In this document: positions 1 through 64,000 of the stretch, piece after piece
Layout of the letters: each line of letters begins with the position of its first letter
Position numbering within the stretch: the first letter of the stretch is position 1
NCBI GenBank assembly: GCA_000091205.1
Contig: AP006502.2
Direction: 5' to 3' (one strand)
Source: Cyanidioschyzon merolae
Lineage: Eukaryota
Length of the DNA stretch: 64,000 nt
Position numbers and translations under genes: made by a program
The notes under the pieces: generated by a model
The model's input: only the letters and a program-made list of their open reading frames with translations
What the model was told of the DNA's origin: nothing
The model's database searches: none

Positions 1-648
1 GCCTGATGGCTTGGGATTCCATTGCGGTTGGCCATGACTCCGTCCGGAGGTGCGTTCGCATCTGCATGGCAGCGAGTTTTCCATGTCTGGTCGTTGCTGA
101 TACGAAAGCGTAATCGCTCTCGATCCAGTCATGACATTTGGAACGAATCCGCTGCTTATGTGCTGAGGAAATCGCGAAGACTAGTGAATGCGCGTGTGAT
201 GAGCAATAAACGATACACTGAACGCAGCGATCGGGAACGATGGCGAGGGAGTGACGGCAGCGGAGAATCGATGCAGCCGCGCTAACACAGTAAACAACAT
301 GACGAGCATCTCTGAAAGCGTACTACGCTCGCTTTACCAAAATTTACACTCTACCGATACCACGCACCACATCAAAGAGCTGCGTTCCACTCAACAGAAC
401 CTCGTCTCTGCCAATAGAGCCGTCGTGTTCCGCTGCGTACTCGTATGAGACGAGTCACAACAGGAACTTGCGCGGTATCCGAATAGGTCATTGGTTTTTT
501 TTCATCGCTAGATGCAATCGTTCCGCCCGAACTGCATCCGGATGCGGATATGTATGCCACCATCCCGCTGCTGTGCGATGCAGGCGATGCGATGCACGCG
601 TCCCTACTCGGAGATCGCTGCCATCCAGCGTCACTGAGGTGTCCGGTT

Positions 649-677
649 CGTGCGTGCGTGCGTGCGTGCGTGCGTGC
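649..677. repeat. (GTGC)n microsatellite
   Basis: cgtgcgtgcgtgcgtgcgtgcgtgcgtgcc is visible directly in the sequence. Confidence 0.9.
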
Positions 678-1416
678 CAGGGTACAGGGTCGGGCGCACG
701 CATCAGGCCGGTGAGGTTGGACATAGCGCCCATTCCTGGTACGCCTGCAGCGCTGATGCGCGAGTTTCGTTGACGAATGCCCGCGCGTCCATCGTGCTGT
801 GCGTGTCTTCCGGTGCACCTGAGGCACCACTCAGAGACGCAAGTACCGGGTGCGTCTGAGGTATCTCTTCGTCATGTGCTGGTTGCAGTGGTCGATTTCC
901 AGAGGCTTGCTCCTTGCGAGTCCATTCGGCCATGATTCCGACCGAGGTGCTGTTTGCTGATGTCCAAGGTCGACGGATTCGTCGCAGTTCCAGTCCGGGG
1001 ACGCTTTGCAGGTGATTGAAGGAGCGGGTTTGTGCCGATTGTATCCTATTCGCTGTGAAAGCGCCAGCTTGCCAGCGATGAAGCGCGGAAGCCCGGCTTG
1101 GCTATCATTCTCGTTTTGTGCAGTTCCAGAAAGAACAACGGTCATGTGAATCCAGTCCAGCACTGGATGCACCGACTTTCATGTGGACAATCGCGTGGGC
1201 GCTTCAGGATCGGCATTCGGATCTGATGATTTCTCGTCGGGCCGCGTGGATGCCAGACATTCCACATGCGCTCGTGCTCGCCATCCCGTGGCCGTCAGGA
1301 AGAGCGCGTCGCCAGTCGCGTCAGCACAGAGCGTGTCTAAACCCGAAAAACATCCAGACGCTCCGCTGATACGCACGATGGAGACCTGCTCGTATAGGGA
1401 GGCTGCGACGCCATCG

Positions 1417-3186
1417 CTAGTGGGGCTTTGCATCGCTCTGGCGTGCCGCTGAGGCCATCACGTCTGAATGTTCCGTCGAGAGGCGCTGCTGCGAAGCGAC
1501 TTGTTGCAGACGCTTCTCAATGAGTTGATTAAACTCCTCTTTGAAGGCGGAAAAGTTCTGCATTGACGTGCGCGCCACCCTGCGACAAAAATCAACGTCC
1601 GATGGTGCAATCACCACTGAGAGGCGCATTCGAGATACATCAATACCGAGGCGGCGCAGATAGAGTAAACGAGGTGCAATACGATCACGCAGCGAGTACG
1701 AGAAAACGGCCGGAAACTCGAGCACCTTCTTCGTATCCATGTTCATGACAGAGCGGAGGAATTTCAGTTTTGGTTGAATGTCTGTGTGGATATCATAAAC
1801 AAGCAGGGGTGGCAACCCACGAACCATCGTGGCGACATCTGCGATTCCCCAGTCGCGCAACAGTGCGACGACTGGCATTGCATTCCGGTCAATGTCCAGG
1901 GCCAGCAGTGCCGGGAACGCGCGGTACGCTTTGTTCAGATCGTCGGTAGTAAGGCCGAGATCGCGCAGGAACTCTGTGACGCGCTCAACTTGTGTGAGCG
2001 ATAAAGTCAGGCAGCGGGGATATGAGCGAACCATGGCCGCGATGCTCTTCGACGAAAGTTGGATACTTGCGTTCAGAAATTCTTCGATCGCTTGCATCTG
2101 TCCAGTGTCCGTTCGCAATATCTCGGGATGCGCGTAAACGATCTGGCGAATATACGGCGCAAAATTCAGTTCAAGGCAGGAACAGAGATGCTGCACAGCG
2201 GCTGCCGCAGTTTCCATTGGAAAATCAGTCAACAGCCAGGGTGCACGCGGAAACAAGCGTCGGAGAATATCGCTTGAAGGCTCAAAGCCGCAGCCCTGCG
2301 GCGGATTCTGGACCAGAAATGTAAGCATGGTCTCGAGCTGCTGGCAGTCGCAAAGACGACGCTGCGCCTGCTCCAAGAGCAGAAGCCGCACTAATTGGGC
2401 AGTGTCAAGACCAAAGCGTCGGAGCTGCCGGAGCTGTTCGCTCTGATTCTCTGGAATAGAGCACCATACTTCGAGGGGAATCATCGGATCCATCAAGAGG
2501 TTCCAGCATTCGGCAGCAGTGATGGAGCTCGCGGAAGATATTTGCTGTACAGCAGCTCCAAGTTGTTTCGCTGTCTCCACCTCGAGGCTCTTCATGTCTC
2601 TTTCGAGCAAAGCTTGCAAGTTCGTCGGTGTACATCCAAAAGCCGCCAAGTATTCTAGCGCGGAAGGCCAAGTTGCCGGAACCGGTTGCAACGCGATTTG
2701 TTCCACGATATCGCGTGCGAGGCCGTAGGCGCATAGGGCTCGAACAAAAGCTTCCGCGGTGCCGTGAGCAAGCTCTGGAGCGTTCGTGTTCCATGAATCT
2801 TCCCCTGATACCTGCGTAAAGATGCGCGACACCTCTGGACTCTCAACTGGAGTTTCCGTGGCCTGATTTTGTGCTTTCTCGTGAGTCTGTGGTTCCTTTG
2901 AAGGTGTTCCTCGCGACCGAGTCTTTAGAGCCACCGCAAAGCGTCCAATGCGCTTGGTCAAATTCTGGAAGAGGTCACGAGCGCGAGATGCTTGATTTTG
3001 GTCACTCTGGGGGCCACCATTGTTCCCGAAATGGCAGCATGTGTCGATGTACACGGATGCGCGGTGTGGTCGTTTGCGACTAACGGGAACAAGCGGCGCA
3101 TAGCAGCTACGAGCGCCTCGGGAACAGTCCCATCGCTGTAGAGGCACCCACAGCACAGTTGACGCAGCTGAGGCTCCTGAAAACAT
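1417..3186 (-). CDS. mTERF-family protein (mitochondrial/plastid transcription termination factor-like), 589 aa, ATG start
   Basis: Continuous 589-aa ORF starting at a true ATG (revcomp of 3184-3186). Repeated mTERF-type motifs are present: FLRDLGL, YPRCLTLSL, FPALLALDI, LPPLLVYDI and EFPAVFSYSLRDRIAPR. The family assignment comes from motif recognition only. Confidence 0.7.
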   Translation of the reverse strand: MFSGASAASTVLWVPLQRWDCSRGARSCYAPLVPVSRKRPHRASVYIDTCCHFGNNGGPQSDQNQASRARDLFQNLTKRIGRFAVALKTRSRGTPSKEPQTHEKAQNQATETPVESPEVSRIFTQVSGEDSWNTNAPELAHGTAEAFVRALCAYGLARDIVEQIALQPVPATWPSALEYLAAFGCTPTNLQALLERDMKSLEVETAKQLGAAVQQISSASSITAAECWNLLMDPMIPLEVWCSIPENQSEQLRQLRRFGLDTAQLVRLLLLEQAQRRLCDCQQLETMLTFLVQNPPQGCGFEPSSDILRRLFPRAPWLLTDFPMETAAAAVQHLCSCLELNFAPYIRQIVYAHPEILRTDTGQMQAIEEFLNASIQLSSKSIAAMVRSYPRCLTLSLTQVERVTEFLRDLGLTTDDLNKAYRAFPALLALDIDRNAMPVVALLRDWGIADVATMVRGLPPLLVYDIHTDIQPKLKFLRSVMNMDTKKVLEFPAVFSYSLRDRIAPRLLYLRRLGIDVSRMRLSVVIAPSDVDFCRRVARTSMQNFSAFKEEFNQLIEKRLQQVASQQRLSTEHSDVMASAARQSDAKPH

Positions 3187-4902
3187 AACTAAGCACCAAC
3201 AACACCACCTTCGAATTGCGCGTGTACAGGTCAGCGTGGGTTAATCGTCTGGCACCCCTCCCCCATAGCGCCCCAGCAGCGAGAAGAAGCTCACCGAGCA
3301 GTTTCCCTTCGGCAGGAGCCCCGCCAAGCGCTGCACAGATCCGCTCGCCTCTGGCACCTCTGACGCCGCAGTCGGTGCCGTCGCCTGCGCACAGATCAGG
3401 CGTGACGCGTCGTCCGATCGGTGCAACGTTGACACCCGGGACGGGTGAACACGACGCCGGTGCACGCGACCTGCTGGAATCTGCAATGACGCTGGGATCG
3501 ATGCCGTCCCCCGGAAACCAAAAGCATCTGTATATCCTGGAGCGTCTAGGCATGCTCATCAATAAAGCATTAATAGTTGTCTTTTCCATGGCGCCGCGGT
3601 TCTTAGCTGGCGACATTCCTCGAACTGCGGCGCGTCGCCACCTGCACATCCCCGTTTTCGGGGAGTTTCTTGTCACATGGATACCTGCTAATCGAAGAGA
3701 TTGCGAACGATTTTGCTTCCAGGGCTAGCGAGAGAGAGTCGAATCTCACCAGAGACCACTCGCTTCGTTGGGGTCTCGAGTAGCCAGGCCACCGTTCTCA
3801 CTGGAAAGCATTTACCGCCAAGAAGAAATGGCAGTCTGGTTCATGGCATATTTCCTAGAATGGGGTCGTTTTGTGTACGGTCTACGTTCCCGTTAATCGT
3901 CTTGTGCATCAGGCTTTGTTTCTCTCTCTTCTTGTTTATCTGTAAAAGAGCAGACACCACCCAGTAACTGGCAACTAGTAAAATAATGTATTTCCCCTAT
4001 ACAGTAAGAAATGAAAGACAGGAAAGTTTTGCGCACGTTCGAAAGTTCAGGTTCAGGACGGAAGATCCCGCGAGCCGTATGATTCTATCGAGCTCGTGCC
4101 TCACGTGATCCACACTGGCGGGTGTTGTGGCGAGACCTGCGCACCTCGTCCGCAAAGCAGTCCTTTTCTGGAACGAGGAGTGCGCTGCCTGCGCCAAAGC
4201 GTCGTCCCGGTCGCTGAGGTCTCCCGACATGTCGTTTCCGGCCGCTGCCGGTTCCAGATCTATGAGAACGTCCGGCTGGATCCCGAATTGACATTGAAAT
4301 CCCAGCCCGTATCGAGTGCACCATACCTCGACCAGACGCCCCAGCGGTATGGGAAAGCCAATCCGTCTCCGTGCTGTATCGGCAACGGCGCGACTAGCGC
4401 TGAACCGGACGCTCCCAGCAGGCTCGGTGTCGGCGAAACGTACTAAATAACCAGCATCTTGTAGAGACTGTACGGGTGGTGGCAGCTGAAAGAATTCGGA
4501 GCTAGGGTACGAAATGATAGACGGTTTCCCACTTGCTGACGTCCATCTCGAAATCGCAGGGACCCCTGGTCCATTTTTTTCACTGACAAACCGTTTACAT
4601 AGGCCAGCGTTCTCCGATTAGGCGCATTTTTCTTTTCTTACTTTTTTCTGTGTTTTTTTTCAGTGCGCGGTGAGGTATCCATCAATCACCTACCTCCGAG
4701 TTACATTACACCCCTGGTCCATGCGAACCTCCTGCCGATCAGAAATCATGCGGACACGTCACCTGGCGGCGCTTCAGTTGAACACGTGTGCGTGTGCGCG
4801 CGAGGCTGCGTTTGACCGCGAGCGGCGGCGCGCGGCCGTAAATCCCGCACGATGCGAACGTTTTTCCCCAGACGTGTTCGTGACTACAAGGCACGTTTCA
4901 AG

Positions 4903-6327
4903 ATGCCAGGTTCGCAGCCCCTGCGCGTGGCTTGCATAGGTGCTGGATACGTAGGAGGACCAACCATGGCAGTCATTGCGGCAAAGACTCCTCCAGAGGC
5001 TGTACAAGTGCGGGTGCTTGACCTCTCAGCGGAGCGCATTGCCGCCTGGAACTCGGAGCGGCTTCCTATTTATGAACCTGGTCTCTCGGAGTTAGTCTTC
5101 GCTGCTCGCGGGCGAAACTTACACTTCTCCACAGCTATTGATGACGGCATCAAGTGGGCCGACATAATATTTGTGGCCGTAAACACACCAACGAAGGAGT
5201 GTGGTATCGGGGCGGGCGCAGCCGCTGACCTCACTTACGTCGAGCTGGCGGCTCGTCAGATTGCTGCTGCGGCCGATACACCCAAAATCGTCGTCGAAAA
5301 AAGCACTGTACCGATACGCACAGCGGAGGCTCTGAGCGCGATCCTCGAAGCGTGTGGCAGGACCTCGTTCGAGATCCTATCGAATCCGGAGTTCTTGGCA
5401 GAAGGCACTGCGGTACGCGATCTCTGTGAGCCTGATCGCGTGCTCATCGGCGGGGACCTGAAAACCGAGCGAGGGCGCCAAGCGCTCGAAGCCCTCGTCG
5501 AGCTCTACGCCTATTGGGTTCCTCGCGAGCGCATTCTCACGACGAATGTGTGGTCGAGCGAGTTGAGCAAACTCGTCGCGAACGCATTTCTGGCCCAGCG
5601 CGTGTCATCGATCAACTCCATTTCGGCGCTGTGTGAACTAAGCGGAGCACAAATCGACGAAGTCGCGCGCGCCGTAGGCCTCGACAGACGCATCGGACCT
5701 CGCTTTCTTCAGTGCAGCGTGGGCTTTGGCGGATCATGTTTCCAAAAAGACATCCTTAATCTTGTTTACCTGTGTGAGTCGTTTGGTCTGAATGTTGTCG
5801 CAGATTACTGGCGTTCGGTGATCGCCATTAACGATTGGCAAAAACAGCGATTCACGGCGCGAATTTTGCATAGCCTCTACAACACGGCCACAAACAAGAA
5901 AATCGCGATTCTCGGCTTTGCGTTCAAGAAGGACACGGCGGACACCCGAGAGAGCGCCGCCATTGATGTCTGCGGCAGTCTACTGCAGGAATGCGCGAAG
6001 CTGAGTATCTACGATCCCCAGGTGCCAGCCGAGCAGATCTGGTCTGATCTCACGCGAAGATGCCGTCGAACGCGCGACGAGCTCGCTGCCTATGTGACGC
6101 TCGCCGCTACTGCCGACGAGGCCGCCGCCGGCAGCCACGCAATTGTGATCCTCACCGAATGGGATGAGTTTCGAACCCTTGATTATTCGAAAATGTACAA
6201 GAGCATGTGCCGACCGGCATTTCTGTTCGACGGCAGGAGCGTCTGCGACCTCAAAGCGCTCTCCGAGATCGGATTTTTATGTTATGCGATTGGAAGCCCG
6301 GATGACTCGCGAATTCAACTTCGTTAG
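4903..6327 (+). CDS. UGDH: UDP-glucose 6-dehydrogenase
   Basis: ORF 4852-6327. I re-anchored the start to the ATG at 4903 (MPGSQPLRVACIGAGYVGGPTMAV), which opens the Rossmann NAD-binding motif GAGYVGG. The protein is about 474 aa with full-length collinearity to eukaryotic UGDH, including VEKSTVP and the CDLKALSEIGF end, in a single exon. Confidence 0.9.
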   Translation: MPGSQPLRVACIGAGYVGGPTMAVIAAKTPPEAVQVRVLDLSAERIAAWNSERLPIYEPGLSELVFAARGRNLHFSTAIDDGIKWADIIFVAVNTPTKECGIGAGAAADLTYVELAARQIAAAADTPKIVVEKSTVPIRTAEALSAILEACGRTSFEILSNPEFLAEGTAVRDLCEPDRVLIGGDLKTERGRQALEALVELYAYWVPRERILTTNVWSSELSKLVANAFLAQRVSSINSISALCELSGAQIDEVARAVGLDRRIGPRFLQCSVGFGGSCFQKDILNLVYLCESFGLNVVADYWRSVIAINDWQKQRFTARILHSLYNTATNKKIAILGFAFKKDTADTRESAAIDVCGSLLQECAKLSIYDPQVPAEQIWSDLTRRCRRTRDELAAYVTLAATADEAAAGSHAIVILTEWDEFRTLDYSKMYKSMCRPAFLFDGRSVCDLKALSEIGFLCYAIGSPDDSRIQLR

Positions 6328-6401
6328 CGCGTACGCAGCGACTTGACTGGATCTATGGCGCTGATGCGCTCCCTGTCATGAACCCAGTAAAACCACATTT
6401 G

Positions 6402-7076
6402 TTAGAACGGTGCGATACTGACGCGCATGAGCTCCACGTCGTAAGTTAGCGTTTCATTTGGCGGAACGAGGCAGCCTTGGCCCTCAATGCAGACGCCCCG
6501 CTCTCCGAAGCCTAGTTCACTGGGCACGATTATTCGACGTTTGCCACCAGTTTTCATGGTTTCGATTCCCTTCTCCACGCCCGGCACCATCTGCTTCTTA
6601 CCAAAAATGAATGCCAGCGGCTTTCGCCCTTTTGCAGTTGTGTTATCGAAAATCGTGCCATCCGATAGGTACCCAATGTAGTTGATGACCACGAGGTCGC
6701 CGTCCTTCGGGCTAGCTCCAGTGCCTTCCTTGTAGTCGCGATAGAGCACACCGGATGGATCGCGCACGAACTTTGAGAGGTCCAATTTTTGAGGAGTCGT
6801 AGTGCCTGCCGCTCGTGCGCCTTCCAAGCCCGGAAGCCGGAGCCACGCACTCACGCCAGCCATAAATAAAAGGCGTTCTAGCAACTGACGTCGGGTCAGC
6901 GATAGAGCCAGCGGCAGGGCTGCTCGCAAAGTCGTTCTTCCGTTGCTACCAGCCGACAGGAAGCAACGGCTACGATGCTTTCGCGGCAACTCCTTTCCAG
7001 AACGAGTCCTCTGCAGGTTCCTAGCGTTGAGGGCGACTCCGTGCCCAGGCACAGGTTGCACACCGACGAAAACCAT
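6402..7076 (-). CDS. FKBP-type peptidyl-prolyl cis-trans isomerase with N-terminal twin-arginine lumen-targeting-like presequence
   Basis: ATG at revcomp of 7074-7076. The C-terminal FKBP domain reads GDLVVINYIGYLSDGTIFDNT...AFIFGKKQMVPGVEKGIETMKTGGKRRIIVPSELGFG...LTYDVELMRV. Upstream the sequence is TRRQLLERLLFMAGVSAWL...ARAAG, which gives an RR motif, a hydrophobic core and an AxA cleavage-like site. Confidence 0.8.
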   Translation of the reverse strand: MVFVGVQPVPGHGVALNARNLQRTRSGKELPRKHRSRCFLSAGSNGRTTLRAALPLALSLTRRQLLERLLFMAGVSAWLRLPGLEGARAAGTTTPQKLDLSKFVRDPSGVLYRDYKEGTGASPKDGDLVVINYIGYLSDGTIFDNTTAKGRKPLAFIFGKKQMVPGVEKGIETMKTGGKRRIIVPSELGFGERGVCIEGQGCLVPPNETLTYDVELMRVSIAPF

Positions 7077-7289
7077 AGCACTCCGTGTTCCTGCTCGAAA
7101 CGGCTGCAGCAGTTGCAGGACAGTGCGTCTTCAAGGATGCTGCTGGTGCGCACATGCGTCAGCGGCCGATCGCCTACACCCACCAGATGGGACGGTTTGT
7201 TTGTTATCGAATATGTGCCGCTATCTTTCGCTCCTGAATTAGGTTTTGCGTTGAAGGATCGATGCTTTGGACTTGAGCATGATGGAAGG

Positions 7290-8372
7290 GCTCGTGGATT
7301 GATCCGTAGTTTTAGAATTTTCGGTTGTCGTTTTTGCTTGCTCATCTAGACTCTCTTCTGCGGGACGTCGTTCTGACCCCGGCATCGAGATGATTCGCGA
7401 CGCACGCGAACAAGGATTCGTAAACTAAATAACAGGATCACCCGGTTCGGAAGTGCAAGCGTCCATCCTTTTACTGTTTCTTAAGTGAAACGTATTCATA
7501 GCACGCATTCTTCATGTTTTCGATCGTTCTGTTTCAAGGTGACTCATGGGCGCTGCAATGCACGCCAGTGAATTGACGTCGAAAACAGCATCTCACAAGT
7601 TCATGCCAAAACTTGACAACATATATGATGTGGAATCATCTATTCCGTTCGAAAAACAAATCAGCCTCTCCTTGTGGCTAACGATGAAACCGCATACGAC
7701 AGCAGTAGAATTCCGCAGACGGGATTCGCTCCTGAAGGCTGACGTCTCTTTGATTCATACGGAAAAGGAGCCCGGACTCTGACGAACTTCAGTGATCGCA
7801 GCGATCGACTCCACTGGTGCATGCGTCACCGCTTGGCGTGAGGCGAGCGCAGACGGATCGAACATTCTCGGTGTACTCCCCAGTCTCGATTTTCTTTCGG
7901 TCCTTGTTTCATCATAGACAAGATACCATTCCACAAATCCTCGATCGAATGGAGCAGCGTGTGCTTGCGTTTTCAGCAGGCAGATTACTCACTCGGAAAC
8001 CGCCCTAGAGAAGCCCGTGACCATCGAGCGATGCACCTGGCGCGGAATCCGGCGCTGGCATCGAGGGGGACCTTCTGTTCTCGTCAAGGGCATGAACCAG
8101 GCGCCAAACCGAGCGGTCACACGTCACAGGATAGCCCCTGGAGCACGTGAACCGGATACATCTGGGAAGACCTGGCCGCAGTCAACCGTCACAACAGCGA
8201 ATCACGGATCGGGGCTGTATACCAGGAGCATGTGGATTGCATACGAAGCGTAGATCACAACGACGGCATGTGCACGAACCGCACTGAATACAGCTGGGGG
8301 CAGCGAAATCGGGACGTGACTGCTGACACGAACAATCCTCGACTGCTGAAAACGGAGCTCGATGGATACGAT
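7290..8372 (+). repeat. Copy A of a ~1.07-kb dispersed repeat, forming a near-identical inverted pair with 19293-20360
   Basis: Direct sequence comparison: 7300-7560 equals the reverse complement of 20100-20350, and 8241-8370 equals the reverse complement of 19295-19420. Internal ORFs such as 7546-7782 and 8017-8253 reappear almost identically on the opposite strand at 19876-20112 and 19405-19641. Homology stops at about 7290 and 8372. Confidence 0.85.
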
Positions 8373-8838
8373 TGAGCGGCTTATTTATAGTCGTAGATAA
8401 GAGAGCGAGGAAGAGAAAGCATTCCCCGATGTTTTTTCTCAAAGACTGGTGTCCATAACTGTGTGAAAAGACCGGAACCTTGCTGTATACGTCCGAGTTG
8501 CGTAGAAGACCCTGTTCCATTTTATTCTGAAATGAGTGTCTCGTCATGATGCGACTCACACATAGAATCGCAATGATGGAAAACGTCCGCCATAGCGACT
8601 GCAAAAATCGCTCGACATGCTCCTAGCGGTGCAACGAGGAGCCATCCGACCAGATGACGTTTGAGCGAACTCGACGCCGGAGATACGCCACCCAACATGC
8701 ACCAGAGTCGACGCCTGCGACCTGCTCAGGACCGCGTTCAGGACATTGGCTCGCGTAGGATACGGTGTGAAGATGCTGGCGTCCGTGGTGTCGGTCAGAG
8801 GCTCCGACTCTCCGCCTTGTACTCAGCGAATAGGTTCC

Positions 8839-9258
8839 TTAAGATTGGTCTCCTGCGCCGCGACGATAGTTCGGAATCGGGGGCGTCTCAGTTGGAATCC
8901 AACGCGGCCGCTTTGGAACACTCAGGTCGGGCTCCTTAGCCAGAACTTGCTGATCGGGCGGTAGCTCTGCAACCGCCGCGTCTCGAGAGCGCGCCAGTCG
9001 CAGCAGGCGTTGCTGTAGCATAACCTCACGACGCAAGCACTGTTTATTGTACGCCCGGGCGAGTTCCGCGCCACGAGCGAGCACTTCCTCGCTCAGCTCG
9101 AGCGTTACTTTTTCGGGTGCTAACGCTGCTGTAAGTACGTCCGGCGGCTCTGCGCGTTTCTCCGTGCGGCCACTCGGTACTCGCTTCGGCGTATCGAGCG
9201 CTGGTCGACTCCCAAAGAACCAACGCTTGCAACCAGGACACAATCGTATCCTGCTCAT
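8839..9258 (-). CDS. Hypothetical small protein with N-terminal CPGC motif, start placed at internal ATG
   Basis: The ORF track starts this at a GTG (9285), and the first ATG is at revcomp 9256-9258. The product has no recognisable family and is basic and low-complexity. I keep it only because the genome is gene-dense. Confidence 0.2.
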   Translation of the reverse strand: MSRIRLCPGCKRWFFGSRPALDTPKRVPSGRTEKRAEPPDVLTAALAPEKVTLELSEEVLARGAELARAYNKQCLRREVMLQQRLLRLARSRDAAVAELPPDQQVLAKEPDLSVPKRPRWIPTETPPIPNYRRGAGDQS

Positions 9259-9835
9259 GAGACCGATCAATTCTCTACTATGCACAGGAGACTGAAGCCG
9301 CCGCCACCGCCGGGCTACCGGTAACCACTTTTTTGGCGAAAAACCGGTGTCTGGGGCGCTCGTGTGGAACCCAGCGAGTACCGCCTCTCAGCACAAAAAT
9401 GGCGAAGCGCATCATGGTATCGTATCGACGCCGTCCATAGACGCTCGACACCTGCAGTACGAGCCAGTTACTAGAGCTCCCTCGCTTTATTGGAACACCG
9501 CTCTGCTGCCGGGAGCAGGTAGGAGCTCTCGAGAGAGCGCTGTACCCGGCACGCTGATAGCCGATAGTCTTTGCGAGTTACGTTGATCGAGCACTTGCGC
9601 TGCACGGCAACGCCGTTCTGCAACGTGGAGAAGGTAGAGGCTCCCTGGGGCAGCGCTGAGTTTCGGCACGCCATTCTCAGTAGTCTTCGCACTTTTGGAG
9701 ACTGGCGGTTCGGTTTATTTTCCAAGGTTATAAAAAGTCGCAGGGCAGCAGCTTTCCTGTGTCCAAGTTCAAGGGTTTCATGGCTGAGGGCAGTCTCTGC
9801 AAACATTCGGTTCATCGAAACTCACGAGCGACGCC

Positions 9836-10510
9836 ATGAACGGCAGAAAAAGTATTCTTGTCTACGAAAAATCCAGCGCTCCGCTCTTGCGCGTGCTCGG
9901 AGCGGTCGGTGTCTTTCAGGTCGCTGCCTGGGCTGCTTTCGGTGCGGTATCGTGGCGGAATAGCGGCGCGTCGACGAAAGCAACCGCTGCTACTAGTCAA
10001 GACACGGAGGAGGACGCGCCTGGGACGAGAAGCGTCACGGAAAACACGCACAGTCCCTCGAGTCGTTATCAGACATGGTGGCCTGCAGGTGGCCTGCTCG
10101 TTTCGGTTCTTTTCCTGCAGCTGATGAGTTTTTACGCCAAACGGAACGTGAAAAGCATCAGGTTTGTCGGAGACTTTGCGGAAAGAGCTCGTATCGTCAC
10201 TCACTCTCTCTTCCGTTCGGGCCGGGAAGATCAACCAAGTCGGTTGGTGCTGGAGGTTCCGACCTTTCAACTACATGCCAGCGCTACTGGGCGCACTGCT
10301 ACTAAAGAAGACCTCGTGACATTCGGCATTCGCGGATACAACTCGTTTTTCCAGATTGACCGAAAGCGGGGGCAAATCTACGATGCAACTTTGTTGAATG
10401 CGCTGCTTGAGAAAGGCGGTCAAGGCGTGATGCAAGCTGCTGCACAGCGGATGAAAACTTCGACGCCAAAACGGACGCCGTCAGCTCGCGAGCGCGCAGT
10501 CAACAGTTAG
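9836..10510 (+). CDS. Hypothetical membrane protein of 224 aa with two predicted TM segments
   Basis: True ATG start. Hydrophobic stretches are LLRVLGAVGVFQVAAWAAFGAV and WWPAGGLLVSVLFLQLMSFYA. I recognised no conserved motif. Confidence 0.35.
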   Translation: MNGRKSILVYEKSSAPLLRVLGAVGVFQVAAWAAFGAVSWRNSGASTKATAATSQDTEEDAPGTRSVTENTHSPSSRYQTWWPAGGLLVSVLFLQLMSFYAKRNVKSIRFVGDFAERARIVTHSLFRSGREDQPSRLVLEVPTFQLHASATGRTATKEDLVTFGIRGYNSFFQIDRKRGQIYDATLLNALLEKGGQGVMQAAAQRMKTSTPKRTPSARERAVNS

Positions 10511-13500
10511 GCATGTCCCGGGGGCTCGTCGTTTGACGCATGGCCTGGATGCGCCTCGAAACCAAGATATTCATAGCATCGAAGGCTCCAGGCACGCCCT
10601 CAAATGTCCGACACGCTGTGAAATGTTGCGCTCGTCCTGTTGGGATGATCTCGTGACACCAAGTGCCACGGGGACCAGCGTTCTTTCATGGCATCGCTGC
10701 TGCGTATGGGACGGACCAAAATATCGAGCGTACCGCTCAAGGGTCTGCGCGTCTAGCTCCGCGACTCTTGACAGGAAGCGAGACCTGTACCGGCATGCGG
10801 TTGTGCAGCGCTTCCAGCGGACGGTTCTGCAACGTTCAAGGGTAGTTTCGAAGACCAGGGCTATACTTGAAACAGTTGGTGCTTCGTGTAAGCACTGGGA
10901 TGGTTCGTAGTTTCCAGCGCCGCATGCACCCGCTGTCTCCGGGCGGAGCATGATACCGGTCCGATTTCTGCACATCGTCTGGAACACCTTTGCTGCACTT
11001 TTGGAGACGCTTAATTCATGTTCATTCGAGGAAGAACAATTGGGCATCCTGCCTAAACACCGTTTAGTACGCAAAACTAGCATTCATAGCGAACTCACAC
11101 GGACGCTTGACTCTGGAGTTTCGTGTTTCCCGATTTTCACTAGGCGACTGCACACAGGCATACGCAAAAATCGTCGGATTGGCGTTTCATGTCAGTTTCT
11201 CGCGCGTGACTTTATCAGAATATAATGCTCGTTATATACGAGATCCAAGGTAACGTAACCCATACTTCGCATCAAGACGCTTTGGTCTGCGAGGATGCCA
11301 CGGCTTTTTGCCTCAGTCACAGGATGTTCATTTTTTATCGCGCGGCGAAACGGTGCAGGTTGTCGACTGCCTCGCATTCCGACCTGCAGCAGCCCCAGGA
11401 TGTTGTGGCACGCGTTGTCGTCGCCACAGTTCCATGTGGTACCTCTGCTGGGAGAGTCCGCGCTGCTCCCGCATCTGACACACTTGCAGTGCAGTGCTCT
11501 GTGAATCCGAGACATGTACGAGTTCCTTTCTTTTCCTTTCTCTCGACTCATTCTTCGTGATGACCCACGTCGTCGCTCCGTTCGTGTTCGAGAGGCGACT
11601 TGCGCACCGCCAACACGGCAGCGACGTCCGGCATTCATAGAGGTCCGCCATACGCACATCAGGCGTTCCCGTTGACTTGTTTGTTATCGCTGCCCATGCA
11701 CTGGACGTATGACGGGATATCGGACGCTTGGCGCCCTCATCCCGCTCTCCGAGCTCGATGACCGACTCTTCGCCACTCGGTACCAGAAGAGACTGAACAT
11801 CCATGGATTGCCCTCTGGTCGAACGTGGAACGAATGGCACCTCAGGCGCTGGTATCCAGAACGAGCTCTGTCTCGCAGTCATTCCGGAAGAATGCTCAAA
11901 TACGGCCGCAGACGAGTTTCGGAAGCTTCCGAGTCTGTTATCTCGCAAATGCGGAGACAAGCAGTCACGTCGTCCGTCCGTCCGTATGTCTGTCTGTTGA
12001 TTCTTGTTTTTAGCGTTTTCCTCGCGCTGTACGCGATCCTCGCCTCGAGGTCCTTTCTTCTGCTGGTGTAAATGACGCGTTTCTGAACCGGCGCCCGAGT
12101 CCGCAGTGGTGACTGCGTCCGGAAAAACCCGGCTCCACGCCTACGAGCTTTTGGTTGCGTTTCAGAGACAGGAGGCTTTCGTCGTTTCCCATTCGACTCG
12201 AAATATTCGACTATGCTCTCGGTTGCACACTGACATCGTATCCATCCGAGAGAAAACGGAAACCTATTGGGCTGTTCATTGCTTCGGCAGCTTCGATATG
12301 GAGGCTTTGCTGGTAAACCTTCCTCTTTATTTCCCGCCTCGATTTCCTTTCGACTTCTTTCATTCTCAGAACGCCGTGGCGTCGCAGAGTGCCCATGACG
12401 GCCAAGTAACTGACACGAACGTAACAAGTTGTGAAGCCACGCTTCGTCGGCAGCAGACAGAACGTCCTGGGGTGGCGCTCGCCTCTTCTGCATTCTGTAT
12501 CCTGCTCTCGCCAAGTATTCGAAGCGTTTATACCCTCTTCCAGAGGTTTGCGCCGTCGAGGAAGCGCCAAGCGCGTCGTACACCTATGCTTCAGTCAGAG
12601 ACAAACCCTAGTCAATGGGTCTCTTCAAGTCTTCGGCGATCTCGACCGCCAGTTTCATCTTCGCTTTCCGTTCTATATCACTTGGCGGGCCGAGAACGTC
12701 GACACCCTCGAACGGTCGAGTGACGGCGGCCCAGAGAAAGTGTTTCTCTCTGTTTCTATCTGTCTCTCTCGAGACGCCCTTGGTTGCGTTTCCATGCATG
12801 AGCTGGATGTAACAGGCGGCACGACACCCGAGATTCATCTTGATGTGATGCGTTTGTATGGTCGCCCCTCAAAATGGAAAGCTCTGCGGGCATCTGTGTC
12901 ATTCCAAAGAAATACCCATTCGGTGACACTCAATGTTTCGGCATTCCGGTTTGTGCTTACGTTCGCCCGCCTCGGAGGCATTCGCGTTCACCAGCGCTCG
13001 ACACGAGACTCGAGCCAATGGCTCTGGCGTGGTCTCGGGTGCTCCGCTCGGTAGAGGCGATTCAGCGAGCGCAAAGAAAAGTTCCTATCCGGGAACGGAA
13101 GCGCGTTTGTGGCCTCTTCGCTCGTCCAATCTTTGACCTTCTTGTACCTAAGTCTTTTCTGTGATAGCAGCAAGGGAAACAAACGATCGTGTGACCCGAG
13201 TCAAGGGTCTCCAGAGAGAATCCTTAGCACGCGGAGGTTCGCAAGGGCGTTGATTTCCTTTTCCAGTCGCTAGCCCAGGATGAGTTTATACGCGAGACGA
13301 AGGCCTTTATCCGTTTGCGATAGCGCTCTCGGAGGAAAGACTTCAGCTTCAACTTGATATCCGGAACTTTTCCTTCGGTCACTGGTACGCACTCGTCGTC
13401 CATTCTTTCAGCGGAGGAATCGAGCGACACATTTCCTCTGGACACCAGACAAAGTATTCCATCTATTCCAGCAGAATCATTTTTCCTTCCCGATGAAACG

Positions 13501-13782
13501 CATCTTCATCTGCTAAATCGATCGAGAAAACCGCTGATTCCCAGTAACTTTCTATTGGTACAGAGCAAATGCCCCAGTTTCGACAGCACACTACTCTGGA
13601 TGCCCCTACGAGCGGCGCGTCGCCTCGATTCGAACACCACCTGTCCCCCGTTCTTTTGTCGTGCAAACCTTGAATAGTTTTCTTCTACGTTTCTAGGATT
13701 CAACCTAGTTAAGTTTTTGTTTCAGGTGCACTTGGAAGCAATGACCTGTGTCGTTTCGTGACCCACAGTGCGGACCTATGCA

Positions 13783-14767
13783 ATGCTTGACCTGGGTTCA
13801 ACCGTTCTCGCGGTTTGCGGTGTAGCGCTAGCCGTCGGCGTCCTTTGCATGATGGGCGCCAACGACGTTGCGAACGTACTGGGAACTGCCTATGGTGCTG
13901 GTGCATTGCATGTACCAGTGTACTCAGGGCCAGCGAGTCTTTGGGCACGAATCAAAGGGGCAGCTCCTCTGATCCTTTTCGCGGGAGTTTTCGAGTTCGC
14001 GGGAGCGCTCTTCGCCGGCGCGAGCGTGACCGAACACGTCAGCTCCCAACTTGTCTCTGGTGGATCGGCTCGTCAGCGAGCTATCGGTGCCCTGGGGTGT
14101 CTGCTGGCGAGTTTTAGCCTTGTGACGGGGAGCACTGTGGCCGCACTGCCTGTATCTGCGTCCCACGCAACCGCTTCCGCGGTTGTTGCCAGCGGGGCGT
14201 ATCAGGTCTGGCGGCAGCGCTTTGCCAGGGTTTTGTCGAGTTCAGCTGCCTCAGGCCAACCGGAAGCGCCCATGTTGGTGCACTGGCCAGCGGTCTGGTC
14301 GATGTTAACCGCCTGGACCATGTCACCGTTTGTAGGCTTTCTTTCCGGCTACGTGCTGTATTTTATTTGCGGAGCTCGCTGTATCTCCGAGGAGGTTCTG
14401 GGACTACCCTTGCTCGCTGGCGCAATCATCGGTACTTTATCCATTTTCGTGTTCACGGCAGGCCCGCCCGATCTTCGTTTCCTCTTGAGGGACTGGATGG
14501 CCCCCATTGCGGCCGCAACGAGTAGTTTGGCGTTTGCAGTTGCTGCAACGGTGTTTCTGGTCAAACGGAGAGCATTACTCGCTCCGTACGTGGACACAGT
14601 GGTGCCTCCAGGCCAGTCCCGAGTACCTCATTCGGGACAGGACGCTTTCTCGAGTGAGTGGCAAGCGGAATCCAGTTCGGAAGAGCCTGCTCATAGTCGA
14701 GCGATAGGCTTGCGGATCTTGATGGTTTTTACGGCAGCAGCGCTGGCGTTTGCGCATGGAGGAAACG
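13783..14767 (+). CDS. PiT-family inorganic phosphate transporter, exon 1
   Basis: The ATG at 13783 follows the track's GTG at 13768. N-terminal PiT signature GANDVANVLGTAYG is present, followed by multiple TM helices. The exon ends ...AFAHGGN directly before a GTAAGT donor at 14768. Confidence 0.75.
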
Positions 14768-14865
14768 GTAAGTATACATCTAGCGATATTGCTTCGAATC
14801 ACTGAACAGCTTACTAACCACGAGGATGCAGTGACGCAATCGCGGTGCTGCGCCTTCACGTCCAG

Positions 14866-15296
14866 ATGTCAGTAACGGCATTGCACCGCTGGTTCACATC
14901 ATCAACTATGCGCGACATGATTCAGGAGATAGAGAAACAGTTGCATCGGGAGCAATCTCGCTTTCGTTATTGGCCCTTGGCGGCGCTTCAATTCTGTGCG
15001 GTCTAACGCTATTTGGTTATCGAGTCATGCAGACAGTAGGGTATGCTATTGCGGAACTGGATTTTGCAACGGGCCTTGCAGCTCAGACGGCGGCGACTCT
15101 CTGCGTATTGGTTGCGACAACGGCTGGTATTCCGGTCAGTACGACACAGATTCTAGTTGCAGCCGTCGCTGGTGCTGCGTATTCGCAGGGCAAACCGATT
15201 CAGTATAGAACGCTAGTTCGAATAGTGCTCGCTTGGCTGCTCACGATACCGCTTTCTGCGTCTATATCGGTGATCGTTCCGTGGTTGTTTCAGTAG
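14866..15296 (+). CDS. PiT-family inorganic phosphate transporter, exon 2
   Basis: Joining 14767 to 14866 across a 98-nt GT..AG intron restores the second PiT signature in frame: GGN|DVSNGIAPLVHII, where the canonical motif is G(A/S)NDVANAIGP. The exon continues to the C-terminal PiT block GIPVSTTQILVAAVAGAAY and the stop at 15296. Confidence 0.65.
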
Positions 15297-17027
15297 CAGG
15301 GCATTTAAACGATAACTTTTTACCGTGGTAGACGGTCGCCTCGTGAGGAATTTTTCGTTTCCCATTGATCCAGACGGAAACGACATGGGTCAAGTACCCA
15401 GAGGGCGCTGCGTATGCACACCTGGAAACGCTGCCCTCTGGATGCTCTGGAAGCTACCGAGCTCCGACGCTGCCTTTTCGCGAGTCAGAGTAGTCTAACT
15501 CGCTTTCCCTCTCCAGGAGCAGTGCGTACTTTAGGGTCAGGCGGGATGATCACACAGACCCGACCTGCAACGGTTCCTTCGAAACAGAATCTGAATGATA
15601 TACCCTTGTTACAGGGCCTCGTGTTTCGCGGAAGCCAATTTGCTCAAGTTACACCAGTTTAGCGCTTCGGCGCCTGATGCCCAAATCCACAGACCCCGCG
15701 AGTACTTCATGGGCATTTATTCGCCATCGGGTGTAGTCTTTCAGCTTGATATTCACATATGAGTTATCGAGAAAGCAGTTTCGACTGATAGCAAGTCTTG
15801 GCAAACGCTGCCAAGCCAAGAAGAGACGAGACGAGAAGAGCATCCCCAGGCACCAAATGCTGTCTGGGCAAGCGTCTCGAAGGTGCGACTGTGAACCGCA
15901 CAGAGGCACCTCGGCGAACGTCCAGTGGCGGCGACAAATGCATTCGCATTAGCTCTGTGAAGGCGGGGCGACATGTAAGCCCGGTCCGCTACCTATGGCT
16001 CCCATACGCCGCTGTGATGTGTGTGCAAGGAGCGACCTAATTCGACCGGCTCGTTGCCTGCTCTCATCAAGCATAGACTCGTTCGCGATAAGAACCGGGC
16101 TCCTAACGAGCTGCACCTAGCTTAGCGTCACCGTGGTCTAGCGCAATGACAGGCGTGCAGACTTTGCCGGGAGCTCACTCGAAGCTGCAGCGTAAAGCAC
16201 TTCGTTTCGAGTCGGAAAGTCGTTGGTTGTGTGCTCGAAATAGGCCGAGAGCGCCAACAGATCCGACCCTGATTTTCAAGATAGAGCAGGTACTGCCTGG
16301 TATTCGTCTATTGCCAAGAATCACTGTCCAGCAAAGGGAGACATAATGCTTCATATACCATTATCTGGGCCCCAAAGAGTGAACCATACCGCCAGTATCG
16401 TGAAGTCGCCAAGTCCTGCACCAATTTTCTACCAGTATTCGTTTTCCCGGGGGCAATGGATAAGGCAAGCGCACGGACGACGCTCATATACTTGCAAGTC
16501 TTTTCTACGACATATTCATAGCGATGCAACTCCGAGACCTCTGAACTGCAGACAGGATCCCCAGTCGAGCGCACTGACCCAAAATGTATCTAATCGCTAT
16601 TGAGCGACGGCTGAATTCCTTGGATGCAGCCTCGCGTTTCAGCGCCTCCTTTATATCACACTCACGAGTGCGTTGCTTCTTTTTCATCCGGTTCTAAGAC
16701 TGACGATTCGAGAGCGATATTCGTATTTCTTTGCACTACTGTCGAAAGATCCAGCGGTAGTCTGCGTGTTGCCAACAGATCTCACCAGAACCGATTCAAG
16801 TAGACCGTGCAGCGTAGGCAACAAACTGCTGGGCGCGGACGCATCACAGTACGAAAGCGTTTGTTTCTGGGATTTCACTTGACGTATAACGTTGCGTACC
16901 AAAAACGACGCAGAATAGTTGTGTCTTTTCCAGGATCCGGAGCGGTGGAAACAGAACGAGCTGTCTCGTCGGCTTCTGATTCAAGGTGTTGGCGAACCTG
17001 ATTGTTCGGAAGGTTTAGTTTACTAGG

Positions 17028-17762
17028 ATGAGCCACCCAGACCCAGGTTTTGTCTCCATGAGTTTCGACTCGGACACGCAGAGAAAGATCGTATCACATC
17101 AGCGCACATGGTCACCATACGTGGATAACGGGGGTACCGTTCTTGCGCTTGCGGGTCGTGACTATGCTATTGTTGCAGCTGACACTCGCTTGTCTGTTGG
17201 CTTCTCCATTCCAAGCCGAAACTTTACAAAAATTGTGCAGCTTACGGATCAGGCGGTGCTCGCAAGTGCAGGCATGGGCGCGGATCGACAATACCTTCAC
17301 AAAATCCTGCGGTCTCGACTCGAAATCTACAGATACCAGCACCAGAAGGAGATGTCTCTGGGCGCAATTGCACAGCTCCTCAGCAATACGCTATACAGCC
17401 GTCGATTTTTTCCGATTTACGCCTTTAATGTATTGGGAGGTATTGACGCGAACACTGGCGAGGGATTCGTCTTCGGATACGATGCAATTGGCTCATTTGA
17501 GAAAGTCAAAGTGGTATGCAGCGGCTCAGGGCAGACATTGGTGCAACCTGTACTGGACCAGCAGCTCGCTGGTCGCCAGAAATACGATGTGCCGGATGAT
17601 CAGCGCATGGCGTCTCTTAGTCTCGCTGAGGCGATCGAGTTGACACGAGACGTGTTCAACTCGGCTGCTGAACGCGACATTCTAACAGGCGATGCACTCG
17701 AACTCTACGCTGTGACTGCCAGCGGTGTTCGGTGCGAACGCTTCGAGCTTCGACGCGATTGA
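17028..17762 (+). CDS. PSMB1: 20S proteasome beta subunit, beta-6 type (PSMB1/Pre7-like)
   Basis: ATG start, 244 aa, collinear with PSMB1. Matching blocks are WSPYVDNGGTVLALAGRDYAIVAADTRLS, TLYSRRFFPIYAFNVLGGID, FNSAAERDILTGDALEL and a ...RFELRRD end. Confidence 0.85.
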   Translation: MSHPDPGFVSMSFDSDTQRKIVSHQRTWSPYVDNGGTVLALAGRDYAIVAADTRLSVGFSIPSRNFTKIVQLTDQAVLASAGMGADRQYLHKILRSRLEIYRYQHQKEMSLGAIAQLLSNTLYSRRFFPIYAFNVLGGIDANTGEGFVFGYDAIGSFEKVKVVCSGSGQTLVQPVLDQQLAGRQKYDVPDDQRMASLSLAEAIELTRDVFNSAAERDILTGDALELYAVTASGVRCERFELRRD

Positions 17763-19292
17763 CACGGTACCACTGACGCTGGGTGCTCGCAAACCAGAAT
17801 ACGTGTGTGTAGCTTGCGGTAGCAGAAGCGTAGCTGGTGCATTTGGTGCGTCTCAGGCTTGAGCGCTTCACGAAGATGACATGGAGCGGGCCCTGGATGT
17901 GGCTCTCGTGGTGGTGGCTGTGGGTCTTCATGAGCCGCCGAATCGGCTGCAACGGCTAAGTAGTGCACGCTGCTACTCTGAAAATGAGTATAAAGTTTCT
18001 AATTTTAAATTTTTCACCGAACCATGTCGTCTCCACTGAGTTATTTTCGATGTTGGTGTCACCGTGATTTAGGCCCAGGCGCATCCATGTTTTTTTGGAG
18101 CGGGTCTCTTGAATGCGTCGCACGTTGAGGACGGAGACCGGACGGTGCGAAAGCATAGCGGAACCTGTGGAACCCCGTCGGGCATGCATCACTGCAAAGA
18201 GAGGTCATGCCGCTCGCAAAGTGCCACTGGGAATCAGCTAACGCGGATTCTTAGCACGGTATGTCCCAGTGCTTGGGTCCGCGTATCGTGGTCGAATCAT
18301 GCTCGAAGCTGGGTATCCTTCCGTAAATGATAGCGCGCTCCGCTGAAGCGGTTGTTTTGCTCCTTGAGCAGTATAAGGTCTGTCACTCTACCTTGATTCC
18401 CGTTTATCCTCGAGACTCGCCAGTAACCAGGAAATAGCTTCTCGCTGCTTCACAGACGCTTCTGACTTTCGAGAGCACTAGACCAGTCCGTCCATCGCAA
18501 GTAGAGCGTGAATCGATCAAGCAGTTCGCGGTATGCCGACCCGTCTCATGTACATGATGCGACGCTGAGCGCGCTGCAACCTGGCTCGCCGTACGGAGAT
18601 ACGATGGTATCAGCATTCCCTTTGAAGTACTTATTCTGGACGATTGGTTCCCTTGACTTGCACCCGCTTTCGGACATGTGCTGCTACCGCTTTTCTAGTT
18701 TTGCGTGACTGAAAACCGTGTTCAGCTCCGGATATCGGCGATGTTGGCTGGGTGCGTCGCCACCCGACTGGCTGAATCTATCCAAGTTTCAGCGGATGTT
18801 GTACCTCTTGGCGCACGCACGAATGGCGTATTCGAGTAAACACGTTGCTCGAATACAAAGTCTCCGGGGAGACTTTGGTGTGAGCGCGGCCACCAACAGA
18901 GCAATCCGAGTCGCGAGATGCGAAGCCCTATGGATGCTCCCGTGCATGCCCGCCTATGTTGCGTGCCAGGCCCACGGGACAGGGAGCATCGCGGCGGTAT
19001 GCCAGCAGGGACCCACACGCGACTTGTCGCTGGGACGCGGGTGCGGATTCGTGCAGGTGCACCGTGGCTAGTGGCGCTGAGGAGCGCGGAAATCTTCTTG
19101 AGTAACGGACGATAACGATGATCGCAGCAACGATTTTGGAATGAAATGGAACGGATTGCTCGACATGGATGCATAAATCGAAGTTCAGGCGTCTTCCGAA
19201 GGTCATCAATGCCAGCGTTTGCAGGTGTTAGATCCGACTGAATCCTCTTCATTTCACGTATATCAAGCTTCATATACAGCGGTTTCTTCTTT

Positions 19293-20360
19293 CCATCGAG
19301 CTCCGTTTTCAGCAGTCGAGGATTGTTCGTGTCAGCAGTCACGTCCCGATTTCGCTGCCCCCAGCTGTATTCAGTGCGGTTCGTGCACATGCCGTCGTTG
19401 TGATCTACGCTTCGTATGCCATCCACATGCTCCTGGTATACAGCCCCGATCCGTGATTCGCTGTTGTGACGGTTGACTGCGGCCAGGTCTTCCCAGATGT
19501 ATCCGGTTCACGTGCTCCAGGGGCTATCCTGTGACGTGTGACCGCTCGGTTTGGCGCCTGGTTCATGCCCTTGACGAGAACAGAAGGTCCTCCTCGATGC
19601 CAGCGCCGGATTCCGCGCCAGGTGCATCGCTCGATGATCACGGGCTTCTCTAGGGCGGTTTCCGAGTGAGTAATCTGCCTGCTGATTACGCAAGCACATG
19701 CTGCTCCATTCGATCGAGGATTTGTGGAATGGTATCCTGTCTATGATGAAACAAGGACCGAAAGAAAATCGAGACTGGGGAGTACACCGAGAATGTTCGA
19801 TCCGTCTGCGCTCGCCTCACGCCAAGCGGTGACGCATGCACCAGTGGAGTCGATCGCTGCGATCACTGAAGTTCGTCAGAGTCCGGGCTCCTTTTCCGTA
19901 CGAATCAAAGAGACGTCAGCCTTCAGGAGCGAATCCCGTCTGCGGAATTCTACTGCTGTCGTATGCGGTTTCATCGTTAGCCACAAGGAGAGGCTGATTT
20001 GTTTTTCGAACGGAATAGATGATTCCACATCATATATGTTGTCAAGTTTTGGCATGAACTTGTGAGATGCTGTTTTCGACGTCAATTCACTGGCGTGCAT
20101 TGCAGCGCCCATGAGTCACCTTGAAACAGAACGATCGAAAACATGAAGAATGCGTGCTATGAATACGTTTCACGTAAGAAACAGTAAAAGGATGGACGCT
20201 TGCACTTCCGAACCGGGTGATCCTGTTATTTAGTTTACGAATCCTTGTTCGCGTGCGTCGCGAATCATCTCGATGCCGGGGTCAGAACGACGTCCCGCAG
20301 AAGAGAGTCTAGATGAGCACGCAAAAACGACAACCGAAGATTCTAAAACTACGGATGAAT
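19293..20360 (-). repeat. Copy B of the ~1.07-kb repeat, inverted relative to copy A and about 99% identical
   Basis: Reverse-complement identity with 7290-8372. The 78-aa ORFs at 19405-19641 and 19876-20112 differ from their copy-A counterparts by 0-2 residues. Confidence 0.85.
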
Positions 20361-20966
20361 CCGTACGCACAACGTGCTAAACTTTGAATATGAATACTGT
20401 CCATCTGAGCACGTTAGGAAAAACACCAAAAAGCATGTACAAAGCGAACAGTTCTGTGTTCCGTTCTAATCTGACGCAGAAGTAGACGCTCCATCGGAGA
20501 CTATCGGAACGCGCAAGACCACGAAATGCAGCAATTTCGAGCGAGTCTCGAGACCTGCCTTTACTGCATATATGGGGATCATCGAGAGTGTTTTCGAAGA
20601 AATTGACCCAAAGACGCTGCACTAGCGCGATACGTGCATGCCGTGGCAAACCGCTGCCGCCACTGCCAGCGCTGTTGTCGTCGGCGCAGCAAACCTACAG
20701 ATCTGGGCCATGTCGATGCATTCTTACCGAGAATAGCTGCATATTCAATTCACGCCACAAGACGTGCCCGCAAGAATGTGCTTTTCGACATCGTGCGATC
20801 AATGCCTAGTGCCTCTGCGATCCAATAATCCGGGGCACTCCCGAAGCATGCGGCGTCGTTGCCACGGGAGCGGGCGGCACTTTTCAGACGTGTGCTGTTC
20901 AGGTTAGACAAACGATTCATCTATGACTTGTCTGACGTGAAGCTCTCAATGCTTTGACAAGCCTTG

Positions 20967-22403
20967 CTAAGCACCTGCTGACCTACGCGTCTGAAGCGGT
21001 GCCGTTCCGAGCACCTTTTGAAAAGCATCGGGTACGCGCATGCGAGGAGGCGTTCGACCGATCCCTGGGTTCCCCAACTGCCCACATGCCGCCATTTTAT
21101 CATCACCACGACTACGGCGGAGGGTCACCAGAACCCCTCGTTCGTGGAGATACTGGCGAAAAGCTTCCATTTGCGGGAGCGGACTTGGTCGAAACTCTGA
21201 ACCGGCATGTGAGTTGAACGGAATCAGGTTCACTTTGCAGGGAATATGCGCGATCAGTCTGAGTAAGCGCTTCGCGTCGTCGAGGGAGTCATTCACTCCT
21301 CCGAGGAGCACGTATTCAAAGAAAACTTTGTCACCGCGGCGAGCATCGCGGGCGTACTCCTCACGCAATGTCTCCAGAAGCACTTCCAATGGATATTTTC
21401 GATTGATCGGCATGATCCAGTTGCGCACCTCATTCGTTGTGGCATTGAGGCTCACCGCCAGATTCGCTGATGTTTCGCGCAGGTAGCGTCGTATCTCCGG
21501 GACCAGACCCGAAGTGCTCACCGTAACTTTGCGATGAGAGAGACCCATGGCCTTGGGGTCCAACAGGATCTCCAACGCTCTCAGCACGTTATCCAAATTC
21601 TGAAATGGCTCACCCATGCCCATAAAGACAATGTTCGATATTTGCGTGCTCGCCTGCCGCGGTGACTCGTAGCGAGCCTTGGTCAATGTGACCTGATCGA
21701 CGATTTCCGCTGCAGTCAGATTTCTCTGCAGACCCATTTTTCCGGTGAAACAAAACTGACAATTCATCGCGCATCCCAGCTGCGAGGAAATGCACAACGT
21801 GTTCCGACCGGAGGCAGGGATGAGCACAGACTCCACTGCCCCGGGGCTGTCACCGTCGACTTGATAGACGAGTTTGCGTGTTCCGTCCTGTGCTTCGCGG
21901 ACCTCGCGTAGCGAAAGAGCGTGCAGACGGGCACTGCTCGCCAGTGCCTCTCGGAAGAGTTTTCCAAGGTCGGTCATATCATCCACCTGCGAGGCAACTG
22001 GCGGGCGGTAAAGCCACTTGTACAACTGACGGGCACGGTATGGCTTCTCGCCCATGCCACTAACAAAGTTTTCCAGTTCTTTAAGCGTCATGCCGCTCAG
22101 CGTCCAGCAAGTCGCCTGTGACAGAGAGGCGGAGGCCACAGGCTGGAGTTGCTCGTCGCCGGCGTCATTAGGTGGTGAAGCCGGCTCCACCACATAGCGC
22201 TCGGTTGGATTCGCATCGGAGCAGCGCACTAAAATCCTCGTCGAGCGCCCTAGAACAGAGCACGGTTTCTGCGCGCGGCTCCGAAGCATGGCCACAGCTC
22301 TGCTGCGACGCAGGAACGCGTGTCCGAATCCTCCGTTCACAGCGTGCGTTGGGAACATACCCGCGAAGCCTGGACACGACTCCCTGAGCCCAACAGGCGA
22401 CAT
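20967..22403 (-). CDS. rlmN: Radical-SAM rRNA/tRNA methyltransferase RlmN-like with organelle-targeting N-terminus
   Basis: The track's start at 22418 is a GTG, and the first ATG is at revcomp 22401-22403. The radical-SAM cysteine triad CAMNCQFCFTG is present, along with the RlmN N-domain block LSLREVREAQDGTRKLVYQ and conserved C-terminal motifs GMGEP, VNLIPFN and DDKMAACGQL. A ~90-aa N-terminal extension is rich in R, S and A. Confidence 0.85.
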   Translation of the reverse strand: MSPVGLRESCPGFAGMFPTHAVNGGFGHAFLRRSRAVAMLRSRAQKPCSVLGRSTRILVRCSDANPTERYVVEPASPPNDAGDEQLQPVASASLSQATCWTLSGMTLKELENFVSGMGEKPYRARQLYKWLYRPPVASQVDDMTDLGKLFREALASSARLHALSLREVREAQDGTRKLVYQVDGDSPGAVESVLIPASGRNTLCISSQLGCAMNCQFCFTGKMGLQRNLTAAEIVDQVTLTKARYESPRQASTQISNIVFMGMGEPFQNLDNVLRALEILLDPKAMGLSHRKVTVSTSGLVPEIRRYLRETSANLAVSLNATTNEVRNWIMPINRKYPLEVLLETLREEYARDARRGDKVFFEYVLLGGVNDSLDDAKRLLRLIAHIPCKVNLIPFNSHAGSEFRPSPLPQMEAFRQYLHERGVLVTLRRSRGDDKMAACGQLGNPGIGRTPPRMRVPDAFQKVLGTAPLQTRRSAGA

Positions 22404-22651
22404 GTCGATTTCGGACACCGACCTTGCGGTCTCCGAAACTTGTCGTCGTCCGCCGGTCTAAAACGCTGGAACAAACCAGCGTCGACATGCCGGATATGTC
22501 GTCCGGGTGGACGCGTGGAGCGGCGCGGGCTACGGCCTCGCCATGAACGCTTCGGGAATGAGTGTTGCTCGCTGACGCCTTGGGAACGCTGTATTCCTGT
22601 ACCGCTTGAGCGATATTTCCGAGCTCGAGTGCTACTCGCTTTTCTGGAGGC

Positions 22652-23740
22652 ATGGATGCGCCTCAGGAGAGTCACTTTATTCTGAGGTTGCCTGAGCGTC
22701 TGGCAAAGCGCTTGCGAGACGCGTTGGAGGCGAGCGCATGGGATACTGTCGAGGACGCTACTACCAGCGTCGGCGGGCGACGTACAGTAGCTGCCACCGC
22801 TGTTGATTCGGTCGACCAGGGGTTTTCCAGTGCTGGCAACAGTCTAGCTGCAGATAATACTGGTCAGGCGAGCACGCGGCAGTTGCTGGCGTCGACGAAG
22901 ACCGAACAGTTTTGGTTGGTTTTCTTTCCGGAAAATCGCAATGGCCGTCTAGCTGCGCTTCGTATCGGGAACGAAACGCAGTACGAAGAGCACTTTGGCT
23001 TCATGTTCGATCTTCCGTGCATAGTGGAGTCATGGAAGACTTTAGACGGCCGCACAGTGTACAAGTGCGCGGACGTGCACCAAATCCTTCAGATCTACGA
23101 AGACCCGAAGGATCTGCCGACCGGCACAGAAGAGACCCTTGGGGACGGATTAACGCCCGCTAGTCGTGGCTTCCTTGAACGCCATCGGCCAGAAGAACCC
23201 AAGTATTCGGCGATAGAGGTGGCGCAGCATGAGGAAATCATCAAGTATGCGCTGGACTTTCGAAAACCGTGGAATGGGCCGATGCCAGTCTCAGTGGATG
23301 TTGACGAAGAGGTCGTAGAGGAGGAGATCTGGGTGCCGCTTCCCAAAGAGGAGATGCCAAAGCCGCCAGAAGCATCAGTCATAACCCAAGCAAGTGCTTC
23401 TGTGGCGAATATGGAGAAGCTGCCGAATGAAACACCTCGTGAGGCAGCGCCGGTATCTCTCCCAACGGAAACGGATCAGCTTGCGTCTGAGCTTGAAGAG
23501 GCGCTCCTGCAGGACTCTGAACCCGCGACCACGGAAGAAAGGCCCTCTGCGACGGCCGTTAGTGCCGCACGCCAGGCGGAACAGGCTCGAAAGGATCTTC
23601 TCCGCCGCAATTTAGAGCAGCGGATTGCGGAACTGGAGCGGGAGATCAGTCGTATCGCGAACCCTCTTTTGCGCTCAAGAGTCCAGCGTCGCTTGGAACA
23701 GACGAAAGCGGAGCTAGATCAGCTGAATGCGGCTGATTAA
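22652..23740 (+). CDS. TAF7: TFIID subunit TAF7-like
   Basis: ATG start. The TAF7 N-terminal domain blocks ESHFILRLPERLAKRLRDAL and DLPCIVESWKTLDGRTVYKCADVHQIL match metazoan and fungal TAF7 (ESQFILRLP...[27 protein letters not shown]). The tail is acidic and coiled-coil. Confidence 0.75.
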   Translation: MDAPQESHFILRLPERLAKRLRDALEASAWDTVEDATTSVGGRRTVAATAVDSVDQGFSSAGNSLAADNTGQASTRQLLASTKTEQFWLVFFPENRNGRLAALRIGNETQYEEHFGFMFDLPCIVESWKTLDGRTVYKCADVHQILQIYEDPKDLPTGTEETLGDGLTPASRGFLERHRPEEPKYSAIEVAQHEEIIKYALDFRKPWNGPMPVSVDVDEEVVEEEIWVPLPKEEMPKPPEASVITQASASVANMEKLPNETPREAAPVSLPTETDQLASELEEALLQDSEPATTEERPSATAVSAARQAEQARKDLLRRNLEQRIAELEREISRIANPLLRSRVQRRLEQTKAELDQLNAAD

Positions 23741-24632
23741 GTTGGTTTATCGCGTCATGTCGATAAGCAAGCCAGGTTGCTGCGCGTCATGCGTCTAACC
23801 GGTGACACCACCGTTAGCCTGGCACGCCGCGTGGATATCGAAGCGGATCTGTTCTGATGTGAGACGCTGGATTATGGGCGTCTCCCGGTGGATGCAATCC
23901 ACCACATGTACGGAATGCAGCGCCTACTTTTGGCGCAAGTTACGCAATGTATGAACGAACATCGATGCACGAGCGCACGAACGAACGAATATTCCGGAAT
24001 ACACAGGCACGAACGCATTTTCATTCTGGATGAAGCAGGTATTCGGTTGCGCATGCGCCCAAGTCACGCGTGATGTACCTGCGATGAATAGCCAGCTCGA
24101 TCAATGTACGAACGACATGCATCCGGATGCACATGCTTTTCATGAAACTACGTCATAGGCATCGTTAACAAGAGACAGCGCTCGCTCAAGAGCAGTATAT
24201 TCACTTTTGAAGCGTACGCTCTCGAATCCACAGGGCGCCGGTGACGACCGCTTGGGCCACCTACCGAGACACCATATCGAGCGCTACTTTCATGTTCAGT
24301 CCGGTCCGACGGTCAGACCACGAACAAGGCGTACTGCGCGTCTTTGCCTCATACCGATTCCACCGTTTCCAAAGAACGGAGCTGGCGATTCTTCGAATGC
24401 TTCTGCACGAGATGATGCACCAGTAATTTTGAACGCCCCAAACACGGCACGGCGATGCACGGTGCAGTTATCTGTTAAGAGGCGCAGTCGCGCATCTGAA
24501 CCAAGGCCAAACTCCACGCTCGACAAATATCGAGTGCAGACTTGAACCACTCCGGCGAAGATCAGGACTCTTCGAGGCCAACGATGGCGCATCGAAGAGA
24601 CCGGCTCCCAGGAGACCCCATGTTGATGCGCT

Positions 24633-25394
24633 TTACGCATCCGTCTTGTACAGGCATCGGAAGCGAATCTCTAATGCTTCCAGTGGGATTGTACTTAAAT
24701 GTGCGGCATTGTGCTCCAGCATCTCTGTGGACTTGCCAGACGCCACAGCTGCGTCGACTTGATCATCTCGAAGAAGGTTGATCGTGGGCAAGGGTGCTCG
24801 TCGTTCGTAATCCAACTGGTCTACCGGGATACAACCGTTCGCTGGGGCACCATGCTTCGCATACATATGCATTGGATGGAAAAAAACCAGCACGAAGGAA
24901 TCACTTAGGCCGCGTGCCTCCCAGCGTCGTTCCAGAAGGAGCGTGCTCGCATAGAAACGCTCAAAGTCTCGGGGATGAAAGTTCGGCAACACGAGCAGTG
25001 TGGTTGCCAACGCTTCCTCTGGTGCATGCTGCAGCACTTGCGCCTCTCGCTCCAGTGCTCGTTCAACTTGTTGGATGGATGTAGCACCATCAACGGCAAT
25101 TCTCACCTGGTTGGCGAGAAAAGGCGCCCGCGCGTACGGGCACAGCTGGAGCGCCAGCACAAAGTCGCGAACCCACCTGCGCGTTAACGCTTCGCAGTGC
25201 GGGACATCCACCGGTAAACTTGACTGAGATTCGATCATAACTTTTGCAGCCCTTTTCGTTGTCGCCAGATTCCATCGACTGCGCGAGTAGCACACGCGTC
25301 TCCCCGTCCTACAACCATTGACCAGCGGCTGTGCGACGTTTATGGCACTGAGAAAACCCAGCCGCTCTCGGGTGTACTCTCCTGACGAGTGCAT
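24633..25394 (-). CDS. DUF1415-family protein (unknown function), with N-terminal presequence-like extension
   Basis: ATG at revcomp 25392-25394. Core blocks TRRWVRDFVLALQLCPYARAP, TTLLVLPNF, VLVFFHP, GCIPVD and PLPTINLLR fit the DUF1415 consensus, which includes a LCPFA block. Confidence 0.7.
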   Translation of the reverse strand: MHSSGEYTRERLGFLSAINVAQPLVNGCRTGRRVCYSRSRWNLATTKRAAKVMIESQSSLPVDVPHCEALTRRWVRDFVLALQLCPYARAPFLANQVRIAVDGATSIQQVERALEREAQVLQHAPEEALATTLLVLPNFHPRDFERFYASTLLLERRWEARGLSDSFVLVFFHPMHMYAKHGAPANGCIPVDQLDYERRAPLPTINLLRDDQVDAAVASGKSTEMLEHNAAHLSTIPLEALEIRFRCLYKTDA

Positions 25395-25646
25395 GCTCTC
25401 CTCAACTATGCGTTTCTTCAGGTGAAACTCGTGCGGCTGTTGAAGAGCCTCACCTCGGGGAACGAAACCGTAACCATGGTAAGGCGAACGACCTTCAGAT
25501 GCACGTGCTCGCTCGCGTTCGGCGAGCTACAGCTGCTGACAGCTGCCCTGGTCACGAAACCCCGGTCTGGCCCGGAGACAAGTCCACTGCCCAAATCTGC
25601 CGTTTTTAAAGCGGATGTTCACCAGCAGAGTCACTCGTGACGGTTG

Positions 25647-26396
25647 ATGTTTGACGCGATTGAGATGGGAAGCCAAACTCCTGCGTCTCAGCCGGCTGCA
25701 AGTCCTGGACTGGCTGCCGTAGCGCAGGGTGCAGAAGCCACCATCTACCGCACGAGGCTCTTCGGTGACCAGGACGTGGCCATTAAACAACGTTTGCCCA
25801 AGCGTTATCGCATACCGGAGCTAGATGAACACCTGAACCGCTCGAGAATCATCGCTGAGGCACGAGCGCTCGCGCGAGCCTGGTCTCTACCGCACGTTCA
25901 CGTACCTGCAGTGTACTTAGTGGATCCACACCGGCTGCGACTGGTTCTAGAGTGGATAGAGGGTTTGAGTCTGCGCGACTGGTTGCGCACGCGTGAATCA
26001 GTTGAAGGAACAACGCATATAGCAGCAGTGTTGGAACAAGTCGGACGCATGGTAGCGGCGATACACGCGGTGGGCCTCATCCACGGTGACCTCACGACTT
26101 CCAACTTCATTGTGCGCGAGTCCGCCGACCGAAACGAAAGCACTGTATTTGTGATTGACTTTGGGTTAGCGCAGCAGTACCCTATACAGAGCGACACCAC
26201 AGTGGAAGCGAAAGCTGTTGACCTGTATGTGCTCGAGCGCGCGCTCGCTTCTGTTCATGTTCAGCAAGCAGCAGCGTACTTTGCGCAGGTTTTGCGAGCG
26301 TATGAATCGGGTTCCTCAATTGAAAATGCGAAGCTCGTGCTACGAAGGCTTGATGTTGTTAGAGCTCGGGGACGCAAGCGAGCAATGATCGGTTAG
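25647..26396 (+). CDS. BUD32: Bud32/TP53RK(PRPK)-type atypical kinase (KEOPS subunit)
   Basis: The track's start is a TTG, and the first ATG is at 25647. Motifs are GAEATIYRT, IAEARALARA, LVLEWIEG, catalytic-loop GLIHGDLTTSNFIV, VIDFGL, AVDLYVLERA and the typical RGRKRAMIG end. Confidence 0.8.
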   Translation: MFDAIEMGSQTPASQPAASPGLAAVAQGAEATIYRTRLFGDQDVAIKQRLPKRYRIPELDEHLNRSRIIAEARALARAWSLPHVHVPAVYLVDPHRLRLVLEWIEGLSLRDWLRTRESVEGTTHIAAVLEQVGRMVAAIHAVGLIHGDLTTSNFIVRESADRNESTVFVIDFGLAQQYPIQSDTTVEAKAVDLYVLERALASVHVQQAAAYFAQVLRAYESGSSIENAKLVLRRLDVVRARGRKRAMIG

Positions 26397-26865
26397 GGTC
26401 ACGGGTAGCTCCAGTGCACTACTGACACCTGGAGCGTGCCGCAGCGCCGGAAACTCGCACAGCAGAGAGGTACACTTTGGCACCGAGGTGATCGTTTCCA
26501 GTCTATACGTTGCATGCTTGTTGCTCTTGGTCGAGGGTTTGACATACTTGTGCTTGTGCAGGCTAAAATGTACTTCGCGCCCTGAACTGCGTATGACTCG
26601 AACGCCGGATTTCCTGCGAATAGGACGCATCCTCGAAGATGCAGCGCCACCTGCAAATTGTTTTGGTTTAGAGGGAACATCTACCAACGTACGTACAGGA
26701 AGCGATGTTCGAATGTGAATATGTCCAGCGTTGAGGGAGGGCGCATGCTTTCCTGCATATCGCGTGCTGGAAGGTGCGTTTCAGTTTTTGCCCCGTATCG
26801 ATAACTTATATGGAATGCACCGTAGTACGTCGATATAAATCTACAACAGCAGTGCATATTGTTTT

Positions 26866-27060
26866 GTAGAATCCAAATCCACCATTTAGTAGGTCTGTCG
26901 GGTACGCAGAACCCGCACGTCCGTGTCGACACACCGCAAGAATACCAGCACACGTATTTTTTCAGAATCCGAATCCATCCAAAAGGTCTGTTGCATATGC
27001 AGAACACACCGCTTCACGTCAACAGACCTCTACTGTAGCGTAAACGTACCGTCATAGAGT
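26866..27060. repeat. Two tandem, diverged ~95-bp units, each with a hairpin-forming segment, in an ORF-free region
   Basis: The units begin gtagaatccaaatccacca...aggtctgtcg...gcagaaccc and cagaatccgaatccatcc...aggtctgttg...gcagaacac. The second contains a perfect 10-bp stem, aggtctgttg ... caacagacct. Confidence 0.5.
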
Positions 27061-27359
27061 CCCTGTAACTAGAAAAAACGCTTTCTCACAGCGTAGATGA
27101 AGCAGCAAGCACTTGACTGCGAGAGCGGAGCTCGCGTGAACACGATTCTCACTGCTGTTTTCGCAGCCGCCAGATACGAGAAAATGTTTTTTGGTGCTCC
27201 AGCGTATGCGAGCAACTGCAAGGCACACCGGTTAAGGGCGATTCTCATTCGCGACCGCTCTTGCTTGGGGACGACACGTTCGCAGCGCGTTCCACACCTG
27301 ACAAGGTGGCAGCGTGTCGGTAGGAATCACGCCTAACTGAGCGAGTCCGTTACGCAGGC

Positions 27360-28118
27360 ATGGACGCGAGTCAGCGGGTGCCTCTGGACTTTCGCCGAGC
27401 TGTGCGCCGGTCTGACGAGATTGCGCGTGAACCACTTTTTCCTCGCTGTCCCATTGGCTGGGAAAACTTTGTTCCCAGTGGCTGGGTCGTCCCCCTCGGC
27501 CAGTCTCTGGTCTCCGTGAGCGTCCCAGCGGCAAACAAAGCCGAGTCACAGCCGCGCTTCTCTAATACCGGGCGCTTGCCCGACTCCGCAGCCGAAGGGA
27601 CCCCTGTAAGAGGCCCTGTGCCGCCCGGATCTACCGACGCTGAAAATACGCTGTCCGTATGCACGGTTCTTGCGTCGCGTCTGCTGGTTGATTCACTGCC
27701 GATCGTTGTCCTCGATACGGCCGAGCGTGGAGGACGATTCGGCAGGCCGGGCTTTCGCAAACCAAAACCAGCAGAGATCTATCTTGTCGAGTGGATGCGA
27801 CCCTGCACACTAGATGACTTCACCTGCAATGGCCTCGTGAATATCGGCTCTGGGATGCCCGGTATGACCTGGGGTTCTGGTGGCGGCACTGGGTCGCCAC
27901 GGGCTCAAGGCACGGCGTCGCCATCGACAGAGCGAGCAACGAGCCAACGAATGAAATTGACTTGGGTTACGATTTCAGTTCTGGAATGTTTTGGGAATGA
28001 GGCCCTGGAATATTTCCGGAAACGGCAACAAGCCGCGGAGACGGTAGCGGCGTTGCGGAAACCGGACGTCGGCATCATGCCGTCGAAGCGATACACTCGA
28101 TACCGCTCGCTCGACTAG
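27360..28118 (+). CDS. Hypothetical protein of 252 aa
   Basis: True ATG, 252 codons, no recognised domain. It sits between two confidently called genes in a dense genome. Confidence 0.3.
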   Translation: MDASQRVPLDFRRAVRRSDEIAREPLFPRCPIGWENFVPSGWVVPLGQSLVSVSVPAANKAESQPRFSNTGRLPDSAAEGTPVRGPVPPGSTDAENTLSVCTVLASRLLVDSLPIVVLDTAERGGRFGRPGFRKPKPAEIYLVEWMRPCTLDDFTCNGLVNIGSGMPGMTWGSGGGTGSPRAQGTASPSTERATSQRMKLTWVTISVLECFGNEALEYFRKRQQAAETVAALRKPDVGIMPSKRYTRYRSLD

Positions 28119-28451
28119 GCTTTTCGTACGATACAGAGGCCGGTTGCGAGCGTTTCGGATTGGTGCGTCCGCCTTGGAGGCTCCCGCGGTCCAAGTTTTT
28201 CTGGTGTAGCATCAATGGATGAGTGGATGGATGGGTGGTCGGATGGATCTAGAGTCTTTCCGGCCACACGGTTGCAGCAGAAAGCAAGCAGGGCGGCAAT
28301 CGTGTCGTCATCGTGGTGGTCGCTGCTTTTGGTGAAGACCTGTAATAAGGGCGCTTTGGAGAACGCAGGGCATCGCTAAGACAGCGAGCCGATGGTGTTT
28401 ACGTCCGGTCGCCATGCTCTATTTCGATACAAGCGCTCATCTCCGATCACA

Positions 28452-28583
28452 AAGTTCAGGTGAGTGAAGCACATGCAACGTGTGAAGGTTGCCATCGTTG
28501 GATCCATGGTAAAAAAGTCGTTCAAGTTCAGGTTAATGAAGCCCTTGCAACGCGGAACGTTTGCTGTCGTTGGATCCGTAACC
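28452..28583. repeat. Two tandem ~60-bp units (aagttcaggt.a.tgaagc.c.tgcaacg...gttggatcc.t..) preceded by a (GGATG)n-like tract at 28210-28260
   Basis: Visible directly in the sequence. Confidence 0.5.
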
Positions 28584-28877
28584 TTGTTCGCATTGGAATA
28601 GCGACATTGTCCTTGTGCGTATATTAGATTGTGGAGAAATCTCGGAAAAGTCACGCTCAAGTCACTCTATGTGCAGCGTGAGAATACAGGAGCTCCAGTT
28701 TTCGGGAATATCGCGGGCATTCACATATTCCGATCAAAGCAGCATCCAGACAGTTAGATCAATATTATTTGTAGACCTAAATATCGAGCCATAAATCGTC
28801 GCGGAATACTCTCGCGGCGCCTGAACAGCACGGGTATGATCGAGTTGTACGATATGCTCTTTTGGGATCAAGCGTTG

Positions 28878-29588
28878 CTAGCGCGGTTCAACGTGATTTT
28901 TTGCGCTGCGCTTTCTCGCTATCTGCTGAGCATCCAGCTCATGATCGCTGCTGGATGCAGTCGCGCTTAGGCACACGTCCACAGACGAAGCGTTTCGCCT
29001 TTTCCGACGACGCCTGAACCACACATTTCTCCGCTGAACGTCTTCGCAGAGCAGAGCAAACCATGCGGGTAGGGTACCCTTATCTACTGCACGGCTCTCT
29101 TCGCTCGTCAGCTTCGCATCAGCGGGTTGCGCGGCGTTGGTCGCCGGCTCGTGCGACAAAACTTTATCGTTTGCGGGCGCGTATCGCAGCGCCTCCGACG
29201 AGACTGCCTGCTCGGGAGCGCTGCAAACCGGAGCGTCTTCGCTTTGCAAAGGACCTTGTGCTGTGCGCGGCGAAGTAACAGACGGCGTCGACGTGCTCTG
29301 TGGTGAATTGCTCCACAAAGACGCAGTAAAGTCCATCTTCTCCGAAAACGCTCCAGGTTTTATGCCAGTCTGACAAGTCAGACAAAGAGCTGTCTCATAT
29401 GCGACTGGCACCTGCTCGCAGCGCTCGCACAACGGCAGCGCTGTCACGGACGAACCCAGCGGCTGCGACGCACTTCGCTGCGCAAATGAATCCCAGCAAC
29501 CATCGCAAATACAAGACTCTTGACAGTATTTGCGAGCAACTGCTTTATTGCAAGTTTCACAGAGTACCTCACAAGTTGCGAGCCGCAT
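28878..29588 (-). CDS. Hypothetical cysteine-rich protein (possible zinc-finger)
   Basis: The track's start is a GTG, and the first ATG is at revcomp 29586-29588. Paired Cys clusters are CETCNKAV...YCQESCICDGCWD and CERCEQV...CLTCQ. No family was assigned. Confidence 0.25.
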   Translation of the reverse strand: MRLATCEVLCETCNKAVARKYCQESCICDGCWDSFAQRSASQPLGSSVTALPLCERCEQVPVAYETALCLTCQTGIKPGAFSEKMDFTASLWSNSPQSTSTPSVTSPRTAQGPLQSEDAPVCSAPEQAVSSEALRYAPANDKVLSHEPATNAAQPADAKLTSEESRAVDKGTLPAWFALLCEDVQRRNVWFRRRRKRRNASSVDVCLSATASSSDHELDAQQIARKRSAKNHVEPR

Positions 29589-29744
29589 TAAAGCATTCCA
29601 GGCGTCTCTTGAGCGTGTTCGTCTCACAAACGAAAGTTCGCCAGCGCCCACGCACGAAAAAGCCCTCGTGGCAGCGGTGCACTGCAGTGGCGATCGCCGC
29701 GCTCTGGACTAGACATCACCAACTTACGCGCAGACGCCTCGCAG

Positions 29745-31590
29745 TTTTCTTGGACCGTCCACCCACTACTACTTACAACTTTTTCTCATATAGTTCGACT
29801 TGTAGAGGTTGTCCAACTAAGTTCTTTCGTGTCCAATCTGGAGGTCTTTTCTCCACCACCGCACATCTCCGTATTGATTGCGGCATGAAAGCCTCGATTC
29901 ACGAATTCCATCCGTTTCTTGCCATCGTTGGTTGTACTGACCAATGCAAGCGATCCTCGAACTTTCGCCCTCCTTTCCATTAGCTCTTCCGTCAGAGGTC
30001 CGTACTTTTTTATATCCTCAGGGTTCCGCTGACACTTTTCCATCTCGACCCTCTGAAGTGTACAACCCAGCGCGTGGTGTGTATATGATGCTCGAAACTC
30101 ATCTATCGGTATTGTAACGAAACGCCGTGCACACTCCTTGTATACCCTCGTCGTTGGAGCTGGAGTAGTCCTTTTTGGGTCTTCCATCGCCCTGCTCAAT
30201 ACGCTACTACGAGCATCTGACTTTCATCCTCCTATAGGGCGCTCAACTGATTGAAGAAATTCGCGAACGCCCGCTGCTTCCCACAGTACAAATTCAATCG
30301 CAAACGAGCCCACCGGGGCTTTGTATACTCCTCCCACAGCGCATCCCAATGCGCAATGCGAACTTCCATGAATTTCCGAAAAAGCTTCAAAGTCCGCTTC
30401 TCGGCTCGTCACCTCGCTCAAAGCTGCCAGGTGCTCTTTCACTCCTGCGTTCCAAGTCTCAATTTTCTTTCTCGCATTCATCATGCCGGATTCTCGATAG
30501 TATCTCGCTCTCGGGAATCTCAACAGACGCATTTCTCTCTGACGTAAGTTGCCGTTGATACAATCTTCCGCACGCTTTGGTGCTTCAATGGTTATGATAT
30601 TTGTGTTTCCGGGTTCCGCGCGGAAGGTGCCAGATAACGACTTTGTCGTTGGCGCGGACCCCGGAAACACAAATATCATAACCATCGGTGCTCCCAAGCG
30701 CGTGGAAGATGGTGCTGACGGCAACTTACGTCAGAAAGCCATGCGTCTTCTGAGATTATCGAGAGCGAGATACTATCGAGCATCCGCTATAATGAATGCG
30801 AGAAAGAAAATTGAGACTTGGAACGCAGGAGTGAAAGAGCACCTGGCAGCTTTGAGCGAGGTGACGAGCCGAGAAGCGGACTTTGAAGCTTTTTCGGAAA
30901 TTCATGGAAGTTCGCATTGCGCATTGGGATGCGCTGTGGGAGGAGTATACAAAGCCCCGGTGGGCTCGTCTGCGAATGAATCTATACGGTGGGAGGCAGC
31001 GGGCGTTTGCTAATTTTTTCAATCAGTTGAGTGCCTTGAAGGAGGATGAAAGTCAGAGGCGCGTAGTAGCGTATTGAGCAGGGCGCTGGAAGACACAGAA
31101 AGGGCGTTCACCAGCTCCAACGACAAGAACGTACAAAGAGTGTGCACGGCGTTTCGTTACGATACGGGTAGAGGAGTTTCGAGCATCGTATACACACCAA
31201 GAGCTGGGATGTACACTTCAGAGAGTGGAGATGGAAAAGTGCCAGAGCAGCCCTGAGGAAATAGCAAAGTACGGATCGCTGACGGAGGAGCAAATGGAAA
31301 GGAGGGCAAAAGTTCCAGGACTTCTTGCATTAGTGAGTACAACGAGTGACGGCAAGAAGCGGATGGAGTTCGTGAACCGAGACGTTAACCCAGCTATCAA
31401 TATCAGGAAGTGTGCGGTGCTGGAGAAAATACCTCCAGCGTCGACAAGAGAGAACTTTGTTGGACAGCCTCTCAAAGTCGAACTATATGAGAAAAAGTTG
31501 GAAGCAGTAGTGAGTGGCCTGTCCAAAAGACCAGGAGGCGTCTGCACCTCAATTGAAGACTTCTTGTCTAGAGCGGGTTTCTCGCCACTA
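29745..31590. mobile_element. Palindromic head-to-head pair of 5'-truncated Fanzor/TnpB-like (IS200/IS605 OrfB-type RuvC nuclease) elements
   Basis: The central ~30 bp per side is a perfect inverted repeat: 30589-30616 (ggttatgatatttgtgtttccgggttcc) is the reverse complement of 30657-30684, across a ~40-bp asymmetric spacer. Each arm of ~0.9 kb then encodes, reading outward, a RuvC-I-like motif (VGADPGNTNIITIG), a degenerate Zn-finger region (VTI..EFRASYTH..LGC...CQ) and a RuvC-III motif (KRMEFVNRDVNPAINI). Arm ends near 29745 and 31590 are marked by antisense ORFs 29399-29983(+) and 31218-31976(-), which share the string LDRP.TT..NFFSYSST.RGCPTKF. Confidence 0.65.
29786..30637 (-). pseudogene. 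Fanzor/TnpB-like nuclease, minus-strand copy, more degraded
   Basis: Reading in reverse complement gives ...TFRAEPGNTNIITIEAPKR... (RuvC-I D to E). Frame breaks fall at ~30224 and 30199, then ...TRVYKECARRFVTIPIDEFRASYTHHALGCTLQRVEMEKCQRNPEDIKKYG...GKKRMEFVNRGFHAAINTEMCGGG (RuvC-III DV to GF), stopping at 29786. Confidence 0.5.
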
Positions 31591-31662
31591 CTGTACCACT
31601 GGCGACGTTCGACTTTCGAACGGCGTTCGATGGAAAGGGTGTTATTGGCCCTAGCTTTTTGA
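30639..31662 (+). pseudogene. Fanzor/TnpB-like nuclease, plus-strand copy, RuvC-I to C-terminus, interrupted
   Basis: Frame 0 runs 30639 to ~30950 (DFVVGADPGNTNIITIGAPKR...NARKKIETWNAGVKEHLAAL...). It shifts to frame +1 (…RQRAFANFFNQLSALKEDE…), hits an in-frame TGA at 31075-31077, then continues ...TYKECARRFVTIRVEEFRASYTHQELGCTLQRVEMEKCQ...GKKRMEFVNRDVNPAINIRKCAVLEK… to the stop at 31662. The aspartates of RuvC-I and RuvC-III are retained. There is no N-terminal WED/REC region. Confidence 0.55.
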
Positions 31663-31677
31663 GTTTTGATAACGGTG

Positions 31678-32409
31678 ATGAGTCGCTCTGTGTGGTTCGA
31701 GAAGCTGCGTGCTGGCATCGGTACGGTCGCGACGCCGCTGCCGCTGCCAAACACCGCGATTCGACGCAGCCAGAGTTGGAGCCGTCGGTTTGTGGCGCGT
31801 ACGATTGTCGCATTTATAACAGTAGCTGGTTTGGCAACCATAGCTTGGCACTCAAGTTCTTGGCGAGAGGCTGTGTTTCCCACGAAAGTGTTCTCGCAGG
31901 CAAGCACAGAGGCAGCCGCAGCGGCACCCGATACAGCACGAGCGGCACCAGGGTTGCCGCGGACAATGCTCACCAAAGCACCGGGAAAGATCCCTTTCCA
32001 GGACGAGAAACCGCCAACCAGGGCAGAGCTCGGTCGAGCGGGATGGACGCTTCTTCACTCGATAGCGGCAAACTATCCAGAGGTGGCCACACCAGAGATG
32101 CAAACCCATGCTCGTCAATTCATTGCATCTTTTGCCGCGCTTTACCCGTGTCCGACCTGTCGAGAGCATTTCCAGGGATACGTGCGAACCCATCCACCTG
32201 CATTAGAATCCCGAGAGCAATTCGTGAAATGGTGCTGTCGTGCACATAACGCGGTGAACCTGCGTCTGGGGAAACCCACCATTCCCTGTACAGATTTGCA
32301 ACTACTCGACAAACGCTGGCGCGACTGCCACTGCGACGAGCAGGAGCCCCAGAACATGATCCGCGCTGCACGGCGCCTGATCGAAAGCCGCCGCCCAAAC
32401 GCCGGTTAG
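31678..32409 (+). CDS. Erv1/ALR-family FAD-linked sulfhydryl oxidase with N-terminal membrane segment
   Basis: The C-terminal domain reads ELGRAGWTLLHSIAANYPEVATPEMQTHARQFIASFAALYPCPTCREHFQGYV...REQFVKWCCRAHNAVNLRLGKP, which gives the Erv1 CxxC pair and the W..H / HN.VN signature. The start is placed at the first ATG (31678) after the track's TTG and is uncertain, and the 5' end abuts the Fanzor arm. Confidence 0.65.
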   Translation: MSRSVWFEKLRAGIGTVATPLPLPNTAIRRSQSWSRRFVARTIVAFITVAGLATIAWHSSSWREAVFPTKVFSQASTEAAAAAPDTARAAPGLPRTMLTKAPGKIPFQDEKPPTRAELGRAGWTLLHSIAANYPEVATPEMQTHARQFIASFAALYPCPTCREHFQGYVRTHPPALESREQFVKWCCRAHNAVNLRLGKPTIPCTDLQLLDKRWRDCHCDEQEPQNMIRAARRLIESRRPNAG

Positions 32410-32840
32410 CGCAAGTGGGTGAACATTTTGTTCGCTTCAGCCATTTTGTGCAAGTCTTGGCGCCGCTTCCAAGCAACACCCTGCTGCCGATGGATATCCA
32501 CGAGCTCGGCTGCCAGCCGTGCCGCTGCTCCGCGCTCTCGTCGCTCGGAGCGAACGGCATCCCGGATGGCCCGCAGCGCCAATGCCGTCGCTCGATGTGG
32601 CATAAGTGGACTTGGAACCTGTAGATTGCGACCGCTGAGCCGGTAGCGCGTCAGCTCAACGACTGGCTTTGCCTGCTCGATCGCCTCTTTCGCGTAACTT
32701 GCCGGATCTGGCACCTGATACTCCCGTTTCAAAATCCAAAAAGCCTCATCGACGATGCGTTGCGCAGTGCTTTTCTTCCCGTCCCGCATGAGTATGTTCA
32801 CCAGCTTGGACAACACAGAATCGGCTGTGTAAAGAGACAT
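32406..32840 (-). CDS. rps7: Organellar (bacterial-type) ribosomal protein uS7
   Basis: ATG start at revcomp 32838-32840. The sequence KLVNILMRDGKKSTAQRIV...VELTRYRLSGRNLQVPSPLMPHRATALALRAIRDA...AARLAAELVDIHRQQGVAWKRRQDLHKMAEANKMFTHLR is collinear with bacterial S7 from the FVNILM block onward. The first ~25 residues of canonical S7 are absent. Confidence 0.75.
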   Translation of the reverse strand: MSLYTADSVLSKLVNILMRDGKKSTAQRIVDEAFWILKREYQVPDPASYAKEAIEQAKPVVELTRYRLSGRNLQVPSPLMPHRATALALRAIRDAVRSERRERGAAARLAAELVDIHRQQGVAWKRRQDLHKMAEANKMFTHLR

Positions 32841-33901
32841 AGCGGAAGCGTCAGTGCACCGACCGGGCAGGATCGTGCTCGAGGTATGCTCTAGACGGCG
32901 CCCGAAAGCGCCCGCAGCCCCTCGAGTCGTACCTAGCTCGTTGACGGTCTAGGGCAACCGTACGTTGTTTGCGAGCCCGATTGTGTTGTTTTCGAGGCGA
33001 TAAACGTTTTCGTGTCTGTCCGGGGTTGCAAAGGTACTCGGAACGGTGGCGGGTACGCTATAGTGGTCGCTCCTTCCTCGACGGCGATAGCCTCGAACCT
33101 CGAAAACAGCCAGCTGACCAAAGAGCTGGGCAGCTTGAGAATCAGCAATGACCCGTCCAAGTAAACACACAACCTCGTCTTCTCCTAGTGTCTCGTCGCG
33201 GGCACAAAGCCCAGACTCGAACGCTTCCCAGTAACAACGACACGAGCCCGTCCAGAACGAGTGCAGCCATGGCGTCGCGCGAGCATGTCGCTCGGGCATT
33301 CGCCTCGCAACGCCGGTGTGCCCATTATCGAGTCGTGCGCTCTGCGTTCAGTACTACGCGGCGGCGGCGGCGGCAATGTACTGCGGATTCGAAACTCGCT
33401 GTTCGATGGCGACAGGTGTCTACCTGTTGATGCGTCTGTTCGAGTCGGTGCTCCCGAAAAGTGTCGGGAGCATGATGGAGGTCGCTCCTCTGCTTACCGA
33501 CAGGCATCTGGCATCCAGGCAGATTCTGGTACGACGCATCGACTTTCAGGCATAGAGACGCCGCAGTACCGCACTCGACACAGTCCTATCGAAGCACACA
33601 GAAAGCGCTCGAAGCGTCGATGCTCCAGCGACGAACTCGAAATGTCGGATGTTTACCATCTCGGGTGGTGGACTCGCATCCGGCGATTCGCGGGTTGCCC
33701 GCGGAGAGAGCCGGGGCACCAACTAAGCTTGTGCTATTTTATCCATGAAAATACATTTATTTACCTAGCCGCTCATCGACGCGTCATGGCGTTCGCGCAC
33801 AGCTCGCTAAGCGCAGCACGTGTGCATCGCTCACCAACGTGCAACCTGGGCGTGTGTGCGCGTGTTTCACGCAAAGGTGTGCGGTGGACGCGAACCCTTC
33901 G

Positions 33902-34756
33902 ATGTGTACAAGGGACACGGCAGCGTTCAGCCAAATGGTAACCTGTTTCGTGGCAGTTTCGGCTCCGGGGCGAGTACGCTCGACCAGCACGCCGCAGAAG
34001 TTGGTGTTAGCGCAGCGTCCGACTGCTCCGCGTCTGGGGGCGTTCGCTCTGCGCGCGAAGCGCCGGGGCCACTCCCGGTTGAGTCGACCAGTTTCGGCTG
34101 GAAGCGACCTACCGCGACGACCTTCACGTGTCGCCGAACAGATTCGACGAGATCTGGCGGAGATCTTTCTGCACGAGCTGGTCACGTTCAAGAAAGTCGG
34201 AAAGGAACTGGTTCCGCCGACGTTCAGAACCAAGGATATTTCAGTCCTAGAAGTGAGCGTCACATCAGACTTACGGACTGCCCAGGTCGAGATAAGCGTC
34301 CTCAGTGCAGAGCCAAGTCCCCGTTCCTGCGTCGAGTGGCTGATGCGAAATCGTTGGGAAATTCGACACGCACTGGCCCAACGGATGCGGCACCAGAAGT
34401 TCGTTCCTGAACTACGCTTCCGCGAGTCTCGCGTGCCACAAGTCATGCGCACGCTGCAGCTTATCGATCGGCTCGCTGCGGAACGCCGGGGTCGTGAATC
34501 AACAGCATCTGAAGACCCAGAAATAATGCAGGCCGCCGCAAGCCCAGCTAGTGACTTTGAAACCGACGATACGATTCGACCAGAGGAACTGTTTTTAAGC
34601 TTACCACCCGCTAAACCTGATGCTGAAGAAACCGACATATTGGGCGATGATGTTGCCAGCATCGGTAGTGACTTTGAAACGGACGATAGAATTCGACCAG
34701 AGGACCTGTTCGTACGCAACCTGCCCGCAGAAACTGATGGTGAAGAAACCGACTGA
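33902..34756 (+). CDS. rbfA: Ribosome-binding factor A (RbfA) homologue with N-terminal presequence and C-terminal acidic tandem repeats
   Basis: The RbfA core is RVAEQIRRDLAEIFLHE...RTKDISVLEVSVTSDLRTAQVEISVL...CVEWLMRNRWEIRHALAQRMRHQKFVPELRFRES. The track's start is a GTG. I used the ATG at 33902, and 33935 is an alternative. The C-terminus repeats SDFETDD(T/R)IRPE(E/D)LF twice. Confidence 0.7.
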   Translation: MCTRDTAAFSQMVTCFVAVSAPGRVRSTSTPQKLVLAQRPTAPRLGAFALRAKRRGHSRLSRPVSAGSDLPRRPSRVAEQIRRDLAEIFLHELVTFKKVGKELVPPTFRTKDISVLEVSVTSDLRTAQVEISVLSAEPSPRSCVEWLMRNRWEIRHALAQRMRHQKFVPELRFRESRVPQVMRTLQLIDRLAAERRGRESTASEDPEIMQAAASPASDFETDDTIRPEELFLSLPPAKPDAEETDILGDDVASIGSDFETDDRIRPEDLFVRNLPAETDGEETD

Positions 34757-35590
34757 TCGGCTGATATCCTCATCACCTGCGTCGCGACGTTGCAGTCGAC
34801 ATAGACCGGAACGCAGCCCCTGGTCTAGTCGAAGTGTGCGCGCCTTCGAGTGAGCCGCGCACCGCTGCCTGCAGCTCAGACGCGTTTTGGATGCTTCTCT
34901 CGTCGAGCGATATTCAGCACCAGAGGATGCGACGGGTAGCATCATGTGCCTATATCCAAACGGTATTAAACGAGACACGCTTCCATAACGCTTTCGTCGA
35001 ATAAATAGGCAAAACTGCAGCGCTTGTGCGCTCCTAGCTGTTGAAGACGGGCGCGCTGGTGACCGAGCCCCCGAGCACGCCTTGCTGCAGCGCCTCGACA
35101 AGTCCACCAGATGATATTCGTCATCGAGAGGCGATGAACGACAATCCATGGCGAAATGATCTGCGGGAAATCGCAACGCGCTTGACAATATGCTAAGGGT
35201 TTCCAAAGTGCAAGCGTCCTGTGGGCGTTTAGGCGCTCGATCGATGGGCAATCAAGCAATCAAGCAACAAAAATGGCCACAAGTTCGACCTGGCGCCCAC
35301 GATCCAGCACCTACCCACGAGCTCGGCGTTGCGCACAGCGTATGAAAGCGCACACCATGATGTGCGCTTTCATTTGCATACACATGTTCGCAGCGAGGCA
35401 TGCAGCGCAACGACATGAGACCCAGAGGCCAACCCAAAGACATCTTCGAGAGAAGTACAGCGCAGGCGATTTTCAAGGATGTGATACGCTCCTGAATGCA
35501 TGCAATCGCGTCTGGATGACGTCTGAAAAGCTGCATCGAATGCATCTTGGATGCCATTGCACCAGAAGCGGCCTGCGATCAAGACGTGCT

Positions 35591-37675
35591 TCAACGGCTG
35601 CTTGCCGGCCTTCGAGGCCAAAGTCGCTGCAAATGAGCTGCAGTTGTTGCCACTGTGGGAACAATTTGCTCCGGTTGAATCCAATCAATGAAGGCCCGCA
35701 ACTCCGAATACGATGAATGTTCACTGTAGGGAAGTTTGTACAGGATACATGAGTGATTGCTTGGCAACACGAGTCGCTCCAGTAGGGAACACTTGTCTGC
35801 GGGACTGCCATCGAGACGCTGGCAACCTCGTGGTGGCCTCGATGCCTGACACCACCCGGTAGCCATGACGCCGATCACCTGTCGAAATCCGAGCGACTGG
35901 GCTCGCCTCATGAACCGCAGTAAACGCATCGGTTGAACGTCCGCCATCCGCACAAGATGAACACACGAAGCCTCCACCCGCTCTGTAAGGACGTCACTAA
36001 AGCGCCAACTATCCGTTGGCAATGATCGCACACAGTCGAGCAGGACTCGACGCTTGCGTTTCCAGGAGGGATCGATGTAGACATTGGTACCCAGGGCTTT
36101 TGCTAACGACGCCCAAACGCGCTCTTTCCCGATGAAATAGGTACCACAGAGAAACAGACTGGGTGCCCGCGCTGCGTCGCGTTGTGCTGTTTCGACGAGT
36201 GCCCGCAAGACCGCCTCCTGGGGCGGGAAATCATACCGCGGATCGCTGTACGTTGTATCGATATGCAGGTATGCGACTCGTTGCACGTGATCGCCTTCAG
36301 TAGCCGCAAATCTGCGTAGAACGGGATCTCTATTCATACAGATCGGGTTGTACCGCATATCACCACAGTGAATTATAGTTTGGCCGGTTTCGAATACCTG
36401 AAAGATCAATATAACTGCACCGGGACAGTGGTTCGCGTCACAAGCCAAGACGCGAGCAACAGGTTTCGCCCCAGGCGAACCGGGACGATCGACAATGGTA
36501 ATCCCATCGGGATCACCAACTGGTAAGCGCACCAGCACTGCGTCATCGAACTGGTACTCCACTTGGAGAATGCTCACTGTAATCGGACTCGCGTACAGCC
36601 GTCGATCACATCCAGGGCGAAAGTGCGTTCGACGCAGGCCTCCATAGTGATCAGCGTGATAGTGCGTGAGAAAGAAATGATAGTAGCCGTCATTGGCCCG
36701 AATCGGGACCCGAAACGAGTCAACCACACATCCGGGTAGGCCGGCGACATGCTTGCTTGGGTGATGGCGGCTTCGAGTTCCATGCATGTTTGAAAGCTGC
36801 CGTGGGTCTGGAGTCTTTCCCGAGCCCGTCTCTATATTCACACTCCGTCTCAATGTCTTGCCAGACTCAAGGTGAGCTTCATCTGCATGGCTGCCGTCAG
36901 CGAGCCGCAGTGCCAGTGATTCCAAAGGTCGTCCTCCCGTTTCTCCGGATGTGTCCGAGATCGGAACGACGGTCGAGGCCACCATACGGCGACTGACGAG
37001 CGTTCGGGCAACAGGTTCCGCGACTCGTCGTTGAATGCCCCACTCGAAGAGCGTCTGTTGACGAGCGCTGGACGCTTCGTGGCGCACGTTTCCGGCGCTC
37101 GAGTTTTTACGCTTCTGTCCAACGCTAGGCTTTGCCTGTCTTGGAACGCGCTCTGTTCGCTGTTCAGGAGCAGGTGCCGCTGCACTGGTCCGTGAGAGCC
37201 TCTCCATAGCGTGGCTTCCAGTTTCGAGCAAGGCGGAGCCTCTCACAGGATCGTTCGTCAAACTATGACCCACGGTATCAGCGTTCTTCTGGTTATCTAA
37301 TTGTCGCGGTTTGGGACGCGCGGATAGCGCTTTTGCAACTTGCTTCTCGCTGATGTCGATCGAGCCGGCAACCGGCTTCGAGGTCACCGCTCGCTCTTCG
37401 AGAGTCCTGGATATCACCGTCTCCGGTCTGAGACTGGTTGCCAAACCCCCGCTGGTATACTGTTGTGCACTGCGCTCGACTGCTAATGTAAGGCAGCGGC
37501 GCGCTCCAAGTGCCGTTACACCAAGCGCTTGCAGTGCTTCATCGAGGCAGTTTTCCCGCCAAAGTTCGATGAGCGCTGCAAGTCGTACGCCATCGCCCTG
37601 CGAGAAGAGCGGTAAATATACCGATGCCTCGAGACCGGCATCCGCTAACCACTGCGCAGAGAGCTCTTCATCCAT
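35591..37675 (-). CDS. SNM1/PSO2/DCLRE1-type DNA cross-link repair metallo-beta-lactamase nuclease
   Basis: The track's start at 37693 is a GTG, and the first ATG is at revcomp 37673-37675. The beta-lactamase block FFLTHYHADHYGGL is followed by the beta-CASP/DRMBL region (...IHCGDMRY..., ...LHIDTTY..., ...VIGVMATGW..., ...YSEHSSYSELRAFIDWIQP). The N-terminal ~300 aa is low-complexity. Confidence 0.8.
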   Translation of the reverse strand: MDEELSAQWLADAGLEASVYLPLFSQGDGVRLAALIELWRENCLDEALQALGVTALGARRCLTLAVERSAQQYTSGGLATSLRPETVISRTLEERAVTSKPVAGSIDISEKQVAKALSARPKPRQLDNQKNADTVGHSLTNDPVRGSALLETGSHAMERLSRTSAAAPAPEQRTERVPRQAKPSVGQKRKNSSAGNVRHEASSARQQTLFEWGIQRRVAEPVARTLVSRRMVASTVVPISDTSGETGGRPLESLALRLADGSHADEAHLESGKTLRRSVNIETGSGKTPDPRQLSNMHGTRSRHHPSKHVAGLPGCVVDSFRVPIRANDGYYHFFLTHYHADHYGGLRRTHFRPGCDRRLYASPITVSILQVEYQFDDAVLVRLPVGDPDGITIVDRPGSPGAKPVARVLACDANHCPGAVILIFQVFETGQTIIHCGDMRYNPICMNRDPVLRRFAATEGDHVQRVAYLHIDTTYSDPRYDFPPQEAVLRALVETAQRDAARAPSLFLCGTYFIGKERVWASLAKALGTNVYIDPSWKRKRRVLLDCVRSLPTDSWRFSDVLTERVEASCVHLVRMADVQPMRLLRFMRRAQSLGFRQVIGVMATGWCQASRPPRGCQRLDGSPADKCSLLERLVLPSNHSCILYKLPYSEHSSYSELRAFIDWIQPEQIVPTVATTAAHLQRLWPRRPASSR

Positions 37676-38619
37676 CAAGTCTTCGTCATCCACAGTGTCT
37701 TCGTAGCAGCTGAAGCGAAGCCAACGCGCGGCAACGTTCCGCTAAGAACGCGAAGCGCACCAGCGAGCGAACAGCCGCTTCGGGCTGCGCTTGGCTGCCT
37801 GAATCCCGCCTGCGTTCCTGTACTCGTGATTGTCCGAGAGATATCCGTTTCAGCATGAAACAGAACGGCTCCGCTTAGCGAACACGGCTATGTACGCCAC
37901 ATCGTGGGCCCTTTCTCATTGTAAGCAGCATCAGCCTTTGCGGGCTTGTTCTGTGACCGCTTGCTTTTCTTCTCGAATGAATCCGGCTATCTATATGCAG
38001 TGTTCGCCTTTCCCTCTATCCCGGTTATCAGCAGTCGAGGGATGTTGATGGCAGCGTGTAACTTCCGATGCCAAAGTTCCTGTCTGTCGTCGATACATTT
38101 CATGCACAGACGGGAGTTGCGATTGACGGTTCGCTTGCCAGGTGCACCCTGTTTGGGTCGGACGTTGGTGGACCTGTTGCAGCGGTGACACTCGAGTGTG
38201 GTCAGATGTTCCAGTACGAGTCCGCTGCATCTCGTCCTGCTCGGGGCGCTTCTCTGTCGCGCGTGAGGGCTCGCATCATCGCTCCGTATAAACCGTTCAG
38301 GGGTACAGGGAGTTTGCCTCGCTCCCGCATTTCATTACCGCACCCAGTGGCGTACCCTATGATCACCAGGTTTCTTTCGGCATTTCCTGTCGGCGAGTAC
38401 TGCATCTGCTGGGCACGGACGTGCACGCTGTACCATGCGAAAGGGGATTTGCGGAACGCGTGCCAGCCCATGATGAAACCAATACCGGAAGGAAAATCCG
38501 TGATGGTGAACAAGTCGGAAAGGTCGGTGCTTCTACGCTTCCCTCGCACACAGCGGTAGCATACGCTCTGCTGGAAGCGATCGCTGCAGTGGTTGCAGTC
38601 CGACTCCAACACCCTCTTC

Positions 38620-39060
38620 CATGCAATCAGAAGAGACAGGGGCATCTGCGAGTATATCCAGTGATCGGCGTCATACTGTCATCGAAAGCACTTTCGTCGA
38701 CAGTCACGAATAGAATGGGGTATGTCTTTTCTACGGAATGGACCATTCGGCATGACGCGTTCCTTGAATTTGCGGTTTGAGCTTGAGAAGACATCGTCCA
38801 GGAACAAGGGCGAATATTTCTCCTCATTGATGCATCCGCGCGCCTTGCTGCGACCTCGATTTGCCTTGAAACGAAAAGATCGACAACTTGAAGAATGCGT
38901 GATTTGGACACGCTACACCTAACCAGAAGGAGAATATTGGAGGCTTCTTCGTATGCATCCGCGAATGATAAGGGTTATTTAGTGTGCACGTGTTCGAGAG
39001 CTTCGCGTATTATCTTGATTCCGGTGCGAAAACAAATTCCAGCGGCAAAACGTCGAAGGG
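38620..39060 (-). repeat. Diverged partial copy (C) of the 1.07-kb repeat family, inverted orientation
   Basis: About 70% nucleotide similarity of 38880-39050 to copy B 20140-20300, with shared strings gaagaatgcgtg, gttatttagt and gcttcgcg.at.atct.gat.ccgg. The minus ORF 38627-38911 (..SVEKTYPILFVTVDESAFDDSMTPITGYTRR) resembles the copy-D ORF at 43391-43681. The extents are approximate. Confidence 0.4.
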
Positions 39061-40524
39061 CCCGCTTCGAGTAGGCGACTGAGAATCCTCGAACGACGTG
39101 TGGAAACCCAATGCCTTATTGCTGCACATGGAATGCCCACGTCGCACATCGGAAAAAAAGTTCAGAAAAAAGCACAAGGCAGGAATGGCACAAGCAGCTT
39201 AGTGTTCCATTTTTTATCCCATACGTGTGCAGACAGATCCACAACTGGTGTTTCGGTGGCTGCTTCGGTACTTTGAACGAACGAAGCGGTGAAACCGACC
39301 TGCTGCAGACCACCTAGATGCATACGGAGAACGCTCCGGAGGCACGAAAGCATCGCATATGTATATGTATATAGTGCATCAACGAGTCAGGCGTGGTCAT
39401 TGCGTAAACTTGGTTGCATGGATTCCTCGTTGCTGGATGCGCTTCCCGGACGGGTCCGCACAGCGCGTTGCATCTGTACTTGCATAGGGTCGCGTTGCGT
39501 CCTGGCGACCGTGTGGTGCTTGTAGTTGCAGCTTGCTACCGGTTCCGCAATAGGTCTGCAACACCTGGAAAGCCCATATCGCTAACCTGAGGGTCTGGAA
39601 GGTGTAACCGTTGTCCACCAAGCTCCGTTGCTCCGTCTGCCAGCATCAGCTTCACGGAACCGGTGAGAATTCGAAGAAAATGAGACTTGATTTCCGACGC
39701 TTTCATGCTCTCCCTTATAAGGAACTCTTGTAGCGAGGAGCGCTTTCGAACCACTGGTCCGAGAATCGCACGAGTTGCGAAAGTGTTCATCATTAAGAGA
39801 AACAAACTGCAGCGTCGTCGCGAAAACGAGCTGCATATCGGAAGAAATGCCATGATAGGATTGACCAAGGATTGTTGCTAGCTGGACGCCGGGAAGACGG
39901 TACGGGCGAGTGGAAATTCTTCTCCTCGAACAAAACGATGCGCACCTTCGAGTTCGTTCATTTTGAGACTTGTGCCCTGCATCCCAGGACTGTTCCTGCG
40001 AACACATTAGGTCAGTGATGGATGTTTAATAGCGCCAGTGGATATTCTGACCGCGCATGGAAACAAGTATGTATAGAATGCTGCGAGTAATCACCTGTGC
40101 GTCAAGGAAAATAATGATGGTGCCGTGATTTCTCGTGTTCGAATCATCATCATCAGCAGCAGCAGTAGCAGCAGCACTACTTATAGATGCACGCTCATGA
40201 ACGATTACCTGAGCATCATGGAAAACAGCATTGGTCCACGTTGCCCTGCATTGGAAGCATCATCAGTCGATGCGCTGCGAATAGACGCACGATCACCAGC
40301 AGCGTAATCAAAGCAGGCTGCTCCATCACCGAAAAGAAAGTGCGCTCGCTTCAGCGGTCGCGAGGCGAATCGCAGCTGCGTGACGATATCCGCGTTGCCC
40401 GACTTGCTAACCATTATGGATTTGAACATTTGCACCTCACACTGCAGAAACGCTCGGCGCTCCATTTGAACCTTTTTTGGCAACGAGATAATCGCCATGG
40501 AGTGCGAGCTTCTGTCGACCTAGT

Positions 40525-42885
40525 TCATGGTGAAGCGCCTGCAATCTGTGCGAGATTCGCATGACAGTCACGCTCAGAAGGGAGTGCATCACGCTCAGAG
40601 GCAGCTGTTGCTACCTTTGACGTCAACGCATCAATCTGCCGAAACTGCCACGGCCAGCGAATATTATATAGAAAAGGCCGCAGGTCAAAGCGATTGTCTT
40701 CGGGGCTGTAATTCTCACAGTGTACACTTGGCGTAAGCACCGTCATCTTATGGCGATTCACTGAATACATTCGAAAGAAGAACTTCACCTTCTCCGCAAC
40801 TTGCGACGGCGATAAATGCGCCTTCCACAAACGACTTAGCCTTTCGTACATGGAGACGGGTCCACAGCGCCCAATTTTCCGCAAACGCCCGTATACGGTG
40901 AGTTCCGCATAGGTCATGCCCATATCGGCCTCATCCGTCTGGACATATTCGCCAGTGATGGGTTCGAGTTCGGCGGTTGGCGGCGCCTCCACGACCTGCT
41001 GGAGGGTCTCGAAACCCAGCTCGTGCACCGCCCAGAGGAGGAAACGACGTAGGTCGTGCTTGGAGATGCCTCCAATAGGATTGATATCCGCAGAACTGGC
41101 ATCGTACTTGGTGAGATATCCACGCAGGGCCTCGTCGACGTTGGCGGATCCGAGCACCAGCAGCGTTCGCTGGCCATGGCCGCGAGCCCACGGCAGCAGC
41201 TGAGCAAAGAGATAGCTTAGCACCATTCGTATCCGCGCCTGAATATTCTGGAGTGCAGCATTTTCTACCGCGCTCCCGCCTTGGACTCGAAAACGCGGTC
41301 TCTCACCCGCAACCAGCGTAAAGACGCTGAGCACTGCAGCAACGACCGCATCGATCGGCAAATCCAGATGATATGCTCCAATTTCTTTCGCCAGTTGAGC
41401 TGCGCGTTCCCGTGTGGCTCGGCTCGAGTTCTCGCTCCGCATGTAAGCTGTATGGAGAATTCGAGACGCAAACTCATGAGCGTCCCGAGGAATGTACGCA
41501 TCTGCTGCGTTCTCCGTCAATTCAGCATCCGTACCTAATCCGAGAATGCGACGCGCCTCCCTGATGACGTGATCATTCCGCTGTTGGGCCTCGACTGCTA
41601 CCAGGCGACACATGGACGCCACAATCGTTGCCGTCGCTGAGCTATCTGCACCGCCACTCAACGGGAGAAAGAAACCGCTCGCGCCACTTCTCCGCAAATA
41701 GTCCCAAAGCCAACACGCCGGTCCATACGCGATCTCCTCCTCGGCAGAGAGCAACCGTACCGGCACTGGTTGACTCGGCATGTACTGCAGCTGCTCACCG
41801 TCAGAGAGAACAAGCCGGAACGACCTCTCCGATGGGTCAACAGAAGCCGGAACAGCTCGTTGCGAAGCGTCGCCAATGAATGCTGGACTGAATGCGCATC
41901 CCGTTGGCATCCCATCGATCCGTCCAGCGATATCCTCATGCCGCAACGATACGCTACGGCCTGCAGCATCGATGCGCGGCACGGGCGCCGTCGACGCTGC
42001 CTGAACGCCACGGCTGGCGATCGCGATGCGGTACGCAGTGATCTCGTCGAGATCGATGGTTGCGGTAATCACTTCAACTTCATCAGCGATTGAGAACTGT
42101 GACGCTTGGGCAACAATCTCACCGTTGATACATATAAGTGCACATCCATCGTAGTAGAGCCGTCCACCATCGCAACCCTGCTGGTTGGCGTAGAGGTAGG
42201 CACCGCCGCCTTTAGCCGTTGCACTTCGCAACAGATCGATACGTTGGTTTAGTTTCCGCAGGTTGTGATGCGACCCACTCCCATTACCGATGATATCACA
42301 GCCATTGAGGCTGTAGCGTATATGAGGAGCGTCCGGGGTGAAGAGCTCTTCACAGGTCTCGCTGGCGACAACCACGCCGCCGATATCGAGCAACGCTTCG
42401 CCGAAGAGCGTTTCCGCTTGCGCACCAGCTGCGACTTGACGAACACAGTCTGGGAGCGGGTACTTTTCAAGTGCTCGTCTACCATTGGCCGGCCATGCTG
42501 TAAACCAGCGAGACTCTCGATAGTTCCCGTCGTCTGCTAGAGCGAGCTTGGGTCGAATCAGAAGGATCCTGCGGTTCAGGAGCAGCACACGACAGTTGTA
42601 GGCTACGTGTCGGTGGAGAACAGGTGCACCCAGGTCGACCAGGATGTCATCTGTGTAGCCTCTCGCGATGATCTCCGCAATAACCTCCCAGCTATGGACG
42701 AAAGTGTCCGGCTCCAGAAAGTGATCCTCGCACCCGTAGCCACTGACTTCTAGTTCTGGACCGAGACGGTAGCGTGCTCCAGCCTCTCTGGCCCGAGCAA
42801 TCGAGCAGCATATTCGCTCCAGGTTACCAGCAAAATCCAGTGACCACTGGTTCAGGTTACAAGTCGCCACCCGAACAAGTCGCAT
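40525..42885 (-). CDS. NADSYN1: Glutamine-dependent NAD+ synthetase (Qns1/NADSYN1 type: N-terminal nitrilase/CN-hydrolase domain + C-terminal NAD synthetase domain)
   Basis: ATG at revcomp 42883-42885, 786 aa. The N-terminus MRLVRVATCNLNQWSLDFAGNLERI is typical of Qns1. The ATP pyrophosphatase motif is FLPLSGGADSS. The protein is collinear along its length and single-exon. Confidence 0.9.
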   Translation of the reverse strand: MRLVRVATCNLNQWSLDFAGNLERICCSIARAREAGARYRLGPELEVSGYGCEDHFLEPDTFVHSWEVIAEIIARGYTDDILVDLGAPVLHRHVAYNCRVLLLNRRILLIRPKLALADDGNYRESRWFTAWPANGRRALEKYPLPDCVRQVAAGAQAETLFGEALLDIGGVVVASETCEELFTPDAPHIRYSLNGCDIIGNGSGSHHNLRKLNQRIDLLRSATAKGGGAYLYANQQGCDGGRLYYDGCALICINGEIVAQASQFSIADEVEVITATIDLDEITAYRIAIASRGVQAASTAPVPRIDAAGRSVSLRHEDIAGRIDGMPTGCAFSPAFIGDASQRAVPASVDPSERSFRLVLSDGEQLQYMPSQPVPVRLLSAEEEIAYGPACWLWDYLRRSGASGFFLPLSGGADSSATATIVASMCRLVAVEAQQRNDHVIREARRILGLGTDAELTENAADAYIPRDAHEFASRILHTAYMRSENSSRATRERAAQLAKEIGAYHLDLPIDAVVAAVLSVFTLVAGERPRFRVQGGSAVENAALQNIQARIRMVLSYLFAQLLPWARGHGQRTLLVLGSANVDEALRGYLTKYDASSADINPIGGISKHDLRRFLLWAVHELGFETLQQVVEAPPTAELEPITGEYVQTDEADMGMTYAELTVYGRLRKIGRCGPVSMYERLSRLWKAHLSPSQVAEKVKFFFRMYSVNRHKMTVLTPSVHCENYSPEDNRFDLRPFLYNIRWPWQFRQIDALTSKVATAASERDALPSERDCHANLAQIAGASP

Positions 42886-43389
42886 CTTCCGTGCAGCGCT
42901 CGCTCTGGAGCACCGGACGTCCAGTAGCGAGGGTCGTCGCCTTGAACTGCACGCCGTTCCGTTCCTCTGCCGGACGGGCGAGCGTCACCGAGCACACCAG
43001 AGCAGACCTAGAATGCTGGACTACACGAATAGAACAAGAGATTCCTGGCGATATCGTCGGTTTGCAGCACAACAGCAGTATTGGCAACTGCGCAGCAAGT
43101 CAGTATGGTGTACGCGCACGAAAACGAGCGAGCGTCCCCGGGAACGTAAACTTGTCGTCCATCACCAGGGTAGAGACGAGCTGTGTTTACTTGGTATATG
43201 TTTATGTGACGCCGTCAATCATGTCCATAAAATGCTTATCTGGGGCGTAGCTTCGGGTCTGTATGTCTAGAGGCATGCGGTCACGGGAGCGAAAACGTTT
43301 CGCGACCATGTAGGGTGCATGAATAGCTATCCGCAGACGCTTTTCAGCGTTTTTTGACCGGCCCGCAGCTATCCGCTTCAGCTTCTACT

Positions 43390-43960
43390 TGTGTTCTTTG
43401 AACCTGAGAGGCTACCCCACGAAGTGAGATTGCGTCAGCTCCACGGGTCTCGTCTTCAGCATCGCGTATCCTATGATATTGATGGCGGTGTTGAAGCCTC
43501 TGTTCACGAACTCAATGCGTTTATTGCCTCTCGTCACAGCTTGTATTGTGTCGAATATTCAATTCGAAAGACGAATGAGCCTCTCTTTGTGGTCATCAAC
43601 GAAACTGCATTCCGTAGCAGCATGATACCGCTGACGGGATTTGCCACAGTACGCTCCCGTCTTTTCTGTTTCCAGCGATAAGAGCCTGGAACTTGAGTCA
43701 TCGCAGCGATCGCTTTTGCCGGGGCATGCGTCACCGCTTGGAACAAGGCGAGCGTAGACGGATCGATATTTTTCGATCTCTTCTCCAATCTGGATTTCCT
43801 TTCCGCACTTGTTTCATCACGCACAACATCGCGTTCCATAACACCCCTATCGAATGGAACAGCGTGGGCTTGCCCAGCGCGAACAGGCAAGCGTTCACGC
43901 GCCACAGAGCAACCGTCTGAGGAGCTATGGTGAACACGTACCAAGACCTGACCTCACTCA
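43390..43960 (+). repeat. Diverged partial copy (D) of the 1.07-kb repeat family, direct orientation
   Basis: 43700-43900 aligns to copy A 7780-8000 at about 75% identity, with agtcatcgcagcgatcg, gcatgcgtcaccgcttgg and gcgagcgtagacggatcga. Its ORFs 43391-43681(+) and 43534-43944(-) resemble copy A/B ORFs at the protein level (DET..ERKSRL...DPS.LA..QAVTHAP..IAA.T.V). Confidence 0.45.
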
Positions 43961-44547
43961 AGTAGCAATGATGCGAATGGTGCACCGATGCTGTATAGCA
44001 AGAAGATGAAAATGACGAGCAGAGCGTAGATCGCAACCTCTCGCCCGTGGTTGAAATGCATTGACAACAGTTGGACGCGTCGAAATCGGGTCTTGAACGC
44101 GGCCATCAACATCAAGCGGCTGCTGAACATGGAGTTGGATAGAAACGAGCGACTGGCGTATTTAAAGCTGGGTGTAAGAGAGAGGAAAAGGAAACGATTG
44201 CAGTAAGAACCCGCAGAGGCTGCTGTTGATGACCATGGAAAGAGATCCAAAGTCTAAAGTGTCCGCCCGTGTTGGAAAGCCCGTTCCATTTTATTCTGAC
44301 GTGCGTATAGCGTTATATCCTGCGCGAATGCAGGTCTCGTGCGACGCTCCACAACAAGTTATGGAAACCCGTCGGCATATGGTAGGCAGAGCCAAGTTCC
44401 ATGCCGTGCCTCAACATCATTCGAAAACTTGATCCCAGTGTCTTCGCGTCTGCACGCTGGTGGCGAGTCGCTTGTTGCTGACGACCTCTTCAGATCGTGT
44501 ATGCCATCAAATGCTGCTGCTGCTGCTGCTGCTTGCCTGAGCGCAGC

Positions 44548-46785
44548 TCAATAACCTTGCGGACAGGTCGCTACGAGTTCCCCAGTAAGACTGTACGCTC
44601 GTGCTTGCGTAATGCGAACATTGGCCATGCGACCTCGCCAGCGCTGGATTCCTCCAGGAGCCTCGAAGAATACTTTCTTATTCGTTCGCGTGCGTCCACA
44701 GACGCCCAATTCCGGGGATTTGGGGTTCACCTCCTCAACCAGTACCTCTTCAATCCGGCCTAAATAACGCTGACTACGAGCATCGACAATACGCATGTTC
44801 AGCTCATTGATCCGGTGCAGACGTTCCATTTTCACCGCTTCCGGCACCTGATTTTCCCAGGAGGCAGCGGGAGTAAAAGGCCGCGGTGAGTACGCTGCCG
44901 TGTTGACATTATCTAACTGTAATGCTTCCATGAGTTCAAGCGTGCGTTGAAATTGCTCCTCAGTTTCTCCGGGAAAGCCAACAATCGCATCGGCGGTGAT
45001 CGCTGCATCGGGGAGGTATTCGCGGATCATTTCGATGATCCGCCGATACCGTTTCGCAGTGTAGCCCCGTCCCATAGCCTTGAGGACCTCATCATCACCA
45101 GCCTGGAACGGAATATGGAAGTAGGGCATGATATTTGGGAGCTCTGCAGTCGCTTGGATGACGCGCGGTGACCAGTACCGCGGATGTGCAGTAATTGCAC
45201 GAATGCGATCGATGCCTGTTGCAGAGACATGACGTAAGAGCTGCGCGAAGGTGACTCGTGGGCGCATGTCCCGGCCGTAGGCATCTATATTTTGACCGAG
45301 AAGCGTCACTTCGCGATAGCCTTCATTTTTCAGCTGGACGACTTCGTTGACGATGGATTCGACGCTGCGTGATTGCTCCAGACCCCGTGTGTACGGCACG
45401 ACGCAGTACGTGCAGCGTTCATTGCAACCATAGGAGATATTTACCCAGGCACAAACCTGGGACTGCCGTCTCGGCTTGGAAATATCCTCCATGATGTGAA
45501 TCGGTTCCGTTGCGACCACTTGATTACCATTTTCAACGTCTTCGAGGAGATCAGCCAGACGGTTGGCATACTGGGGCCCCATCACCAAGTCCAGAGCGGG
45601 AATGCGGCGCAGCATCTTCACGCCTTCCTGCTGTGCAACGCAACCTGCGACGATCAATTTGAGACCTGGATTACTCTTCTCCTTCATTCGAACAAACGGT
45701 CCAAGAAAGCTGTAGACTTTTTGTTCCGCGTGATCGCGGATGGAGCAAGTATTCAGGAGTATGAGATCTGCTTCGTACGGATCTGGTGTGTGCCGGTAAC
45801 CGCATCTTTCGAGCTCGCCAGCCATTCGCTCCGAGTCCGCCAAGTTCATCTGGCAACCAAAAGTCTGCACGTTGTAGAGGCGACGCCTCGTCCTACTGTT
45901 GGGGTTCTCTCGAGCGTACAGCTGCGGCACCAGTTCCCCGCTTCGAATATACCGGGACTTGGTCGCCGTCGGCACGAGTTTGTATTCTGCGTCTTCCACT
46001 CGTACAATGTGGAAGCCGCGTTGCGTCTGCAATTTGAACACCACCCGCGGAGCACTATTGAAGCAGTAGAACTCAAGTTCGGCATCCAGCGAGCCACGAG
46101 CGTGCCAGCCGAGGTCACCTCCGTTGGCTCGCGAGCTCTCGTCCAATGAAAGCGTCCGAGCGAGTGCGTCCATGCTTGCTGCATCGGCGCTGAGTTGCTG
46201 CAGCACCAGGTCGGCCATCTGCTCCGTTGCAAGTAGAATGTGACGGACCCGAACACGATCTACAACCTCTTCCCCTACCGGAAATGCGACATTTGGATTC
46301 GGATTAATCAATGTGGAGCTTGCAAGTGTCTCGGGTGTCGCGTCCAACGCGGTGGTCGCAGGGCCAGTACCGCTGGCGTGCGGTGCCGCTGACATCCCCC
46401 AAGTACGAAACGCGCAACCTTGAGAGCGTCGCTCACAGCGTGCCCTGCGTGCGAGCACTTTTCGCGTTTCGACTGTTGCGCCGCACCAGCCGCTAGACTG
46501 GTTCAAGTGGAGCCCGCATGTGGCGCCGAACCGCGGGTTCACCGGAGAGGTAACCACCGACCACGCAATACAACGCGTCTTGTGCGGTAAGCGCATCGTT
46601 TCTGAGGGAAACCGGTGCGCTCTCCGTTGTGTCCTCTGTGCTGGGTTGTCCGTTGCGCTTCTGACGAGCATCCTTGCGACTGCAGCGCTCTTATCGGTTC
46701 GTCCGGCAAGTGCAAAACACTTGTTTCCCTGCGCTGACGCTGAATAGGTGCAGCCAGGTATCGCTCCGAGAATGATAACGATCAT
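44548..46785 (-). CDS. miaB: Fusion protein: PpiC/parvulin-type PPIase domain + MiaB-family radical-SAM methylthiotransferase (tRNA i6A37 methylthiolase-like), with N-terminal presequence
   Basis: A single 764-codon ORF. The track's start is a GTG. I used the ATG at revcomp 46783-46785, and the start is uncertain. The parvulin signature is [11 protein letters not shown]...[29 protein letters not shown]...GFHIVRVED. The MiaB portion has the N-terminal MTTase cluster [17 protein letters not shown]...LNTCSIRD, radical-SAM [19 protein letters not shown] and a C-terminal TRAM-like region. Confidence 0.8.
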
Positions 46786-48284
46786 CTTGGGATAATCATG
46801 GCTAAAATGGTCGACACTATGGATGGCGCGCTGGGCAGCCACTGCGAAGCGTCAGCGCATCCCAGGTTCTCGGGATGCGAATGCGAATCCGACGAGTTGC
46901 TGGGGCAGGGCTCGTCTGCCGGAGGCAAGCACTGCACGCTCGAAGGCGAAACTTGGAGACAACCTCGGGAGAGATGATTCTGCGGGAAAAATATGGATCG
47001 TGGCTGGTGGTCTCTCCAGGCATCGTGCGGTATGATGGGCACTCTCCCGTCCACGAATCAAATCGAGTGACTAGAGACTCCGGCTCGAGGTAAACGACCC
47101 CTCCAGAAAGAATCCGCAGAAAAGATGAGATTTGAGCATCTGAAACAGGGAGGAAGAGCTTTTGCGAGATATCCGGTCAGCGCAGTCGCTTTAGAATCGC
47201 AGAAAACCCCGAGTGGTGCCTACAATAGTCGCCGCACAACTCGATCTGTATCGAGGACGTTTGTTTATCCCGGGTTCGCCGTCTCAATTCCCTGAGCAAG
47301 CGAACAGGCCACCAGATTCTCCGATGCCCAGCCGTGAAACACAGAGGCCAATTTGTGTGTCTGTCGTCTTGGAATTCGGCAGGAGCTTTCGGTCATCTGG
47401 ACAGAGGTAAGGAATCGAGCGCTGTGGTCAACCGACGGCGAAGCGTCTTGTTTGTGGGAGCACCTCTGACGCTGACCAAGACAGAAACCCGCAATGATCC
47501 GAGAATTTCCGCGACCTGGATTCGAATGCATCTTGTGACCTTCCAATGTTTCAAAGTGTCTCTCAGCACCACTTCGTCATAACCTCTCTCGAAAGAGAAG
47601 ATGTTCGATCCGGAATCCGGTGATATGCGCGGGATTCCATAGCGCTGACGTTGAACAGGGACGGTTCGCGATCGACCCAACAGGAGAGGTCGCTGCTGAA
47701 CACGATCCTACGGGGCAGGTCGCCAGTGTCTATTTGCGAGGCTAGGACCCGCGTAACGGTGGTGGTCCGAACGGTATCGACACAATAGATCTTCGCTCCT
47801 GCAGCTTGTTTCTCGACTTTTCAAGACCAGTTGAATGCGTTTACCCGCCCTGAGACCAAATATGATGCAACAGATGTAGTCGCCGGCGCTTGGATGCGAA
47901 TCGGAGACACCTCTTTCAGTGACGGTACCTGGGGTTTCCGCACCACAGAACTTCGTTCACACATAGCTTGTTTGGAGACGTTTCAAGACTGATTAAATGC
48001 GTTTACCCGCATTCAAATGCAACCGGTGACGTGTGCACTCACGTTGCCGAGACACGTTTGTTCATGAGATAGGTAAAAGTGCCGACAATTCACCGACGGA
48101 TTTCACGAACAGGAGAGCTCTCCACGTACATCTCAAGGCATGCGCAACATTCTCTCCCCAACGCAAAAAAACCCGTTGCGACTATGGACAAATCCGGCCG
48201 ATCTGAGTGCTCATCTGGCTCCGCCCTGGAACTATATCACCTATGGAGATGCAGACTCACACGGCATCTTTGCCCGAGGTGTGC

Positions 48285-48758
48285 CTAGGAGCGCTTCGAG
48301 TCCGTTGTAGCTGCTGTCGGATCGGCGGACTTGAGGCTCTTGAGCTTCATTTCTTCCTTTTGTTTCTCCTCCTTCTCCGCATCTGCTAGGCTCGTCTCAA
48401 GGCCTTCTTTGAACTCCGAGGAGGCCCGCTTCAGGTTGCCTGCGAGCGTTCCCAAGTTCCGCCCAAGCTCGCCAATTCGTGAAGGCCCCCAAATCAGCAG
48501 CCCAACACCCGCAATAACAGCTATCTCCGGCCATCCGAGCCCAAACAAGCCCATTTGCAAAGCGCTAGCTGCACTAGGTCTCGTGCAGTGGCCGGCTCGT
48601 TCGGGGAGCGCGCGCGTCTCCTGAAGCTGCCGTCGCTGCGCCGCCCTGCCACGACGTGACTCGCGAACTAGACTTGCCGCATTTTTCAAGCAAAAAGAAG
48701 AGCAAGAAACACTTTCGTGCAAGTGTTGGTTTGTCTTTGATAGCGACAGCACGAACAT
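48285..48758 (-). CDS. tatA: TatA/Tha4-type Sec-independent translocase subunit with ~68-aa transit-peptide-like N-terminus
   Basis: The mature part MGLFGLGWPEIAVIAGVGLLIWGPSRIGELGRNLGTLAGNLKRASSEFKEGLE matches plant Tha4/TatA (GLFGLGVPELVVIAGVAALVFGPKKLPEVGRSIGK...). The track's start is a GTG, and the first ATG is at revcomp 48756-48758. Confidence 0.7.
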   Translation of the reverse strand: MFVLSLSKTNQHLHESVSCSSFCLKNAASLVRESRRGRAAQRRQLQETRALPERAGHCTRPSAASALQMGLFGLGWPEIAVIAGVGLLIWGPSRIGELGRNLGTLAGNLKRASSEFKEGLETSLADAEKEEKQKEEMKLKSLKSADPTAATTDSKRS

Positions 48759-50741
48759 TGCCAGTGTGTATGTCCGAGGCACCTCGAACACCAGAGAGCA
48801 ATCCGAAGTACGCTGCGCAATGCGTTTCCAGAGAATCGATGGACGGGTCCAGCGCAGGCGAGGCACGTCCGCCAGCACGAAGCACGTGTTCGGAATATAC
48901 AGTTAAGTCAGTAAATGTCCATGCATGCATGCTGTGCAGGCTTGGCATGCCCCGTTCCGTCAACTGCTTCAGCGTTCTGCATAGCCTTCGAACGTGCACT
49001 GTAAACAGCCTTGCTTCCATGCGCGTGCACCATGGGCCTTGATGTCGGTTTCAGCTCCGCGCTGGTGGACGCAGACGCTTCCACCTATCTGATAACCGCG
49101 CTTGCTCGCGCACGGGCTGCCCAGACCAACACGGCGGAAATTCGCCCTATGAGCCACAGCAATGTCGCAGCTGGACGAATTTGAAGTTGGTTTGTGTATC
49201 GAAAACGGCGACGAAATGATCACAATTTTCCTTTCCCATCCGTGAATCGGGATAGCGCAAACGAGTAACCAGGCAGGCCAGCTCTGCCTCCAGTGCTGGA
49301 GGTGTGATGTGCACGCCTTGTCGATGAGTGCGGCAACATCTTCTCTGGCGGGCGACGAAGCCTACCAGTTTATAGCTTGACTCGCACCTGATTCGTGGCG
49401 CCCGTGAGCCTCATCGATGGGATTCCTGTCAAACGACAACCATCTTTTCACGGACATTCTCAATTTGCTAATTCACATGGAAAGGATGAGCGATCCAGGG
49501 TAACATACACCGTTCGTATACCGAGCGTTGTTCTGTGCACAAGTGTCGCGCCTGTCGATACGCAGCTTAATGGAGACCGTTCAACGACTTGCAGCCGTGG
49601 ATGTGTTTCCATGCGTATGCGTGCGCGCTGAATATCCTCTTCTGGATTCGAGCGGACGGACGCGATATCGAGTGGCGCGTGTACCTATTTATCCGAGGCG
49701 TCTTGGATGCTCGCGCTCCAAAGCAATGTGCGCAGCGCCCTTCCAAACAAGACTTGCTTCAGCATAGCGTCTGTCGCAGTCTGAAGTCCGACTCGCGTTT
49801 CCGCCGACCCCGTGCGTCGCCTCGCAAGTCCACACCAGCATCACCAAGAACAACAAAAACAACAACAACAGCAGCAGCAAGTCCCGCAGCTAGCGAAGCA
49901 CGCTGCCCAGCTCGGCATATAAAATGCTAGAGCGGCGTCTGTCTGGCGGCGATGCTGACATTTGCTGGGCTTTTCGTCTCGTCGCCTTGAAGGCGTATTG
50001 AAACCCTGACCGCATCCATGCTTAGCGCCGTGACTCTGGTGCGCAGCCACAGGTATCCCTTCGCCACGCCTGTGAAGCATCTATTTTCTAACGCCGACAG
50101 TGAAACCGGTCTGGCGATCGTAGGACGTGGAAGCATCCACGGGAGCAGAGTTCTCTCTTGGCTGATGCCAGACAACACGGGTGCCCCGGGAGAATCCACC
50201 TGGGATGCATAGATTCTCGCCTTTGGAGGTGCACACGAAATCGCTGGAGCGCGCGTGCGTAGAATCGGGGATCCGCAGGCTCGCTGGAAGCCGTCCTGCG
50301 CTCGCGGGAAACGCATCACTCGCCATTTCGTGCTAACAGGCTCACTCGCTTTTCTGCTGGTGCTGGTGCTGGTGCTGGTGCCGGTGCCTGCGTTAGACGC
50401 CTGCAGCAGCTCCTTGAGCGTCGTAACAAGCGCCCGCGGCACACTCGTTACCCCGGAGGACGCTCTGTTGAACGACCCTGGGCTTCATAGACGAACGCTA
50501 CGCTGAAGCTGCTACGCCAAACTATTTGCGTAGGAGGAAAAGTGGACGCCGCCGCTGCCTATAGGCAGCTTTCGCACACCCGGAAGCGTCAGGTTAGAGG
50601 CCAAACTCCTGCGCCATAGGAAGATCGAGCCAAGTCAGGCTGGTACCCTCTGGTTGCATACAACATCCACTGCATAGCAGCGAAGCATACCATCCATTTT
50701 CCAACACGTGGACGATTTATCTGTGCGAGCTGCGGGCGCCA

Positions 50742-51623
50742 ATGCCAGCGCACCATCTGAGCGCCAAATGGCGCCAAGTGAAGACGAAACGGACTCGGAA
50801 GACCCCCGCCACTGTGGCGCCGAAGAGCGTCGCCTTGCCAGAGACCGTTCGACAACGGCTCGAGCAGGCGCGGCGCGAAGCGATCGACTTTGCCGCGCTC
50901 GAGTACCTGTACGCCAGCGTACCACCTCTACGCTCTGTTATCGACGCACATCCGCCTCCGCACTTTCTTGCATGCGATGTGTTCACGGTGCTCGTCCAGG
51001 CTATTGTCTGGCAGCAGGTGAGTGCACGGGCGGCTGCTAAACTTTGGCCGAGACTCGTCGAGGTTCTCGAAACGCAGGTACCTGGATCAATCCGCCGTTC
51101 GATGCCGCATCTCTACGTGAATCCTGGTCCGTTGGCGAGCATTCCGGATCCTGCGCTTTTGCGCGCTGCCGGCATTCCGCAAAGTCGCTGTGCAGCGATC
51201 GTCGAGGCGGCTCGTGCTTTTCACGCGAAACCGGACCTCTACCATAACTGGAACGACTCCATCGAAGATGACGAAGTCGTTCGGAGACTGTGTTGCCTCC
51301 GAGGTGTTGGTGAATGGACGGCTCACATGGTGCTCATGTTCGCGATGCGTCGGATGAATGTGCTGCCCGTAGGGGATCTTGGCGTGCGACGCGGCTTTGC
51401 AGTGGTTTTCGATCTCAAGCCAGATGCCAGACGGGAACAAGGCGCTGCAGGTCGCCGTTCGGTGTTGCCGTCACCGGATGCGGTAAAGAAATTTGCCTCG
51501 AGTGCGGCATGCGGCAATGGGCGTTTTCTCACAGTTGTTTCCTATTACATGTGGCGGGCTGCGGGTGCTGATGTTCTCGTTCCCGACGGAACGCTCGTAC
51601 CAGACCTCGCTAGCACTGTCTGA
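50742..51623 (+). CDS. HhH-GPD superfamily DNA-3-methyladenine glycosylase II (AlkA/Mag1-like)
   Basis: ATG start. The helix-hairpin-helix/GPD region reads LRGVGEWTAHMVLMFAMRRMNVLPVGDLGVRRG, preceded by the AlkA-like helical domain (VQAIVWQQVSARAAAKLW). The catalytic Asp lies in VGDLG. Confidence 0.7.
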   Translation: MPAHHLSAKWRQVKTKRTRKTPATVAPKSVALPETVRQRLEQARREAIDFAALEYLYASVPPLRSVIDAHPPPHFLACDVFTVLVQAIVWQQVSARAAAKLWPRLVEVLETQVPGSIRRSMPHLYVNPGPLASIPDPALLRAAGIPQSRCAAIVEAARAFHAKPDLYHNWNDSIEDDEVVRRLCCLRGVGEWTAHMVLMFAMRRMNVLPVGDLGVRRGFAVVFDLKPDARREQGAAGRRSVLPSPDAVKKFASSAACGNGRFLTVVSYYMWRAAGADVLVPDGTLVPDLASTV

Positions 51624-51677
51624 GAACGCGACGCCCATGGGTTACCGCTTGCACCCACGGAACGCGGATCCATGTTC

Positions 51678-51707
51678 TGATGATGATGATGATGATGATG
51701 ATGATGA
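51678..51707. repeat. (GAT)n microsatellite immediately 3' of the AlkA-like gene
   Basis: tgatgatgatgatgatgatgatgatgatgac is visible directly in the sequence. Confidence 0.9.
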
Positions 51708-52378
51708 CGAAGCCAAAACGGTGGGTTCGTGCTTTCCGCGGACATCCTGGCCTAACTGCCGACCTTGAGGCAACGAATCTCGGGTGTTGCACGCTGCGTG
51801 CATTGCATTCGGACTCAGGATGGGTGTTTTCACGTCACGTAGCGTCCTGAATCTTATCGGATAAAAACCTGACGAGGCAGTCGGCTAGATGACTGAGATA
51901 ACAATAGCATCCCGCAGATTTTTGTGTATCAGGCCTGGTACAGAGGATTCCCCTGAAAGCTCGATCCTCTGACGAAAATTGCCTTCAGTTGCGAGGTCGC
52001 AAGGCGATCGCAGTGCGTTCGCCTGCCGTCCCAATGACCAGCAGATTCCATAGTGTCGCAGTGAGGCAGCGGAGAGCGTAGCACAGCTGCGAGACGCTCG
52101 CTATGCTGTTTGTGGTCTGCAGTTTTGGAGTTTGTCTGCGATGTGGACAACCCATTTCCGAAGCGGAACGCCCAACCTTATTCGTTGATGAAAAACGGAT
52201 GATTCCGTCCTGCCACCTCATCGGGCGAGATCATGTCCGACCTGCTCAGGCATTGTCGCCGGCGACGGGTTTGCGATACATTCGGATGGTGCGATGGTGA
52301 ACAAGCACCGAGAGACACGGCTTTCTTTGAGAAGCAAAATGCGCTAGGTGCCGTCAGAAAGCGACGCCAGACTAGACG

Positions 52379-54184
52379 TTACCAGTTGTGTTTCAAAAAG
52401 TCGACTGCCCTGGTCCGCCAAGCCAACAAGTTCTGCATCCAATGAGACCAGTTTCCTGACTCTGGGCTCGCACCAGCACTGGAGAAACCATCATTTGTCG
52501 CCACATACCGAGAGTTGTGCCGAGCTGTGGTCTGCGTCCGAGCTTCCGCACGCCCTGGCTTGTCAGCGTCCGTCTTCTTCGGAAAAGTCCGCTCTGGTGT
52601 GCCCTGCGATGCGTTTCGAGGCGCACTGGGAGCCCCCTGCCGGCGATGACGATCAACTGTGGCATGCGGCCCTGCTGGGGGGCGCACCAACGACTCAGAG
52701 TTCTGCGATGTTTCGCGAAAAGTTTCGTTTGCGACTTTTTGCCTCCTTGACGTGGACATCTCCGCAACGTCAGATGCCTTTGCAAACCAGCTGCGGATGG
52801 AAAAAGGCGCAGCAGCAGGGGCAGGCGTCGTCTGTAGCGTACGACCTGCCGTGATAATTACGGACACGCGCACTGTACCCGTGAGCGACTCGTCGAACGC
52901 TGACCCGAAGATGATATTTGCATGGGGCCCAGTGCGATCCCGAATCAGTGAGGCAATCTCGTTGACCTCGTCCAAGAGGAGATCTCGACCGCCTGAAATG
53001 CTGATGAGCGCTCCACGAGCCTGTCCGAGAGAAATTCCGTCCAGCAGGGGATTGTTCAAGGCTAGCTCAATCGCTCGGCGACCCCGGTCGATTCGCGCCT
53101 GTGGCGACGATGCCGTATCCACGGAACGCTGGGGCAGAGAAGCGTTCCCATTTGCCATTGGTGCGGAGCAGCCACTCGCCTCGCCCATGCCAAACACAGC
53201 TCTGCCAGCGTTGCGGGTGATCGCATCTAGATCTGCAAAGTCCAAGTTAATAAACCCGTTGGTATACATGAGGTCGGTTACCGAGCGAATCGTCTTACAG
53301 AGCACGTCATCGGCAAGCTGAAAGGCGCTTTGCAACGTTGTTCGATTTGTTGCGAGTCGGAAAAGATTTTGATTGGGAATCGTGACTATTGTGTCCACCT
53401 GCGGCTCCAGTTCGTCGAGGCCCTGCTCTGCGAGGCGCATACGATGACGTCCTTCGAAAGCGAACGGCGTACTCACGACGGCGATTGTCAGGACACCGGC
53501 TGCTCGGGCGGCCTGGGCAATGACCGGCGCCGCGCCTGTACCGGTACCTCCACCCAGTCCCGCTGTCAAAAACAGAATATGAGCGTTCCGTATTTCTTCC
53601 ATAAGCAGGGGAAGGCAGGCGCGCGCTGCCTCGCGGCCTACGGAGGGGTTTGCGCCCGCCCCGAGCCCAGCCGTCAAGCGTTCCCCCAGGCAGAAGGTTC
53701 GGTCAGCAAGGGAGAACGAAAGCGCCTGGGCGTCGGTATTCGCCGCCAGCAGTCGCAGGCCCTGAAATGGGTCCAGATGAAGCTCTGAATTGCGATCCGC
53801 GCTGCGTTGTTGGTTCTGTTGGCGTAGAGATCGTACCAGGTTGTTAATGGTATTGCCGCCGGCGCCACCGACCCCCAGAGCAACCATACGGGGTCTCGAA
53901 AAAACTCGTAAAGATTGTCCTTCTACAGTGCAGCGTTGCTCGGTTGTTCGTAAATCATTCGCCAACTGGGTCACGGCCGGTTCAGGAGCACGACGCAGGG
54001 CCTCAGTGCACTTTGCGGGAGTGTGCACGGCTCTTATGCAAGAGCTTTCCGCCTGCGACTGCGCTTGCGATAGCATATCGCCATGCCAGCGAAAGCGCTT
54101 CCAGCAAATCAAGACACGAGCTGACCGATCGTCCCAAAGTCCCGCCGGGCACCCGTGTACCCGGGTTCTCCAGTGCTGGAACAT
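52379..54184 (-). CDS. ftsZ: FtsZ (organelle division GTPase) with N-terminal presequence, internal insertion and long C-terminal extension
   Basis: The track's start is a GTG, and the first ATG is at revcomp 54182-54184. The tubulin/FtsZ signature GVGGAGGNTIN is present, with LFLTAGLGGGTGTGAAPVIAQAA, IVTIPN and the T7 loop region. A ~25-aa insert lies between GMGEASG and RAIELALNNPLLDG. About 150 aa of low-complexity sequence follows the core. Confidence 0.85.
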   Translation of the reverse strand: MFQHWRTRVHGCPAGLWDDRSARVLICWKRFRWHGDMLSQAQSQAESSCIRAVHTPAKCTEALRRAPEPAVTQLANDLRTTEQRCTVEGQSLRVFSRPRMVALGVGGAGGNTINNLVRSLRQQNQQRSADRNSELHLDPFQGLRLLAANTDAQALSFSLADRTFCLGERLTAGLGAGANPSVGREAARACLPLLMEEIRNAHILFLTAGLGGGTGTGAAPVIAQAARAAGVLTIAVVSTPFAFEGRHRMRLAEQGLDELEPQVDTIVTIPNQNLFRLATNRTTLQSAFQLADDVLCKTIRSVTDLMYTNGFINLDFADLDAITRNAGRAVFGMGEASGCSAPMANGNASLPQRSVDTASSPQARIDRGRRAIELALNNPLLDGISLGQARGALISISGGRDLLLDEVNEIASLIRDRTGPHANIIFGSAFDESLTGTVRVSVIITAGRTLQTTPAPAAAPFSIRSWFAKASDVAEMSTSRRQKVANETFRETSQNSESLVRPPAGPHATVDRHRRQGAPSAPRNASQGTPERTFPKKTDADKPGRAEARTQTTARHNSRYVATNDGFSSAGASPESGNWSHWMQNLLAWRTRAVDFLKHNW

Positions 54185-55273
54185 GTCACCGCAAGAACGC
54201 GAAGTTACCAGGAACGGAATCCACACGAAGGCTCAGTTTCCCGCGCATTTTTCGACGCCGCCGCGCACGGTGCTGTCTCGCCGCGGCTGTGCGCGCGGAT
54301 CCGCTGATTCCGGTGGTACGTTCAGCGGTGTGCCTCCGCATGCCCCGCGTGTGTCTCTGGAACACGGCGTTGACACTGACAGGTGATTGCCCAATGCGCA
54401 CTTGATCTCAGTCATCGGGGGAGCGTTTATCGCTCTACTCGCCTTTGAATTCCATTCAGCATACTAATATTTGGACATACTGGATATTTCCCATGGAAAA
54501 CTGCGCACCGTGTCGAGCGTGAGCACCTGCTATAGCGCCTATAGCGTCGGTGCGGTCGCAGCAGGGAGACACAAGGGATTTGCTGTATTACCGGGGAGAG
54601 TCGGCTTGTGGTGTAATTCACCCGATGCGGGTTCTGATCTTGGTATCGATTTGTGTCCGGAACGTCCGACCACATGCCCAACGCCATGCGCAATGTTGCA
54701 TGCGCGCGCGATTCTCCTTTCGCCGAGTGCCCCGCATCGGCTGTCGAGGTCGAAGAGGCAGCGCGTTCATTTCGGGACTATTATGGCGCCTACGCTGCCG
54801 GGGTATCGAGGCGGATGAGCGTCAGGTCCACCATGGACATGGACAAGCAAGGTGCGTCTTGATGCCACAGGAATGATGCGACTGAGCTCGAGCGCGTTGG
54901 TGATGGACGACCCATGCCGAGCGGATTCTTCCGCTGCTCGAGATGCCTGCGCCCGGCAGCCTGTGCGGTCGGAATCGATGGCGAAGCGAACAAGGCAGGC
55001 TGATTCCGCCGCAACTCGACGCGATTGGATGACTCGAATCGAGCACTGCGGGAGCCTGCATTCGAGCCCCGATGACAACGCTCCCCAGCGTATCACAAGA
55101 AGACCTCCCATTTGCTTATAAGATGGTGTACCCATTCGCCTTGATGCACACAGGATGCTGCCGTCCACTTTGCCGAACATGCTGCAAGCATCGATCGGCC
55201 GCAAAGCTCGTTGAGGCGCGCCGATGCTTGCGCTTCGTATCCGCTGGGTGCGGGGGCACGCGGGCCCCACTCG

Positions 55274-55489
55274 CCAGAAACGCGCGCATACGGCACAAGA
55301 TCGACATCGAATTTGGGATATCATGGTTCTTTACGGACCATATTGGACTATCGGAAAGCCTCAGCTATCTGGCTCTCATTGTCCAGAAACGCGTGCATGC
55401 AGCACAAGATCGACATCGAATTTGGGATATCATGGTTCTTTACGGACCATATTGGACTATCGGAAAGCCTCAGCTATCTGGCTCTCATT
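55274..55489. repeat. Tandem direct duplication, 2 x ~108 bp, in the FtsZ/TraB divergent intergenic region
   Basis: 55274-55380 and 55383-55489 are nearly identical (ccagaaacgcg.gcat.c.gcacaagatcgacatcgaatttgggatatcatggttctttacggaccatattggactatcggaaagcctcagctatctggctctcatt). Confidence 0.8.
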
Positions 55490-55650
55490 CGCATTGATCA
55501 TCAGCGCTGCACGAGCGCTGCAACGGATTCCCGAACGCGCTGCTGTACCGCACACCAGGCAAGTTGTGGGCCGCACCAGGCTGGTTCTCTTTGACAGAGA
55601 GACGCTTACGGCGGTGGCGGTGGCGGTGGTGGCGGTGTTGGTCGTCGGAC

Positions 55651-56727
55651 ATGTCGACTGTCGCGGTTCGGGCTCGTTGGCTATCCGGGATTTGGCGATG
55701 GCGCGGCTTCCGCCAGTTCGTGCGTAGCGAGCAGTGGTGGCGCCGGGAGCCACGTCCGGCGGCCTACCGCACCCTGGTACCGCAGGCGCAACCTGCTTTT
55801 CGAGTCTGGGTTTCTGGGAGCTTATCGACCTCGGCTGGGAACTCGACCTTCGGGAGCGCTCCCGGGGACGAGACGACCAACAGTACAGGTACGGCTGCTG
55901 CGCTGACTGACGATAATCCACTCCGTCTCGTGAACGGCTCCACCGGGGCTGTCGCACACGTTCTCGGGACCGCGCACATATCAGCGCTCTCCGTTTCGCA
56001 GACTCGGGAGTTGATTCGAAGGGTTCAACCGGATACCGTGGTGGTGGAGCTGGACGACGAACGCGTTCAGACCGTGCGAGAGCGTCTGGACAAGAAAGAC
56101 CCGTCTCAGGACTCGTCGCTCTTCAGCGAGTTGCTGCGCGTCTTTACTGACCCAAGAGGCGGTTCTCTCGGTTCGCGCATGTTCGAAGTGTATTTCAAAC
56201 TCATGTATCGTGCGTTGAGAATGGCAGGGTTTCTCCCGGGTGCCGAGTTTGTTGCGGCGATTGAGGAAGCCGAACGCATCGGTGCGCGAGTCGTCCTCGG
56301 CGATCGAAACATTCACGAGACCATGGAAAGGCTGCGTGCCGCTGTGTTTCATAACTTCTCCGATGTGTTACATGCTCTAGTTTCTCCACCTCCGCCGGAG
56401 CTTGAGAGTCTACTTGACAACTTGAAGGACCAGGCTCGAGGCGGCAACGCGCGAAAGATCAGCACTGATTTTGTTGATGCACTTCTGGACCGCAAGTCTG
56501 TGCGCCTGCTCACGCGTTTTCTGTCGCGCTCCTTGCCGGCCGTCTCCAAGGTCATGCTTGATGAACGCGACGTGATACTTGCGTCGAAAATAGCCACAGC
56601 ACCAGGGCAAAAAATCGTCGCGATTGTGGGAGCAGCGCACCTTGATGGCATTGAGCGCTGGTGGCTGCAAAATATCGAACCAGATCCGATTATCGTATCG
56701 TCGTCACCATTGCCGTCACAATCGTAG
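55651..56727 (+). CDS. TraB/PrgY/GumN-family protein (TRABD-like)
   Basis: Motifs are HVLGTAHISALSVSQTRELIRRVQPDTVVVELDDER, AEFVAAIEEAERIGARVVLGDRNI and IVAIVGAAHLDGIERWW. The track's start is a TTG. I used the ATG at 55651, and upstream lies an Arg/Trp-rich stretch. Confidence 0.7.
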   Translation: MSTVAVRARWLSGIWRWRGFRQFVRSEQWWRREPRPAAYRTLVPQAQPAFRVWVSGSLSTSAGNSTFGSAPGDETTNSTGTAAALTDDNPLRLVNGSTGAVAHVLGTAHISALSVSQTRELIRRVQPDTVVVELDDERVQTVRERLDKKDPSQDSSLFSELLRVFTDPRGGSLGSRMFEVYFKLMYRALRMAGFLPGAEFVAAIEEAERIGARVVLGDRNIHETMERLRAAVFHNFSDVLHALVSPPPPELESLLDNLKDQARGGNARKISTDFVDALLDRKSVRLLTRFLSRSLPAVSKVMLDERDVILASKIATAPGQKIVAIVGAAHLDGIERWWLQNIEPDPIIVSSSPLPSQS

Positions 56728-58286
56728 CCTTCGTTGCAGTTGCCTTTTCCCTTTGAGCGATGGACGGCGGCGCTCGACCAGGGCGGAACGTGTGCCTCGA
56801 ACGAAACCCGTACCCCACGTGACAGGCTGCTCGCTAGACCGTGTTTCATGCTGCCGCACTCCCGCGATGCCTGAGAGTGTGGTGTGCGCAGACCCGTTGA
56901 GGTCTCGCTGGTACGCACTGCGACACCATTGTATTCGCAGTTGGAGCCGGTTCTGAATGACCCCGGGAAGCTGCGCGTAAGCACAGCGAGACACGCTCAT
57001 GGATGTCGCTTGTGAGCGAAGAGCTCGATACTTGCCCGCCGTCTTGCTCGTGTCCCGCCCAATAGCTCCGTAATCCCTTCGAAGAGCAGCAGTCGAGGTG
57101 TCCCCGTTCAACTCAAGCCGCATTAGCGAGCATCGCAAGCAAGCAAGCAACCGGTCACGATCGCACTTTCCCGTGTCATCGCAATGCGTTTAATTTTCGT
57201 GTCTGATAGCTGCTGAAGAGCTATGCGATTCTTGTTTTTCGTCGATGAACCCTTCGGGTCAACTCATGAGCGCCACGCAGCCGCGAACGATGGACAACAT
57301 GTGGCTCTTTGAGGCAGCGGATGTTGAAAATTTCATCGCCAATCTCGTGATCTGCAGCATTCCGGTGCATCCTTCGTAAATCCTAAAGCGACATCTGGAG
57401 GAACAGCAGCCTCCGATAGCTTGACGGCATCGAAACGCCACGAGCCGAAGTATGTCAACGCACCTAGTACGCTCGGCGTCTCGTGTGGCACTGTGCTCTC
57501 TGCAACTCGACAGGTTCCTGGCTCAGGGGCATCGGCGCAGGTATCTGCTGATCATAGTATTATCTCGTCTGCGGCTCTTGTATCGCTTAAATCTCCTCAA
57601 AATATCCAGATGCAAATGATCGTGTTTGGGTCCAAAACCGCTGCGCGCACAGCGTGCCTGCCATGGATCATGAGAGGCCAAGGCGCCTACAACTTTGGAC
57701 TAGGACCAGGAGGAGCTCTGGATGCGAGCGCTTTCCTGAATAGGGCTTCTCATTTCCGGAGTCAAACTCGTACAACTAGCCGTTATTCAGTTGAAGCCCG
57801 GTCTTGCTAAAGTGTGCAAGTCCCTGCCTTTCACAGAAGCATGACGAACAACGCACTCGTGAACATCATTTCTGTCCACGCTTTTGGGGCGGTTCCAGCG
57901 TATCCTACGCGGATCCGTCCAGGAAAACGGACTCTTGTGCAGCTGCCCTACCTAGATATCATTGGAGTGAACGGGATGATTCCAGTGATGCACGCGGATA
58001 CCAGTATGTAAGACGTTTGCTCTATGTGTCGAGAGGTGGGCATCTGCATTCTGTTATGAAATGCACTTGACAGAAACGTGGCACGAAGCATGCCATGTCG
58101 ACGGGCGCTGATGAACTCTCTGTGTGCTTCTGAGTGTGTCTAGCTGCGCGCCGGCCTCGATCCCAGTAGGATATCGCTCAACAACGCCAACGATTCATCG
58201 TCATCCGCTGGGTTATCTGGGTGCGGCCAACGGAACCTCTATCAAACTTGCGCTGAAGCTCGAGTCCGACTTTGCGTTTGTACCTG

Positions 58287-58691
58287 ATGATAGCTAAATC
58301 TGCTTTTGTAGCACAGACAGGCCGCTATGCTCGGCCAGTACTGCGAGGCAATTTAAAGCAGTCAGACTGGGGGCGAAAACTGCGGGTTCAGCGGCACGCG
58401 TCCACAGTAACGCTTCGTACGGGTGAGCCGGAACCACCCTCCGACGCTCAAGACCTCGACCGGAAGTGGCAGGAGTTCAAGAAAAAGCTAGAAGCTCAGA
58501 GACGAACTCCAGACCCGGAGCCTCGAAAGGCACCGAGGTCTACACCACTCTCCGTGCAGGAGATTGATCGAAAGACTGAGCGTTTAACGAACGTATGGAC
58601 GAGCCAGGCCGGGTACCTTTTTGGTGCGGGCTTCATTCTCGCAGTGGCAGCTTTCTACTTGTACGTCATGAAGGAACAGGGCATTTTTTGA
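58287..58691 (+). CDS. Hypothetical small protein with C-terminal transmembrane anchor
   Basis: ATG at 58287, after the track's TTG. The protein is basic and ends in a hydrophobic tail, YLFGAGFILAVAAFYLYVM. No family was assigned. Confidence 0.25.
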   Translation: MIAKSAFVAQTGRYARPVLRGNLKQSDWGRKLRVQRHASTVTLRTGEPEPPSDAQDLDRKWQEFKKKLEAQRRTPDPEPRKAPRSTPLSVQEIDRKTERLTNVWTSQAGYLFGAGFILAVAAFYLYVMKEQGIF

Positions 58692-61143
58692 ACAGTTGGC
58701 GTCAAGGAACGGGCAGTGAATCAGTGACGAGGAGCGCTTGTGACATCGTGTCTCGTGCCGGGCCGCTCGTGAGTGTCAGCGCGTAGCTCGAGCCACGTTC
58801 GTTCGATGAGGTAGGTATCAGCGTAGAAAATGGAGCGCGGATGGTATGTTCGCACACTTTAAGTCCTGCACATATAAGTGTTGAGCTGGTGCCCCTGTCG
58901 ATAACGGTGCACGTTCCGCGGATGAAAGACGGGGACGGATGACACATGTGGCCTTTATCGGACTTGCCCATGATGTGAGAGTGCTTTGCAGCGGCAATCG
59001 ATCGATGGGTATTCGGCCGCAAGTACGATGCAGCTGGGCACGGAATACCGATACTGGACACGTCGATAAGTAAGAGCATCCTGTCGGTTCCGTGCCTTGC
59101 ATCAGTGCGGCTCTGTGCACAGAAGTGGAGACGATCTCGTGCGGGAATCATCATGCTTGCGCCTATGAGGAAAGATTGCAACTTGTGCATAACATCGGAC
59201 AGTGCTCTTCCATTTTCAGTATGATGTACGGTTTACAAGACATTGGGATTCGAGTTGCAGAAAGCGAATTCGCCTGGACGTCCGCGGATAATACAGAGAA
59301 GCGAGGCCCGCCCTGTGCATGGCATACACTCCATGTTTACGTAAAGCCAGAAGCCCGTCGTCGTCGAATACGAATTGTGTATTGAGGGATCTTGTTGGCA
59401 TGGACGCCGCATGAGCTCCTACAACGCCGCCTTTGCGTATTGGACGGGCACAACCATTTCCCCACAGCATCGACATGTTGTCCACGTCGCCCTGACTGTA
59501 GCCTGCCGGCGCTCCCAGATACCATGTTGCACCAGTAGTCGTTACGTAAACTCCGGCACGACTCTACCCAATAAAATCTTTATCAGAGCATATCGAAAAT
59601 CCTGCTATAATGTTGTACCGGTTATCCTTGCGTGAACGCTCGCACCAAATCGTTCCATCCGAGAAACTCGTTCCAACCTTCCGCCCACCTTGCCTGCACG
59701 GCAGCAAATCGCTAAACCGACTGCTGATGTTTCAGAGACACACGAACGGCCCTCGGTCGATGCGGTAACGCGGCGGGACTGCGCTAGCACGTATCGCTTC
59801 GGTGAGCAGACACGCAAACGATGAAATGTCACACGGACTGCATGCCAAGGGATTTCGGATCGCAACCGAGGCAGGCAGTTTGGCAGCACTTGGTACCGAT
59901 AGAATGCATCAGGGCGCATGCGTTGACGAGAACGGTCCACCGAAACACGATTCCCGCCTTTCGTGGTCAACAGAACCCTACGTCGTTGCTTCGCCAGGCG
60001 ACATGAGCCTGCTATGCGTCGCTACCCGAACACTGAAGCGCCAGCAGACACAGCAAATGAGCTACGGGTGCTGGACACGAAACCCTGTCTCGGTAGTAGG
60101 AGGCCGCACCAGCGCCAACGATTGGCACGCCGATGAACACGGCGACTCCTGGTGCCGGATGCGCTGTCGCACGCGCGAAAGCATGCACATCCATCAAGAC
60201 GCTACCACAGCTATTGTGGACTGCGAGAACCCGCTGACCCTGTGACTGACTTCGGGCAGCCGTCACCACGGTGCTATTCGCTATCCGGAGCTATTGCGCC
60301 CACTTCCAGATAATCCTGAAAACGCAACACGCGCCACCTGGTGCTGGAATCATTGCACTCAATCACCGTTTTTACAGGCGTTCGAGGAAACGCACGCAAA
60401 GCTCTGCACCACAAAGATCACAGCATGCTTTTTCCGGGTACAGGCGGGTGTCGGATCGTTGACGGCATCGAGGAATCACCATTTACGTGTGAGCAACAAT
60501 TTTTTTACGATCCAGGATCGCTACGTCTAATTAGGGATCCCCCGGACGCACCCCAAGTTTCGAAAACCAGAGCAGCAAACCCCCGTACCGCTCCAGTCCT
60601 GTAGCGTTGCAGGAGCCGCAGAGAAGCTGAAGGACACGCCACTCGAAAAGCACCCTCATGGTCATCCACCGTGTGCCGTATAGGTAATGTAACTTGGGAG
60701 TAGGGGTTTGATGGATACCTCACCGCACACTGAAAAAAAGTAAGAAAAGAAAATGCGCATAATCAGAGAACGCTGGCCAAAGTAAACGTTTTGTCCATGG
60801 CAAAAAATCCACCGTGTGTCGTTCCGGATCATTGCGGCGCGCCGCACTGACGACCGACGTGTTTGAAGGGAATCGTCAGACACTACTGCTGCTACTACTA
60901 CTGCTGCTGCTGCTGGTGGTGACGTTTTCTAGTCCTGAACAGAGGGCGAGTGAAGCGCAGCCTCTTGTCTTCGGACCGGGGAGCTCTTTACGAGGTAACC
61001 TGAAGGGTCTGGTGTAGCTCATCTCAGAGACAAGTAGTGCGTAGCGTGCAACGCTCAGATTCGGAACGGCAGCGGTGTGCTACTGTCGACGCACGGCAAC
61101 TGCGACACGAACGCTTGTTTCGGTTTTCGCAGCTGGTCCTTGC

Positions 61144-62805
61144 ATGCCGAAGACCTCGGACGTTTTCCCTATGAACCAGGGTCATACGAAGCAGCGGCGT
61201 GTTTCCCGTGATGACCGTGTTCAAGTGGGCGACTCGATCCAGTCGCAGGTTGAACTTGCCCGCGTTGCGATCACACGCTTCATGAAAGAGCGTCGAGTAG
61301 AGGACGTAGCACCGTTATGCTCCCGAGTTCTGGTGCTTGACGTGCGACTAGCATTGTCCGACGCATTTGGCGCACTATTAGAACAACAGAGCTCAGTTGC
61401 TGTTCTCTGGGATACCGTGAAGCAAAGCCTCGTTGGACTCTTGACTCCAGCCGACCTGGCTGAGATGCTGCTCTTTCTGCGCGAAAGCCTACAACGCGAA
61501 GGAACCCCGACCCCGAACGACGGTAACGAGCAGGGTCACCAAGACTCTGGTGCTGTAGATGACGCCGACTACAATCGGCGCGCTGTGCGGCTCCTCACGA
61601 GTCGCACGCTGGGCACTTGGCTAGAACTGTGCTCGGAGCAGTCGAATCAGTCCAAGCTGCTCTCAAGAGACATTACGGATACTGGGCAAGGACCAGTGCC
61701 AGGAGCAGGAGCCGCTGAGGCCCCACCGGTGACCTTGGCGACCGCAGTTGCTTTCGCTGGGTCCGCACTCGAGAAACACGCTCCGCTACTGGCCAACTCG
61801 CGCCCGCCGCGTCCCAGTGCCCTGCAGCTAATATCCTGTCGAGCGAATGGCTCGCTCTACGAGGCGGCTGTCCTGCTTCGGGATCACGCGATTCACCACG
61901 TTCCGCTTGTCATTGGAGCAGACAGCACCGTGCTTTGTATTCTGACGCATGGACGACTTTTGGCGTACATGAATGAGCAGTTTGGCCTGTATCGACTCGA
62001 GAAACAATGGCAGCAACAGCAGCAACAGCAGCAACAGCAACGTGAGCGACCAGCTCGCCCTCGCACAGACGCGCGCGTTAGCGCACAGGAGCTGCAGACT
62101 GCAGCGTTGGACGCGATGCGTACATCGTGCACCCCTGAAGTCGAGGAGCTTGCTGTTGTCGTAGATCTTTTTTCCGTTCCTATAGAAACGCTCGGAATCG
62201 GAACCTTTCGCAATATATCGCAGGTACACCTGAAAGAGCCGCTGTGGCGAGCCATCGCCAAATTAGTGGACTCCAACGTGCATGCAATTCCTGTCGTTGA
62301 TGACACCGGCGCTCTCCAACAAGTCTACACCCGAGCAGATGCGCTATGGATCATTGCACCTGAGACAGTGACTGTACCCGAAGGCCGCCCAGCTTCTCCC
62401 TGGGGGCGACCTTCGGAAACCAAGTCACCAGGAGGAAACATGGAAAACATCGGTGCGCGTATTGCCAGCGGAGGAGGTCGATATCACATGCTCCGGGACC
62501 ACGTTCTCGTGGAGGATCACTTTCGCATGCTGCGGCGGGAGGGTCGTAACCGACGCTTGCCTGTCACGTGCAGCCCCAGAGACACGCTGCGGACCGTTTT
62601 TGAACGCATGGGTCACGACTTTCGTATACACCAGGTTTTTGTTGTCGATGATCGCCAACACGTTTTGGGAGTCATATCGCTATCGGATATTCTGGAGTTT
62701 TTCATGGATAGCTCCGCGAGTGTGCCGTCGTCTCCGGATCTTCGCCACCACGACTCGCCGTTTTCCCATACGGGCATGGATCTGCCCGTCCGCCCGATCC
62801 TGTAA
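61144..62805 (+). CDS. Four-CBS-domain protein (AMPK/SNF1 gamma-subunit-like) with internal poly-Gln tract
   Basis: The track's start is a GTG, and the first ATG is at 61144. CBS-pair-like segments are VLVLDVRLALSDAFGALLEQ..VAVLWD, HVPLVIGADSTVLCILTHGRLLAYM, HAIPVVDDTGALQQVYTRADA and QVFVVDDRQHVLGVISLSDILEFF. A (CAG/CAA)n tract encodes an 11-residue polyQ run (Q11) at ~62015-62045. Confidence 0.7.
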   Translation: MPKTSDVFPMNQGHTKQRRVSRDDRVQVGDSIQSQVELARVAITRFMKERRVEDVAPLCSRVLVLDVRLALSDAFGALLEQQSSVAVLWDTVKQSLVGLLTPADLAEMLLFLRESLQREGTPTPNDGNEQGHQDSGAVDDADYNRRAVRLLTSRTLGTWLELCSEQSNQSKLLSRDITDTGQGPVPGAGAAEAPPVTLATAVAFAGSALEKHAPLLANSRPPRPSALQLISCRANGSLYEAAVLLRDHAIHHVPLVIGADSTVLCILTHGRLLAYMNEQFGLYRLEKQWQQQQQQQQQQRERPARPRTDARVSAQELQTAALDAMRTSCTPEVEELAVVVDLFSVPIETLGIGTFRNISQVHLKEPLWRAIAKLVDSNVHAIPVVDDTGALQQVYTRADALWIIAPETVTVPEGRPASPWGRPSETKSPGGNMENIGARIASGGGRYHMLRDHVLVEDHFRMLRREGRNRRLPVTCSPRDTLRTVFERMGHDFRIHQVFVVDDRQHVLGVISLSDILEFFMDSSASVPSSPDLRHHDSPFSHTGMDLPVRPIL

Positions 62806-64000
62806 GCGTCTAGTGCAACGTTACTTCATCCCAGCGCATGAAGTTTTTGCATAGATGAAGTGAGCGACGGATTCGAGCCTGTCATGCATTGTGTTGGCGC
62901 TCGATGATGACCGACCTGCATTCCGCGACATTGACGCAGCGTCCGAGGTAGGCGACGCCGTTTCCCGCACGACCTGGATGCGCTGGCATCTTTATGAACG
63001 AGGCTGCACAGCGACATTCGGTGCGCACGCCCAAGACCTATCCAAGCGATTGACACAGCGTTCACTGGGGGCGGTTACTATGCGGTTCCTCTGGGTATGG
63101 ATTCAAAACCAGCATATGCGTATGCGTCGTTCCTTTGGATCCATGTGCCTGAAGAGCAGCATGCTTCCCCATGGATGCACCGTGTCCGGAGTGCGCACCA
63201 GGGCTCGAATGATGGCGAGTGCTGACGCGCCAGCTGTGTTGCGGACACTTACCTGGATGGCGACAGCTGCCTCGGAAGCTCCCATGCGGCAACGTGGACG
63301 CAGGTCGCAAAGCGGTACGCGTTTGATGCAGGGACACGGTCCTTCAGGCATATGCAGGCCGCGAGTCCGTATTTTGCGCGATGAAATTCCCGGTTGCGCT
63401 GGAGGAGCCTGCTGGACCTTGCCGGACTAGGTCAGCGGCACGATACGAGAGATGTTTGCTGAAAGGCTTGCGCTCTGAATCTGTCCCAGAGTGCAGGTGT
63501 TTTCGTTGAGGACGGAGCCGTGTCGCATTAGACTCGAAACGCTTGCAATTCCTGCGTCAAGTCAACGTTTTGGGACGAGTTGCGATGCGACCTCACCCAT
63601 GCATCGAACAGCGCTATCCACGTATGCCGCTGAGGGTGCTTCGTGCTTCGCACTGCGTCCACGAGCGCATTCTCGAGACCACAACCGGCACCATTGGGTA
63701 GCCGTGCGAGAGGCCTCAAGGCAAGGTCACTGCGCGTTGCCGTCACGGGCGACAAGGCCAGCCCGCACACCCACACGGCGATCTTTGGGTCGGTACGAAA
63801 GGCCGTGCTCGCGCATCATACGCGCTCGCATACCGTAAAGTGCAAACACTGTACCAGCTGGTATCTCCGGAGCTGTCCCGTCCGTCGCACATGCGCCTGT
63901 CGCAGCATTCGCTCGCCCGAATCGAAAGTTGAAACATGGGAAGCAGTCGCTTTCCTATACTCGCTGCCTTCGTTCAGGCATGCCCACGAGGAACCGATGC

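What the first reader, a model, noticed from the sequence alone, without database searches (positions are those of the whole stretch)
44548..46842. Single ORF fusing a parvulin (PpiC) rotamase domain to a MiaB-type radical-SAM methylthiotransferase
Upstream of a complete MiaB-like enzyme (MTTase N-domain [11 protein letters not shown], radical-SAM [12 protein letters not shown]-like end) the same reading frame encodes a clear parvulin PPIase signature. It reads RHILLATEQ...[22 protein letters not shown]...GFHIVRV, with no stop or obvious intron between the two parts. I know of no such domain architecture, and it would couple a prolyl isomerase to a tRNA-modifying enzyme. The true N-terminus is uncertain: the track's start is a GTG and candidate ATGs lie 20 and 58 codons in.
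Basis: partly seen in the sequence, partly recalled or inferred. Interest (0 to 1): 0.6.

Follow-up and report, generated by a model that had tools for sequence, protein, structure and literature searches.

The report
Plastid MiaB enzyme fused to parvulin
This is a real Cyanidioschyzon merolae (red alga) gene encoding a tRNA-modifying enzyme (MiaB) of cyanobacterial origin, probably plastid-targeted, with a prolyl-isomerase (parvulin) domain built onto its front; the same fusion occurs across red algae, diatoms, brown algae, haptophytes and chromerids and sits in sequence databases, but I found no paper that studies it.

Summary
One uninterrupted minus-strand ORF (44548-46842) encodes a parvulin/PpiC domain (aa 193-284, Pfam E 1e-12) followed by a complete MiaB: UPF0004, radical SAM and TRAM domains, above NCBIfam's MiaB equivalog cut-off.

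The window is Cyanidioschyzon merolae 10D. The gene is already deposited as XP_005539454.1, "2-methylthioadenine synthetase", 707 aa, starting at the ATG at codon 58.

The fusion is neither a read-through nor an assembly artefact. The same architecture appears in three other Cyanidiales genomes, Galdieria, Rhodosorus, brown algae, diatoms, Nannochloropsis, haptophytes, Chromera and Vitrella, and in complete MMETSP transcripts.

The MiaB part is 62-65% identical to cyanobacterial MiaB, which lacks the parvulin domain. Heterokont orthologues start with a signal peptide followed by a Phe motif, which indicates plastid targeting.

The parvulin domain is under purifying selection (dN 0.19, against 0.81 for the presequence). 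It keeps the His/Asp(Cys)/His active-site residues in about 30 of 35 fusions, is acidic, and folds like PrsA-type PPIases.

What the domain does for MiaB is unknown. My best guess is a tethered foldase or chaperone.

UniRef already auto-names many orthologues "Peptidylprolyl isomerase", but I found no paper describing the fusion. I rate it a new variant of a known kind, of moderate interest.

The parts
44548..46842 (-). Whole ORF, 764 codons from the GTG, stop codon at 44548-44550. It is the C. merolae 10D gene for XP_005539454.1 / BAM83418.1, '2-methylthioadenine synthetase'.
   Evidence: P0130 is 100% identical to the ORF from M58 onward.
46291..46671 (-). N-terminal presequence and probable plastid transit peptide, aa 58-184 (M58 is the GenBank start; alternative starts are M20 at 46785 and M83 at 46596). 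It is poorly conserved, basic and rich in Ser/Thr. It contains the motif 'IAWSVVTSP', which aligns with 'MFVVAP' at the very start of the Cyanidium orthologue.
   Evidence: alignment. (8-11% identity to other Cyanidiales). (12 K/R, 4 D/E and 21 S/T in aa 83-184). (dN 0.81). Targeting itself is inferred, not shown.
45985..46266 (-). Parvulin (PpiC-type PPIase) domain, aa 193-286. The active-site equivalents are H201, D234 (the Pin1 Cys113 / Par14 Asp74 position) and H278, with the GGDLGW motif at 241-246.
   Evidence: Pfam. (PDB PrsA, PpiD and SurA sequence hits). (Foldseek to 6xd8 PrsA PPIase, TM 0.93, rmsd 1.1). (residue conservation). (dN 0.19).
45877..45984 (-). Linker, aa 287-322. It begins with a short conserved segment (YKLVPT) that is predicted as an extra beta-strand, followed by a variable, low-confidence stretch.
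   Evidence: (29-50% identity within Cyanidiales). (pLDDT 49-74 for model residues 110-135, strand at model residues 108-111). (the same strand appears in Galdieria).
45577..45876 (-). MiaB N-terminal methylthiotransferase (UPF0004) domain, aa 323-422, with the three auxiliary-cluster cysteines C330, C366 and C401.
   Evidence: (the three cysteines are invariant in 19 sequences)..
44932..45444 (-). Radical-SAM core, aa 467-637, with the CxxxCxxC motif at C473, C477 and C480.
   Evidence: MiaB 7mjx, TM 0.92 normalised to the target.
44572..44772 (-). TRAM (tRNA-binding) domain, aa 691-757.

Best explanation
This is the nuclear gene of the red alga Cyanidioschyzon merolae for an organellar MiaB, almost certainly plastid-located. 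It was acquired from the cyanobacterial endosymbiont.

The encoded protein has four parts:
1. A transit peptide.
2. A bacterial-type parvulin domain.
3. A flexible linker.
4. A complete MiaB (auxiliary [4Fe-4S] domain, radical-SAM domain and TRAM domain).

The MiaB part methylthiolates i6A37 to ms2i6A37 on plastid tRNAs that read UNN codons.

The parvulin domain was fused on once, early in the red lineage. Lineages with red-derived plastids (ochrophytes, haptophytes, chromerids) inherited the fusion.

The domain is folded, selectively constrained and acidic, and in most lineages it keeps the catalytic His / Cys-or-Asp / His set. I therefore infer that it acts on protein rather than RNA. Its most likely role is a tethered foldase or chaperone serving MiaB itself, for example folding after import, or handling of the Fe-S apo-enzyme.

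What is shown: the domain identities, the conservation of the fusion, the cyanobacterial affinity and the purifying selection. What is inferred: plastid location in C. merolae, PPIase activity, and above all the cis-acting foldase role. My confidence is about 0.95 for the identity and only about 0.3 for the foldase role.
For: - Domains.
- Organism and annotation.
- Cyanobacterial affinity of the MiaB part: 62-65% identity to roughly 450-aa cyanobacterial MiaBs that lack a rotamase domain.
- Spread of the fusion: Cyanidiales, Galdieria, Rhodosorus, brown algae, Chrysoparadoxa, Nannochloropsis, diatoms, Prymnesium, Chrysochromulina, Chromera and Vitrella.
- Single origin: in an unrooted NJ tree one split separates all cyanobacterial MiaBs from all fusion proteins.
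- Specificity of the parvulin subfamily: its closest relatives are all pieces of the same fusion. Of 34 single-domain hits, 16 carry UPF0004 and none carries another partner. L002 shows a rotamase exon followed by UPF0004 to TRAM exons.
- Plastid targeting: heterokont orthologues have a signal peptide followed by an A|F motif. The C. merolae presequence is basic and rich in Ser/Thr.
- Constraint: parvulin identity within Cyanidiales is 69-76%, against 8-11% for the presequence and 29-50% for the linker. dN is 0.19 for the parvulin domain, 0.81 for the presequence, 0.58 for the linker and 0.065 for MiaB.
- Catalytic residues: His201 in 31 of 35 fusions, Cys or Asp234 in 34 of 35, His278 in 30 of 35.
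- Charge: acidic, median pI 5.1.
- AF2 models: pLDDT above 90 for the parvulin domain. Whole-chain pTM is 0.86 for C. merolae and 0.82 for Galdieria, both above the roughly 0.76 fraction of residues that belong to MiaB. This suggests the domain is placed against MiaB (indirect).
- Precedent for MiaB as a PPIase client: E. coli MiaB co-purifies with the cyclophilin PpiB and less with its R43A variant (PMC7353009).
- ms2i6A37 is documented in chloroplast tRNAs (PMC8877259).
Against: - There are no experimental data for this protein. Localisation, PPIase activity and MiaB activity are all untested.
- Cyanobacterial and bacterial MiaBs work without a parvulin domain, so the domain is not intrinsically needed for the chemistry.
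- The Galdieria clade has replaced both catalytic histidines (Gln and Leu) yet keeps a confidently folded domain. This argues that catalysis is not the universally conserved function.
- The linker is long and variable, which would equally suit two independent activities.
- The docking inference rests on pTM only. No PAE or coordinates were available.
- The one cyanobacterial miaB neighbourhood I inspected has no parvulin gene, so there is no operon-level link.
Confidence: 0.5

Rival explanations
1. The parvulin domain is mainly a non-catalytic binding or docking module, like the inactive parvulin domains of PpiD and SurA-P1. It would recruit a partner to MiaB, for example ferredoxin, an Fe-S carrier that rebuilds the sacrificed auxiliary cluster, or MiaA. 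Alternatively it would gate the tRNA-binding surface. Prolyl isomerisation would be dispensable.
For: Galdieria orthologues (P0014, P0016, P0019) have Gln and Leu in place of both catalytic histidines, and P0059 and P0008 are also degenerate. The Galdieria domain is still predicted folded, with whole-chain pTM 0.82. The domain is acidic and could pair with basic surfaces. Brown algae tolerate an insertion of about 45-65 aa inside the domain.
Against: About 30 of 35 fusions keep the complete His / Cys-or-Asp / His set and GG[DE][LIV]GW. That is more conservation than a pure scaffold needs. No partner has been identified.
Confidence: 0.25
2. The protein carries two functionally independent enzymes that share only one promoter and one transit peptide. 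The parvulin would be a general stromal PPIase, possibly released by cleavage in the linker, and MiaB would work alone.
For: The linker is variable in length and sequence and has low model confidence. Bacterial MiaB needs no parvulin domain.
Against: The fusion has been kept in every lineage sampled, from Cyanidiales to diatoms and chromerids, with no split versions among the closest relatives of either half. A conserved strand follows the parvulin domain. The pTM values suggest a fixed arrangement.
Confidence: 0.2
3. The protein is mitochondrial or dual-targeted rather than plastid-located.
For: The C. merolae presequence could not be run through a targeting predictor here. Its basic, Ser/Thr-rich composition fits mitochondrial presequences as well.
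Against: The MiaB part is closest to cyanobacteria. The family was found only in plastid-bearing algae among named hits. Heterokont orthologues carry a signal peptide plus Phe motif, which is specific to complex plastids.
Confidence: 0.04
4. The fusion is an artefact: a sequencing or assembly read-through, or a mis-merged gene model joining two neighbouring genes.
Against: The same continuous ORF is present in near-identical hot-spring metagenome contigs. It is also present in syntenic position in a relative that is 83% identical, in more than 100 orthologues, and in complete transcripts.
Confidence: 0.01

Closest known systems
Bacterial and cyanobacterial MiaB (tRNA i6A37 methylthiotransferase; solved for Bacteroides uniformis, PDB 7MJV-7MJZ)
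   Same: Same three-domain core with all six cluster cysteines. It scores above NCBIfam's MiaB equivalog cut-off. It is 62-65% identical to cyanobacterial MiaB, and the model superposes on 7mjx at TM 0.92.
   Different: This protein has about 320 extra N-terminal residues (presequence, parvulin domain and linker). It also has a 7-residue deletion with a fusion-invariant Pro528 in the [10 protein letters not shown] loop.
Bacterial-type parvulins: PrsA, PpiD and SurA PPIase domains, and PpiC/Par10
   Same: Same fold (6xd8, TM 0.93, rmsd 1.1), the His...Cys/Asp...His residues, and the GGDLGW motif. The best NCBIfam and PDB sequence hits are PrsA, PpiD and PpiC.
   Different: It reaches none of those full-length family cut-offs. 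It lacks their chaperone (NC or SurA N-terminal) domains and is fused to an Fe-S RNA-modifying enzyme instead. It forms its own subfamily, found only with MiaB.
NifM, the parvulin-family accessory protein needed to mature the [4Fe-4S] nitrogenase Fe protein NifH (from my own knowledge)
   Same: It is a conceptual precedent: a parvulin dedicated to one Fe-S enzyme.
   Different: NifM is a separate protein rather than a fusion. Sequence similarity here is marginal (TIGR02933, E 0.004, 17 bits against a cut-off of 168). This is an analogy only.
Plant parvulin-rhodanese proteins (AtPin3 / wheat TaPar32; PMC9797600)
   Same: A parvulin domain fused to a sulfur-related domain in photosynthetic eukaryotes. 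The GG.LGW and G.H.V.V motifs are shared (38% identity over 47 aa).
   Different: The partner domain (rhodanese) and the domain order are different. The similarity is no closer than to E. coli PpiC. No rhodanese partner appears among the closest relatives of this parvulin.
Apicoplast MiaB of Plasmodium falciparum (PF3D7_0622200; PMC8844926)
   Same: A nucleus-encoded MiaB in a red-derived plastid, ferredoxin-dependent, predicted to make ms2i6A37. The chromerid relatives Vitrella and Chromera carry the parvulin fusion.
   Different: Whether the Plasmodium protein keeps the parvulin domain was not tested here. The paper does not mention one.

Membership tests
MiaB (tRNA i6A37 C2-methylthiotransferase, TIGR01574 equivalog) | Whole-protein score above the curated equivalog cut-off, and better than the RimO and MtaB models | tested here: met
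   TIGR01574 scores 437.3 bits against a cut-off of 355.3. RimO scores 307 (cut-off 357) and MtaB 300 (cut-off 357), both below their cut-offs.
MiaB (tRNA i6A37 C2-methylthiotransferase, TIGR01574 equivalog) | UPF0004 + radical SAM + TRAM architecture, with three N-terminal Cys for the auxiliary cluster and a CxxxCxxC motif | tested here: met
   (domains). C330, C366, C401, C473, C477 and C480 are invariant.
MiaB (tRNA i6A37 C2-methylthiotransferase, TIGR01574 equivalog) | Fold matches solved MiaB | tested here: met
   7mjx_A, E 2e-40, TM 0.92 (normalised to the target), rmsd 2.3 over 445 columns.
MiaB (tRNA i6A37 C2-methylthiotransferase, TIGR01574 equivalog) | Converts i6A37 to ms2i6A37 on tRNA | not testable with these tools
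   Needs LC-MS of plastid tRNA or complementation of an E. coli miaB mutant.
Parvulin / PpiC-type PPIase (PF00639, PF13616) | Pfam score above the gathering threshold | tested here: met
   48.7 bits (cut-off 22.5) and 46.6 bits (cut-off 21.7).
Parvulin / PpiC-type PPIase (PF00639, PF13616) | Parvulin fold (four-stranded sheet with helices) | tested here: met
   pLDDT above 90 over the domain; 6xd8_A, TM 0.93, rmsd 1.1; also Pin1 and Par14.
Parvulin / PpiC-type PPIase (PF00639, PF13616) | Active-site residues equivalent to Pin1 His59, Cys113 (Asp in Par14) and His157 | tested here: met
   H201, D234 and H278 in C. merolae. Not met in the Galdieria clade (Q, D, L). The mapping to Pin1/Par10 numbering rests on my own knowledge of those sequences.
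Parvulin / PpiC-type PPIase (PF00639, PF13616) | Measurable prolyl cis/trans isomerase activity | not testable with these tools
   Needs a protease-coupled or NMR exchange assay on recombinant protein.
Pin1-type (phospho-specific) parvulin | WW domain | tested here: not met
   no WW domain. The nearest relatives are bacterial PrsA, PpiD and PpiC. The basic phosphate-binding loop was not examined in detail.
Parvulin-rhodanese (AtPin3-like) | C-terminal rhodanese domain | tested here: not met
   no rhodanese domain; none among 34 close relatives.
Nucleus-encoded plastid-targeted protein | N-terminal targeting presequence | tested here: inconclusive
   C. merolae has a presequence of about 100-125 aa that is unconserved, basic and Ser/Thr-rich, but no predictor or localisation data were available. 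Heterokont orthologues clearly show a signal peptide followed by a Phe motif.

The most novel reading that the evidence does not exclude
In red-lineage plastids, MiaB may have become dependent on a built-in parvulin. That domain would control a proline-dependent step of the enzyme's own life cycle. Candidates are folding after import, or opening of the N-terminal domain so that the sacrificial auxiliary [4Fe-4S] cluster can be rebuilt after each turnover. This would be the first case of a radical-SAM RNA-modifying enzyme that needs an intramolecular prolyl isomerase. It could also be a lineage-specific handle on plastid translation in diatoms, brown algae, haptophytes and relatives of apicomplexans.
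Probability: 0.2. Interest if true: 0.65.

Novelty: new variant of a known kind. Interest (0 to 1): 0.45.

Why it matters
MiaB-type enzymes consume their own auxiliary Fe-S cluster as the sulfur source. How they are matured and repaired in organelles is poorly understood.

A parvulin domain welded to plastid MiaB in lineages from Cyanidiales to diatoms, brown algae, haptophytes and chromerids is a natural "Rosetta stone" fusion. It points to a functional link between prolyl isomerisation or chaperoning and this radical-SAM enzyme.

C. merolae is genetically tractable, and the protein has no introns. Deleting or point-mutating the domain and measuring ms2i6A in plastid tRNA is therefore a direct test.

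The fusion is also a clean molecular marker for the red plastid lineage.

If the two halves turn out to be functionally independent, the finding is only a curiosity of gene architecture.

Tried and rejected
- **AlphaFold-database fold search.** I wanted this for a taxon list, but the afdb50 library was not available.
- **Prokaryotic genome scan with the parvulin alignment.** Whether any prokaryote has the fusion, or a close parvulin donor, is therefore untested.
- **Parvulin-only word-indexed search.** It returned only short proteins, mostly fragments or exons of the same fusion, and did not reveal the domain's origin.
- **Exhaustive profile search.** The top of the list is dominated by multi-parvulin bacterial proteins through summed scores. 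I therefore analysed only the single-stretch hits.
- **Operon-level link in cyanobacteria.** The one miaB neighbourhood inspected (Leptolyngbya NIES-2104) has no rotamase gene. This is a single genome, so the evidence is weak.
- **Special kinship with plant parvulin-rhodanese (AtPin3/TaPar32).** Rejected. Similarity is 38% over 47 aa, no better than to E. coli PpiC, and there is no rhodanese among close relatives.
- **NifM kinship.** The hit is marginal, so I keep NifM only as an analogy.
- **RNA-binding role for the parvulin domain.** Considered unlikely because the domain is acidic.
- **Fusion-specific prolines in the MiaB part as a possible intramolecular substrate.** Only Pro528 stands out, and some cyanobacteria have a similar short loop. 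Not decisive.
- **dN/dS.** Synonymous sites are saturated (pS 0.72-0.87), so only the dN values are informative.
- **Literature.** Six searches for parvulin/PpiC/PPIase with MiaB or methylthiotransferase, or for C. merolae with parvulin or methylthiotransferase, found no description of the fusion.
Full report

Yes. The ORF lister gives one open frame on the minus strand at 44548-46842, 764 codons from a GTG. Pfam places four domains in that single frame:
- a PpiC-type rotamase domain at aa 193-284 (Rotamase_3 E 1.3e-12, Rotamase E 7e-12, both at about twice the gathering score)
- UPF0004 at aa 324-422
- Radical_SAM at aa 467-637
- TRAM at aa 691-757

NCBIfam's MiaB equivalog model TIGR01574 scores 437 bits against a cut-off of 355. 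The RimO and MtaB models stay below their cut-offs.

The GTG is just the first possible start after an in-frame TGA at 46852-46854. In-frame ATGs lie at codons 20, 58 and 83.

**2. What and whose gene is it?**

An exact-sequence look-up puts a 707-aa protein in the 90%-identity cluster of the best homologue. That protein is Cyanidioschyzon merolae 10D XP_005539454.1 / BAM83418.1 / UniRef100_M1VMQ1, annotated "2-methylthioadenine synthetase", on a 1.62-Mb record. It is 100% identical to the ORF from Met58 onward.

The rest of the window fits a compact, intron-poor eukaryotic chromosome carrying organelle-related nuclear genes: TatA, FtsZ, an RlmN-like enzyme, mTERF and NAD synthetase.

An orthologue that is 83% identical sits on a hot-spring metagenome contig in the same gene order, TraB-FtsZ-HhH-GPD-TatA-[parvulin-MiaB]-NAD synthetase.

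**3. Is the fusion genuine and conserved?**

The first homology search found the same architecture (PF00639/PF13616 plus the MiaB domains) in these taxa:
- Cyanidiococcus, Cyanidium and Galdieria
- Rhodosorus
- Vitrella
- the brown algae Scytosiphon and Pylaiella
- Chrysoparadoxa
- complete MMETSP transcripts

A second search used a profile built from 34 fusion proteins. It returned 120 long eukaryotic proteins (503-861 aa), of which 96 carry a precomputed rotamase hit. Several of the other 24 visibly contain the domain. Named taxa now also include:
- Prymnesium and Chrysochromulina (haptophytes)
- Nannochloropsis
- the diatoms Seminavis, Cylindrotheca, Nitzschia, Cyclotella, Thalassiosira, Pseudo-nitzschia and Skeletonema
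- Chromera

A eukaryotic metagenome contig shows the intron-split form. A rotamase exon is followed by UPF0004 to TRAM exons.

A sequencing read-through, a merged gene model and a pair of separate mRNAs are therefore all excluded.

UniRef already names several orthologues "Peptidylprolyl isomerase" by automatic annotation. The architecture is thus present in databases. Six full-text searches found no paper that describes or studies it.

**4. Origin**

The MiaB part is 62-65% identical to cyanobacterial MiaBs. Those proteins are about 450 aa long and have no rotamase domain. In an unrooted neighbour-joining tree of the MiaB part, one split separates all cyanobacterial sequences from all eukaryotic fusion proteins. 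The tree has no bootstrap support values. This fits one endosymbiotic gene transfer and one fusion event.

The parvulin domain is of the bacterial PrsA/PpiD/PpiC type, not the eukaryotic Pin1 or Par14 type.

I also ran an exhaustive profile search of 1.84 billion representative proteins. Among the 34 single-domain hits I scanned from its top 150, all but two match a rotamase family and none carries any domain other than MiaB domains. Sixteen carry UPF0004. This parvulin subfamily was therefore seen only fused to MiaB.

The one cyanobacterial miaB neighbourhood I inspected has no parvulin gene. No named hit was a green plant or a glaucophyte, but their absence was not tested directly.

**5. Targeting**

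Residues up to about 184 are essentially unconserved even among Cyanidiales (8-11% identity; dN 0.81). They are basic and rich in Ser/Thr.

The Cyanidium orthologue starts "MFVVAP". This aligns with "WLVAP" in the two closer relatives and with "IAWSVVTSP" in C. merolae. From my own knowledge, it resembles the Phe-containing N-terminal motif of red-algal transit peptides. It also makes Met83 a plausible start.

Heterokont orthologues begin with a hydrophobic signal peptide followed by the classical A|F junction:
- TTA|FSP in Seminavis
- SRA|FVP in Nitzschia
- TRA|FQ in Cyclotella
- VQC|FT in Nannochloropsis
- AAG|FA in Pylaiella

That junction is the hallmark of complex-plastid import. Plastid location in C. 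merolae is therefore a strong inference, but it is not shown.

**6. State of the two halves**

The MiaB part has all six cluster cysteines invariant (C330, C366, C401; C473, C477, C480). Its model superposes on Bacteroides MiaB at TM 0.92.

MiaB makes ms2i6A37 on tRNAs that read UNN codons. This modification is documented in chloroplast tRNA-Phe, -Trp, -Tyr and -Cys (PMC8877259). In a red-derived plastid the enzyme is considered ferredoxin-dependent (PMC8844926).

The parvulin part is predicted with pLDDT above 90 and matches the PrsA PPIase domain at TM 0.93, rmsd 1.1 Å.

Its active-site equivalents are H201, D234 and H278. D234 sits at the position that is Cys in Pin1 and Par10 and Asp in Par14. 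This mapping uses my own recollection of the Par10 sequence, which aligns at 33% identity. Across 35 fusion proteins the counts are:
- His201 in 31
- Cys or Asp234 in 34
- His278 in 30
- GG[DE][LIV]GW nearly invariant

The domain is under clear purifying selection. dN is 0.19, against 0.81 for the presequence, 0.58 for the linker and 0.065 for MiaB. Synonymous sites are saturated.

The domain is acidic (median pI 5.1, net charge -5). This argues against an RNA-binding role.

There is one notable exception. The Galdieria clade has replaced both histidines (Gln and Leu), yet it keeps a confidently folded domain.

**7. How the two halves may work together**

No tool result addresses this directly. 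Four indirect hints exist:
- The fusion has been retained in every lineage sampled.
- A short conserved segment after the last parvulin strand (YKLVPT) is predicted as an extra beta-strand in both C. merolae and Galdieria.
- Whole-chain pTM values of 0.86 and 0.82 exceed the roughly 0.76 expected if only the MiaB residues were mutually well placed. This suggests AlphaFold positions the parvulin domain against MiaB. No PAE or coordinates were available.
- In E. coli, MiaB co-purifies with the cyclophilin PpiB, and less so with the PPIase-dead R43A variant (PMC7353009). MiaB may therefore be a natural PPIase client.

From my own knowledge, NifM is a precedent: a parvulin-type protein dedicated to maturing the [4Fe-4S] protein NifH. 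Sequence similarity to NifM here is marginal.

My best guess is that the domain is a tethered foldase or chaperone for MiaB, acting after import or during Fe-S handling (confidence about 0.3). The rivals are:
- a non-catalytic docking or regulatory module, supported by the Galdieria substitutions
- two independent activities that merely share a transit peptide

**8. Comparison with known systems and novelty**

Both halves pass their family membership tests. The combination is not a member of any described multidomain family:
- There is no WW domain, so it is not Pin1-like.
- There are no chaperone NC domains, so it is not PrsA-, SurA- or PpiD-like.
- There is no rhodanese domain, so it is not like plant AtPin3/TaPar32 (PMC9797600).

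It is best described as a new, lineage-wide variant of MiaB that is visible in databases but unstudied.

**9. Verdict**

The finding is real and correctly read. It is neither an artefact nor unique to this genome.

Interest is moderate (0.45). A tRNA-modification or plastid specialist would find a conserved parvulin-MiaB fusion across the red lineage noteworthy and easy to test in C. merolae. It is still a domain-architecture variant of well-known families, and no function has been demonstrated for the coupling.

Noticed in passing
window 48285-48878 (-): An ORF with a TatA/Hcf106 (mttA) domain at aa 114-162, preceded by an N-terminal extension of about 110 aa. It is probably the nucleus-encoded plastid Tat-pathway component (Tha4/TatA). 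It sits next to the parvulin-MiaB gene, and the adjacency is conserved in L003.
   Followed up: partly
window 40525-56727 versus L003 1-13811: The gene order NAD synthetase, parvulin-MiaB, TatA, HhH-GPD glycosylase, FtsZ, TraB-family is conserved between this window and a hot-spring metagenome contig from a Cyanidiales relative whose MiaB orthologue is 83% identical.
   Followed up: partly
window 20967-22418 (-): A second radical-SAM RNA-modifying enzyme in the window: an RlmN-like protein (RlmN_N plus Radical_SAM) with an N-terminal extension of about 100 aa. It is possibly another organelle-targeted enzyme of bacterial origin.
   Followed up: no
window 52379-54226 (-): An FtsZ homologue (Tubulin/FtsZ GTPase plus FtsZ_C) with an N-terminal extension of about 110 aa, presumably an organelle-division FtsZ.
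   Followed up: no
window 43839-43913 (-): ARAGORN calls a tRNA-Ala(CGC) about 630 bp downstream of the MiaB stop codon. Rfam finds no tRNA match there even at E <= 1. It is either a false positive or a non-canonical tRNA gene. From my own knowledge, C. merolae is known for unusual tRNA genes.
   Followed up: partly
orthologues P0015, P0017, P0009 (brown algae), alignment A1 columns about 290-350: Brown-algal fusion proteins carry a Pro/Ala/Ser-rich insertion of about 45-65 aa inside the parvulin domain, between the GW strand and the following helix. Galdieria has a shorter insertion at the same place.
   Followed up: no
orthologues P0014, P0016, P0019 (Galdieria clade): Both catalytic histidines of the parvulin domain are replaced (Gln and Leu), yet the domain is still predicted folded. 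The P0014 gene model also carries a C-terminal Ribosomal_S7 (PF00177) extension, probably a merged gene model.
   Followed up: partly
window aa 520-535 of the ORF (about 45238-45285, -): All 35 fusion proteins share a 7-residue deletion and an invariant Pro528 in the loop [10 protein letters not shown], relative to most cyanobacterial MiaBs (GRDLPGVTPEGRHLHTF). A few cyanobacteria (for example P0053) have a similar short loop, which may hint at the donor lineage.
   Followed up: partly
window 45373-46149 (+): A 258-codon ORF lies antisense to the MiaB coding region. It was not examined further, and I take it to be a shadow ORF of the conserved gene on the other strand rather than a gene.
   Followed up: no
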